Shown: in pieces, positions 1 through 64,000 of the stretch
How positions within the stretch are numbered: the first letter of the stretch is position 1
Layout of the letters: each line of letters starts with the position of its first letter
Source: a virus
IMG/VR virus record: IMGVR_UViG_3300045988_034415
Coordinates: 82,807-146,806 of that record
DNA length: 64,000 nucleotides
Strand: one strand, 5' to 3'
Notes under the pieces: model-generated
Database searches by the model: none
Seen by the model: only the letters and a program-made list of their open reading frames with translations
Told to the model about the DNA's origin: nothing
Made by a program: the position numbers and the translations under genes

Positions 1-451
1 ACTCAATAGTTATTTCTATATTCTTGTCCTTATTAAGTTCAGTCATAAGTCTATTAAATGCAGCAGTACTATTAATAACTTGCCCTTTAACCTTATTCTC
101 TCCAACTAAAAGACATCCCAATGTATCTTCTGGTTTATTACCAACGTGAATAAGAACTCCACTGTAACCTTTAACATCTAATAATCTAGGTAATTTACCA
201 CTATATGGCTTAGCCCAAGTCCTATCCTTAAACTTAGGACTGACTGTATTCATATCAACCTTATATGTGCCGGTAGGTATAGCGGTTTTACCATACACCT
301 TAATCTTCTCAATTTCCTCTGTAGGCATAGTATCTTTCAGCCCTCTGTCTGTATCCTCAAGAGTGTCACAGAAATACTTACCGTTTAGGTATAGCTTCCC
401 TATAGTATAAGACACACCTTTATAAATTCTCTCTAATCGTAAATTAATCAT
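1..451 (-). CDS. partial CDS (first ~150 aa; continues past window start); hypothetical, possibly cell-wall hydrolase-like
   Basis: Own translation of the minus strand from ATG at 451 (MINLRLERIYKGVSYTIGKLYLNG...GVLIHVGNKPEDTLGCLLVG...) stays open to nt 1; absent from the ORF track only because it is truncated by the window edge. Confidence 0.4.
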   Translation of the reverse strand, partial: MINLRLERIYKGVSYTIGKLYLNGKYFCDTLEDTDRGLKDTMPTEEIEKIKVYGKTAIPTGTYKVDMNTVSPKFKDRTWAKPYSGKLPRLLDVKGYSGVLIHVGNKPEDTLGCLLVGENKVKGQVINSTAAFNRLMTELNKDKNIEITIE

Positions 452-465
452 GGCTCGAATTTGGA

Positions 466-798
466 TTAATTGTTCTGTTTAAATGTCTTAAATATTTCTA
501 CTAATTGATTAACGTCGTCCTCTCCAAACCTTACTGGCTTGTTAAGAATGTTAACTACAAACCCATCAGCAGACTTCTCTTTCATCTCTGCTTTAACTGC
601 ATTGGCAAGCAACTCTAGATTAATATTGCCGTGCACGTCTGTGAATATGTCTAAATACTTACCATATTTATCTTCCATATTCTTAACTACGTATGTGATA
701 ACAGCTTGACTTGCCACGCTATTAAAATGAAATAGGTTACTCGCCAAGTCTTTAGCATACTTATTAATAGCTTGAAATACAATTTCTTTATCGCTCAT
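466..798 (-). CDS. hypothetical protein (110 aa)
   Basis: ORF track; last gene of the minus-strand late operon; start overlaps the upstream stop. Confidence 0.5.
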   Translation of the reverse strand: MSDKEIVFQAINKYAKDLASNLFHFNSVASQAVITYVVKNMEDKYGKYLDIFTDVHGNINLELLANAVKAEMKEKSADGFVVNILNKPVRFGEDDVNQLVEIFKTFKQNN

Positions 799-1238
799 TA
801 CTTACTTTTACTTAACATAACTTCGTCTAATCTCTTCTTAATCTCTGGGTCCTGTTCCACAAGTTCTAATAATGTGTTAACCTTATCTTCTTTAGCTTTT
901 AATTGAGCATGAATGTGCTCTTTACTCTTTCTAATAGTAGCTAATAGATTATCAGCTGCTACTTTACCATCTGCTGATGACACGAACTCTTGACTAAACT
1001 TAGTGCCTAAGAATGACATAAAGCCAGCTTCATAGGTTTGCTTAGCCATTTGATATTCTGGCATCTGTGCTAGAACCTTCTGCTCATCTAAAGACAGAGA
1101 CCCAACCTCTCTGTTTATTTCATCTAGAATAGGTTGGGTCTTCTGCTGTGCTTGTTGAGCTTGTTGCATCGCTTGTAATTGTTGCATGTAATGGTTCTGT
1201 AAATCCGTGTAGTTGCTACCGAATGGTTGTCCAAACAT
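798..1238 (-). CDS. Gln-rich coiled-coil protein (146 aa), scaffold-like
   Basis: ORF track; N-terminal MQQLQAMQQAQQAQQ low-complexity then helical; operon context. Confidence 0.5.
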   Translation of the reverse strand: MFGQPFGSNYTDLQNHYMQQLQAMQQAQQAQQKTQPILDEINREVGSLSLDEQKVLAQMPEYQMAKQTYEAGFMSFLGTKFSQEFVSSADGKVAADNLLATIRKSKEHIHAQLKAKEDKVNTLLELVEQDPEIKKRLDEVMLSKSK

Positions 1239-1239
1239 G

Positions 1240-1725
1240 TTATTTAGATTTAGCTACTGACGCAATTGCGGCTGTTGGTGCAGGAGCAGGTGTTACTCTA
1301 ACATCAAATACTGAATATGCACAATGTCCCTTAACAGGAAGAGAAGTAGGCAATTCATCAAGTACTTGTTGACTAACAATACTAACTCCGTTAGGTATAA
1401 TCACATCTATAACTTTAGTTACTGTTGGTGTCAAAGTGGTAATAGTTTCACTAGTTGCAGCAGTCTCCATAATCGTAGATGTAGACTCTGTAGACACTCT
1501 TACATTTCCTTTACAATCAGTGTATTGGATATTGTGAATAACATCAAATTTAGTAACTTGTACGTACTCCGTTCCTGTAGTTGAAACGTTAACGACTTTT
1601 GCCCATCTCTGTGTAACTGTTAATGTAGACACAGGAGCAATTGATGCATTTGCCCCACACGGTAACGATACATTAAACTCCATTACTTGAGCACTTTCTC
1701 CAGTTGGTGTAATTTTAACTTTCAT
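1240..1725 (-). CDS. hypothetical structural protein (161 aa)
   Basis: ORF track; T/V-rich beta-type composition; follows a hairpin terminator/attenuator. Confidence 0.5.
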   Translation of the reverse strand: MKVKITPTGESAQVMEFNVSLPCGANASIAPVSTLTVTQRWAKVVNVSTTGTEYVQVTKFDVIHNIQYTDCKGNVRVSTESTSTIMETAATSETITTLTPTVTKVIDVIIPNGVSIVSQQVLDELPTSLPVKGHCAYSVFDVRVTPAPAPTAAIASVAKSK

Positions 1726-1752
1726 ACGATAATTAAATTTGAATTAAATAAT

Positions 1753-1787
1753 AAAAGGGAGACCACTTAGATTGTAGCCTCCCTTTT
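1753..1787 (-). terminator. intrinsic terminator-like hairpin inside the late operon (9-bp stem aaaagggag/ctccctttt)
   Basis: Perfect stem 1753-1761/1779-1787 with a 17-nt loop; on the minus strand it is followed by a U-rich stretch (complement of 1741-1752). Confidence 0.4.
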
Positions 1788-1802
1788 ATGGGTTATCTTA
1801 AG

Positions 1803-2699
1803 TTATTGGGCTGTACAAGAAGGACATCCGCCTGTAACTGTGTTAATAGCTGTATTTACAGCGTTGAAGTTACTAGCAGCAGTTCCAGCATACATGCCAG
1901 TTCCGTAACTTGTGAATGGGCTACAGTATAGTGGAGCTATACTTGGAACAGGTGCACACAGGTCACTGTAAGCATATTTCAACTGTCCATCAATCTTGTG
2001 GTCAAGTTGACGCTGTAATCCATTAGCAGTCATTAACAGATTAGTTTCAGACTTGCAGCAGCAAGCATCAGTGTATCTTTCAGCATTAACTTTGTTAAGC
2101 TCGAACATTAGAGGTAGAGCAGCAGCTGTAGCAGCTTCTTTCTTCTCTAAATCAGAGATTCTAGTACTTAGTCTAGCGAACAAATCAGCTTTCTCCTGAA
2201 CATCTTGTTCTCTCCTCTTGTAAAGCTCATCACATAATCTTAAATTCTGTGCATTATCACGAGATACGATATCTACGTACATTGCACTCTTCTCTTGAAG
2301 GTCTTCTACTCTACCTTTCCAGATTTGGTTAGTTAAAACTTGAGACTCGTTACCGATTCTCTCGTTAGTAGCCAAAGCACGGCTGTTAACGTAAGTGTAC
2401 AGGTCAATGTCGTCTTGCATTGATTGTACTCTGTTCGCCCATGATAGGTTATCAGCTTGCTGTCCTTGAGCCATAGCTAAGGTTTTAGCATTTTCAGCTG
2501 CCTGCATAGCGCAACAGTTGTTGTTACCTCCAAAGAGGTTTCCAAGGATTCCGCCACCGTTACCACAACCACATCCTCCGTTGTTTCCAGCGAAAGCTGC
2601 TAATGCAGTACCGATAATACCAAGTGTAAGTCCAGCGTTTGTTCTTCCTTTAGTACCGAACTTTGACTTAGCTTCGTCCATTGTTAGAAATTCTGCCAT
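1803..2699 (-). CDS. Gly/Cys-rich structural protein (298 aa)
   Basis: ORF track; GCGCGNGGGILGNLFGGNNNCC segment, coiled-coil centre, Cys-rich C-terminus. Confidence 0.5.
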   Translation of the reverse strand: MAEFLTMDEAKSKFGTKGRTNAGLTLGIIGTALAAFAGNNGGCGCGNGGGILGNLFGGNNNCCAMQAAENAKTLAMAQGQQADNLSWANRVQSMQDDIDLYTYVNSRALATNERIGNESQVLTNQIWKGRVEDLQEKSAMYVDIVSRDNAQNLRLCDELYKRREQDVQEKADLFARLSTRISDLEKKEAATAAALPLMFELNKVNAERYTDACCCKSETNLLMTANGLQRQLDHKIDGQLKYAYSDLCAPVPSIAPLYCSPFTSYGTGMYAGTAASNFNAVNTAINTVTGGCPSCTAQ

Positions 2700-2868
2700 A
2701 ATTAAATAAATTTACGATAAATAATACAATATCTGTTGAGGGCATAATATATAAATATACTATACTTCCAAATTCGATGTTGCAAAGTTACGTTAAATTC
2801 TGGACATTACCAAATTATTTAACACTCGTTAACAATTAATTTATTGCATAGGTGGTTTTAGTAATCAG

Positions 2869-2903
2869 GTACAAACAAAGAAAGGCCGTCTATTGACGAC
2901 CTT
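2869..2903 (-). terminator. rho-independent terminator after gene 2934..4382
   Basis: On the minus strand: AAGGTCGTC-aata-GACGGCCTT hairpin (9 bp, one G-U) followed by UCUUUGUUUGU. Confidence 0.5.
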
Positions 2904-2933
2904 CTTAATGAAAACGTTATGAGATTATAATAA

Positions 2934-4382
2934 TTACTCTGCAAGTAATCTTCCAACTAGAGCTTCAAGTCTTGCAACTTTATCCTCTAGATATTTAATT
3001 TTAACCATAGCAAGTTCGTTATAGTTAACTGATTTAAATCCTTCACTATCAGTGTTCACCATTTCTGGATACACTTTCTCAAGTTCTTGAGCAATTACTC
3101 CATAGCCATGATGTTTTTTGTCTGTTCTATCAAACTCTACTAGTCTAACAGCATCAGCTTTACTTGCATCAATTTCTACTACGTTAGTTTTTACTCTAGC
3201 ATCAGATGTATCAAAGAATCCATTAGCTGCATAGATAGCTGCTGTTGATGTAATTGCACCACCTTCAAATCCTTGCAAAGACATAAGAATTCCATCATCT
3301 TCTATGTAAACACCATTCTTACTGTAAGTTTGTGGATTAGCTCCTTGTGATGTAGCTCCAATTAGGTATAGTCTATCAGAAGAATTTGTTGCACCTGCTG
3401 TGTTCTTTGTATCTGTAAAGTCATCAAGTTTCTTCTTATCAACACCAGTTATTAAACCTGCACGACCTTGACTATTACCGCTTGCTGGAGAAGCCATAGG
3501 TAAAGAAATGATTTTATGAGAAATAGACGTATCACTGTATGTAACATCTAATGGAACATACGCTGATTGCCAATCCGTACTGGGAGTTCCAGGTTCTACT
3601 TGTTTAACTAAGGTAGGCTTGCTTGTGATTTCTGGCCAGCTATAAGAAGGTTTAGAAGAACCAATCCATGATGGTTTACCTGTCACATTGCCCCATGCAA
3701 CTGAGTCGGCTTCTCCACCACCTGTAGCAGATAGAACACCATTACTAATTGCCAAACCACTTCCTACTTTTACACCACCAAGTGTAGTAGCTGAAGCAGT
3801 AGGAAGAGTATATTTAGTATCAGTCCAAGGAACATTTACTACTGCTTGTTCATTACTATTAACCTGAACAGCATATGTTCTGCCTGAAGTTGTAGTAATT
3901 CCGTTAGGAGTTCCTCCCTGTGTGCTACTTGATAACTTGATACCTCCACGAGTACTGTTTGACGCTAATGGTAGTGTATATGAGGAACCAGAAGGTATAT
4001 TTACTATTTTAGCAGCACTACCGTCCCATGTACCTGTTACTGCACCAGTAAAGGTTAATACGTTTGGAGTAGGTAACTTAGTAGGAATTGTAGGCTTGTT
4101 ACTCAAGTCATTATAATTACCTGAAGTAGCTACAGTAGCAAAGCTAGGTTTGCCTGTAATGGTACTCCATGTTACAGCGGTAGCATAGAACTGTCCGTGT
4201 GTCCAAATTTCTTTAGAATCTTTAATATAAACTATAGATTGATAGTTAATGTCAGGAGCTCCAGTCTGAACAGTTCCAGTACCTCCTACCTGATATTGAG
4301 TATTAGAAGCATTGGCTGATAACTTCTGTGAGTTAAAAGTAGTTTTCTTATTAAAGTGAATTAATTTCTTATTAATTGCCAT
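2934..4382 (-). CDS. tail fibre-like protein (482 aa), paralogue family
   Basis: ORF track; G/T/S-rich fibre-like composition; N-terminal motif SIVYIKDSKEIWTHGQFYA shared with neighbours; C-terminal coiled coil. Confidence 0.6.
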   Translation of the reverse strand: MAINKKLIHFNKKTTFNSQKLSANASNTQYQVGGTGTVQTGAPDINYQSIVYIKDSKEIWTHGQFYATAVTWSTITGKPSFATVATSGNYNDLSNKPTIPTKLPTPNVLTFTGAVTGTWDGSAAKIVNIPSGSSYTLPLASNSTRGGIKLSSSTQGGTPNGITTTSGRTYAVQVNSNEQAVVNVPWTDTKYTLPTASATTLGGVKVGSGLAISNGVLSATGGGEADSVAWGNVTGKPSWIGSSKPSYSWPEITSKPTLVKQVEPGTPSTDWQSAYVPLDVTYSDTSISHKIISLPMASPASGNSQGRAGLITGVDKKKLDDFTDTKNTAGATNSSDRLYLIGATSQGANPQTYSKNGVYIEDDGILMSLQGFEGGAITSTAAIYAANGFFDTSDARVKTNVVEIDASKADAVRLVEFDRTDKKHHGYGVIAQELEKVYPEMVNTDSEGFKSVNYNELAMVKIKYLEDKVARLEALVGRLLAE

Positions 4383-4400
4383 ATCACTTAAATTTTAATC

Positions 4401-4436
4401 ATTATAAAATAAAGGAGGGATGCTACTCCCTCCTTC
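4401..4436 (-). terminator. rho-independent terminator after gene 4448..6403
   Basis: GGAGGGA...TCCCTCC strong hairpin (4412-4435) followed on the minus strand by UUUAUUUUAUAAU. Confidence 0.55.
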
Positions 4437-4447
4437 TTGTACATATA

Positions 4448-6403
4448 TTATAGTTCAACCCAATCCCATGCAGCTTCTAGTTTACCAATAGCGGCATTAA
4501 GTGAATCACCAGCAGCAATTGCACCTGTATCTGACGGTTTGGTATAACCAGTCATTGCAGTTACCTTATTAGAAGCCAGATTGGCTAGAGTAGTAGCTAG
4601 TGTAACGTTAGCAGAACCATCTAAAGAAACACTTCCAGTTACACCACCACTAACTGTGATAGTACGAGCAGTAGCCCATTTAGCAGCAGTATCAGCCGCG
4701 CCAGCAGTAGCAGGTTTACCAATACTAATTGTTTGTTTAGAACCTCCAGAAGGAGTTACGTTGAATGAGCCGTTTCCTCCAACGAACGTATAAGTAGTAT
4801 TAGTATCAGCTCCTGGAATACCCAAAGCTGTAATATCAGCCTTAGTAACAGCGGTTACTGAAGCAACGTGGCTAGTAGAATCTGTGCTGAATTTATAGAA
4901 TCCAGAAGTCTTACTAGGAGCACCTCCAGCAGGGTGAGTATAAACTGTGTCCTTCTCTGCTTGCCATGCAGGACCACTAGCAGTAGCTTTCAGTACATAT
5001 CCAGTAGTACCGTTAGCTAGAGCTTTAACAGTAGACCCACCGTTACCTAAAATTACTGCGTTAGCAGTTAGGGATTTGCCAGTAACAGCACCGTCTAAGT
5101 TTCTCTGAATAACTGACCAGTCACCATTTGCAGCAGTCGTTCCAGATTTAACACAGATAATCATGTCACCTGCTTCACAACCTTCGCCCGCAAAGTTACC
5201 AGCAGCCTTAACTACGTAAGTATCTCCAACTGTGTGATTAGCTGGAAGTTCAGTTACATCACCGTCTGTACCAATAGTTCCTTTGAATCTAAGTGCTTGA
5301 GCAGCAGAAATCTTACTTCCAATCTCGTTAATTACAAATGCAGTAGTTGCAATTTGAGTAGTATTAGTTCCACCAGCAGCAGTAGGAGCTGTAGGAGTTC
5401 CAGTAAACGCTGGGCTTGTAAACATTGTAGCCTTAGATTCATTTGTTACGTTACCTAAGCCTACATCAGCTTTAGTAACAGTAACATTAGCACTAAGTGC
5501 ATGTCCGTTTACAGTTCTAGTATTTGGAACAGCATTATCAGCCTTAGTACCTTGAGCAGCAGTTGCATATGCAGACGATGCTGTATATGCAGCAGAACCT
5601 AATCCTTTAACAGCAACATCAGTTCCGTCAATTGCAATAGTACCATTAGCAGAACCAGAAGCAGCCGTGGTTGCAGCACCATTAATTGTTACTTTACCAG
5701 TAGCATCAGCTGTAACTGTTACTTTACCAGTACCAGTAATTTGATGTGAGCTTCTTACTGCACCATTCTCAATTAAGTTCAAGAATGTAGTAGCATTAGT
5801 AGTTGCTGCATTAGCTGTAGCTGTAGCAGAAGCGCCAACAACATTCTTAGCTTGCCAGTTAGTAAATGAAGGAGCAGCTGGCATAGTCATTGTAGTAGTT
5901 CCTTTAGCTGTAACGTGTCCTTGTGCATCATAAGTAATGCTAGGAATAGTAAACGTTCCACCAAATGCTAATGTCTTACTATTATCACCTTTAGCTGTGC
6001 CAGCAGTTACTGAATTAGAGTGATTAATTGTAGTACCTTCAATAGAGATACCAGAACCTTGTGTGTATTTAGTATCTGTAGCGCTAATTGTTACTCCATC
6101 TGTTCCGACAGTGATATTTACATTAGAGCCTTTGTTGAATTTAAGAGTTCCGTCATGAGAAGGAGACTCTGCAACATTAGTACCGTCAGAAACTTTAGAG
6201 AAGGCCTTGGCAGCCTGTAAAGCTGCCACAGCACTCTCCAATGAAGTAATTTTGCCTTTGTAAGAATCGGGAATAGCGTAGAACGTTCCATGAGTATAAA
6301 TCTCCTGTGAATCTTTAATGAAAACAATACTATTGGTGTATTGTTCTTGTAGTTCACTGGTAAATGTGGACTTCTTCGCTACGTGTACAAACATTTTCTC
6401 CAT
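4448..6403 (-). CDS. tail fibre-like protein (651 aa), paralogue family
   Basis: ORF track; A/T/G-rich repetitive fibre composition; N-terminal SIVFIKDSQEIYTHGTFYA motif. Confidence 0.6.
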   Translation of the reverse strand: MEKMFVHVAKKSTFTSELQEQYTNSIVFIKDSQEIYTHGTFYAIPDSYKGKITSLESAVAALQAAKAFSKVSDGTNVAESPSHDGTLKFNKGSNVNITVGTDGVTISATDTKYTQGSGISIEGTTINHSNSVTAGTAKGDNSKTLAFGGTFTIPSITYDAQGHVTAKGTTTMTMPAAPSFTNWQAKNVVGASATATANAATTNATTFLNLIENGAVRSSHQITGTGKVTVTADATGKVTINGAATTAASGSANGTIAIDGTDVAVKGLGSAAYTASSAYATAAQGTKADNAVPNTRTVNGHALSANVTVTKADVGLGNVTNESKATMFTSPAFTGTPTAPTAAGGTNTTQIATTAFVINEIGSKISAAQALRFKGTIGTDGDVTELPANHTVGDTYVVKAAGNFAGEGCEAGDMIICVKSGTTAANGDWSVIQRNLDGAVTGKSLTANAVILGNGGSTVKALANGTTGYVLKATASGPAWQAEKDTVYTHPAGGAPSKTSGFYKFSTDSTSHVASVTAVTKADITALGIPGADTNTTYTFVGGNGSFNVTPSGGSKQTISIGKPATAGAADTAAKWATARTITVSGGVTGSVSLDGSANVTLATTLANLASNKVTAMTGYTKPSDTGAIAAGDSLNAAIGKLEAAWDWVEL

Positions 6404-6421
6404 TTTAATATATTATGTGTT

Positions 6422-7405
6422 TTATTCAGTTACTTCGTGCCAAGCCATAGCTGCGTCGATAGCTGTATTAATTGTCGAAACTACAGTAGTGGTGATTCCA
6501 ACAAGTTTAGCCTCGTTAGCAGCAACTCTAACTTCTAGAGCATCAATATCTGAAGCGTTAGTGTCAATAAGTGCAAGTTTAGTTTCTGGAATCAGAGTAC
6601 TACCTTCTACCTTATCAACTTTATTAGCTACTAAATTACTAACATCACTAACTTTAGTATCTGCATAATCTTTAGCCTGTTTCAGAGTATTAGCTAGAGA
6701 ACCTTCAGCATCAGCACTACCATTAATCTTAGCAATAGCTTGAGTATTAGTAGTAATTTTACCGTCTAATGCAGTATCAGCTGCTTCTCTTAAAGTCTTC
6801 TCTGCATCAACAGCAGCTGCAATTGCAGCATCTGCTTGAGTCTTATTGTAGTATGCAGACAGGTCAATAGCTCCACCCAGAGCATCCCATGCTGTACCAG
6901 TCCATGCCCAGTTAGTACCAGCTGGATGATTGTCATGAGCTTCCTCTACATTCCATACATCACCTGCTGCTGCATCACTAGGAAGTTCTGCATAAGTAGC
7001 TTTGGAGCCTTTGTATGAATATACAGAAGAAATTTTGCCCTCAAGGGTAGTAACTCTCTGTCCTAATACTCTACCTTGATTAGCTGACAATGCAGCAGTG
7101 GTAGAAGAAGAATTTAAGTTGTCAATAATCTCTACTGTCTGTGCAGCAGCAACGTCCATTTGTTTCCATCCGGAGTAATCTGCTTCCAGAATTTTATCTT
7201 TATCAACTAGCATATAAATTGCCTTATCAGCAGCAACGGCTACTAACAATCCATTATATACGTAGATAGTATCGCCATCATACGGCCAAGTCTCTTTATT
7301 AATAAGTTCAGACTTATTATCTACTAAGATTCTTGGGTCTAAAGCACCTTGAAGTTTAACCTCAAAGTTGGCTGCAAATTGGAATGTACCTTTATTTCTT
7401 GCCAT
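6422..7405 (-). CDS. tail/structural protein (327 aa), paralogue family
   Basis: ORF track; N-terminal DTIYVYNGLLVAVA version of the shared motif; Ala-rich coiled segments. Confidence 0.55.
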   Translation of the reverse strand: MARNKGTFQFAANFEVKLQGALDPRILVDNKSELINKETWPYDGDTIYVYNGLLVAVAADKAIYMLVDKDKILEADYSGWKQMDVAAAQTVEIIDNLNSSSTTAALSANQGRVLGQRVTTLEGKISSVYSYKGSKATYAELPSDAAAGDVWNVEEAHDNHPAGTNWAWTGTAWDALGGAIDLSAYYNKTQADAAIAAAVDAEKTLREAADTALDGKITTNTQAIAKINGSADAEGSLANTLKQAKDYADTKVSDVSNLVANKVDKVEGSTLIPETKLALIDTNASDIDALEVRVAANEAKLVGITTTVVSTINTAIDAAMAWHEVTE

Positions 7406-7413
7406 ATGTCAAA

Positions 7414-8490
7414 TTAGAATTTAGCGATTAAAGTTACTGAACCTCTAGTAGAACCATTGTAAGTGTAAACTGAATAAGTTACAGGTGTGGTTCCAATAGT
7501 AATCTCTTCTTCTGTCTTAGTCCAGTCACTAAGTCCTATAACTTCCATGTTACCTGATACTGTGTTCAACATTTGAAGTTGAGTGACAGCTCTTGGCAGC
7601 TTGAATACCTGTGGAAGAGTACCAGAAGGTTGTAATTCAAATCTAGGAGTAGTCATAGCTCCAGTAGAAGTATTCCAAGCAATAAGAGCTTGTTTAACCA
7701 CAGGCGCACCAGAAGAAGCTGTACTTGTAGATGCATACCAAGGATATGTACCATTAAGTGTGATAGCTGAAGAGTTAACCGAACCAGCTGCAAGTGGAGT
7801 GCTATAATTGTTTCCTTTGTTATCTTTAGGTTGAGGTCCTTGCAAATAAGCTGCCTTATAAGTATAAGTAGTATTACCAAGTGTTACAGTAGTAGGCAGA
7901 GTTGTGTTAGACTCTTGTCCATTTACGAAGATAAATGAATTATCTGCATCTAAGTTACCAGACCTGTCTGCTTGTTTTGTTCCATTTAAGGTAATAGCTC
8001 CCTTATTAAGACTAGTGTTGAAGTTAGCAGCAGTAGGTGCAGTAGCTCCAACTTCTTGAGGAGTTGAATAACTCTTAAATGAGATGCTTGCAGTAGGAGC
8101 AGTAAATGTAGGATTAATAGTAGGGAACAGCAGTTCATCCCACATATAATCATATGTCTGTCCTTCCAGAGCACTTACCTTAGTTCCTTTAGCGATACCA
8201 CCGACAGCATTAGGCATAGCTAAATCTTTGTCCTCAATAGCTGATGTATACTTACCGCTACCTACTTCAATCTCTGTTGTAGTAGTATCAGAGTAAGTAA
8301 TGACCAGTTTGCTTTTATCAGAAGACAAGGCTACATTAGTAACGACTTTACCAGCAGCTAGAGCTCCTGTGTAAGCCTTACCATTCATAAGGATTTCATT
8401 GGTGTCTGTAGCAAAGTAAATCCCATCCTTGTGAGTAGTTTCAGCTACGTAATTGGCTTTTAACCCTCTGTAAAATTTTAATTGTGCCAT
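7414..8490 (-). CDS. structural protein (358 aa), paralogue family
   Basis: ORF track; N-terminal MAQLKFYRGLKANY...GIYFATDTNEILMNGKAYTG motif. Confidence 0.55.
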   Translation of the reverse strand: MAQLKFYRGLKANYVAETTHKDGIYFATDTNEILMNGKAYTGALAAGKVVTNVALSSDKSKLVITYSDTTTTEIEVGSGKYTSAIEDKDLAMPNAVGGIAKGTKVSALEGQTYDYMWDELLFPTINPTFTAPTASISFKSYSTPQEVGATAPTAANFNTSLNKGAITLNGTKQADRSGNLDADNSFIFVNGQESNTTLPTTVTLGNTTYTYKAAYLQGPQPKDNKGNNYSTPLAAGSVNSSAITLNGTYPWYASTSTASSGAPVVKQALIAWNTSTGAMTTPRFELQPSGTLPQVFKLPRAVTQLQMLNTVSGNMEVIGLSDWTKTEEEITIGTTPVTYSVYTYNGSTRGSVTLIAKF

Positions 8491-8504
8491 AAAATTTAAT
8501 GATG

Positions 8505-10109
8505 TTATTTAATAAATATGTTAATGGGGAGCACAGTATTATCACTGAATCTTACCTCCCCGCCAGTTATTTCACCACTGGCATTCTTATACAAATCTAC
8601 TCCAGTTGGAGTTATAGTTCCATATGTTTCCCAAGTTTCTCCATTCCAAGCATAGTTAGCACCGTCATTAATAACGTTGTAAATATCACCTACTTCTGGA
8701 GCAGAAGGTAAATACATACGAGTAGCTACAGACCCCTTATATCTAATAGCTGTAGAATCAGAAGATATAAGTATATCTCCATTACCGAGTACTGACTTAC
8801 CATTAATCTTCTTAATGTTAACTCCACTAACAAGCTTATCTTGTTTAGTAGATAGTAAGTACTCCATAGTATCTTTCAATGTATTAATTGATTGTTGTAT
8901 ATGTGTTAAGTCAATAGATACATCTTCGGAACCGTCGTAACTAACTTCTCCTTCAGAATGCTTAACTGTTAAAGTTCCTACTGGATAACTCTCTGGTAAA
9001 TCAGCGAGTCTGGTAGCTTTAGCAGTAGTTACTTCATTCCAAGTATAAGAAGTCAAGTCTGACATTAATGCAAGTGAATCAGTGTCTTCCCCTACTACAA
9101 CGGCTGGTCTTGTATTAGTGTATATCTCCAGATAAGAATTAACATTACCAAGTTTAAACCCTCCGGAATTGTCAGATGATATTAAATTCTGAACACCGTC
9201 TCTACGATTAACCACAATTCCTTGACCTTCCTCTAATACTATATTACCATCAACCAAACTAACTTTATTGTCTAAATCACTTTCGATATTAGATATAAGA
9301 GCGTCAGTTTCTGATTTAGTATAATATAAGTCAGGGTCTAAACCTCCACCACCTTCAGAGGCATATTTAACTCCATTAAGGTAAATAGACTTAATGTCCT
9401 TTATGAAGTAAATGGTATTAGGTTCCAAAGTCTGTAGTAAATACTCATCGTAAGTATCTACGGCTTTAATTCTTACTGGATATTCTGTACCTTCCCAACT
9501 AAATTTACAAACAACTCCTTTATCACCCTTAGTAATAACTATGTTAGAATCAGCATCAGTATCAACTACTAAGTCTGCCCTAACTCCAAAGTTTGAAGTT
9601 AATAAATCTACAGACCTATTAGTAATTGGATTATTAATCCTTAACTCTGATGCAATATTACCATTCTTAGTCTGGGTAATAATAGTATTAGTTATTTGTC
9701 CTTTAACTACAAAGTCTTCCAGAGACACTTCAAATCTATCTCCATTAGAAGCAGTAAGTATCAGCCATTCCTCATTCAGTGCATTACCGAATCCGTTATC
9801 TATATCCTCTTGTGTTATAAGATGTCTTTCAAATGAAACTATCTTAGTATCTTTATCAAGAAGGATTGATGATATTTCCTCACCACTTCCTCCTTTACCT
9901 ATAACTCTAACCTTATTACCTTCTTCTTGAGTATCGAGTTCTACTATACCAGTTACCTGGGTAGCAATAGCATCTTTGATAGCTTTAGAAGAAGGAATAG
10001 AGTCTTCAACGTCTATTGAGTCCGACACCGTATATGGGCCATATGTTGTCCACAAGTAGTCCAACTGGCTCATATTAGCGGGTCTATTAGGATACTGTTT
10101 CTTCATCAC
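8505..10109 (-). CDS. tail/structural protein (534 aa)
   Basis: ORF track; internal NTIYFIKDIKSIYLNGVKYASEGGGG copy of the shared motif. Confidence 0.5.
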   Translation of the reverse strand: MMKKQYPNRPANMSQLDYLWTTYGPYTVSDSIDVEDSIPSSKAIKDAIATQVTGIVELDTQEEGNKVRVIGKGGSGEEISSILLDKDTKIVSFERHLITQEDIDNGFGNALNEEWLILTASNGDRFEVSLEDFVVKGQITNTIITQTKNGNIASELRINNPITNRSVDLLTSNFGVRADLVVDTDADSNIVITKGDKGVVCKFSWEGTEYPVRIKAVDTYDEYLLQTLEPNTIYFIKDIKSIYLNGVKYASEGGGGLDPDLYYTKSETDALISNIESDLDNKVSLVDGNIVLEEGQGIVVNRRDGVQNLISSDNSGGFKLGNVNSYLEIYTNTRPAVVVGEDTDSLALMSDLTSYTWNEVTTAKATRLADLPESYPVGTLTVKHSEGEVSYDGSEDVSIDLTHIQQSINTLKDTMEYLLSTKQDKLVSGVNIKKINGKSVLGNGDILISSDSTAIRYKGSVATRMYLPSAPEVGDIYNVINDGANYAWNGETWETYGTITPTGVDLYKNASGEITGGEVRFSDNTVLPINIFIK

Positions 10110-11478
10110 CTTCTACGTCAATCCAAGTTACTTCACCACCTATATCATCTGGAAGTTGTTCTTTAGGAACCTTTCCACTTACTAAATCTGCTTTAGACTT
10201 TAGTAGAATTTCAACTTCGGGCAAAGAAATGGCTCCAATCTGTGCTGGAGTGACTCTATGTGGATTGTTGAAATCTTTAAGGTGGCTATCAATATCACTT
10301 TGTAATTCACTAATAACAACATCCAAGGCTTTAGAATCATGTGTAATGTTATCGGAAGTACCTTTAACATACAGAGCATTTCCTTCTTTTACTAAGATGT
10401 TATCTTTAGCTGTATACAACCTAACGTCAGCAGAAAGCTTATCAGCGCCAGTTCCTAATGATAACACTTTCTCCAATTCTACTACCTTATCAGGAATAGA
10501 GTTATCAACTTCCCATTCTCTAATAAGAGTTCCAACTGGAATCCTAACTACTTGCTTATCACCAGTTAGAAGTTTAAATACTATAACTAGCTCTTCCGTA
10601 TCTGGGTCGTACTTAGCATCCTCTACGATAGCTGACAAACCAATTTGATGTTGCCCTATAACATTATCGTTAACCTTAATAGTTAAGAGTCCGTCTAAAT
10701 ATTCAGTAGTTAGTTTATAGAATAGACCGTCATTCTTTATGGTAATTCCGTTACCACTATCAGTAGATACCTTAACATTACCAGATATTGTAGTTCCAGT
10801 AATCTGTCTATCAATATCTAATTCAATGCTTGGAGTATCCTCTAGTGTGACCCAGTTAAAGTGAATAGCATGATTCACTAATTCGTCTAGCTTGCGCAGA
10901 GAATCCATTACAGATGTAGAGTCTTTAAGGTAAGTAGTTTCAGTATCAGGAACATAAGCTCCGTCTTCTCCCAAACCTACTCCTTCTTGTGTCTTATCGA
11001 GTTCGGCTTGCACCTTGTCAATATTACTCTGTAATTCCTCATCAGTGCTGTCTAGATTACCTAGATGCTCTCTAATTTTAGTAATTTCCTCTGCAATGTC
11101 CTTCAGACTGTTTAAGTCCTCTGGTACACTAGTATGGTCAACACTTCCCCAGATAGCATCGTCTGCTGTCTTTCTATCTTTAATTTCCTGCTCTAATCTA
11201 GTTATCAAGTCAGCTATAGTTTCATCACTCTTAGAAGTAATAAGTTTAGTAAACTCTAACTCATCGTTAGTCTCCTTTCTAGTGACCCAATATAGTGCTT
11301 GATTACCATCTCCGTCATTTTCAACTACCTTTAACAATCCCTTGTGTAAAATAGCATTCTCTTCAGGAGATGAATAAAATTCTTTCAGTTTCGCTTCAGT
11401 TTCGAAGATATAGTCAGCTTCTATAGGGAACGGACCACCTCTTCTAAAACTTGCTATAATTTCACTATATGCTCTCAT
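10087..11478 (-). CDS. tail fibre/hinge-like structural protein (463 aa)
   Basis: ORF track; acidic coiled-coil centre, beta-rich C-terminus; operon context. Confidence 0.5.
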   Translation of the reverse strand: MRAYSEIIASFRRGGPFPIEADYIFETEAKLKEFYSSPEENAILHKGLLKVVENDGDGNQALYWVTRKETNDELEFTKLITSKSDETIADLITRLEQEIKDRKTADDAIWGSVDHTSVPEDLNSLKDIAEEITKIREHLGNLDSTDEELQSNIDKVQAELDKTQEGVGLGEDGAYVPDTETTYLKDSTSVMDSLRKLDELVNHAIHFNWVTLEDTPSIELDIDRQITGTTISGNVKVSTDSGNGITIKNDGLFYKLTTEYLDGLLTIKVNDNVIGQHQIGLSAIVEDAKYDPDTEELVIVFKLLTGDKQVVRIPVGTLIREWEVDNSIPDKVVELEKVLSLGTGADKLSADVRLYTAKDNILVKEGNALYVKGTSDNITHDSKALDVVISELQSDIDSHLKDFNNPHRVTPAQIGAISLPEVEILLKSKADLVSGKVPKEQLPDDIGGEVTWIDVEGDEETVS

Positions 11479-11483
11479 ACTTA

Positions 11484-13253
11484 TTAAATGTTAGCTGGGT
11501 CAAACTTAAATGTTACCTCCAAGTTGAGAGTTACTAGAGACTCCTTGAATACATATATCTTATATATTTTACTATTTGACAATCCAGGAATTTCAAATGG
11601 GATATCACTAATAATGTCAAATGATTCAAGACCAAACTGTTGAGAAGGCGTTGTCATTTGAACTAAGTCTGGATATTCCTTAGGCATTGCTACAAATATT
11701 TGCTTAAGCTCTCTAGGACTTGAGAAATTATATTTGTGTTTGATTTCTGATACTAAATCACCAGAACTGTCAATGCTATTGTTCTCTGGGTCTGATTGAA
11801 CTAGCTGAAGTAAGTAATCATAATTAACATTAGAGGCTGCATACCATTTAGGTAAGATTCCTACAAATATATCATATGCTACTTTAGTAGTACAACTAGC
11901 TTCCAGATATGTACCATTAGGATAGAATACTTTAAACGTAAAAGTAGTTTCTTCGTTAATAGGTAAACTCTTTACAGTCAACTGTCCTAATTCGAAATCG
12001 TCCTTAGTATATGTTCCAATAAGCTCATCGTTCTGCCATAATTCAGCATAAGATATCACTCCAGTAGAACCTCTAACGAATAGTTCAACGTCTACTATAG
12101 AACCCAGTAAAGCATACGCAGGAGCTTTAACATCTACAGATTTACCGTAGAAGATTGCATCCATAACCTCTTGAAGATTCAATTTCTCTCCTGGGTCAGT
12201 TTCATCTTCAACGAAGCCTACTGTAGTCTGAACTGGTCCACTAGTAATCCAAACAGGCTCTTCTACAATAGAAGCATCCAGTTGTCTCTTAGTTACTAAT
12301 TCGTCATCTTCTACAGCATCTACTCCCTTCTGTGGGGCAGTAAATGGAACTGAACCATCACGAGGTACATAATGCTTACTATAGATTTCTTTAAGAGTTC
12401 CATGAGGGTCATATTGATTGATATGTTCCTCAATAGCCCCTCTAGCCGCATCAATTACCAATTGATTAATAATGGCATCAATTTGAGCTCTTGAATAAGT
12501 CTCTGCTCTAGAGTAAGTTTCAGTCTTCCTGAAATAGTTGTTTAGTCTCTGATTAAGTAACGTTACAAATCCGTGAGGGTCTGCATCAACTAAATGTTTA
12601 AACATTACATCATCTACATATTTCTTAGTAGATAGATGCCCATCAGCTACTGGAGTAACTCCTAACTGTGGTTTTAAAAATGCAGTAGTTCCGTCACGTC
12701 TAACGAAATTCTTGATTAAGTCGTCAACTTGTTCTCTAGTATATAACTCTACCTTCCTATAAATCTGGTCAGTAGTTACATATACTTTAAGTATTTCCTC
12801 TACAAGAGGAATTATATTATGTGGGTCTGTTTTAGCTAAATGACTGTCCATTAAAGCAGTCACGAATCTCTTGGTTGTTAAATGAAAGTCTGTCAACGGG
12901 TCAACACCTGTTTGAGGTGCTAAGAATGGTGTGGTTCCATCCTCTTTAACAAAACCCTCCAGTTTACTTTCTATAGTAGGAATTATATTATGTGGGTCTT
13001 CAGTAGCTAGGTGAGTATCCATTGAGGTCTTAACTGCCTCTAATGTCTTTAAATCTGCTGAAGTCTTATCATAGACATCATTAATGCCAGCAGCTCCAAG
13101 ATTAATTCTAGCAATTTGTTTATCTGACTCACTCTCAAACTCCCCTAAGCGGTAATCTACTTTCAGAAATTGTGAAGTATCAATTTGTTCGTTAACAGGA
13201 TTGATACATTCATTTCCAGAACCACCTGGTGTTAAAATAGAGTTATCTGCCAT
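11484..13253 (-). CDS. tail fibre protein with three tandem 'DPHNIIP' repeat units (589 aa)
   Basis: ORF track; repeats HLATEDPHNIIPTIESKLEGFVKEDGTTPFLAPQTGV / HLAKTDPHNIIPLVEE...DGTTAFLKPQLGV / HLVDADPHGFVTLLNQ. Confidence 0.6.
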   Translation of the reverse strand: MADNSILTPGGSGNECINPVNEQIDTSQFLKVDYRLGEFESESDKQIARINLGAAGINDVYDKTSADLKTLEAVKTSMDTHLATEDPHNIIPTIESKLEGFVKEDGTTPFLAPQTGVDPLTDFHLTTKRFVTALMDSHLAKTDPHNIIPLVEEILKVYVTTDQIYRKVELYTREQVDDLIKNFVRRDGTTAFLKPQLGVTPVADGHLSTKKYVDDVMFKHLVDADPHGFVTLLNQRLNNYFRKTETYSRAETYSRAQIDAIINQLVIDAARGAIEEHINQYDPHGTLKEIYSKHYVPRDGSVPFTAPQKGVDAVEDDELVTKRQLDASIVEEPVWITSGPVQTTVGFVEDETDPGEKLNLQEVMDAIFYGKSVDVKAPAYALLGSIVDVELFVRGSTGVISYAELWQNDELIGTYTKDDFELGQLTVKSLPINEETTFTFKVFYPNGTYLEASCTTKVAYDIFVGILPKWYAASNVNYDYLLQLVQSDPENNSIDSSGDLVSEIKHKYNFSSPRELKQIFVAMPKEYPDLVQMTTPSQQFGLESFDIISDIPFEIPGLSNSKIYKIYVFKESLVTLNLEVTFKFDPANI

Positions 13254-13474
13254 TTATTATTAAGATAAAATTGTTCTACAAATTCAGACCTATTAACTTC
13301 ATTCTCTTCTAGCAATTCGATGAGACTTATCTCTTCGAGAATTAGTTGGTAGTCATATCTATGCCCCCGTTCTAAATACTTAAGCAGTTCTTTGTATTCA
13401 CAAATCACCTTATCTTTGAGAGCATCCACAGCCTTGCTCTGGCCATTTGCTGTATTCTGATTTACACAAGCCAT
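13232..13474 (-). CDS. small hypothetical protein (80 aa)
   Basis: ORF track; overlaps its neighbours by 65 and 22 nt, so it is uncertain. Confidence 0.3.
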   Translation of the reverse strand: MACVNQNTANGQSKAVDALKDKVICEYKELLKYLERGHRYDYQLILEEISLIELLEENEVNRSEFVEQFYLNNKWQITLF

Positions 13475-14168
13475 TACAACCTCCTATTTGTTCTATGATT
13501 CGTTCAGCTTCAGCTAACTGATTAGATTGAACCATATATTTGATTACATTAATAGCCATCCAGACTAAATCTCTCTTGTAGGATAATTCGGCCGCTACAG
13601 CATTCTTACTCCAACATTTACTGAAACCTCTGCTATTAAATATTTGCTGGCACAAAGATATATAACATTTCTTAAGAAAACAAATAGACACGTAATTATT
13701 ATATGTCCTAGAAATTGTAGTATCTTCTATGTTCCTCTCTACTATCTCATCTACAGTTACGGTCGTAGATGTGCCATTAAAATACTTATAGATGTAGATG
13801 CCGTCCGAATAGTACACAGTGGCATACATAGTTACAGCTGAACCAGCCGTTTTACCCATCTCTCTATCAAACCAATCTTTAGTCGGCAGAACTATATGAT
13901 ATACATTAAACCACCCATCAAACCCTACTGGCATAGTTACTGACTTATTACCGTCATCATGTAAAGTGTAAACAGGAAGTTGTATTTCAGGCCCATCTGC
14001 CTTATTATGTTGTAAGACATCAATAGATACAGTGTCAGAGTACTTGAATCTGTTCTTGACGATGACTGAAGAAGATTCAGGCAAATAGCCATTCTCTCCT
14101 GTACCAGTATCGTCAAGTATGATTACCTTACAGCTATCGTTAGTGCAAACTTTAATTTTTAATTCCAT
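13410..14168 (-). CDS. hypothetical head-associated protein (252 aa)
   Basis: ORF track; immediately downstream of the portal gene. Confidence 0.5.
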   Translation of the reverse strand: MELKIKVCTNDSCKVIILDDTGTGENGYLPESSSVIVKNRFKYSDTVSIDVLQHNKADGPEIQLPVYTLHDDGNKSVTMPVGFDGWFNVYHIVLPTKDWFDREMGKTAGSAVTMYATVYYSDGIYIYKYFNGTSTTVTVDEIVERNIEDTTISRTYNNYVSICFLKKCYISLCQQIFNSRGFSKCWSKNAVAAELSYKRDLVWMAINVIKYMVQSNQLAEAERIIEQIGGCNGLCKSEYSKWPEQGCGCSQR

Positions 14169-16369
14169 TATACGTTCTTCACTTCGTTATTCTGCTGATT
14201 CCCATCGTACAATTGGGCTATCTCAATATCTGTTCTTTTGGTGTCATTGTCAGAAGTACTCTGCTTATAATCTCTATCAGCGTTAGCCTTAATAAGGCCA
14301 ATCTCATAGTCATATTCAACCTTCTGCCTATCAATAGCAATCTTAGCTTCATTAAGAGATGCAATCTTATTATTAAGCTGCTCTTTCTCTTGTTCCGCCT
14401 TTTGAAGTTGCTTCTGTAGCTCTTCGTTCTGTTGTTGCATCTGTGCAGTGTTCTGAGTTTCTTCTCTTCTCTTTTGAAATGCCTTAGACAATTTAGACTT
14501 AAGTTCAGTCATACTTCTGGCAGTCATACACTCCATAGCTATGTCTGGGTCTAATTGACCACTCTTAATGAATTCAATCATTAATTGTTGCATGTTCTGC
14601 ATTTCCTCCATAATTCTACTACTAGCTATTACATGAATATCATAGTCAGTAAAAGTAAAATGTTCAGGGAGAGCAGTGAACACTTTCTGTAGTTTGTCAC
14701 CTAGCACTAAAGTTCCAGTAAGTGGTTTATGTTTCCATACCTTCTTAGCACAATTAAGAGAATCAATCAGAATATCCTCTGCCAAAGTATCCATTTGCTG
14801 ATAGTAAGATTTAGTAATGATATAAGAATTTCTCATACCTGCCTTAACATTACTAACAGCATCCCTGGTTTCTATTCCATTTAATCTCTCTCTAAACACT
14901 CCAGTAATAGATGATGTCTGCTCTTCTAACATCTGCAACGCCATATTAAATGCCTGAATAGTATCAGCTTTTAATAAGTCATCGAATCCAGCAAAAGAAG
15001 TATTGTTGTTAAATGCCCTACCTTCTTGTGAAGTATCAATAGGAGCCACACCAGTCTTCTTATAGGCAATGAATTTCTGCAATCTTTCAGTCAAATCATC
15101 GCCAAGAGCCATAGGTAGCATACTAAAGTCAATCCAGTCTCCACTAGTACCACTATTAGCAATTACATTGTCCCTAAAGAAAGTAATCAAATCATACTTG
15201 TCTTGAAGATGTGAACATGCAAGCACAAGTGAATATGGTTCGTTACTTCTGTTTACAAAGAACAAACCATTAACTGACAATCCACAGTGTGTAGGATTAT
15301 CTTTAGTTCTAACTACATCAGGAGACTTACCAGTAAGAATGTAAATAGATTCTCCGATTTTAACTCCTTCATATCTATTCTCTACATAATCTTCTCCTTC
15401 TTTATCAACATCAATCCACTCAACTTCAAACACAGGTATTAACTTATAATTGTAAGTCTCATAGTAGTCGGTAGGGAATCCAGGTATTACTTCTTTACCC
15501 GCCTCGAGTCCGTCTGTAATAGGAGCTCCAGTAGCTTGATTGCTCATAGCGCGTACATATATATAACTACTATCGTAATATCCCTCAAACATCTCCTCCA
15601 ATTCATTGATACTACTTGTATCTAGTTGAGGACCATATTTATTAAGTATTTGTTGCTTAGTTAACCAACGTCTAATAACTACTCTGTAGCTATCTCTAAC
15701 ATATACAGATTCTGGATTTCTATCAACGAATACATTACGTGGGTCTAATACCTCTATTTCTATATTAGTTCTCTTCCTACTAGGATGAACCTGGTAAAAG
15801 CTCATGCCAGTTACTAGTAAGTCAAGTAACAGGTTCTTTAACTTAGTAAGTAAGTTAATATCTCTAGATTGGATTATATACTCAACAACATTCTGTGCAG
15901 CTATTTCATACTCGCTAACAAAGCTATTATTAATATCTTCTACTAACTTATTAAGTTGAGCCTCTACAGCCTTATCAGTTACTTCTTGTCCTCCTAAGAA
16001 CGCTAGTATCTGATTGTTAAGATGTTGTTGTAAGTATTGATATACTTCTTTATTAATTTGTAATTCCTTATCTCTAGATATCTTAGATATAGTTTCTTTA
16101 TCCTTGCATGACACTTTAGGCAGTAATGGAGTACCTAGGTATTCTCCAAGTAAAGCATCAACATGCTTCCTGATAAGAGGAGTAAATTCTATAGAAGTAG
16201 GATTACCTATTCCAAAATTCTCTTCTAGATACCTATATTGTTCGGCATCTCTATATCCATTATAATAATTATATGCTTTCTGTAATTTGTACTTAGGAAA
16301 TACTAATTCTGACACTGCCTTATCAATATGCTCCATTAAGTACTCATCACTCCTGTTCTGTGCACTCAT
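14168..16369 (-). CDS. portal protein candidate (733 aa)
   Basis: ORF track; size and position directly downstream of TerL; C-terminal Q/E-rich coiled coil. Confidence 0.5.
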   Translation of the reverse strand: MSAQNRSDEYLMEHIDKAVSELVFPKYKLQKAYNYYNGYRDAEQYRYLEENFGIGNPTSIEFTPLIRKHVDALLGEYLGTPLLPKVSCKDKETISKISRDKELQINKEVYQYLQQHLNNQILAFLGGQEVTDKAVEAQLNKLVEDINNSFVSEYEIAAQNVVEYIIQSRDINLLTKLKNLLLDLLVTGMSFYQVHPSRKRTNIEIEVLDPRNVFVDRNPESVYVRDSYRVVIRRWLTKQQILNKYGPQLDTSSINELEEMFEGYYDSSYIYVRAMSNQATGAPITDGLEAGKEVIPGFPTDYYETYNYKLIPVFEVEWIDVDKEGEDYVENRYEGVKIGESIYILTGKSPDVVRTKDNPTHCGLSVNGLFFVNRSNEPYSLVLACSHLQDKYDLITFFRDNVIANSGTSGDWIDFSMLPMALGDDLTERLQKFIAYKKTGVAPIDTSQEGRAFNNNTSFAGFDDLLKADTIQAFNMALQMLEEQTSSITGVFRERLNGIETRDAVSNVKAGMRNSYIITKSYYQQMDTLAEDILIDSLNCAKKVWKHKPLTGTLVLGDKLQKVFTALPEHFTFTDYDIHVIASSRIMEEMQNMQQLMIEFIKSGQLDPDIAMECMTARSMTELKSKLSKAFQKRREETQNTAQMQQQNEELQKQLQKAEQEKEQLNNKIASLNEAKIAIDRQKVEYDYEIGLIKANADRDYKQSTSDNDTKRTDIEIAQLYDGNQQNNEVKNV

Positions 16370-16658
16370 TACAACTCTCTAATCCGTTATATTGTTTATA
16401 TCCTAGGAAATAATGTGTGTCGCCTAATCTTCTATCTCTTAATTCCTGTCTAAGAAATTTAAGATACGCTACTTCACCACCCTCAAACGATATAATAAGT
16501 GGCTTGTCTATATTATTCATGCCAAGTGTTAACTTATAACCCCTATGTGTCCCCTCGGCAGTTTGTAGCTCTTCTAGCTTTAATTTAGCCACATATTCTT
16601 TATGATAAATCTGTTTGAATAAATCTCTGATTGCTACTTCTAATTCTTGTAGGGTCAT
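16347..16658 (-). CDS. hypothetical protein (103 aa) between TerL and portal
   Basis: ORF track; overlaps the TerL 3' end by 59 nt. Confidence 0.4.
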   Translation of the reverse strand: MTLQELEVAIRDLFKQIYHKEYVAKLKLEELQTAEGTHRGYKLTLGMNNIDKPLIISFEGGEVAYLKFLRQELRDRRLGDTHYFLGYKQYNGLESCNECTEQE

Positions 16659-18876
16659 CGTATTGTGTAGGCCATAAATTAAACTTAGGTACTATCTGTT
16701 GTTTCTCTGGAATAACTCCTTTATGTCTAATTCCTCTTTCGTCAACCCAATAACCGAAAGGTCTTAGTTTGTTATTAGGACTGTCCATTTCTTTAGGAAC
16801 TACCCCCATTAATTCCTCGTCTCCTAGTTCGCACATACCCCATGCAGCTATAATATCAAACTTACGTTTATTCTCATAACTGTATTTAATTGCTTCTTCT
16901 AGAATTTCTTCAAACCATATATTATGACAATAATCTTCTATATGTTGAGCTATTAAATCTAATTGATGCCTAATTACTACTTCAGTAGCAGGAGCTCCGA
17001 ATTGTTTACTACGACCTCCTTGTATGTCAGATTGAGTAGCTCTAGGTCTTCTCATCAAATGTCTATTCTCTTTATGTTTCTCTCTAAAGAATTGCAGAGT
17101 AGACATTCTAGTAGATTCAAGAACAGCCTGACAATCGTAATACTGCAATATCTTAAGACATGTCATATGTGCTTCACGTAAAGTCTTAGGTCTGTCCCTA
17201 TAATAGCACACTATTTTAGGTTCATCTAACCCATAAGCTCTCTTTTTAACTACTACACAGAAATCAGAAGGGTCTTGAGTCTTATCAGAAGTGTCTTCAC
17301 CACCCATATCAATACCGTCAATACCAGCAACATATAAATTTCTAGGTACAGCTCCATGTTCTCCTCTAATCGGATGTTCAAGTATCTTAACCTTACCTTT
17401 AGGATTACTAACAAATCTTACACTATCAATTGCTTCCTCTGTGTGCTGGTTGTTAGTAAAATTATACTCTAACTGGCCTACATCAATATGTGGTCCCAGT
17501 TTATGTAATTTAATATTAGCAAGTTGCTCACTTAACAATACAGTATTAAACTGGTTATCTCCTTCTAGAGCCAAAGCATCATCAGGAGTAAAACAGAACT
17601 CTGCACATGCAATTAAATGCTCCTTCGGGTTAGCTAGTAGAGCTTCTCTTTGGTCTAAATAGAACTTCTTAGCCTTCGCAGTATTAGTAACTCCTCTATC
17701 GTCTACATATCCATTTGCTGCTACGAATGTATAGGCAGGTATGAAGAATGAGGTAAAAGCATAAGACCCGTCTTTAGTATGGTTATGTTTATAAGGTAAG
17801 AAATTATATCCAGCTGGATTATAAAACATCTTACTAAGTCCGTCAAGTGCAGGTCCCTGGTCTCCACCTGTTCCCCACACAAATCTAGTTCCAAACTTAT
17901 TACCTAGAATTTCTACAAGAGCTGTACTCTGTAAGTAAGTCTTTACTAGGATTGGGTTAGAACCAGATTCTTCAAAGAACAATCTATCCACACGGTCTCC
18001 ACGGAGTTTACGAGGAACATCTACTACGAAGCCAATAATGTCTGACATGAATCCAAATTCTTCTCTGTCTTTAGTAAGAAGAGAAGCTCTCTTATGCATA
18101 TCAGAATTATACTTCTGTCTTAGATGTCTCATGCCGCCTTCTGTATCAGCATTTAAATATTCAAGCTGTTCCCAGCATTTACGAAGCACGTCACTAACGA
18201 ATTTCTCGGTAAATGCTACATATACTGTATGTGAACCTCTAACAGTTGTATATAACCTAACTCCTAAAGATGCTGCAATTTCAGAGAATCCGACTCCACG
18301 AGCTTTAAGGGCGCACACATCCTTCTTCAACTTCTCACACATTTCTATGTAATGGAAGTACTCATACTGCTTACTAAAGAATGAAGGGAATGTAGTTTCA
18401 CGACCGGTACCAGCTTGAGACACATCGGTGTTCTTTAGTCTATAATAATTAAGGAAGAAGTAATTATCACCTGTGATTCTATACCCATGTGATTCATATC
18501 CTTGATTACATCTTCTATGTTCTTCAGTCCAGAAGTCATTATACTTCTTAGTTCCTTTAGGATAGGCACAGTATTTACCGTCTCTTAATTTAATCTGTCT
18601 AGCTCCAGTGAACCACTCTGGATTAAAATCTAATCCTCTTTCTTCATCCACTGGTCGATATCCAGTCAGCTCATAAGATAGAGTAGGGTCGAAATGCTTA
18701 ATCTCAGTATCTAATGTTACATCCCATACAATGTTAGACGTACTAACTGATTTATCTTCTATAATAGGGTCTACGTATGGAATAGCCTCTATCAATTCTG
18801 GTTCTACTCTTTGTATTAACTCTTGAACTGTTTCTGGAACTTCGACTTTCTTCTTAGGTCTACCACGTCCAGCCAT
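16600..18876 (-). CDS. terminase large subunit candidate (758 aa)
   Basis: ORF track; C-terminal RNaseH-like nuclease signature (VAGIDGIDMGGED...DFCVVVKKRAYG...IVCYYRDRP); size; adjacent to portal. Confidence 0.65.
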   Translation of the reverse strand: MAGRGRPKKKVEVPETVQELIQRVEPELIEAIPYVDPIIEDKSVSTSNIVWDVTLDTEIKHFDPTLSYELTGYRPVDEERGLDFNPEWFTGARQIKLRDGKYCAYPKGTKKYNDFWTEEHRRCNQGYESHGYRITGDNYFFLNYYRLKNTDVSQAGTGRETTFPSFFSKQYEYFHYIEMCEKLKKDVCALKARGVGFSEIAASLGVRLYTTVRGSHTVYVAFTEKFVSDVLRKCWEQLEYLNADTEGGMRHLRQKYNSDMHKRASLLTKDREEFGFMSDIIGFVVDVPRKLRGDRVDRLFFEESGSNPILVKTYLQSTALVEILGNKFGTRFVWGTGGDQGPALDGLSKMFYNPAGYNFLPYKHNHTKDGSYAFTSFFIPAYTFVAANGYVDDRGVTNTAKAKKFYLDQREALLANPKEHLIACAEFCFTPDDALALEGDNQFNTVLLSEQLANIKLHKLGPHIDVGQLEYNFTNNQHTEEAIDSVRFVSNPKGKVKILEHPIRGEHGAVPRNLYVAGIDGIDMGGEDTSDKTQDPSDFCVVVKKRAYGLDEPKIVCYYRDRPKTLREAHMTCLKILQYYDCQAVLESTRMSTLQFFREKHKENRHLMRRPRATQSDIQGGRSKQFGAPATEVVIRHQLDLIAQHIEDYCHNIWFEEILEEAIKYSYENKRKFDIIAAWGMCELGDEELMGVVPKEMDSPNNKLRPFGYWVDERGIRHKGVIPEKQQIVPKFNLWPTQYDDPTRIRSSNQRFIQTDLS

Positions 18877-18878
18877 AA

Positions 18879-19457
18879 TTATCTGTCGTTAAAACCTATT
18901 TCACTTTCACCTCTAACTCCAGTCTCTTCCTCTTGCTCTTTCTTGTACATATACTCAAGAGTTTTAAGTTCTTCTATAACCTTAGAAACTGATTGCATTT
19001 CTTTCATTACATCAGCCACTTTCCAAACAGGTTTATTATTAACTGGGTCTCTTTCGGATAAATCTATGGTGTCAAAGTAATCAGTAATTCTATCAACTAC
19101 ACTTTGAGCAGACTTAATGAGTTTAAGTGCTCTAGATTCGTTTTGAATATCTCTGTACTTCCTACATGCGGCTCTGAAGATTGGGTCTGCCCATTCCTCT
19201 TCACTTAAATTAGCATCCTGAAGACATGCTTGATGCCTTTCCTGTTCTGTATAATCAGAGTATGGAGATGCCCAATCTAACATTAGCCATATGTAAACAA
19301 GCTCTCTATAAGCTCTTGATTTGCAAACTCCCGTAGGGTCTTCTTTGGTCTTATTCCTTTCATTAGTCCATAGAGCTGCGAACTCCTTAATAAGAAGAAC
19401 CTCTGGCTCATTCACAATCACCGAATTAGTACCATTATCAAATAGGAATACTTTCAT
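18879..19457 (-). CDS. terminase small subunit candidate (192 aa)
   Basis: Position immediately upstream of TerL; no motif evidence. Confidence 0.3.
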   Translation of the reverse strand: MKVFLFDNGTNSVIVNEPEVLLIKEFAALWTNERNKTKEDPTGVCKSRAYRELVYIWLMLDWASPYSDYTEQERHQACLQDANLSEEEWADPIFRAACRKYRDIQNESRALKLIKSAQSVVDRITDYFDTIDLSERDPVNNKPVWKVADVMKEMQSVSKVIEELKTLEYMYKKEQEEETGVRGESEIGFNDR

Positions 19458-19459
19458 AT

Positions 19460-20287
19460 TTATTTGTTTTTATAAGGCTTACCAGCTAGTGCTTTCCTCT
19501 GAAACCCATTAAATTTCATTTCTCTAGTGCTATCTGCTGAGCCTGGTCCACCTTTAATGTGTTTAATAGCATCACCGCTAGCTTTACTAGGAATACTCCA
19601 TTTATTGCTAACAGTTCCGCCCATATTCTTCTTAATTCTCTTCTTAGCCATTCCTCCGCACTTGAACGAAGTAATAGTGCCACCGCTTAACTTTTTACCT
19701 ATATTACTACCTCTAGTTGCACCTGCTCCGCTAGCACCTCTGCCGTTGGCCTGGTCTTTCATATCAACTTTCATTTTGTCTTTTAAAGGTAGTCCTTTGT
19801 AATCTGCTTTGGACATCTTCTTATAAGGGAGCTTCTTATTACTAACATTATATATTCCCTTACTGGTGTGTACAGTATCAGTCTTATTAACTGCTATTTT
19901 ATCACCATTCTCGCTCTTCTTAATGCGTCTCTTGGCTTTACCTCCACATTTATCTTTGAATACGTCCATCGCTTTACTGCCTTCAGCCATTGCTTTCCTT
20001 CTACATTTAACACATCCTCCAGCCATGAATCTCTCTACCTCATAACCTTCTGGACACTTACCTTGCAATCTGCTAATGTAGTTAATTTTGGCTCCCATCT
20101 TAGCCATGATAGTTTGATTATTCTCCATACTCTTGTATTGTTTATAGATTTCATTAATTTCCCTCTCTGAGAGTTTGGATATAGTATCCTCAAACTCCTG
20201 CTGAGACTTAGGCTTAAATAACTTAATAAGGTAGGCAGAGAACAACTCTTGGTCGTCCTGCCCACCTTGTTGAAACTTAGTTGCCAT
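19460..20287 (-). CDS. highly basic Lys/Gly-rich protein with repeated CGG(M)AK(K)RIKK units (275 aa)
   Basis: ORF track; repeats CGGKAKRRIKKSENG / CGGMAKKRIKKNMGG / CPEGYEVERFMAGGCVKCRRKAMAEG. Confidence 0.5.
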   Translation of the reverse strand: MATKFQQGGQDDQELFSAYLIKLFKPKSQQEFEDTISKLSEREINEIYKQYKSMENNQTIMAKMGAKINYISRLQGKCPEGYEVERFMAGGCVKCRRKAMAEGSKAMDVFKDKCGGKAKRRIKKSENGDKIAVNKTDTVHTSKGIYNVSNKKLPYKKMSKADYKGLPLKDKMKVDMKDQANGRGASGAGATRGSNIGKKLSGGTITSFKCGGMAKKRIKKNMGGTVSNKWSIPSKASGDAIKHIKGGPGSADSTREMKFNGFQRKALAGKPYKNK

Positions 20288-20511
20288 TATAGTTTAATTA
20301 AGTCTTTAGTATTAAAGATAGCTTCTTGTAGCTCTCCTCTTGTAGAGAACCATCTACATCTAATACCCTTGAAATATTCATCTTTCTTCTCATCCTTAGA
20401 TGGTCTAAACGTCATCGTCTCTTTCTTAACTACAATCATCTGAGGTTTATATGGGATGTCTTGTCTTAATGTTACTACATCTCCTGGTTGATAAAACACT
20501 TTCTCTTCCAT
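20287..20511 (-). CDS. hypothetical protein (74 aa)
   Basis: ORF track. Confidence 0.45.
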   Translation of the reverse strand: MEEKVFYQPGDVVTLRQDIPYKPQMIVVKKETMTFRPSKDEKKDEYFKGIRCRWFSTRGELQEAIFNTKDLIKL

Positions 20512-21062
20512 TATTCTATACTTTTAAATCGTTCTTTTAAACCTTCATTAATAACCACCTGCACTTGCTGTTCAGCTACAACTTCAAATCCTTGTCTGAA
20601 GAACGGAACAGGTACTCCAGAAGAACGCCTATAATATATATCGTCTCCCGGTTTAATAAACTTACACAAAGGACTTACTTCTATAACATTAGCTACAACT
20701 GAAAGTTGATACTCTGTATCTTTCTCTCCGGTGTCTGGATTCTTAAATGCTCCGTCATATTCTGGTATAATAAGTCCGCCTTTAGTCACTTCTATCTTTT
20801 GATACGGATTCTTAGCATAAGGTCTAACCAATACGTATGAATTAATAGGCATAATTTCCATACTATTCATCTTCTCTGTTACTTCCTCCGCTTTCTCCAA
20901 TTCATCTTTAATGTTCTTATTAAGTGCTTTAGTGTAAGTATCTACTGCTTTATTATGTGCTTCCACAGCAGCTTCTTTCTTTAAATCTTTAAATCCATCT
21001 GCACCGGCAAAGCTTAATCCTTTACCCCCAAACATTACATCCATTGTTCCGTTATTACTCAT
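20511..21062 (-). CDS. Cpn10/GroES-like domain protein with an ~80-aa N-terminal extension (183 aa)
   Basis: C-terminal half resembles a GroES beta-barrel (VLVRP...KGGLIIPE...IKPGDDIYY); weak similarity judged by eye. Confidence 0.35.
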   Translation of the reverse strand: MSNNGTMDVMFGGKGLSFAGADGFKDLKKEAAVEAHNKAVDTYTKALNKNIKDELEKAEEVTEKMNSMEIMPINSYVLVRPYAKNPYQKIEVTKGGLIIPEYDGAFKNPDTGEKDTEYQLSVVANVIEVSPLCKFIKPGDDIYYRRSSGVPVPFFRQGFEVVAEQQVQVVINEGLKERFKSIE

Positions 21063-21074
21063 AATTTAAATCAT

Positions 21075-21344
21075 TTACCATTTACATGCTGGACATGAAG
21101 ACTTAATATCTCTAACTTTAGCATTAAGTCTACACCCGCATCCACGTTTATAACCATCTTTACGTTCTGTTGATATATCTCCTGTTTTAGGGTTTAGCCA
21201 CAGTTTACTGCTACATACATACCCCATAAACGAATCCTTCATAATAGGACATTTCTTACATATTCTAATACGAGCTTTAGCTATTTCTTTGTTATTACCC
21301 AGTAACTCGTTCAAGTGCCCATTTACAATATTAGTAATTCCCAT
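21075..21344 (-). CDS. Cys-rich zinc-binding protein (89 aa)
   Basis: ORF track; CKKCP...C...CGC...CPACKW cysteine pattern. Confidence 0.45.
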   Translation of the reverse strand: MGITNIVNGHLNELLGNNKEIAKARIRICKKCPIMKDSFMGYVCSSKLWLNPKTGDISTERKDGYKRGCGCRLNAKVRDIKSSCPACKW

Positions 21345-21430
21345 AGATTTCTAATGAGCTTTAATTATACTTTACTTTTAATATCTCAAATCCCAGTTTG
21401 AAAGATACTCTATGATTATGAACTAGCTCA

Positions 21431-22354
21431 TTAGAACTCTATAGGCTTTCTCTTCTCCTTGATTTCCTCAAGTATACACTGTTTTTTCCAATGCTTACAC
21501 ATACGTTCCACATCATCTTTAAGATAATCTAACTCATGTTCTGTAACGTTACCATTATGGTCATAATGTATAAGCAATAGCTTCTTAATAACAAAATCAG
21601 GATTTAATTTCTGAAGCATCCATGCATAGGTAGATAGTTGTAAAGTATAATGTACTTTATTACAGTCCATTAAGTTATTCATAGGATACTTCATCATTTG
21701 ACTCTTCTTAGTCCTGGTATCAAAGTAAGATTTCTCGTCAATACTTTTATTAGTCTTGTAGTCAACAATGTAAATGTCATTTCCGTCCTTAATAAGTAAG
21801 TCAATTTGACCTGCCAACCTAAACTTATTGTCGTCCGACCTTCTGTATATCATATATTCAGGGAAGACTCCTCTTTCTATGCTTAGTAGGTCTAAGTTAT
21901 TCTTCTCTAAAGATTCATTAGTATTAACTTCAAAAGTTCCGCCTAAACCGTAACTTCTCATTTGGCATGAACTCTTACCTAAGTATTGATGTTCCAAATC
22001 ACTATGAATCTTTGTACCTCTTTCCTTGGAATCGGCATTAGTTTTAGACCACTCATCCAGTATATCCTGTTGTGCAGAATTAAACTCCGTCTCATTTAAA
22101 TCATACATGTCTAAGAAGTACTTCTTATCAAAACGTTTAGTTTCTAATAGTCTCTTCTTCTCCATGGCAAACTGTTCAGCACTTAATAGCTTCTGTAATG
22201 CTTTGTACTGCGACCAGAAATCACTGTCGAACTTTTGACAGAACTCATGTATCATTGTTGTTACTGAAGTGTATATAGTATTGTCAATTTCACTCCAATA
22301 CATATGGGAAGAATCGTTGTAACATATTTCCTTGTTCCTCTTGTCTACTTTCAT
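21431..22354 (-). CDS. PD-(D/E)XK family nuclease (RecB/Cas4-like exonuclease), 307 aa
   Basis: Motif GQIDLLIKDGNDIYIVDYKTNKS (D...D-x-K core). Confidence 0.5.
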   Translation of the reverse strand: MKVDKRNKEICYNDSSHMYWSEIDNTIYTSVTTMIHEFCQKFDSDFWSQYKALQKLLSAEQFAMEKKRLLETKRFDKKYFLDMYDLNETEFNSAQQDILDEWSKTNADSKERGTKIHSDLEHQYLGKSSCQMRSYGLGGTFEVNTNESLEKNNLDLLSIERGVFPEYMIYRRSDDNKFRLAGQIDLLIKDGNDIYIVDYKTNKSIDEKSYFDTRTKKSQMMKYPMNNLMDCNKVHYTLQLSTYAWMLQKLNPDFVIKKLLLIHYDHNGNVTEHELDYLKDDVERMCKHWKKQCILEEIKEKRKPIEF

Positions 22355-23048
22355 AATCCATTTTAAATTTCTTCCTAATTGAGTTATAATCTAATAAGGT
22401 AGATAGAGGTTGGATACACGGAGCAATAACGGAGTTATAGTACCCCAAATAGTACTCTTTAGTAACTGGATAAATAACAACAATCATTCCTATAGGTCCA
22501 TCAATTCCAGCAATCGGATACATCGCAGCAGACTTTGCTCCAGATTCTTCTAATAAAGCTACTAAATTAGGGAATGTTCTGTAGTAGTTCTCAATAGTGT
22601 CCATTCTAATGAATTGGTTGTCATTAATCCTTCCAAGCTCATCACCGTAGTTAATATACTCCAACTCTTTCCATATCTTAATAGTTGCCTTAGTTTCATA
22701 CCCTCTTCTCTTCTCTGTAAGAGCTGTTAAATAACGATATGATAAACCATGTGTACTTTGTAAGGTATTATGGTAATTCAATAACAAGACATTCGACGCA
22801 TCCTTATCTTCCATAAGAATATGCTCTATATGCCCGTTAACTTGTGGAGTAATCATCTCTGTATATTTCTCAGCTAATACCTTCTCCGTAACAGCTGCCT
22901 GTCTATAATCTTCTAAAATAGCTTTAGTGTGTGAAGAGAAATGAAGCTCTACCATCAAGAATGCAAGCATTATAATGACTATCGTCTTAACACCAGAACT
23001 CCAACTGTCAATCCACCTGTACACCTCTTTTAGTTTGCCCAATAACAT
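22290..23048 (-). CDS. membrane-anchored hypothetical protein (252 aa); first gene of the minus-strand block
   Basis: ORF track; N-terminal TM helix (TIVIIMLAFLMV). Confidence 0.45.
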   Translation of the reverse strand: MLLGKLKEVYRWIDSWSSGVKTIVIIMLAFLMVELHFSSHTKAILEDYRQAAVTEKVLAEKYTEMITPQVNGHIEHILMEDKDASNVLLLNYHNTLQSTHGLSYRYLTALTEKRRGYETKATIKIWKELEYINYGDELGRINDNQFIRMDTIENYYRTFPNLVALLEESGAKSAAMYPIAGIDGPIGMIVVIYPVTKEYYLGYYNSVIAPCIQPLSTLLDYNSIRKKFKMDYESRQEEQGNMLQRFFPYVLE

Positions 23049-23143
23049 TAATCTACTGATTTAAAGGTTAGAGATTAATAATAGTTTAGTTTCTTTATTA
23101 CTTATTTACATTGACACCTTAAATCATTAATTCATCTGATTTG

Positions 23144-23175
23144 TTTGATAATGTGCAAATTTAGCAATACCTTTG
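23144..23175 (+). promoter_or_regulatory. Bacteroidota sigma-A-type promoter candidate (TTTG-N20-TAccTTTG)
   Basis: TTTG at 23144-23147 and TACCTTTG at 23168-23175 with a 20-nt spacer, ~35 nt upstream of ATG 23210 in a divergent intergenic region. Confidence 0.4.
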
Positions 23176-23209
23176 TGAATAAAAAAGTGATTTAACATGT
23201 AATTTAATT

Positions 23210-23512
23210 ATGGAATTTAACGCAGAGGAATTATCAAGAATTAATGAGGCTCTGAAAGAGTTACTCGATGATGCGGACCTAGAAGAGGTTCCCATGTTTA
23301 GATGTGGTAGTAAGTTAGTAAGGAAAGATAAAAATGGAAGCAAGATTCATATTAAGAAGAAGAATCGCGGCAAATTTACGGCATCAGCTAAGAAAGCTGG
23401 ACAGAGTGTTCAAGAACATGCTAGGTCTGTACTTAACAATCCTAATGCGACTCCGTTACAGAAGAAGAGAGCTAATTTTGCACGGAATGCGGCGTCTTGG
23501 TCTAAGAAGTAA
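23210..23512 (+). CDS. basic hypothetical protein (100 aa)
   Basis: ORF track. Confidence 0.5.
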   Translation: MEFNAEELSRINEALKELLDDADLEEVPMFRCGSKLVRKDKNGSKIHIKKKNRGKFTASAKKAGQSVQEHARSVLNNPNATPLQKKRANFARNAASWSKK

Positions 23513-23514
23513 AC

Positions 23515-24186
23515 ATGAAGAAAGAAGAAAGATTGCAACAGCAATGTGACGTATGTGGGAGGTTGCTAGACAAGAATATAAGCAACTTCAGAAAGTATTC
23601 ACGCAAGACAAACGGCTTAAACTTTCACACTACATGTAGGGATTGTGAAGACCGAATCAAATTGAATACCGAATGGAAAGATGGGAAGCTCTTATGCCAC
23701 ATATGTGGAGAATATAAAGAGCCTAGTGAGTTTACTTATGCAGGGGCTAATAAATACACTTTACGTCAGAATAAGGAGTGTAGGTGCAATTCCTGTAAAC
23801 TAGAACAAAGGAAAGCTGCTATAGCTACTTATGATAACGACGTTAAACTAGAGAAGGTTTTACAAGCACGTTGGCTTGCAGCTAAATCCAGAGCTATAGA
23901 CAAATCTATACCTTTCACTATTACTAAAGAAGATTTACTAACCGTATGGAAGGCACAAAATGGCAAGTGTGCAATTTCTGGATTAGACATGACTTATGAA
24001 TTAGGAGAAGGTCGAATCTATACGAATGTTAGCATTGACCAGATAATGCCCTCAAAAGGTTATACTATAGATAATATACAATTAGTATGTATGGCAGTTA
24101 ATCAACTTAAGTCAGATTTAGATATGGATACTATTTTAATTCTGTGTTCTGCAATAGTTGATAATGCCGCTAAATGGAAGCATTAA
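23515..24186 (+). CDS. HNH-like endonuclease with N-terminal Cys4 zinc fingers (catalytic His replaced by Gln)
   Basis: CDVCGRL...CRDCED...CHICGEY...CRCNSC then GKCAISGLDMT...SIDQIMPSKGYTIDNIQLVCMAVNQLKSD (HNH layout with DQI instead of DHI). Confidence 0.5.
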   Translation: MKKEERLQQQCDVCGRLLDKNISNFRKYSRKTNGLNFHTTCRDCEDRIKLNTEWKDGKLLCHICGEYKEPSEFTYAGANKYTLRQNKECRCNSCKLEQRKAAIATYDNDVKLEKVLQARWLAAKSRAIDKSIPFTITKEDLLTVWKAQNGKCAISGLDMTYELGEGRIYTNVSIDQIMPSKGYTIDNIQLVCMAVNQLKSDLDMDTILILCSAIVDNAAKWKH

Positions 24187-24554
24187 CTATGAAATTTAAG
24201 TACGACAAATCTAAAGGATTGCTATTCTTTATCAATCCGTTACTTCCGGTAAAAGGATATTCATTTATGAATATTTGTGCTATTATGTTTACTAGAAGTG
24301 AGGATTATATAAAGAGAATGAGTCAAGCTACAGTTACACATGAGAAGACTCACACGAAACAGATATTAGAAATGGGAATAGTATTCTTCTATTTATGGTA
24401 TGTAATAGAGTGGTTTATTAAATTACTAGCTAGTGGCAATGCTCACACTGCCTATAGAAACATATCATTTGAAAGAGAAGCTAGATACGCGGCTGAACAT
24501 CTTGAATACGAGAGGAAGACTTTCAGCTATGGCTGGTTTAAGTGGTTATTATGA
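24174..24554 (+). CDS. hypothetical membrane protein (126 aa)
   Basis: ORF track; hydrophobic segments. Confidence 0.45.
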   Translation: MEALTMKFKYDKSKGLLFFINPLLPVKGYSFMNICAIMFTRSEDYIKRMSQATVTHEKTHTKQILEMGIVFFYLWYVIEWFIKLLASGNAHTAYRNISFEREARYAAEHLEYERKTFSYGWFKWLL

Positions 24555-24609
24555 GAATCTCAACTAAAACAGATACAAACTAACGTAGAATTATTAAACA
24601 ATAACAATC

Positions 24610-25000
24610 ATGACTTTAATTCAAAATGAAGACAACAAATGCCCTACCACTAAACAAGTGAATGACGCACTCAAGTCTATGGGGGGGGGTTCAGACCCTA
24701 GTTTTAACAACAAAAGATTTGATTCATCCAGGTAGAAGTAGTAATCTAGAGATTAACAGTGCTGATAGTGCTGTAATGGAGATTGTGAAGTCTAATATGA
24801 CAGACATGGTCCCATTTCAGTTACTGTATTATGGAGTATCTAATGGTACGCCAACATGTATTAGTGTGGCAATAGTCGGAATTCCAATAGCTAATTTGTT
24901 CACATTATACGTAAATGTAAATCAAAGTGGTTTACAGCACTTTAGCCTTAACAAAGGCTCCAATCAAAAGTGGATTGCTTCTACACTTAGTAATTCTTAA
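24610..25000 (+). CDS. G9-tract-disrupted gene: ATG 24610, frame shifts at G9 (24681-24689) into ORF 24662..25000
   Basis: Own translation: MTLIQNEDNKCPTTKQVNDALKSMGGG then stop at 24733 in register; the G8 or G11 register gives one continuous 129-aa ORF. Confidence 0.45.
24681..24689 (+). repeat. G9 homopolymer in the N-terminal Gly-Gly-Gly codons of gene 24610
   Basis: Read directly: tat ggggggggg ttcag. Confidence 0.95.
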
Positions 25001-25031
25001 CATTTAAGAATTAAAGTACATTAATCGCAGT

Positions 25032-25235
25032 ATGAGAAATTTTATATTTGACGTCTGGGTTTGGTCTAAAGCCAAACACTCCAGACTACTTAAGCAAATA
25101 AGGGTAAAGGCACTATCGTTTCCTTCAGACATGTTCTGTTTGAACGAAGCTGCTAAAGATGCAGATGTATCACCCTACATGAAATCAGATGAATTTGAAG
25201 TAACAATTGGTAATTTAAGAGAATATCAAGAATAA
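25032..25235 (+). CDS. hypothetical protein (67 aa)
   Basis: ORF track. Confidence 0.4.
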   Translation: MRNFIFDVWVWSKAKHSRLLKQIRVKALSFPSDMFCLNEAAKDADVSPYMKSDEFEVTIGNLREYQE

Positions 25236-25729
25236 TGGAAAGCACTAATGAATTAGTAACAGCAGCTGAAGCCAGAGCAGAAGGCTTGAGCTTAGACGGA
25301 GTTGCGAACAATAGATGCATTACTAAGCAACAGTTCAATGATAACCTACCGTCGGGGGGGGGTATTGCTGACGCTATAGATTTATTAAACGGTTCACTAG
25401 GCGGCAGCACCCTAATATTCTTTAATAACACTACTACAGACACTACAATGGGTATATCAATCATGAATATGTATGGTCAAAGCACATCGGCTACACCAGA
25501 TATTCCTGCTTCATCTATGGTGGTATACCCTATAGCAGGTGCTATAAGAAATATAGCTTTGTTTGGCAATAGTGTGATTGGAAGTAATACTTACGTAGCA
25601 TTCCTATTAAATAATGCAAAGAATATGAATTACTATTCTAATTATGAAACAGATAGACTTACTATAGGAACTAATCAGAATATGCCAGTACAGGGTCTAC
25701 TTGCCGTTATGTGTATAAACAATACATAG
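25235..25729 (+). CDS. hypothetical protein (164 aa) carrying an in-frame G9 tract; ends with TAG
   Basis: ORF track; ...NLPSGGGIADAIDLL over the G9 at 25354-25362. Confidence 0.5.
   Translation: MESTNELVTAAEARAEGLSLDGVANNRCITKQQFNDNLPSGGGIADAIDLLNGSLGGSTLIFFNNTTTDTTMGISIMNMYGQSTSATPDIPASSMVVYPIAGAIRNIALFGNSVIGSNTYVAFLLNNAKNMNYYSNYETDRLTIGTNQNMPVQGLLAVMCINNT
25354..25362 (+). repeat. G9 homopolymer (in frame, Gly-Gly-Gly)
   Basis: Read directly: ccgtcg ggggggggg tattg. Confidence 0.95.
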
Positions 25730-25741
25730 CAAGTATTTAAA

Positions 25742-26284
25742 ATGACAAATAAAATTGCAACAGAACAATATTTAATTAATTTAGCTGGTGGAGGTACAAA
25801 TACTCCAACCAAGTGTGCCACTAGAGATAGAGTAGAGTTCTTCGGACTTGAAACTAACGATAATTACGCTAATAATCAGTTAGTTAAGGAAGAGGATATA
25901 CAGTTGTCAACATTCCAGTATGACTTCAATATACATGTTTCAATAACTAACTCTGGGCTTACGTCTAAATCCTATGACTTTGTAGCAGATGTTTACATAG
26001 ATGGAGTTCCAGATGGGTTTATAACAATTCCTAGGTCTGGAACTCTAGACTATCAAGGGGCAACTTTCTTTGACAGAAACTTCCACTTTAATTTACCAAC
26101 TGATTTAACTAATGTCTCTAAATTATTGTTCACTGGATATTTCAGTACATACAGGGTGACTGTAGATGCAGATAATGTAACAAATAACGCAGTATGCCAA
26201 TCTGGGGTAACTACTGAAATACCAATAAATCAGGCATATATAGGAGGTGACACAGCTAATATTTCTATAAATGTAATTATATAA
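25742..26284 (+). CDS. hypothetical protein (180 aa); in frame with the upstream TAG-terminated ORF
   Basis: ORF track; the 12-nt linker has no stop. Confidence 0.5.
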   Translation: MTNKIATEQYLINLAGGGTNTPTKCATRDRVEFFGLETNDNYANNQLVKEEDIQLSTFQYDFNIHVSITNSGLTSKSYDFVADVYIDGVPDGFITIPRSGTLDYQGATFFDRNFHFNLPTDLTNVSKLLFTGYFSTYRVTVDADNVTNNAVCQSGVTTEIPINQAYIGGDTANISINVII

Positions 26285-26526
26285 TGAAGTTTGTAACATT
26301 CTTAAAGCAAGTATTCACATCCCACTCTGGCATATCATCTAAGAGACTCTGCGGAGTAGTAGGGTGGTTTGTCTGCTTGGGAGTGTTAATATACTGTGCA
26401 ATAAACGTAATTCAAGCCCCATTAATGATAGACACAGTCCTGTTGTGTTGTATGGGATTGCTTGGCATAGATTCAGTAACAGGAATATGGAAGAGATTCA
26501 CCAATAACGATAAATCGAATAAATAA
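26284..26526 (+). CDS. holin-like small membrane protein (80 aa, two TM helices)
   Basis: LCGVVGWFVCLGVLIYCAINVI and LLCCMGLLGIDSVTGIW hydrophobic helices, charged C-terminus; directly upstream of the SLT-domain gene. Confidence 0.35.
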   Translation: MKFVTFLKQVFTSHSGISSKRLCGVVGWFVCLGVLIYCAINVIQAPLMIDTVLLCCMGLLGIDSVTGIWKRFTNNDKSNK

Positions 26527-28778
26527 TGAAAGTAATACCTAAACTACAACAAGGAAACACCATAGAGTCCGATAATACTAAAGTAGTTAGGCCAGAAATT
26601 CATGAACCTATTAAAGCTAAACCTAAACAGTATTCCATTGTAGATTTAGGTGGAGAACCTTCTAATGATACCAGGTCAGCTGCTGAAAGAAATAGAGACT
26701 ATTGGCATCCTATTAAAGGAGCTAAAGCCAGATTCAGGGCTTCTATGTCCAATGAGACTAATCCTCTAGTTGGAATAGAAAGAACTATACTTCCCTCAGC
26801 AGCTGGCGCTGCATTAGTAACAACTCCAGCCGCTGTTGTAGGAGGAGCTTTAGGTAATATGACTGTGGATAAGCTTACCGGGGGCTGGGGTAACTGGTTG
26901 GAAGATAAAACTGGCATTCCGTCCGAAATTGGAATTTATACTAATCCAGGAGCTTGGTATGGTGGTGCTAAAGGATATAAGATTGGAAAGGACAAGTTAA
27001 TAACTAAATCAATTAAAGGTGACGCTGACTTAGCTTGGAATCCTATTAACAAGAATCATTGGATATTTAATAAGGAAGCAAGGACTCCTTCTAATATAGC
27101 AATGGCAACAGCTAACAGAATTACTCCATTTCTATCTAAGGTAGAGAAATTACCATTAAAAGTGGCTGCTTATAAAGCTGCCAAGAGAACTAACGGTAAT
27201 GCATCAGTAAGTTTGCAAGATATAAAAACAATGCCAGCCGACTACACAGGTTCTTCAATACTAGGTGGAGGAAATTTAGAAGGTAGGAATCTATTAGCTA
27301 AATATATATTTGATGAGAATCCAGTAGTTAAAAGAATGTTCTTTAATAAAGCTACTAGTAATATCAAACCTATTAGCCGTAATGAAGCAAGGAGAGGATT
27401 TAGTCATGGGGATAGATATGAGCAGCTTTATCCTGGAGTTCATAACAGAAGATACGAAATGAGTGCAGTAGTACCCTCTGGTAGACCTCTTAAGTTTGAG
27501 AATGTTACAAAGTTTACTGATTATGCTGGAAAGAATCCAATCGGCAAGGTTGTTGGTAAGGAGACTGAACCAGTAATGCGTATGGGAGATAAAGAGTTTA
27601 TGACCTTTAGGCAGCCAGGAACCGATTATATAGGTCCTATTGATGACGTTACTGGACACTTGGTTAAGTTTCAAATGAATAAGGGTAAGCTTAGACAGAC
27701 TTCTCAAGATATGTGGAAATTTAATCCTGCTGACTATGCTAAGAGGTGGAATGATTCTCCTAATACTGCTAACCAAGTTAGGCTTACTAAACAAGCTGCA
27801 TTAATGGATAAAGTAGGTCGTCCGTTTTTTATACTACAGCAATCTAATCCTATATGGATTGAAGGTAAGTCTGTTAGAAATCCAGAATTAGTAACTATGG
27901 CACATGGTGGAAGATTTGATTTTAAGAAGTCCCCTCTGTTAAAGAAACAAGAAGAGATTAACGGTAAAAGGGACATGCGCAAGAAGTTCATCAAATCAAG
28001 TCGCCCAACCTATAAGAAGCGAATCAAGAAAGCTCAACAAGGAATGAAGTTCGTAAGTTATAATCCAGTAAGTAATCCTACAATAGATTACACTGATATT
28101 ACTAATCCTATTAATCCATTTAGTGAGTATAATTATAATACAACTTACGATAAACCAGAGGCTTTAGTAGTACCAGTAAGAGATACTAATGAACCTGATG
28201 TAGTAGCTAATAATCCTACAGCAGAGCCAGTAATTAATAAGCCAGTAGCTAGTAAAGTTACATATACTCCTAAATCATATAAAGGATTAGCTGCATTTAA
28301 TAAGGCTTATGATGAAGTAGAAGCTAGTAATCCAGAAGCTAAGAAGTATAGGCAATTCCTTACTAAAATGGCAGAGCAGGAATCTGGATTTAATAGTGCA
28401 ATTCAGAATAGAGCAGGAGCACCTGCCTATGGCTATTTCCAATTCATGCAGGATGATAAGAAGTATAACAACATTAGACAGTATGCAGGTACGGATATAG
28501 AGACATTTAGAAATAATCCTAAGCTACAAATAGAAGCTGCAATTAGACTTGCCAAATCATTCGAGAAGGGATTCAGTAAAGAGGATTTGGAACTTGCTAA
28601 TAAGAATGGATATTCTACTTGGGGATTATTAGGTGGAGCTTGGTTAGCAGGTAATGGTGGTGTACGTAAGTTCTTAAGAGGACAAGGTAATCCTTCTGAT
28701 AGACATTGGAGTAAAGAAGGTAAAGGTACTGATGTAGCTACTAGGATTAAGGCATTTAATTTTAAGGAAGGTGGTTAG
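26526..28778 (+). CDS. 750-aa protein with C-terminal SLT lytic transglycosylase domain (virion-associated or lysis enzyme)
   Basis: Motif MAEQESGFNSAIQNRAGAPAYGYFQFMQ matches the SLT/GH23 core (ES...N..A....GA.G..Q.MQ); ends in TAG. Confidence 0.55.
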   Translation: MKVIPKLQQGNTIESDNTKVVRPEIHEPIKAKPKQYSIVDLGGEPSNDTRSAAERNRDYWHPIKGAKARFRASMSNETNPLVGIERTILPSAAGAALVTTPAAVVGGALGNMTVDKLTGGWGNWLEDKTGIPSEIGIYTNPGAWYGGAKGYKIGKDKLITKSIKGDADLAWNPINKNHWIFNKEARTPSNIAMATANRITPFLSKVEKLPLKVAAYKAAKRTNGNASVSLQDIKTMPADYTGSSILGGGNLEGRNLLAKYIFDENPVVKRMFFNKATSNIKPISRNEARRGFSHGDRYEQLYPGVHNRRYEMSAVVPSGRPLKFENVTKFTDYAGKNPIGKVVGKETEPVMRMGDKEFMTFRQPGTDYIGPIDDVTGHLVKFQMNKGKLRQTSQDMWKFNPADYAKRWNDSPNTANQVRLTKQAALMDKVGRPFFILQQSNPIWIEGKSVRNPELVTMAHGGRFDFKKSPLLKKQEEINGKRDMRKKFIKSSRPTYKKRIKKAQQGMKFVSYNPVSNPTIDYTDITNPINPFSEYNYNTTYDKPEALVVPVRDTNEPDVVANNPTAEPVINKPVASKVTYTPKSYKGLAAFNKAYDEVEASNPEAKKYRQFLTKMAEQESGFNSAIQNRAGAPAYGYFQFMQDDKKYNNIRQYAGTDIETFRNNPKLQIEAAIRLAKSFEKGFSKEDLELANKNGYSTWGLLGGAWLAGNGGVRKFLRGQGNPSDRHWSKEGKGTDVATRIKAFNFKEGG

Positions 28779-28891
28779 TTAAATATCAAGAACCTGCACA
28801 ACCTATTAATAGACGTGATGCAATTAGAGACTATAGACCTAATATTCCGAATAGAATTAGAAGGGCTACCCCTGCTGAACATATTCAGTCC

Positions 28892-29935
28892 ATGATAAAC
28901 ATATATGGGCAATCCGAACAGCCTATAGTAACCTCTGATGCTAAAAGTCCTTGGCAGCATCAACAAGCACATGAAGCAGCTAGTAAAGGATATGATGATT
29001 ATATGCAAGCAAAGAAGTATGAAGAAGGTTTGCATAATTTAAATGGAATCCTTACCTTTACAGACTATGCTACACTAGCAACAGGATTAGGTAGTTTACT
29101 TAGTAAGGGAGTTAGTTATGCTGGTAAGAGATTAATAAAGAAGGAAATTAGAAATGCAATGAGTACGTCCGGTAGTCCAATTAAGGGAAGTATAGCTAAG
29201 TTTAATATTAGTAAGGAGTCTCTTCCTGACTATGCTAAACCAAATTGGCAGGGAGATGAATTAGCTCTTACTAAAGAACGTCTTGCTAATGGTGGATTTG
29301 ATAGACTAGAGAAGTTTAGTAAGTATAGTGGAGAGAAGGCAGAACAGTTTAGAAATGTAACAGGTACAGGTTATAGAGATTTCTATCCATTTGAGAATGA
29401 CTTCGGTAAGACATATAGGCAGTATTTATTAGATTCCCAACCAGCTAAGGGAACTCGTGCTGATTTCAAAGTTAATAAAGAAGTTGCAGCATTCTCTGAC
29501 AGAACTCAAAATGTCTATACTACCATATTAGATGATGTTCCTGATAGATTTAAGAATCCTCAATATAGAACTACCACAGAAGCACATGAATTTGCACACT
29601 TTGCATTTAATCCACAAAGAAGACCACCTCTAGATGTATATAACCCTCCCTTAACAAATCCGCATAGGGAGTATTTATTAGGATTAAAAGATAGGAATGA
29701 ATATGGTACAGAATTGACAGCTAGAGGTACTCAAATTAAGAACTACTTTGGGTTAGATAAAGACAAACCAATTACAGAGGATATGCTTAAATATGCAGCG
29801 GACAACTATGTTAAGGATAAAGGATTTGATAATAATATGACAGATTTCTTCTCTGGAATTAAGAATTACAAAGAAATGGCTAAGTGGTTATCAGAGTTAT
29901 CCCCTATGTTAGTCCTTCCACTATTAAATTATTAA
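28892..29935 (+). CDS. zincin-like metallopeptidase (HEFAH motif), 347 aa; frame open upstream to 28766
   Basis: EAHEFAHFAF (HExxH); its reading frame is open from 28766 and overlaps the last 13 nt of the SLT gene in the -1 frame. Confidence 0.5.
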   Translation: MINIYGQSEQPIVTSDAKSPWQHQQAHEAASKGYDDYMQAKKYEEGLHNLNGILTFTDYATLATGLGSLLSKGVSYAGKRLIKKEIRNAMSTSGSPIKGSIAKFNISKESLPDYAKPNWQGDELALTKERLANGGFDRLEKFSKYSGEKAEQFRNVTGTGYRDFYPFENDFGKTYRQYLLDSQPAKGTRADFKVNKEVAAFSDRTQNVYTTILDDVPDRFKNPQYRTTTEAHEFAHFAFNPQRRPPLDVYNPPLTNPHREYLLGLKDRNEYGTELTARGTQIKNYFGLDKDKPITEDMLKYAADNYVKDKGFDNNMTDFFSGIKNYKEMAKWLSELSPMLVLPLLNY

Positions 29936-29939
29936 GGTT

Positions 29940-30413
29940 ATGATAAAGTTTAGTAAAGGTATATATCCAGACCACCCAACAGCTTTCATGTTCACAGGTT
30001 CTAATGAATTAGTAGTAGATTTAGATGAGCAAAACTTGAAAGTCTACTACTGGTGTTTATTTAGAAATAGAACTGTTAATAATAAGAAGTATGTTAGTAA
30101 GTATAGCTCACTAAAGGAGTTGAGAGAAGATATCTACGGTGAATGTTACTTCGCTCATCAATTCTATTATGATAAAGTATTGTTTAAGGATATTTACAAA
30201 CAGTTGGATAAGCAGCTACTACTTAGTAAGATTAATGATATGATAGCTAAGTATGGTAACATGATAGTAATAAATGACCGTGCTATATGCATTAAAACTG
30301 ATGAAGATATAAGACCTTACGATTATGTCAAGAACCTGTGTCCAGATAAAGAGGTGCTGTCATTTGACACATTAGAGAGAATATATGAACTAGGACTATG
30401 GGAGAATACATAA
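29940..30413 (+). CDS. hypothetical protein (157 aa)
   Basis: ORF track. Confidence 0.5.
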   Translation: MIKFSKGIYPDHPTAFMFTGSNELVVDLDEQNLKVYYWCLFRNRTVNNKKYVSKYSSLKELREDIYGECYFAHQFYYDKVLFKDIYKQLDKQLLLSKINDMIAKYGNMIVINDRAICIKTDEDIRPYDYVKNLCPDKEVLSFDTLERIYELGLWENT

Positions 30414-30517
30414 TATCAGTGTCTCTTACTAATAGGAGGAATGAATTATGAGAAGATTTAATAAATATGGATTTGGTACAACAGCTCCAGCAATTATAAA
30501 TAATAGAGAGTAATATT

Positions 30518-30784
30518 ATGGAAGAATATCCTTATACAGAGGTTGTAGACGGTAAAGAGTACACCTATATTAATATGGGTACGTACTATGTAACTAACTT
30601 AGAGACTGGAGACAGAAGACTTGTACAGAGAGAAGTGCCATTCTTATTCGATGATGAGTATGATACAGGTGTAAAAGATGAAGATGATACTGATTGCTTA
30701 ACTGGGCATGAAGAGATTCTTAACCCATTTAAAGCAGAATATGATGAGAATGGTAAGGAGATATTTATACCTAAAACCAAATGA
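30518..30784 (+). CDS. small acidic protein (88 aa)
   Basis: ORF track; strongly acidic (DDEYDTGVKDEDDTD). Confidence 0.45.
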   Translation: MEEYPYTEVVDGKEYTYINMGTYYVTNLETGDRRLVQREVPFLFDDEYDTGVKDEDDTDCLTGHEEILNPFKAEYDENGKEIFIPKTK

Positions 30785-30797
30785 AGAAATAAATACA

Positions 30798-31883
30798 ATG
30801 AGTAGAATAGTAACACAAAGTAAATTAAACGAATTAACAGGTAAGAATATAGATTACGGGAAGGGGGGGGGTTATTGTCCTCACTACCAAATCATAGTTA
30901 GTCTCTGGGGTAGCGTAGTTGCGTCTAGTAACTACCAGCCAAATCAATTAGTTAAAGAAGAAGATATAGTTGTAGACAAAGACCTATTCCTTATTAATGC
31001 GGAGACAGGTAGTTTATACTTTGCTGGCGGTGGTACCTATGCTCAAATTCCAGCTATAGACGGCCATGAGGATTTTATGTACATAGCTGGAGGAGGTGAA
31101 GCAATTGGAGCATTGTCTGTGCTTGGAGGATTGTATGTAGTTAATCAGTCTACCAAACAGTGGGAATTAAAATACAAAGATACTGTAAGAGCTTATAGTT
31201 ATGCTCGCTTGGCTAGGTTCTCTACTGGCTGGGTATTTTATAAGGGAGCAGGAGGAGACGGTAAGAACTATGTTATTATAGTGTATGATGACGGTACAGT
31301 AAAGGAGCGTAGTGTTGTAGGCCCAGTCAGCAGCATATCAACTGGGCCTTATGATTACTGCTGTGTTGGGGCATCATATCAGGGAGGAGCTAGAATATAT
31401 ACCTTCTTGGCTACATCTGTACCAGATTCTCTTACTTATTATACTCCTGGAATGTTTACACCAAGTGCAGTAATACAAGGGTTTCATTCTTCGCCAAGAA
31501 GTGTAGTATATAGCACTACTAGTAATTATACATACGTTAGTGCTAATCCAACTGGAACTCAATGGACTGCTGCAACCACTAGACCACAACTAACAGGTTT
31601 GACTAAAGGATTGTATGTAAATGAAGCTAGGACTAATACATTTATGCTTATAGGAAATAATATGAAGAGTGTGTCTACAGATGGGGGTAATAATTGGACT
31701 ACATCTACACTAGGTGAATATACTCTTACTGATTTAATATATGTAGATTCAAATTGGTATGCAATTGGTTCGAATAAAGCTAAAAGACTCCTATTGCAGA
31801 ATACAGCTTCTACATTTGACCAAAGTAATAAAATACTTGACTTGCCTGACTATTCTAGCCAAGTAATTAAAATTAGTACATAA
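30798..31883 (+). CDS. hypothetical protein (~361 aa) with an in-frame G9 tract near the N-terminus; start moved to ATG 30798
   Basis: The track ORF 30708.. overlaps the upstream gene by 77 nt; MSRIVTQSKLNE start at 30798 avoids the overlap; GKGGGYCPHYQ over G9 30863-30871. Confidence 0.5.
   Translation: MSRIVTQSKLNELTGKNIDYGKGGGYCPHYQIIVSLWGSVVASSNYQPNQLVKEEDIVVDKDLFLINAETGSLYFAGGGTYAQIPAIDGHEDFMYIAGGGEAIGALSVLGGLYVVNQSTKQWELKYKDTVRAYSYARLARFSTGWVFYKGAGGDGKNYVIIVYDDGTVKERSVVGPVSSISTGPYDYCCVGASYQGGARIYTFLATSVPDSLTYYTPGMFTPSAVIQGFHSSPRSVVYSTTSNYTYVSANPTGTQWTAATTRPQLTGLTKGLYVNEARTNTFMLIGNNMKSVSTDGGNNWTTSTLGEYTLTDLIYVDSNWYAIGSNKAKRLLLQNTASTFDQSNKILDLPDYSSQVIKIST
30863..30871 (+). repeat. G9 homopolymer (in frame, Gly-Gly-Gly)
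   Basis: Read directly: cggg aa ggggggggg ttattg. Confidence 0.95.
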
Positions 31884-31897
31884 CAGGTTGATATAAT

Positions 31898-31945
31898 AAA
31901 GCCCGAGCCTAGTAATTAAACTAAGTTCGGGCTTTGTTGTTTATA
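31898..31945. terminator. bidirectional intrinsic terminator between convergent genes
   Basis: aaagcccga (31898-31906) pairs with tcgggcttt (31927-31935); A-run on the left and T-run (gttgtttat) on the right. Confidence 0.5.
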
Positions 31946-32065
31946 ATAAGATTCCGTCTCGGTAAGTGAGAATACGTCAGAGCACACTGTCGTAGACCAC
32001 CAAGACGAAGATGTAAAAACTATCTTAGGCTTTGTGCCTAGCATCTACTGGCTGGTATCAATTTA

Positions 32066-32920
32066 TTATATAGCTGTAGTGTCTATAGAGAATGTCACGT
32101 ACCACCAATATAAATCATCTGCATTATCTATCCCAACTTCTAGTAGCTGTGACCAATTTACTCCTTTATATTTCCTTAAGTTTTTAAGCACATTTAGAAC
32201 ATCTTCCATAGAATTAATAATACATCCTTCAGCCCCATTTGTTCCATTGCTAATTGTCATATAAACTTGTAATTTAGATTTACCTCTAGGAACAACGGCA
32301 AATGTTTCATAATGGTCTTTTATGTTCAAAATAATATCTTCTATATGTTCTAGAACATTGGCTTGTAAGGGTTCGCCAGTCAGGTTACACATTCTTAAGC
32401 CTTTGGGGGTTCTTTCATAATATAAATGCTTTAAGGACCCAAGTGTATCATACCAAGTTCCAGAGTTAAACAGTTTAATTACTTGTTTACGTTCCTCCTC
32501 ATTATAAGGACTCCACCTATTCCCAAATCCTCTACTGGTTCTATCATTGTATGTTTCTGTTCCCGATTGTACTATATAGTCAATGATATCATCCAAATTA
32601 GATTCTATTATTTCAGTAGCGTAGTCTAAGGGATACTTTCCGTCAACTACTTTAGTAGTATCAGCCTCAAGAATGAGATATTCTTCATGCGAGAACAATA
32701 GCTCTCTGGTTTCGGAAGTAGAGAATATGCAGGCATTTGTGTCAAATAGAAAGCTGTCAGCCTGATGTTTTACCCCTGTTAGACAGTCAATACAGAATTG
32801 TTTTATCTTATCTCTTTGTGCCTTTAGTGATGATGCTATATCATTACAATTGAACTGTAAATTTATAGATTGCATATCAAAGTAAAGGATTAGCCATTTA
32901 TTATACTCCTCATTTATCAT
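32066..32920 (-). CDS. hypothetical protein (284 aa)
   Basis: ORF track. Confidence 0.5.
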   Translation of the reverse strand: MINEEYNKWLILYFDMQSINLQFNCNDIASSLKAQRDKIKQFCIDCLTGVKHQADSFLFDTNACIFSTSETRELLFSHEEYLILEADTTKVVDGKYPLDYATEIIESNLDDIIDYIVQSGTETYNDRTSRGFGNRWSPYNEEERKQVIKLFNSGTWYDTLGSLKHLYYERTPKGLRMCNLTGEPLQANVLEHIEDIILNIKDHYETFAVVPRGKSKLQVYMTISNGTNGAEGCIINSMEDVLNVLKNLRKYKGVNWSQLLEVGIDNADDLYWWYVTFSIDTTAI

Positions 32921-32926
32921 AGTTCA

Positions 32927-33208
32927 TCAATCAAAACTTCCAAAACTAGCTACTAAGCTCATTGGTATGTGTACTGTATCTTTTACTCTACGAGTACCGT
33001 CCTCATTACAATGATTCTCAATACCTCTTCCCAATATTATTGATTTATCATCCATATATGCCAAGTAGCCCACTGTGGTTATCAAATTCTCATCTGGGCA
33101 TTTTCCTAGTATATGTCCTCCACGCAATACGTATCTATCGTCCCAATGAACCCACATAGGTTCTCCTACTTCATATCCTAGTTTCTGTACATTTAATTTA
33201 TTATCCAT
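32927..33208 (-). CDS. hypothetical protein (93 aa)
   Basis: ORF track. Confidence 0.45.
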   Translation of the reverse strand: MDNKLNVQKLGYEVGEPMWVHWDDRYVLRGGHILGKCPDENLITTVGYLAYMDDKSIILGRGIENHCNEDGTRRVKDTVHIPMSLVASFGSFD

Positions 33209-33209
33209 A

Positions 33210-33890
33210 TTAACTACCTACAAGTATTTTAACATTACCAGTCTCTATATCGAGAGTAGCTTTCTCAAGCCATAAATCTTCTATATGATGTCCCCATATT
33301 CCATACTTACCTGGATTCTCCTTCTCTTCTTCGTAAATCCTTCTATATGCAAGAACTATTTCATTTATCAAATCATTCAAAACGATACATTTAACAGTGA
33401 ATGTGTATGGATTCTTTAACGGATAATTAATAGTTACGTTTACTGTATGATTCTTGAAATAGCTATCAACATGACCAAAGAGGAAAATTCCACAGTCAAT
33501 GGAGTATTTATGAATCTTTATGTTAACACCTTTAGGAAGTAATTCGCGCTCCCTCTCTATTGTGAATTTAGACGGAAGTCTGTTTATTACTTCCTGCATA
33601 TCAAAGTCCTTGTCACCATATACACCTATTCCAGATTCTTTATGCTGAACATACACATAATACATTAGCCTATATTGATTGTCTCCTACACAAACATCTA
33701 GCTCATGCATACTAATATCATAATCTGGATTTAATTCCCTAATTTCATTTAGCCTATCGTTATCATTAAAGATTGCACAGATGGTTTGGTCCGCTTGTTC
33801 CTCCGTTATCAAATTGTTCTCTAGTAATTTGCCTACTAGGACAGGTACTATCTCCTCCACTTCATCAACATTAATTAATCGCTTTCCCAT
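33210..33890 (-). CDS. hypothetical protein (226 aa)
   Basis: ORF track. Confidence 0.5.
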   Translation of the reverse strand: MGKRLINVDEVEEIVPVLVGKLLENNLITEEQADQTICAIFNDNDRLNEIRELNPDYDISMHELDVCVGDNQYRLMYYVYVQHKESGIGVYGDKDFDMQEVINRLPSKFTIERERELLPKGVNIKIHKYSIDCGIFLFGHVDSYFKNHTVNVTINYPLKNPYTFTVKCIVLNDLINEIVLAYRRIYEEEKENPGKYGIWGHHIEDLWLEKATLDIETGNVKILVGS

Positions 33891-34084
33891 TCTTCTTCTA
33901 ATGTATTATATAATTTAATAAAATCTTCTCCTTTATATTCACATACACATTCATTATCCTTATTAAAGATAGTAAGCATGTGCATATCCTTAGATTGTCC
34001 ATTGTCTACATAAGAATACATCCCGTGTACCAATACGTATTCGGGATGTTTCTCATTCCAGTTATTTACAAGTTCCTTCATCAC
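33875..34084 (-). CDS. hypothetical protein (69 aa)
   Basis: ORF track; overlapping start/stop arrangement. Confidence 0.4.
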   Translation of the reverse strand: MMKELVNNWNEKHPEYVLVHGMYSYVDNGQSKDMHMLTIFNKDNECVCEYKGEDFIKLYNTLEEEWESD

Positions 34085-34322
34085 TAAGTGTTATTCCATT
34101 ACTAGCATAAGATATAAATGTACCTGTGTCATATGGTCTCCAGCCACTATTATCTCTACGTATAGTAGTTGTCTGTCCTACGTTAAATTGTGAAATCTCT
34201 ACTATGTTATCAAGAACTCTAAATAAGTCCTCTATTGATAAGTTTGGAAGTATCTGATGTAAATTCTCTAATGTCTTTCTAACGTCAATCATAATAGTAT
34301 ATTTTAGCAAATTGTACATCAC
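34062..34322 (-). CDS. hypothetical protein (86 aa)
   Basis: ORF track. Confidence 0.4.
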   Translation of the reverse strand: MMYNLLKYTIMIDVRKTLENLHQILPNLSIEDLFRVLDNIVEISQFNVGQTTTIRRDNSGWRPYDTGTFISYASNGITLSDEGTCK

Positions 34323-34524
34323 CTATACTAATATTAGGCAGTAATACTTTATATAGTTCTGTAGATTCAAATGTATCTTTATATTCCCTAGGAACTAACA
34401 GAGTATCAACATGATGTCCTCTAGATATTCTAGCTAGATAGGAAATTTTACTATCATCAAAGTCTGTAAGTTCCAACATAATGGCATTATGATGCCTAGG
34501 ACAGTTCCCACTAAGTATTATCAT
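34285..34524 (-). CDS. hypothetical protein (79 aa)
   Basis: ORF track. Confidence 0.4.
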   Translation of the reverse strand: MIILSGNCPRHHNAIMLELTDFDDSKISYLARISRGHHVDTLLVPREYKDTFESTELYKVLLPNISIGDVQFAKIYYYD

Positions 34525-34527
34525 AAT

Positions 34528-34689
34528 TACTTCTCCTGTAGTAAGATTCTCATCTCTTCCTTCCAGTTCTTATACCACTGTTCATTAATAAGGTCTTCTG
34601 ATTCAATTAATTCAATCAAATCCTTAGTGCCATTATGAATTTGGCTACATAAATACTGTGCTAATTGGTTCTTTAATTCATCCATAATT
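34528..34689 (-). CDS. small hypothetical protein (53 aa, below the track cutoff)
   Basis: Own translation MDELKNQLAQYLCSQIHNGTKDLIELIESEDLINEQWYKNWKEEMRILLQEK fills the gap between flanking genes. Confidence 0.3.
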
Positions 34690-34690
34690 A

Positions 34691-34888
34691 TTAGTCTTTA
34701 GTTTTAACATAAAGTTGGCAATGGCAAGTCCCTTCTTCCATTTCCCTAAACTCTTTACACATACATACTGTATCTTCATCTCTTACTAAAGAGCATGGAC
34801 AATACTTCTTACCATACTTCTCTTTATTCCTTTTAAGTCCTGCTAGGACTGTTTCCTTTACTTCTTTATTATCAGTTACTTTAATCAT
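34691..34888 (-). CDS. zinc-ribbon-like small protein (65 aa)
   Basis: CPCS...CMCK...CHCQ cysteine pattern. Confidence 0.45.
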   Translation of the reverse strand: MIKVTDNKEVKETVLAGLKRNKEKYGKKYCPCSLVRDEDTVCMCKEFREMEEGTCHCQLYVKTKD

Positions 34889-35531
34889 TGCGCTGACGCT
34901 GTATACAGTTCTATGTTTAGGTCTATTTCCCCACCAGTAAATCTAAATACTCTACCAGAATTATTCATTTTGACCCACCTTCCAGATGAAGGGAGTGTTA
35001 CTCCTTCTGCCCAATTCTCAGATTGAGAATCTACTGCTAATGTAATTTGAGACACTTGCCTAAGCATCACGTATCCCTCAAAACGTATCCAAACAGGTGT
35101 ATTATATGGGTCTTGGTTAGGAAGTGCTAATTTCTCTAAGTAATATTTAAGAGGATTTGCTAAAGTCTTAGTGTACGTTCGTTCTCCTTGCTCTAATCTT
35201 GGAGTAATTGTAAAGTACATAGTATTGTCAGAATACTCAAACGGCTCTCCATTCACTGAACTCTCATTAACAAATGAGAAACGTACTCTAAATTGCCGTA
35301 TATTATTAATTGGCATATCCTGCCAACCATAATGAAGGATTACATTTGGAGCAGTTATAGCTGCCTCTATACCTTCTAACTCTACTAACTGATTATCAGT
35401 ATAACTAAATCCACTTTTAATCTGACATCCTAATTCAAGTGCTCTAGCTTTAGTACAGCACTTATTATCAATTACCGAGAGAGTCCCCCCCCCATAGTCT
35501 TAGCTTCTAATTCTGTTGCTATTTTACTCAT
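34885..35531 (-). CDS. G9-tract-disrupted gene: N-terminal 19 codons (35475-35531) out of register with ORF 34885..35316
   Basis: Minus-strand ATG at 35531 (ATGAGTAA overlap with the upstream stop) reads MSKIATELEAKTMGGGLSR*; one extra G (G10) fuses it in frame to MPINNIRQFRV... giving ~215 aa. Confidence 0.45.
35485..35493 (-). repeat. G9 homopolymer (C9 on the plus strand) in the N-terminal Gly-Gly-Gly codons
   Basis: Read directly: gagagt ccccccccc atagt. Confidence 0.95.
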
Positions 35532-35793
35532 GGTTCTTGTATCGTTCTGTAATATTAATTAAATCCTTGTTGTCATGCAGTAACTCTAAGAAAGCCTTGT
35601 CTACTGCTATATCAAATGCAGTATTAGTAATGATTGGTTCTTTATGCACTCTCTCAATCTCTTCTCTAATCATTTGTTCAGATAATTGAGTGTATAATCG
35701 TCTGGTATAATCATTATACCAAGGCTCTTTAAATGTTACTATAATTTCTTCTCCTGTCATAAATATATTGTCTTTAGTAATCCAGGTAGGCAA
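35524..35793 (-). CDS. hypothetical protein (89 aa)
   Basis: ORF track. Confidence 0.45.
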   Translation of the reverse strand: MPTWITKDNIFMTGEEIIVTFKEPWYNDYTRRLYTQLSEQMIREEIERVHKEPIITNTAFDIAVDKAFLELLHDNKDLINITERYKNHE

Positions 35794-35863
35794 TACTTCC
35801 AGCCTGGATATATGTACGCATTCCTATATAATGCTTCTTCTACTAATTCTACTTCTTGTGTTA

Positions 35864-36175
35864 TCATTGATTAGCCTTTGCTCTTGCTAAATAGTCTCTA
35901 GTTTGCCATCTGCCATCATATTCCATATCCCATGGAGCTACCTTATTTAGTATTTGTAGTAGCTCCTCACCACTTATAGAGTCTCTATGTTTGAGTGTAT
36001 GAAGTATTTCATCCTTAAGGTTTCTAATATAGAAGTCTCTCATATGTATGTTAGCATATAATTCCTTTATATAATCCCTCATATACTCTGCTAATTTGTA
36101 GTCATTAGTCTTTAATAATTCTAGAGCTCTCTGGTCTACATTATCATAATCACCTGGTATCTGTTCTAGTTTCAT
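35864..36175 (-). CDS. hypothetical protein (103 aa)
   Basis: ORF track. Confidence 0.45.
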   Translation of the reverse strand: MKLEQIPGDYDNVDQRALELLKTNDYKLAEYMRDYIKELYANIHMRDFYIRNLKDEILHTLKHRDSISGEELLQILNKVAPWDMEYDGRWQTRDYLARAKANQ

Positions 36176-36546
36176 TGAAGTTTCTCTAAGTTCTTTACTA
36201 TCGTGAATAGCTCATCTGGTTCGAATGATGTGATATCATTAATAACATCAACCATATACTCTTTAACTTCATCTAGAGTCATTATTTTAAATTCATCCTT
36301 AGATAGACCTTTAGTTTTGATAAATTTACTAAATATGTCTATAATCTGGACTAAGTTGTGCTTATCTTGTAAATAGAACTCACCCTTCTCTGGATGAGAT
36401 GCTAATTTAAATATATCTGCATTATCTGTAATTACTTGTTCATATTCCTCATCACTAAGAAGATTCATTAACGCTACAGCTTTATCATATAGCAATTTAA
36501 CTTCCTTCTCTTCATACTGCTTATTAATTCTATCAATATGTCTCAT
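36172..36546 (-). CDS. hypothetical protein (124 aa)
   Basis: ORF track. Confidence 0.45.
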   Translation of the reverse strand: MRHIDRINKQYEEKEVKLLYDKAVALMNLLSDEEYEQVITDNADIFKLASHPEKGEFYLQDKHNLVQIIDIFSKFIKTKGLSKDEFKIMTLDEVKEYMVDVINDITSFEPDELFTIVKNLEKLQ

Positions 36547-36548
36547 TA

Positions 36549-36803
36549 TTAGCGAATGTTATTATAAATGCAAGATAGTTGCATTAAATATTCAATACCA
36601 GCTCCATTAGCTAGTCCGTCTTGCAATTTATTTAATAATTCTAATTTTACATCTGTTGTTTTATTGTCTAACTTCACCCAGTTAGTTGCCTTTGATTCAT
36701 TACATCCTAAATCAGTATTTACTGGACATTCTGACAAACTAGTCTTTAATATTTTTACTTCATCTACTTCTTTACTTGTTAAGTCTTTAACTTCTTTAGC
36801 CAT
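36549..36803 (-). CDS. hypothetical protein (84 aa); first gene of the minus-strand small-gene operon
   Basis: ORF track. Confidence 0.45.
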   Translation of the reverse strand: MAKEVKDLTSKEVDEVKILKTSLSECPVNTDLGCNESKATNWVKLDNKTTDVKLELLNKLQDGLANGAGIEYLMQLSCIYNNIR

Positions 36804-36900
36804 TGTTATAAATTTTAGTTATTGTTAATAATTCTGATTTAAGTTCGCAAATATATTATTATTTAATTTGACAATACAAAATTAGTTATATATTTCAATA

Positions 36901-36914
36901 TTACCAAATGGTAA
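36901..36914. promoter_or_regulatory. perfect palindrome TTACCAAATGGTAA (operator-like)
   Basis: Read directly in the divergent AT-rich intergenic region. Confidence 0.4.
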
Positions 36915-36933
36915 TATAATTATTAATATATAT

Positions 36934-37148
36934 TATATATTGCCAACTCAAATTCACAGTTAATATTAAGTATATTGCCAACTCGGAACTTCATGACGTG
37001 CTGTGGCAATCTGCGCCCCTTCGGGGCTTGCTTGCAATTAGTAAGATGAATAGAAATTAATATATATTGCCAACTCACAAGTACGGGTGCTCAAAATCAC
37101 ACCCCTCCCACTCCCGGGGTGGGTTGTCATATTATATATTGCCAACTC
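36934..37148 (+). repeat. array of four direct repeats (TA)TATATTGCCAACTC (iteron/operator-like)
   Basis: Copies at 36934-36949, 36971-36984, 37061-37076 and 37133-37148; interspersed GC-rich hairpins (gcccc-ttc-ggggc at 37015-37027; cccactcccggggtggg at 37105-37123). Confidence 0.8.
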
Positions 37149-37456
37149 GGATGCTGGGTGAATATTGCAAGATTTGTGTATATTGCGGATACGACAGTCG
37201 TGTTACCCTTCACACCCCTCACCCATGTTTGGAGAAAATCAAAAGATTTATATCATTTGGTTTTGCTTTATAATATTCATTTTAAAATTATTAGCTTATG
37301 TACACTATTTTATCAAACGGTTTAGTTCGTGTTAATCTTACAGGTTGTTATATCACAATGTCAGAATATAAAGAACTAATTGCAGGCGTATAAAATTAAA
37401 TTAAGAACGGGTAAATAAGTCCGTTCTATATTGTTTCACTAATAAATTATTAAACT

Positions 37457-37939
37457 ATGAATTTAACAGAATTACAAGAAGTTAACAAGAAGTTACCGAA
37501 AGCAAGCAAAAACGAAATTGCGGCAGCTTTAAACCGTTTGGGTGTGAATCCTGATTCTATCAAGGTAGGCGACAAATTGAAGTTTCCCGCTGAAATTAAC
37601 GAATTTAACGGAACAATCACAAAGGGAGTTGTAAACGGTAATACATTCTTTCAAGTTGCCGTAGAGGTTAACGGAACGGCAAGAAACGTGTCTATCAATT
37701 CTTTGTTCCGGTCTTTCAACGACCGTGAAAACAACAAGCGTATTACACCGGTTGACATTCTTCCAGAGGCGGACAAAGACAAATGTATTTTCACTATGTT
37801 TGAAAATAAGACAATAGCGGAATGTCTTGCAGATTTACAAGGTACGGAAGTAACCGCAAAGGCGATAGAAACGTTTGAAAGCGTCGCAAGAGACGGCAGC
37901 CAAATGAACGTAAATGTCATTGCATATTGCAAGGAATAA
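37457..37939 (+). CDS. hypothetical protein (160 aa) with atypical (GC-richer) codon usage
   Basis: ORF track; GCG/CCG/CGT/GGC codons are frequent, unlike the neighbours. Confidence 0.5.
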   Translation: MNLTELQEVNKKLPKASKNEIAAALNRLGVNPDSIKVGDKLKFPAEINEFNGTITKGVVNGNTFFQVAVEVNGTARNVSINSLFRSFNDRENNKRITPVDILPEADKDKCIFTMFENKTIAECLADLQGTEVTAKAIETFESVARDGSQMNVNVIAYCKE

Positions 37940-38046
37940 CAAAGTACTTCTTATTGAAAGGCACATTTAGAAAGTCTATTTGTGTCTTTCTTTTTATCAT
38001 GCTTATTCAGATATATTTGTTAGTATGTAGTTAGCCGAATAGTGAA

Positions 38047-38244
38047 ATGAAAGCGAAGAAATCAAAATTAAGAACTGTATTTGGACGTAATCGGAACGAT
38101 GCAATTCATGCAAATAATGGTATAATGTATAAACTGACAAATCCTCTGTTTGAGGAAGCAGTAGGCTATTATTTGCTTGAACAAATCTCCACTTGGAGTG
38201 GGACGAGATATAAAGTACTAAAGTACGTAGTTCAGACCGTTTGA
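38047..38244 (+). CDS. small hypothetical protein (65 aa)
   Basis: ORF track. Confidence 0.3.
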   Translation: MKAKKSKLRTVFGRNRNDAIHANNGIMYKLTNPLFEEAVGYYLLEQISTWSGTRYKVLKYVVQTV

Positions 38245-38336
38245 ATGTGTAAAATGAATATTATTAAGAGTATGTAGGTCTGTGATAGATATACATGCTC
38301 ACCTTTTATTCGAGTTGACAATAATACTATATATTT

Positions 38337-38591
38337 ATGGACTACATCGAAGACGATTTCACAGATGCTCTAATTGATGCAATTTGTGAGAAATCACCAA
38401 GCACTTGGTATACCTTAATAGGAGAGAACTTTGACCCAGACGAAGAGACAATAGTCAAGGAAGCTGACAATAAGAAGGACATTGAAGATGCATTTAATGA
38501 AAGCAAAGACGACTTTGATTTATTATATGTAGTACTTAATGATGAATCTTATGCGGCATGTTCCAAAGGCTCTAAACTTATTTGGAAGTAA
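38337..38591 (+). CDS. small acidic protein (84 aa)
   Basis: ORF track; strongly acidic. Confidence 0.4.
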   Translation: MDYIEDDFTDALIDAICEKSPSTWYTLIGENFDPDEETIVKEADNKKDIEDAFNESKDDFDLLYVVLNDESYAACSKGSKLIWK

Positions 38592-38608
38592 ATAACGATT
38601 AAAACCTC

Positions 38609-38926
38609 ATGGTGTATAGGTTAACCATGCGCACATTTATGGTATTCGAATACGTTCATTCAAGCGGAATTAAACTACGTCCAGCTAGACCTTTAACTAA
38701 CAGCATATTATACATTTACAATCCAATTGGCAACGAATGGATGCATTTGTGTAAAGAGGACATACATGGACATCTAGAGCTATTGACATGCTTTAGTAAT
38801 GGTGCTACTATGTATCAGGTAATTGAAGGTCTTAAGAAAGTAGTAGAGTATTGGGGAGATGACTATCTCGTAGGTCGCAGAGACTTTTACAAAGAGATTA
38901 TAGACATCTATTCCTCACACCGATAA
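38609..38926 (+). CDS. hypothetical protein (105 aa)
   Basis: ORF track. Confidence 0.4.
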   Translation: MVYRLTMRTFMVFEYVHSSGIKLRPARPLTNSILYIYNPIGNEWMHLCKEDIHGHLELLTCFSNGATMYQVIEGLKKVVEYWGDDYLVGRRDFYKEIIDIYSSHR

Positions 38927-39646
38927 CATCACAGGGTTTAGCTCTTCTAAGTAGTTGCAAATGCTTGGAATCCTTTACGTGCAAAATGGACATAATGCAT
39001 GTATTGCCCAAATTAAGACGTTCCTGCTTCACGCGTTAAAGCAGGAGTCCATTATGGTTGTTTTAATTACATTAATCTTTAAGTTTTAAACAGCGTCCTG
39101 CATTGTTTGTGGGTTTTGGTATGGCTCCTCTGCCAAGTAATGCGTACAAGAGCTATGATAGACTCACAAAGAAAATGTATTTGTGAGTAAACAATGGTGA
39201 AACCACATTGCTTTAAGTAGTAATGTGGGGACCATTCCGCCCTATTTGCAATTATGAACTGCATAGTGACAGAGACCTAAGAGAGGGAAGCAAATGAGCG
39301 TTGACTATCGTAGCGAAAGCTGCGTTCCACCATCGTACGTAGGGGTGTGTGGGTAATCGGCTAAAGGAACGTTCTGCAACTTGTGCCTCACAAGCATGAG
39401 TTGTACGTAGAGTACGTGTGGCAGCCTGGAATAGACAGGCAATTATATCAAAAACTCAATAACTTCCCAAGACATTGAGGGCACCAGTTTCTTATGGGCA
39501 GAAGTATGTTAGATAGGTCACTAGTTCTGTGCGCAGAGTTAGTAAGCTGTCGATTAAAGAGAGAAGCATTCGGCATGAGAACCCGACTACTCGTAAGTTT
39601 TAGGTGTAAAATGCAACCACTAGAAACCTCACACTGAATAGGTAAA
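38927..39646 (+). ncRNA. candidate large structured non-coding RNA (720 nt ORF-free, GC-enriched block)
   Basis: No ORF of 60 aa or more on either strand except a short antisense one; GC content visibly above the flanking genes; GNRA hairpin cgtaGCgaaaGCtgcg at ~39306-39321. Confidence 0.3.
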
Positions 39647-39946
39647 GTGTACATAGTTATGAGTAAATACGATGATTGTCACAGAGTTGACAATAGATAT
39701 ACCACAGCTATAGGAATGAGTGTGTGGAGATTCTTTAACATTGGCAAATATAAGAATCAGAAAGTGAAAGACGTCTGTTACTTTAATCCATTCTATGTAG
39801 CATGGTGTCTGGAGAGCTGGCAGGGATTTAGTCTTACTAGCTACGAACGTTCCAATTACATGAAAGGATTAGAACGTCAGTTAGAGAAAGACCCTGAAGA
39901 CCAAGAACTCATCTTAAAGGTGAGTAAATGTAAAACCATTGTATGA
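39647..39946 (+). CDS. hypothetical protein (99 aa)
   Basis: ORF track. Confidence 0.4.
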   Translation: MYIVMSKYDDCHRVDNRYTTAIGMSVWRFFNIGKYKNQKVKDVCYFNPFYVAWCLESWQGFSLTSYERSNYMKGLERQLEKDPEDQELILKVSKCKTIV

Positions 39947-40285
39947 TTATTTTTACAGAAATGATATAGTCATCCACCATAATGGGTACGCCCGGAGACT
40001 AATGCAGAGCATCTCTTATACCAAACAGTATCCTCCTTTAATACTGGAGAGATGTCTTATCGTGAGATAAGGCAAAGGAGTGTGGCACAGAAAGGTGGAT
40101 TCCTTTACTTGTAATAATATTTTTGTTCGTTTTATTACAGCATATCCTCCCGTGACGGGAGTGGCATCATGACTAAGCCTTTACGTGGCGATGCTATAAG
40201 TAAGTCAATAGACTGAAACTAATTAGTTCTTTATTAACGTTTCACTAAAACCTCGTGAGTGTATAGGTAACTCATTAGATTAATT

Positions 40286-41092
40286 ATGAAGACATTAAAA
40301 TCATCTCTCAAGTTCAGTGTAGTAGAAATCACACCGAAAGATGCAGAAGTACTATTGTCAAAGTATTTGCACAATCGGCCTATTTCTAGAGACAATATCA
40401 ACAAGTATGCTATTCAAATGTCTGAAGGTAAATGGCATTTGAACGGTGAGGCAATCATTATAAATGATAAAGGTCTTACTGATAACGGCTATCATCGTCT
40501 AGCAGCGTGCATACAGGCAGGTGTTCCATTTCAAACTGTGCTCATAGAAGGTGTTAAACACGAAACTTGGACTACCATAGATACTGGTAAAACAAGAAGT
40601 GCAGGTGATGTGTTTGGAATCATGGGCATTACTAATCCTACCCAGAAAGCTTCCATTGTGGCTAAATATTACGCTTTGACCAAGGGCTTGAAAGGTTTGG
40701 CTGATGCTGGCGCTCTTCACAGACTTAGAGGGACTGGTCTGACTCGTCAAGATTTGTTGAACATGTACAGAAAGTATGAAACTACCTTTGATGAGGTTAC
40801 AGGACTTGCACTCAAGTACAAGAAGTACACTAAAGGATTACTCCATGCATCTATGATTGGTGGTGTAACAGCTTATCTTGTTCTTGATAAGAAGCATAAA
40901 TTAGATACTCTTGACGACTTCTGGAACAAAGTATCTACAAGCACACTTCCGTTGTATACGAGTGGTCGTAATCGTTTGCTGTCTGTGCGTGGTCAGGACA
41001 AACAAAAGGTTGTGACTGACCTGTGGAATAAATATATCTCTTCTAAAGAGAACATCCGCGTTAATATCACGTCTGCAATAATCTTTAAGTAA
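40286..41092 (+). CDS. ParB-like nuclease domain protein (268 aa)
   Basis: Motif GLTDNGYHRLAACIQAG (ParB N-terminal domain G-x-HR-x-AA signature). Confidence 0.5.
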   Translation: MKTLKSSLKFSVVEITPKDAEVLLSKYLHNRPISRDNINKYAIQMSEGKWHLNGEAIIINDKGLTDNGYHRLAACIQAGVPFQTVLIEGVKHETWTTIDTGKTRSAGDVFGIMGITNPTQKASIVAKYYALTKGLKGLADAGALHRLRGTGLTRQDLLNMYRKYETTFDEVTGLALKYKKYTKGLLHASMIGGVTAYLVLDKKHKLDTLDDFWNKVSTSTLPLYTSGRNRLLSVRGQDKQKVVTDLWNKYISSKENIRVNITSAIIFK

Positions 41093-41131
41093 CCAAAGGA
41101 GTGTGAGATTTCCATATTTTAAAACCTGGCA

Positions 41132-41671
41132 GTGAGTAGGTTAACTGCCAACTTATCTATGACTAATGAATTAGCAGAGGAATACAGAGAGCTTAAACGT
41201 AACTTAATACCCATATTGTTACAGACATGTGGTAAAGAGCGTTTATGTGATGCTGTAGACAAATGGTTATTAGTAAAATCCGGTATCAAAGTAATATCTA
41301 AATCATGGTATGAAGGTGGATTGCCTGGTAAAGAGTATGTGGTAATTAAGGATACTTCAGTACTTGCTAGCTATCCCTCTAAAGGTGCTAATTATGAACA
41401 TCGTCTTGCGAGGTATAGAGCCTACACTAAGGCATTTAACCATGTAAGAGAAGAAGGAATACCTTTGGCTCCTATACAGGTTGATAAATTTACCAAAGTA
41501 CTTGTCAATGGAGTAACACTATGCCTTATCGGAACTTTTGAAGGTAAATCAGAGAATGACTTTATCAAAGAGATATCTGGTAAGGTTTACGTAAAGGCAG
41601 GTACTGATTCGGTAGATGTTATTAATCTACAAACTAGAAGAACTAAAAGATATAAAGTTCAGTACACATGA
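41132..41671 (+). CDS. hypothetical protein (179 aa)
   Basis: ORF track. Confidence 0.45.
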   Translation: MSRLTANLSMTNELAEEYRELKRNLIPILLQTCGKERLCDAVDKWLLVKSGIKVISKSWYEGGLPGKEYVVIKDTSVLASYPSKGANYEHRLARYRAYTKAFNHVREEGIPLAPIQVDKFTKVLVNGVTLCLIGTFEGKSENDFIKEISGKVYVKAGTDSVDVINLQTRRTKRYKVQYT

Positions 41672-42012
41672 AACTATACTTTAACTATACACAGAACTTC
41701 ATCCTTGCAGATTGTGAGGGTGAGGTTATTGATATGAGAACTGGCCAGCCTTCTGATGCCAAACTACAATCTCGTCTTAATAGCTACAAAGATGAAACTA
41801 CATCTAAGTGGATTCCTATTAAGGACTTAGGAGATTTGTATGATATGTCAGATAGTGATGTAACAGTTTCTGGCAGCTTAATCACGATGTCCATTGACGG
41901 ACATAAGGTTACAGCTAGACATAAGGTGTCAGCAGGAGTTAATTATGTACAACTGACTGGACACTTCCCTCGCTACTTCTGGAAAGGATTTGCTAACTTA
42001 TTAACTAAGTAA
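41668..42012 (+). CDS. hypothetical protein (114 aa)
   Basis: ORF track; 4-nt start/stop overlap. Confidence 0.45.
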   Translation: MKLYFNYTQNFILADCEGEVIDMRTGQPSDAKLQSRLNSYKDETTSKWIPIKDLGDLYDMSDSDVTVSGSLITMSIDGHKVTARHKVSAGVNYVQLTGHFPRYFWKGFANLLTK

Positions 42013-42014
42013 CA

Positions 42015-42248
42015 ATGTTATCGCAGATACAATTTAGGAAACAGAGAATACCATGTACTCTCAATCATCAATCTATTACTTCTCGTGAAGGTAAGTTGCT
42101 TCTTGGGTTTGGAACTAACCAACCCATGATGCAACAAGCCGAAAGACAAATTGCCAAATATCAAGTTCCTTATGAGACATCTGATTTAAATGGCATGCTT
42201 TCAATCATTATTGATTATTCTATTATCAGCAGTGTAACAACAATCTAA
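42015..42248 (+). CDS. hypothetical protein (77 aa)
   Basis: ORF track. Confidence 0.35.
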   Translation: MLSQIQFRKQRIPCTLNHQSITSREGKLLLGFGTNQPMMQQAERQIAKYQVPYETSDLNGMLSIIIDYSIISSVTTI

Positions 42249-42258
42249 CCTTTAAACA

Positions 42259-42501
42259 ATGGATATAAAGAACAGTCCTATAGTTAAACATGCAATTAAC
42301 AATGACAAATCTCTTCTTCCCGGAATCATCGCTTACAGCTGCAAAGAAGCTATGGTAATGGCTAAGAGAGAATGCGGTGATTTTATAGACTTCGCCAAGG
42401 AGTGGATACAGTCCTCCAAACAGCTTTGCGAAGAAGAGAACATTCCATGGGAACAGATTAGGGCAGCAACTGGAGATTCTATTGATAATTATATATCATA
42501 A
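42259..42501 (+). CDS. hypothetical protein (80 aa)
   Basis: ORF track. Confidence 0.4.
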   Translation: MDIKNSPIVKHAINNDKSLLPGIIAYSCKEAMVMAKRECGDFIDFAKEWIQSSKQLCEEENIPWEQIRAATGDSIDNYIS

Positions 42502-42812
42502 TCTCCTTTCCGTCTAAAAGAGAGTCTGATGAGTCGTTGAAAATTACGACGAAACTTCACTGTGATTGGCATGTCACGGTGGGGTCACTCTTAACCAATA
42601 TTAGTAATTATGAAACTCACTAAGAATAAGAAAGACAATATAATAATTAGTTCTGCCATTGGAGCATTAGTAATTATTAATATTATGTTGCCTACAGCTG
42701 GCGATTTTACATATGTAGTCGGAGCTATAGGTATTGTTGCGGCCATAGGAGTCTGGTTCTTACCAGACTAATCAAATAATTAATAAATCAAACTCTTTAA
42801 ATTTAGAAGGAA

Positions 42813-43436
42813 ATGAAGAAATTACAAGAACGCCTGAAAGCTGGTATTGATTTCAATCCAAAGAAAGACCCATGCTATGATTCTATCGTAGAAGAAGCTG
42901 AAACTATTCTTGGGCATGTGCTCGATGCCGCTGAAGGCAAAGAAGTTCCTTACAAGAACTTCACTGTTGGTGGCGGTTATGACGAAAGGAAAGACCGTGA
43001 AATCGTCATTGTTCGTGGTGACGGTGAAGACTTGCTCGTTATGGAAGTTAAAGACGAATCTATTCGTGTTCAACCTCATGAACGTCATGCTGTCACTCTG
43101 AATGAGGATGACGAAGCTTCTGCCCGTGAAATCTTTGACATTCTTATGAAAATGAGAGACCAAAGACAAGGCTCTACATTTAAAGTCGAAGAAGGCAAAA
43201 AAGCTTTGTTTGAGTTTCTGAAGGATATATCTAAGGCTATCGGTGCTGATGTTGAAGGTGTTGAAACGCCAGAAGAGCTATTAAAAGCTCTCAAGGCTAG
43301 AGAAGAAGGCAATGAAGGAGCCATAGAAGATTTGATGCGTGAACAACGCATTCATCTTACTATGCACATGCTTGACTGTTCCCGTGAGAAGGCAGAGAAG
43401 ATTGTAAAGAACTTTGAAGAAGCTGTGAAGCGTTAA
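42813..43436 (+). CDS. acidic hypothetical protein (207 aa)
   Basis: ORF track; E/D-rich. Confidence 0.45.
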   Translation: MKKLQERLKAGIDFNPKKDPCYDSIVEEAETILGHVLDAAEGKEVPYKNFTVGGGYDERKDREIVIVRGDGEDLLVMEVKDESIRVQPHERHAVTLNEDDEASAREIFDILMKMRDQRQGSTFKVEEGKKALFEFLKDISKAIGADVEGVETPEELLKALKAREEGNEGAIEDLMREQRIHLTMHMLDCSREKAEKIVKNFEEAVKR

Positions 43437-43446
43437 TAATGCCAAG

Positions 43447-43515
43447 AGAGGATTAGTTCAATGGTAGAAGGCTAGTTGCGAACTGGCGGAGGGAGTTCGA
43501 ATCTCCCATCCTCTC
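43447..43515 (+). tRNA. tRNA (short D-arm), anticodon probably GCG (Arg)
   Basis: Acceptor AGAGGAT/ATCCTCT, T-arm GGGAG-TTCGAAT-CTCCC, anticodon loop TTGCGAA; D-arm non-canonical so the isotype is uncertain. Confidence 0.55.
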
Positions 43516-43596
43516 CAATCATTTTAAAGTTTTGTATAGTTTAGGCTTGCCCCAGTCATGTTGTGAAACACACTTGGGCTTTTAATTAATAAGTGT

Positions 43597-43950
43597 ATGA
43601 ATCAGAATGCAGTTAATTCTTTAAGGAATGCCAAGAGGCATATTCTTATTAGCGATGTTGATAAGTTCAATAGCCATTTATTGTATTACATATTAAATGT
43701 TATATATGGAACACATGACCATATTAAATTAAATACGATACGTGAAAGACTTGAACGTGAGCTTAAATGGTCATTGGACGAGCATATTCCTGATAAGGAT
43801 GTAATTAGAGAATGGCTTGACAATGATTACCCTCTTATATGCATAACAGAGTTATCGTTTGACAGTTGTATTAAACTTGCCAACGATTTCCCAGATTATG
43901 AAATTGTAGTTTATAGTTGGATGAAACATGAAGGGAACTTACCATTTTAA
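43597..43950 (+). CDS. hypothetical protein (117 aa)
   Basis: ORF track. Confidence 0.45.
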   Translation: MNQNAVNSLRNAKRHILISDVDKFNSHLLYYILNVIYGTHDHIKLNTIRERLERELKWSLDEHIPDKDVIREWLDNDYPLICITELSFDSCIKLANDFPDYEIVVYSWMKHEGNLPF

Positions 43951-44086
43951 ATGGAATAAAAATAACTCCTAGGCTATTAAGTCTGTAATGGGTACGCTAC
44001 TCAATGTAGCACAGGAAGATACTGATAGCTTTTTTGTTCAGGTTTGAGAGACCTCCTGGCATGAGAGGATAATCATGCCGTTCTAT

Positions 44087-44608
44087 GGGCCTAGATTTGG
44101 TTTTGACAGGCGATTACAAGTTAGTAAGACGTGTAGAGTTCGTACCAACTCTTTAATAATGATACAGCAATTTAAGTGGAAACACTGAAGTAAGAATGGC
44201 AGCCTAAGCTGCTGGCTTAATTAGTGGACGTCATTGATTAAGTCGGGTTAATTGGAGAGACCTAGAAACAGAAGAGGTGTGGGAAGAAGCGTATAGAGCA
44301 GCCCACTTAACTTGAAAGCCAAAGGTTAGTAAAGCTGAAATCTCCACTACCTATCTATGGGTTACAAATAGAAACGTTCTCCAACGTAAATGGAGTGGTG
44401 GAGCGACCGTTCGGTCAAGCCCAGTTTGGTAGTTTGTGAACAACTAAGTCGTAGCCCTACGAGGGAGACGTAATTGGTGAATTAACACTCGGCTTCTTAG
44501 TAAAACTACCTACATGCTGAACTCAACAGCTGATGTAATAAAATAGAGACACACGTAATCTTATTAATGAGGGTTGTTTGGACGGCGGTTCGACTCCGCC
44601 TAGGTCCA
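44087..44608 (+). ncRNA. ssrA: tmRNA (ssrA), ~520 nt
   Basis: 5' GGGCCUAGAUUUGGUUUUGACAGGCG resembles E. coli GGGGCUGAUUCUGGAUUCGACGGG; 3' GGACGGCGGUUCGACUCCGCCUAGGUCCA resembles GGACGCGGGUUCAACUCCCGCCAGCUCCACCA; acceptor GGGCCUA pairs with UAGGUCC; short frame ...GNTEVRMAA-TAA at 44163-44207 about 90 nt from the 5' end. Confidence 0.7.
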
Positions 44609-44636
44609 CTATTATTAACGTTTAAATATCAATTTT

Positions 44637-44990
44637 ATGGGATTATTTATTATTGCAGTGATTGTTTTACTTATTTGTGTATGTCTTTCGCGAGTAGGGT
44701 CTAAAGACCTAAGAGGAGTTGCAGTGGCAGTTGAGGTTGTATTCTCAATAGCAACAGTTGGGGCAGCGATTTCATTACCATTCGCTATTACAAGGAATAT
44801 TCAAATTATTGGCAAGCACGCAGTGCTCAAAGAAACATTGGAGGCTACTGATAGGAAGAATTACTATCTTATATCTAGTGATGTCTTAAGGCTTAATTAT
44901 ACCATCATGAATCATAGGAACTTTGTAGACAACTTCTGGATTGGGATATGGTATGATAAGGACGTAGCTAAATTGGAACTATTAAAATGA
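44637..44990 (+). CDS. membrane protein (117 aa)
   Basis: ORF track; two hydrophobic helices. Confidence 0.45.
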   Translation: MGLFIIAVIVLLICVCLSRVGSKDLRGVAVAVEVVFSIATVGAAISLPFAITRNIQIIGKHAVLKETLEATDRKNYYLISSDVLRLNYTIMNHRNFVDNFWIGIWYDKDVAKLELLK

Positions 44991-45268
44991 AAGCAAGGTT
45001 ATTAAAGAAACTTCGCAAGGAGTCAAAGAAGCTGAAATTAATAAGAGGTGAGGATTATCAATACATAGTTACTGATAGTCCTCATGACATATTAAGACCA
45101 AAGCTTGATACTTACTACAGTGGCACATACTACTGTGGTCAAGAATTATTATTTGACGAAGATGTAATTGCATGGTTACATCAATGCAGACGTAATTGGA
45201 TTCTGTCCGAGGTTAAACGAATGCGTGTACATCTGCGTAAATCTCGAATTAGAATATATAAAGAGTAA
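44987..45268 (+). CDS. hypothetical protein (93 aa)
   Basis: ORF track. Confidence 0.45.
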   Translation: MKARLLKKLRKESKKLKLIRGEDYQYIVTDSPHDILRPKLDTYYSGTYYCGQELLFDEDVIAWLHQCRRNWILSEVKRMRVHLRKSRIRIYKE

Positions 45269-45294
45269 TTGTTTCACTAAAAGTTATTGAAATT

Positions 45295-45792
45295 ATGGGA
45301 AAGAGGTCAATATCCGATGATGACATCGTTCGGATTTTTAACACGGTAAAGGCAATGAATCCTGGGCCTTTTAAGATTACAGATGTAGTCAGGGATTTAA
45401 AGAAGAATGGCTTCCCAAGGCCAGAGAACTTCATGGCTGTTTTGCGTAAGCAGGGAGTGATTGAACCTGACGGTGCTATCTATACTAAAGGATTTATGTG
45501 GAAAGAACATGGCCCTTTGTATAAGACTAGAGTCATTGAATTGATAACTATCAGCAGGAAAGAAATGGCTAAGATACAGAGAGATGCATATGCTAAGAGA
45601 ATGGCTATTAAAGCTGGCACTTACGTAGCACCTCCTAAACCTAAGCCACAAGCTGAAATGGAAGCTGTTACAGAAGCGGAAGAAGACAAACATCTGATTC
45701 CTATTACACAGGCTGAAATGGAAGCAATCAAATTCCTGAAATCGAGAGGTTATAGAATCACTAAATTAATAACAGTTGAACAGATAGTATGA
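45295..45792 (+). CDS. hypothetical protein (165 aa)
   Basis: ORF track. Confidence 0.45.
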   Translation: MGKRSISDDDIVRIFNTVKAMNPGPFKITDVVRDLKKNGFPRPENFMAVLRKQGVIEPDGAIYTKGFMWKEHGPLYKTRVIELITISRKEMAKIQRDAYAKRMAIKAGTYVAPPKPKPQAEMEAVTEAEEDKHLIPITQAEMEAIKFLKSRGYRITKLITVEQIV

Positions 45793-46484
45793 AGTTTACA
45801 GTACAAGGGAACACGCCATTCAGTGCACACATTTGCCAATATCTATATGATTTGGAAAGCAACTTTGCTAAGGAGAAACTATCATTGCCACTTAGTCAGA
45901 TTATAGCTCATATCTTATATGGGACTAAGAGAATCAGACTTGGTAATGAAGCTATTCCGTCCGAAGCAATCACTATTTTGGAAGAATGTATTGAAGCTAA
46001 TCAGCCAATACCAGTCAATTGTATCTTCGGCAGTTCTGAATCGGAGAAAGACTATGTTGACATTGCTGAATTTCAATCTCTTCAAACGTTGAAGGATATA
46101 AGCAGGAGAGTTGCTAAATTCTACTATCCAGGCTTGAACATAAGACTAGATGTAGTAGGCGATTCAAAATATGTTAGTAAGGTGATGAGACTAGCAACAG
46201 TCCTAGGTGGTTTTACCATAGGCACACACCAATCAGCTATTAATGTATCATTCGCTCACTACCGGCCAGCACACTATTATTATAAGTCTATTCCGTCTCG
46301 AAACATTCTACGAGGTGGATATGTTCCAGCTTGGGACGGTAGAGGTTATTTATACTTAGAATCCCCACATGATATTGTGAGTATGATAACTACAGCTGAC
46401 AATCCTGATATTCTTTCGACGACTGTGGTGTTAGAAGCAAACGAAGAGACGGTAGACCTTCGTGTGGACTATCTAATACCGTAA
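45789..46484 (+). CDS. hypothetical protein (231 aa)
   Basis: ORF track. Confidence 0.5.
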   Translation: MKFTVQGNTPFSAHICQYLYDLESNFAKEKLSLPLSQIIAHILYGTKRIRLGNEAIPSEAITILEECIEANQPIPVNCIFGSSESEKDYVDIAEFQSLQTLKDISRRVAKFYYPGLNIRLDVVGDSKYVSKVMRLATVLGGFTIGTHQSAINVSFAHYRPAHYYYKSIPSRNILRGGYVPAWDGRGYLYLESPHDIVSMITTADNPDILSTTVVLEANEETVDLRVDYLIP

Positions 46485-46864
46485 ATCCACTATTGACGAA
46501 TAGTGGTAGCAAAACTTGGTCTGAAGAACCAGTAGACATATTCCGGAGTATGTCTATGACTTAAAGGCTATATCAAAGAGTTGAAACCTGTATCTATTCG
46601 AACAGTAGGAGTTCACCTGATTAAGCATCAGAAAACAGTAGTGCAAATCTACTATAGATATTGTGTAAGAGAGAATCTACACGGTCTGCATTATATAATC
46701 AGCATGCAGATAGGTCACCAAGCAAACCTCTTTCCTGCCTGGTCAAGTGTGCATTACGGTCTGTAAGTGGCGAGCGGGTTAACGTATGTCCGATTGCCGT
46801 AATGCCGCTTGTTTATTGTTTAGAATAAAGAAAGACTCTCATAACAATAAATTTAAACAAAGAG

Positions 46865-64000: not shown

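What the first reader, a model, noticed from the sequence alone, without database searches (positions are those of the whole stretch)
44087..44608. Phage-encoded tmRNA (ssrA) of ~520 nt
The 5' end GGGCCUAGAUUUGGUUUUGACAGG and the 3' end GGACGGCGGUUCGACUCCGCCUAGGUCCA match both ends of the bacterial tmRNA tRNA-like domain nearly motif for motif (E. coli GGGGCUGAUUCUGGAUUCGACGGG ... GGACGCGGGUUCAACUCCCGCCAGCUCCACCA). The acceptor stem pairs GGGCCUA with UAGGUCC. A short frame ending ...NTEVRMAA-stop at 44163-44207 lies where the tag ORF is expected. The tag is non-canonical and the molecule is long, which suggests a divergent phage-adapted trans-translation RNA, possibly tagging host or phage nascent chains for its own purposes.
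Basis: partly seen in the sequence, partly recalled or inferred. Interest (0 to 1): 0.7.

Follow-up and report, generated by a model that had tools for sequence, protein, structure and literature searches.

The report
Oversized tmRNA gene in gut phage
A large crAss-like phage of human-gut Bacteroidota carries its own complete ribosome-rescue RNA (tmRNA); the kind is known, but this lineage is about 130 bases longer than its hosts' version, which is why ARAGORN, the usual phage annotation tool, misses it.

Summary
Window 44087-44608 (+) is a complete one-piece tmRNA gene: Rfam RF00023 gives 83.7 bits (threshold 47), E = 5e-31, over the full model. It has a 7-bp acceptor stem with G3:U70 and A73, a T-arm, a long H2 helix, pseudoknot PK1, and a tag frame GGA-AAC-ACU-GAA-GUA-AGA-AUG-GCA-GCC-UAA (GNTEVRMAA, 44178-44207) with the stop in the H5 loop. 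I found about 100 homologous loci on 90-270 kb human-gut viral contigs (77 distinct full-length sequences, 511-604 nt). Covariation supports the core helices (92.8% of cells paired against 35-47% in slid controls). The tag is under peptide-level selection: synonymous codons, whole-codon indels, and the consensus [A/G]x4-7[R/K][M/L]AA. The phage is a distant crAss-like phage, probably Zeta group, with a Bacteroides-type host. The RNA keeps Bacteroidota features (Gly resume codon, upstream element, no encoded CCA) but is 110-200 nt longer than host tmRNAs (352-413 nt), with an expanded, modular central domain. ARAGORN misses it only because of this length. No SmpB gene was found in 151 kb. It most likely performs ordinary trans-translation with host factors. 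This is a new member of a known kind, of moderate interest.

The parts
44087..44608 (+). Complete one-piece tmRNA (ssrA) gene, 522 nt up to discriminator A73. CCA is not encoded (the next bases are CUA).
   Evidence: Rfam RF00023 at 83.7 bits, E 5e-31, full model. Lies in an ORF-free gap. 77 distinct homologues. MFE z-score -2.8. CCA absent in 74/77 family members and in most host genes.
44087..44093 (+). Acceptor stem (H1), 5' strand GGGCCUA, with G3 of the G3:U70 alanine identity pair.
   Evidence: Pairs with 44601-44607. G3:U70 is present in 48/48 distinct rows. Stem variants GGGCCUG/CAGGUCC, GGGCCAU/AUGGUCC, GGGCUUG/CAAGUCC and GGGGAUG/CAUCUCC are compensatory.
44094..44106 (+). D-loop analogue GAUUUGGUUUUGA(C), with UUGA invariant in the family and the host-type UUUGAC motif.
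   Evidence: Invariant columns T17 T18 G19 A20. The same motif occurs in Bacteroidota tmRNAs.
44107..44134 (+). H2 connector helix, 5' strand (segments 21-26, 35-43 and 44-48 of the RNA).
   Evidence: Pairs with 44551-44580. 11 pairs show changes on both sides, and 94-100% of cells are paired.
44135..44166 (+). Pseudoknot PK1. H3 is AGAGU/ACUCU (RNA 49-53/62-66). H4 is CGUACCA/UGAUACA (55-61/74-80), with C.A mismatches at 55:80 and 59:76.
   Evidence: Rfam aligns the same pairs. Among 38 members with this long form, pair 57:78 is U-A in 29, C-G in 8 and U.G in 1, and 55:80 shows C-G and U-A variants. H4 fails in the global alignment (37.7% paired) because 36/77 members carry a short hairpin instead.
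44172..44177 (+). Upstream frame-setting element (-6 to -1), UUAAGU.
   Evidence: Family consensus is (A/U)UAANU, against host UUAAAC, UUAAUU, AUAAUU and AUAACU. The role of -6..+1 in resume-codon positioning via SmpB is from PMC3985003.
44178..44207 (+). Tag reading frame GGA AAC ACU GAA GUA AGA AUG GCA GCC UAA, encoding GNTEVRMAA plus stop. The resume codon is Gly.
   Evidence: Rfam alignment. 77/77 members keep an in-frame stop, with 18 peptide and 22 nucleotide variants, whole-codon indels, and last codon GCC/GCU/GCG. ARAGORN calls exactly this tag once the RNA is shortened.
44198..44213 (+). Helix H5, GGCAGC-CUAA-GCUGCU, with the stop codon in the loop.
   Evidence: 100% paired. Compensatory versions GGCUGC/GCAGCU (L233, L222) and GGUAGC/GCUACU (L220) appear in the tag-independent set.
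44214..44244 (+). Variable hairpin module M1, with closing stem GGCUU/AAGUC.
   Evidence: Closing stem 98% paired. The interior is replaced by different but fully pairing sequences in other members. Also present in the MFE structure.
44245..44263 (+). Conserved hairpin GGGUU-AAUUGGAGA-GACCU, followed by the conserved A-rich linker AGAAACAGAAGAGGU (44264-44278).
   Evidence: RNAalifold. 100% paired but almost invariant, so uninformative for covariation.
44279..44306 (+). Variable module M2. In the window it is a 5-bp stem GUGGG/CCCAC with an 18-nt loop. Relatives have a longer stem that appears to be capped by an H-type pseudoknot (read by eye from the alignment).
   Evidence: Alternative forms in alignment A2 columns 201-287. 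MFE structure. The pseudoknot in sister forms comes from my own reading of the aligned sequences, not from a formal test.
44317..44327 (+). Small hairpin AGCC-AAA-GGUU.
   Evidence: Pair 234:238 is C-G in 31 and U-A in 16, and the alternative form reads ACUC-UAA-GAGU. 88% paired.
44349..44371 (+). Internal H-type pseudoknot. S1 is ACCU/GGGU (RNA 263-266/273-276) and S2 is CUAU/AUAG (269-272/282-285).
   Evidence: Among 24 members with this module, 263:276 is A-U in 17, G-C in 5 and G.U in 2, and 266:273 is U.G, U-A or C-G. S2 never varies, so it is inferred from geometry only.
44405..44416 (+). Hairpin GACC-GUUC-GGUC (module M4).
   Evidence: Versions UGAC-UUCG-GUCA, GACU-UCU-AGUC, GACU-AUUC-AGUC and GAUUG-UUAAAC-CAAUC occupy the same place. 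Two compensatory pairs were found in the global scan.
44428..44510 (+). Helix GGUAGUUU/AAACUACC (RNA 342-349/417-424) enclosing variable module M6 (350-416). In sister forms M6 appears to be an H-type pseudoknot (read by eye). The window's version is unresolved.
   Evidence: Helix 97.9% paired, with one pair changed on both sides. The alternative M6 forms were read from alignment A2.
44516..44530 (+). Hairpin GCUG-AACUCAA-CAGC.
   Evidence: 100% paired, with two pairs changed on both sides.
44551..44580 (+). H2 connector helix, 3' strand.
   Evidence: See the 5' strand entry.
44584..44600 (+). T-arm GGCGG-UUCGACU-CCGCC, preceded by GGAC.
   Evidence: 100% paired. Three of five pairs show changes on both sides in 18-29 of the 48 distinct sequences.
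44601..44608 (+). Acceptor stem 3' strand UAGGUCC plus discriminator A73.
43447..63862 (+). Context: the phage tRNA gene array (24 same-strand tRNAs) in which the tmRNA is embedded.
   Evidence: ARAGORN and Rfam. In relatives a tRNA starts 3-4 nt after the tmRNA.
50877..50949 (+). Context: an amber-suppressor-like tRNA (anticodon CUA), 6.3 kb downstream on the same strand. Any functional link to the tmRNA is hypothetical.
   Evidence: The same arrangement occurs in 3 of 13 related loci with enough flank.

Best explanation
This is a functional, phage-encoded, one-piece tmRNA that carries out ordinary trans-translation in the infected Bacteroidota cell using host factors. Shown here: it is a complete tmRNA gene, conserved with covariation, and its tag is under selection. 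Inferred: it is transcribed with the phage tRNA array, and its ends are cut by the tRNA-processing enzymes (RNase P at the 5' end). CCA is then added post-transcriptionally, since it is not encoded, as in host genes. Host AlaRS charges it with alanine through G3:U70/A73, and host SmpB and EF-Tu deliver it to ribosomes stalled at the 3' ends of broken or read-through mRNAs. Translation then resumes at GGA (44178) and adds Ala-GNTEVRMAA. This releases the ribosome and marks the product for host proteases that recognise hydrophobic-Ala-Ala C-termini. The benefit to the phage is extra rescue capacity, so that ribosomes stay available for phage protein synthesis while infection generates many non-stop messages. 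The extra 110-200 nt are expansions of the pseudoknot ring (PK2-PK4 region), which is known to tolerate change. They are not a new functional principle.
For: Identity: Rfam RF00023 gives 83.7 bits, E 5e-31, over the full model, and 14/14 diverse relatives score 56-99 bits. Structure: 92.8% of cells are paired against 35-47% in slid controls, 21 pairs change on both sides against 1-8, and 0/500 shuffles reach the observed values. G3:U70 is invariant. PK1 H4 covaries within the window's form, and an internal H-type pseudoknot covaries in S1. Tag translation: all 77 members keep the frame, indels are whole codons, the last Ala uses GCC, GCU or GCG, Gly uses GGA or GGC, and the ending is [R/K][M/L][A/V]A even in members found without using the tag. 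ARAGORN calls GNTEVRMAA* independently. Host-factor compatibility: the Gly resume codon, the -6..-1 element, the UUUGAC motif, acceptor variants identical to Prevotella and Parabacteroides, and the absence of encoded CCA all match Bacteroidota tmRNAs. No SmpB was found in the window, in about 1 Mb of family flanks, or in 87 kb more of the same phage, and the positive control was found. Phage context: terminase and portal, crAss-like TerL, and a position inside the tRNA array. Phage tmRNAs with this proposed role are known (PMC7162821).
Against: Nothing here shows expression, processing, charging or tagging. SmpB was sought only with an E. coli probe and in about 151 of an estimated 175-190 kb, so a divergent or distant phage SmpB is not excluded. 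About half the family lacks a recognisable PK1 helix H4. The canonical PK2-PK4 could not be mapped, and the window's modules M2 and M6 are structurally unresolved. The strongly conserved R/K at -4 and M at -3 differ from the host YALAA and may mean that the tag's fate is not the ordinary one. Positions -3 to -1 also lie in helix H5, so part of their conservation could be structural.
Confidence: 0.72

Rival explanations
1. Coupled suppressor and rescue module. The phage's amber-suppressor tRNA(CUA), which its own genes do not need, drives host ribosomes through UAG stops. A fraction of them run to mRNA 3' ends. The phage tmRNA is there specifically to clear those ribosomes and to tag the aberrant host proteins, so the two genes together act as a host shut-off and ribosome-recycling device.
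For: tRNA(CUA) lies at 50877-50949, 6.3 kb downstream on the same strand. Structural genes read through in the standard code, and TAG is the rarest stop (5 of 59 long ORFs). Zeta clade 8 phages keep a CTA suppressor without recoding, an unexplained puzzle (PMC12386605). Suppressor tRNA read-through is a documented source of trans-translation substrates (Ueda 2002, cited in PMC3985003).
Against: Only 3 of 13 related loci with at least 8 kb of downstream flank have a suppressor tRNA nearby, so the two genes are not tightly linked, although whole genomes could not be examined. Many phages carry tmRNAs without suppressors. Most read-through ends at a downstream stop rather than at the mRNA end.
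Confidence: 0.12
2. Tag-specialised or decoy tmRNA. The RNA competes with host tmRNA for SmpB and stalled ribosomes in order to change the outcome. Its ...V-R-M-A-A tag would direct products to a different protease or adaptor, or slow their degradation. Alternatively, its enlarged central domain recruits a phage factor. In this reading the point is to subvert host trans-translation rather than supplement it.
For: The tag differs consistently from the host GENNYALAA, with near-invariant R/K at -4 and M at -3 across 18 peptide variants. The central domain is 110-200 nt larger than in hosts and shows no detectable similarity to them. No phage SmpB was found, so the RNA must share the host's.
Against: The C-terminal hydrophobic-Ala-Ala is the ordinary degradation signal, and MAA endings occur in other tmRNAs. 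Conservation of -3 to -1 is partly explained by helix H5. The central modules are swapped freely among relatives, which argues against a single specific binding partner.
Confidence: 0.1
3. Non-functional relic or artefact: a captured host ssrA gene decaying in the phage genome, a bacterial fragment mis-assembled into a viral contig, or the ssrA 3' fragment that marks a prophage attachment site.
For: Phages often integrate into ssrA, and many IMG/VR contigs carry bacterial-type tmRNAs. Two relatives (L041, L232) have a tmRNA whose 3' acceptor strand is replaced by unrelated sequence.
Against: The gene is complete at both ends and lies between phage ORFs inside the phage tRNA array. The same locus is found in about 100 viral contigs. 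Helices are maintained by compensatory changes and the tag by synonymous changes, which is the opposite of decay. It is far from any host tmRNA in sequence and length.
Confidence: 0.03

Closest known systems
Chromosomal one-piece tmRNA (SsrA, Rfam RF00023) of Bacteroidota, e.g. Segatella copri, Prevotella and Parabacteroides (tag GENNYALAA)
   Same: Same overall order: acceptor, D-analogue UUUGAC, H2, PK1, upstream (A/U)UAANU element, tag, H5 with the stop, structured ring, H2, GGAC plus T-arm, acceptor. Both use a Gly (GGN) resume codon, a tag of 9-11 codons ending Ala-Ala, and usually no encoded CCA. Some phage members use the very acceptor-stem variants seen in Prevotella (GGGCUUG) and Parabacteroides (GGGGAUG).
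   Different: 511-604 nt instead of 352-413 nt. Similarity is detectable only over the first ~95 and last ~60 positions. The central ring has more helices, and its modules occur in discrete, shuffled alternative forms. The tag core is x-V/Y-R-M-A-A instead of N-Y-A-L-A-A. Half the family replaces PK1 with a simple hairpin. The gene is encoded by a phage.
Phage-encoded tmRNAs reported in huge phages (Al-Shayeb et al. 2020, PMC7162821) and, from my own knowledge, in cluster C mycobacteriophages and other large phages. Many tmRNAs on IMG/VR contigs were seen here.
   Same: A tmRNA gene carried by a large phage together with many tRNA genes. The presumed role is to sustain translation during infection.
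   Different: Those were found with ARAGORN, which cannot see this family. Huge phages sometimes also encode SmpB, and none was found here. The host phylum and phage lineage (crAss-like) differ. I found no report of a tmRNA in crAss-like phages in the searched literature.
Escherichia coli SsrA (363 nt, tag ANDENYALAA)
   Same: Both have G3:U70, PK1 before the tag, the stop codon in H5, and a tag ending hydrophobic-Ala-Ala.
   Different: The resume codon is Gly rather than Ala. There is no encoded CCA. The RNA is about 160 nt longer, and there is no alignable PK2-PK4 (the Rfam alignment skips 114 and 158 nt).

Membership tests
tmRNA, standard one-piece (Rfam RF00023) | Covariance-model score above the curated gathering threshold over the whole model | tested here: met
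   83.7 bits against 47, E 5.3e-31, model 1-374. 14/14 relatives score 56-99 bits.
tmRNA, standard one-piece (Rfam RF00023) | tRNA-like domain: the 5' and 3' ends form a 7-bp acceptor stem, plus a T-arm with a GGUUCGANUCC-type loop | tested here: met
   H1 is 97.9% paired and the T-arm 100% paired, with 3 covarying pairs. Additional compensatory acceptor variants were found.
tmRNA, standard one-piece (Rfam RF00023) | Alanine identity: G3:U70 wobble pair and discriminator A73 | tested here: met
   G:U at pair 3:70 in 48/48 distinct sequences. A follows the stem in all members. Actual charging is not testable here.
tmRNA, standard one-piece (Rfam RF00023) | 3'-terminal CCA | tested here: not met
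   The gene reads ...GGUCCA-CUA, and CCA is encoded in only 3/77 family members. It is also missing from about 93% of the Bacteroidota tmRNA genes sampled (7/101 have it), so it is presumably added enzymatically. This is a property of the gene, not of the mature RNA, and does not exclude membership.
tmRNA, standard one-piece (Rfam RF00023) | Internal tag reading frame without a start codon, beginning at a resume codon, ending at an in-frame stop, and encoding a peptide with a hydrophobic-Ala-Ala C-terminus | tested here: met
   GNTEVRMAA-UAA at 44178-44207. The frame is kept in 77/77 members, with synonymous substitutions and whole-codon indels. ARAGORN calls the same tag on the shortened RNA.
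tmRNA, standard one-piece (Rfam RF00023) | Conserved sequence at -6 to -1 upstream of the resume codon (frame setting through SmpB) | tested here: met
   UUAAGU in the window. The family consensus (A/U)UAANU overlaps the host set, with AUAAUU and AUAACU shared. The role of the element is from PMC3985003.
tmRNA, standard one-piece (Rfam RF00023) | Pseudoknot PK1 immediately upstream of the tag | tested here: met
   For the window's form, H3 has 5 bp and H4 covaries at 57:78 (U-A 29, C-G 8, U.G 1). Not met for 36/77 relatives, which have a 4-bp hairpin with a 6-nt loop instead.
tmRNA, standard one-piece (Rfam RF00023) | Helix H5 containing the end of the tag and the stop codon | tested here: met
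   GGCAGC-CUAA-GCUGCU is 100% paired, with compensatory variants in tag-independent members.
tmRNA, standard one-piece (Rfam RF00023) | Ring of three further pseudoknots (PK2-PK4) between H5 and the 3' strand of H2 | tested here: inconclusive
   Rfam leaves 114 and 158 nt unaligned here. I find at least 9 helical elements. One H-type pseudoknot has covariation in S1. Five elements have compensatory support: three hairpins, the long helix 342-349/417-424 and the M1 closing stem. Sister forms of two modules look like pseudoknots by eye. A one-to-one match to PK2, PK3 and PK4 could not be made.
tmRNA, standard one-piece (Rfam RF00023) | Works with SmpB | not testable with these tools
   No SmpB gene was found in 151 kb of this phage or in about 1 Mb of family flanks, and the control was found. 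Binding to host SmpB is inferred from conserved host-type motifs only.
Two-piece (circularly permuted) tmRNA | The acceptor 3' piece is encoded upstream of the coding piece | tested here: not met
   The order is standard, with the 5' acceptor strand first and the T-arm and 3' strand last. There is no RF04321 hit in the window.
Phage-encoded tmRNA | The gene lies within a bona fide phage genome rather than in flanking host DNA or at an att site | tested here: met
   Terminase, portal and tail fibres lie on the same contig. TerL is crAss-like. The gene is embedded in the phage tRNA array. The same locus occurs on about 100 viral contigs of 90-270 kb. The gene is complete, not a 3' fragment.
Zeta-group crAss-like phages (Crassvirales) | TerL in the crAss-like clade; genome 145-192 kb; many tRNAs; frequent CTA or TCA suppressors | tested here: inconclusive
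   TerL is only about 30% identical to classified crAss-like phages. At least 151 kb was recovered, and related contigs are 174-192 kb. There are 24 tRNAs plus tRNA-CUA and GC is about 37%. These features match clade 8 of PMC12386605 and the size range in PMC7886860. No Zeta reference genome was available for direct comparison.

The most novel reading that the evidence does not exclude
The tmRNA and the apparently 'useless' amber-suppressor tRNA of these Zeta-type crAss-like phages form one host-takeover device. The suppressor pushes host ribosomes past UAG stops. The oversized phage tmRNA, with its own conserved ...V-R-M-A-A degron and expanded scaffold, then captures those ribosomes, destroys the extended host proteins and returns ribosomes and amino acids to phage use. 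This would explain why suppressors persist in phages whose own genes are not recoded.
Probability: 0.1. Interest if true: 0.8.

Novelty: new member of a known kind. Interest (0 to 1): 0.42.

Why it matters
crAss-like phages are among the most abundant viruses in the human gut. The large Zeta-type genomes have been described in detail, including their tRNA sets and puzzling suppressor tRNAs, without any mention of a tmRNA (PMC7886860 does not appear among papers holding both 'crAss-like' and 'tmRNA'; PMC12386605 has zero mentions). This work shows that a whole family of such phages, about 100 loci here, encodes a complete tmRNA under selection. It also shows that ARAGORN cannot detect the gene because the RNA is too long. 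ARAGORN is the tmRNA caller in Pharokka and in the huge-phage surveys, so phage tmRNA counts from those pipelines are underestimates. The family also gives tmRNA biology a natural experiment: PK1 present or replaced by a hairpin, pseudoknot-ring modules swapped like cassettes, and a phage-specific degron. It offers a testable link to the suppressor-tRNA puzzle as well. Mechanistically it is most likely ordinary trans-translation.

Tried and rejected
(1) ARAGORN on the window, on the excised region and on 51 relatives found nothing. I first considered the non-standard acceptor stem, the UUUGAC motif or the missing CCA as the cause. Restoring each in silico did not help. Only shortening the central region did.

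(2) Two collection scans with a TLD pattern returned zero hits because I miscounted the T-stem spacing. The corrected loose pattern was too permissive and mostly returned unrelated tmRNAs, many of them permuted.

(3) The first family set was fetched with a pattern that included the tag end, so 'RMAA invariance' was circular. I repeated the scan with a tag-independent motif.

(4) A global covariation scan for pseudoknots in the central region was swamped by G-U-rich chance stacks and by non-homologous modules. Only sub-family analyses were informative. I could not resolve the fold of window modules M2 (44279-44306) and M6 (44436-44502), or decide between two alternative pairings around 44375-44395.

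(5) A stop-codon reassignment test by ORF coverage was inconclusive. The structural genes are uninterrupted in the standard code, so I treat the phage as not recoded in this window.

(6) Pfam and PHROG scans of 39 distinct window ORFs found no SmpB, release factor or tRNA-processing enzyme near the tmRNA. Packing all ORFs into pseudo-proteins for Pfam was abandoned as impractical and replaced by a local SmpB search.

(7) The sigma-70 promoter and terminator scan gave no more sites than chance and is not appropriate for Bacteroidota or crAss promoters.

(8) I considered and rejected four alternatives: an ssrA att-site fragment, a bacterial contaminant, a permuted tmRNA, and an intron-containing tmRNA. 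There is no intron hit at Rfam gathering thresholds.
Full report
**Observation**

Rfam's tmRNA model RF00023 matches 44087-44611 from model position 1 to 374 at 83.7 bits (gathering score 47), E = 5.3e-31. The match lies in a 686-nt gap without ORFs (43951-44636), on the same strand as the flanking genes. It is at the head of an array of 24 tRNA genes (43447-63862). One correction applies: the tag begins at 44178, not 44163.

**Anatomy** (RNA numbering, 1 = 44087)

- **Acceptor stem H1:** GGGCCUA (1-7) pairs with UAGGUCC (515-521), with a G3:U70 wobble and discriminator A522.
- **3' end:** the next bases are CUA, so CCA is not encoded.
- **D-loop analogue:** GAUUUGGUUUUGAC follows the acceptor strand.
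- **Connector helix H2:** three segments, 21-26/489-494, 35-43/473-481 and 44-48/465-469.
- **PK1:** H3 is AGAGU/ACUCU (49-53/62-66). H4 is CGUACCA/UGAUACA (55-61/74-80).
- **Upstream element:** UUAAGU (86-91).
- **Tag frame:** GGA AAC ACU GAA GUA AGA AUG GCA GCC UAA (92-121, which is 44178-44207), encoding GNTEVRMAA.
- **H5:** GGCAGC-CUAA-GCUGCU (112-127), with the stop codon in the loop.
- **Central domain:** about 300 nt of structured RNA.
- **T-arm:** GGAC followed by GGCGG-UUCGACU-CCGCC (498-514).

**Relatives**

GenBank phages hold only two unannotated human-faecal contigs with this RNA. IMG/VR holds many:
- A scan with the tag-end motif gave 70 loci.
- A scan with a tag-independent internal motif gave 108 loci.
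- Together these are about 100 loci, mostly on contigs of 90-270 kb with many at 174-192 kb.
- They yield 77 distinct full-length sequences of 511-604 nt.
- Fourteen diverse members all pass Rfam's threshold, at 56-99 bits.

In every locus the gene sits among tRNA genes. In several, a tRNA starts 3-4 nt after its 3' end, which implies co-transcription and tRNA-type end processing.

**Structure test**

I tested a 75-pair structure (13 helices, PK1 written as a pseudoknot) on alignment A2.

| Measure | Proposed structure | Slid controls |
|---|---|---|
| Cells forming standard pairs | 92.8% | 35-47% |
| Pairs with changes on both sides | 21 | 1-8 |
| Covariation score | 0.211 | 0.03-0.055 |

No shuffle out of 500 reached the observed values.

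- **Strongest helices:** H2 has 11 pairs with changes on both sides. The T-arm has 3 of 5. The acceptor stem shows further compensatory versions (GGGCCUG/CAGGUCC, GGGCCAU/AUGGUCC, GGGCUUG/CAAGUCC, GGGGAUG/CAUCUCC).
- **G3:U70:** never varies (48/48).
- **PK1 H4 fails globally** (37.7% paired), because 36 of 77 members have a different, short form (AGAG-CGCAAU-CUCU) with no evident second helix.
- **PK1 H4 within the window's form:** among the 38 long-form members, pair 57:78 is always formed and covaries (U-A 29, C-G 8, U.G 1), and 55:80 shows C-G and U-A variants.

Elements of the central domain with support:
- **Helix 342-349/417-424:** 97.9% paired.
- **Hairpin 430-444:** two compensatory pairs.
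- **Hairpin 231-241:** C-G changes to U-A.
- **Hairpin 319-330:** four different pairing versions.
- **Module M1 (128-158):** a closing stem that holds across members.
- **H-type pseudoknot at 263-285:** the first stem covaries (A-U 17, G-C 5, G.U 2; U.G, U-A, C-G). The second stem is invariant.

Three stretches (193-220, 260-288, 350-416) exist in several discrete alternative forms that are shuffled among members. In sister forms two of them read as a stem capped by an H-type pseudoknot (this is my reading, not formally tested). The full RNA folds 2.8 standard deviations better than shuffles. I could not map the canonical PK2, PK3 and PK4 one to one, and the window's versions of two modules remain unresolved.

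**The tag**

The first set of relatives was retrieved with the tag end, so its invariance there was circular. In the tag-independent set the same peptides reappear through synonymous codons:
- GGA or GGC for Gly, and GCC, GCU or GCG for the last Ala.
- UGA replaces UAA in three members.
- H5 changes by compensation (GGCUGC/GCAGCU, GGUAGC/GCUACU).

Over all 77 sequences:
- There are 18 peptides and 22 nucleotide versions.
- Lengths are 9-11 codons, differing only by whole codons, and every member keeps an in-frame stop.
- Resume codons are GCU 31, GGC 21, GGA 14 and GCA 11.
- Position -4 is R in 75 and K in 2. Position -3 is M in 76 and L in 1. Position -2 is A in 76 and V in 1. Position -1 is always A.

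This is the signature of a translated tag, though part of the constraint on the last three codons comes from H5. When I deleted part of the central domain in silico (total length 429 nt or less), ARAGORN recognised the RNA and independently reported the tag GNTEVRMAA* at positions 92-121. Restoring CCA, a canonical acceptor stem or an E. coli-type 5' region did not rescue detection. ARAGORN's failure is therefore a length or spacing limit, not a missing tmRNA feature.

**Phage and host**

- The window encodes a terminase large subunit, a portal and tail fibres.
- TerL is about 30% identical to the terminases of crAss-like phages of Bacteroides, Flavobacterium and Azobacteroides. It is 99.9% identical to an unannotated 117-kb human-faecal contig, MT835470.
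- MT835470 overlaps window 1-12,960 at 99% identity and adds 87 kb upstream.
- The combination of at least 151 kb recovered, relatives at 174-192 kb, GC of about 37%, 24 tRNAs, a tRNA(CUA) and no sign of recoding in the structural genes matches the Zeta group of crAss-like phages. The size range and suppressor tRNAs are described in PMC7886860.
- The closest fit is 'clade 8' of PMC12386605, with predicted host Bacteroides. This assignment rests on matching features, not on direct sequence comparison.

**Comparison with host tmRNAs**

A genome scan with the tag ENNYALAA (recalled from memory and used only as a probe) returned almost only Bacteroidota. ARAGORN found 101 tmRNAs in those loci, of 352-413 nt (median 396). 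All but a few have the tag GENNYALAA and resume codon GGC.

Features the phage family shares with them:
- the unusual Gly resume codon
- the upstream element, with AUAAUU and AUAACU occurring in both
- the UUUGAC and GGAC motifs
- acceptor-stem variants identical to Prevotella and Parabacteroides
- usually no encoded CCA (3/77 in the family, 7/101 in hosts)

Sequence similarity is detectable only in the first ~95 and last ~60 positions, and the phage RNAs are 110-200 nt longer. The RNA is therefore best read as a long-diverged, expanded derivative of a Bacteroidota tmRNA that has stayed compatible with host factors.

**SmpB**

A recalled E. coli SmpB sequence was first validated against Pfam (PF01668, 194 bits). 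I then used it to search six-frame translations of the window, about 1 Mb of family flanks and 87 kb more of the same phage. The only hit was a bacterial SmpB in a control locus. Within these limits (one probe, roughly 80% of the genome) the phage has no SmpB and must use the host's.

**Mechanism**

The best-supported reading is ordinary trans-translation by a phage-supplied tmRNA (confidence 0.72).
- **Shown:** gene completeness, structural conservation with covariation, the alanine identity pair, a tag under selection, host-type recognition elements, and phage context.
- **Inferred:** expression with the tRNA array, processing, CCA addition, charging, SmpB and EF-Tu delivery, tagging with Ala-GNTEVRMAA, and proteolysis of the products.
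- **Benefit:** the proposed benefit is extra rescue capacity to keep ribosomes available during infection, as suggested for huge phages (PMC7162821).

Rival readings:
- **Functional coupling to the amber suppressor tRNA at 50877-50949 (0.12).** Suppressor read-through is a documented source of tmRNA substrates (Ueda 2002, via PMC3985003). It would also explain the 'non-functioning suppressor' puzzle of Zeta phages. However, only 3 of 13 related loci with enough flank have the suppressor nearby.
- **A tag-specialised or decoy role (0.10).** This rests on the conserved R-M at positions -4 and -3.
- **A relic or artefact (0.03).** This is contradicted by covariation and synonymous change.

**Novelty and verdict**

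Phage-encoded tmRNAs are known, and tmRNAs on viral contigs are common. This is a new member of a known kind, not a new kind. What is new:
- the lineage, since I found no report of a tmRNA in crAss-like phages, and the dedicated Zeta paper does not mention one
- the size and the modular, expanded central domain
- replacement of PK1 by a hairpin in half the family
- the distinct conserved tag
- the practical point that ARAGORN-based pipelines, including Pharokka and the huge-phage survey, cannot see it

Interest is moderate (0.42). The most novel reading not excluded, a combined suppressor and tmRNA host-takeover device, gets probability 0.10 and would be of high interest if true.

Noticed in passing
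window 46487-46594 (+) and ORF 46865-48559 (+): A strong match to the RAGATH-34 RNA motif (RF03103, 120.9 bits, E 4e-19) lies directly upstream of a 564-aa ORF. The ORF's only hit is PHROG 850 'RNA-binding protein', and it has no Pfam hit. This may be an RNA-protein pair, 2 kb downstream of the tmRNA.
   Followed up: no
window 50877-50949 (+): An amber-suppressor-like tRNA (anticodon CUA; ARAGORN labels it Pyl; Rfam tRNA 62.7 bits) sits in a phage whose structural genes are uninterrupted in the standard code and in which TAG is the rarest stop (5 of 59 long ORFs). This is the 'non-functioning suppressor' situation described for Zeta clade 8 phages.
   Followed up: partly
window 39444-39496: A stretch of about 50 nt is 96-100% identical to unannotated intergenic DNA in many otherwise unrelated crAss-like phages (cr10_1, cr113_1, cr118_1, cr53_1 and others). 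ARAGORN finds no tRNA there. It may be a conserved regulatory or small-RNA element.
   Followed up: no
L031 (about 5275-5305), L033, L066; equivalent to window about 44422/44423: A 31-nt perfect hairpin (AGGUUUGGAAGCGUCAGCUUCUGAACCUUUA) is inserted in the tmRNA of three relatives, one of which (L031) is otherwise almost identical to the window. It looks like a recent helix insertion.
   Followed up: no
alignment A2 columns 201-287, 330-395, 500-565 (window about 44279-44306, 44346-44374, 44436-44502): The central tmRNA modules occur in a few discrete alternative forms that are combined differently in different phages. This mosaic pattern suggests recombination between phage tmRNA genes.
   Followed up: partly
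L045 2250-2323, L021 1361-1434, L037 830-903, L054 1708-1781: In several relatives a tRNA gene begins only 3-4 nt after the tmRNA 3' end, so the two must be cut from one precursor.
   Followed up: no
L012 3518-3589 (-): A pistol self-cleaving ribozyme (RF02679, 65.4 bits) lies about 2 kb from the tmRNA in a related phage.
   Followed up: no
L041 (about 7378-7966) and L232 (7187-7754): Two relatives have a tmRNA gene whose 3' acceptor strand is replaced by unrelated sequence. This is either an assembly break or a decayed copy.
   Followed up: no
L222 8209-8449 (-): The most host-like family member (acceptor GGGGAUG as in Parabacteroides, tag ANNSVRLAA, 99 bits to RF00023) also scores above threshold for the permuted-tmRNA model RF04321 over part of its length. 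This is probably a cross-hit.
   Followed up: no
window 58032-58120 (+) and 58059-58135 (-): ARAGORN calls two overlapping tRNAs on opposite strands, Ser-GCU (+) and Arg-UCG (-). Rfam lists neither above threshold.
   Followed up: no
window 55983-57944 (+) and 62531-63598 (+): An SPFH/Band 7 domain protein (PF01145, E 1e-24) and an adenylosuccinate-synthetase-like protein (PF00709, E 2e-33) are encoded inside the tRNA array.
   Followed up: no
window 44059-44082: An inverted repeat, GGCATGA-GAGGATAA-TCATGCC, ends 4 nt before the tmRNA 5' end. Its right arm, TCATGCC, is also present upstream of the tmRNA in some relatives (L030, L070) but not in others. It may be a processing or termination signal.
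   Followed up: no
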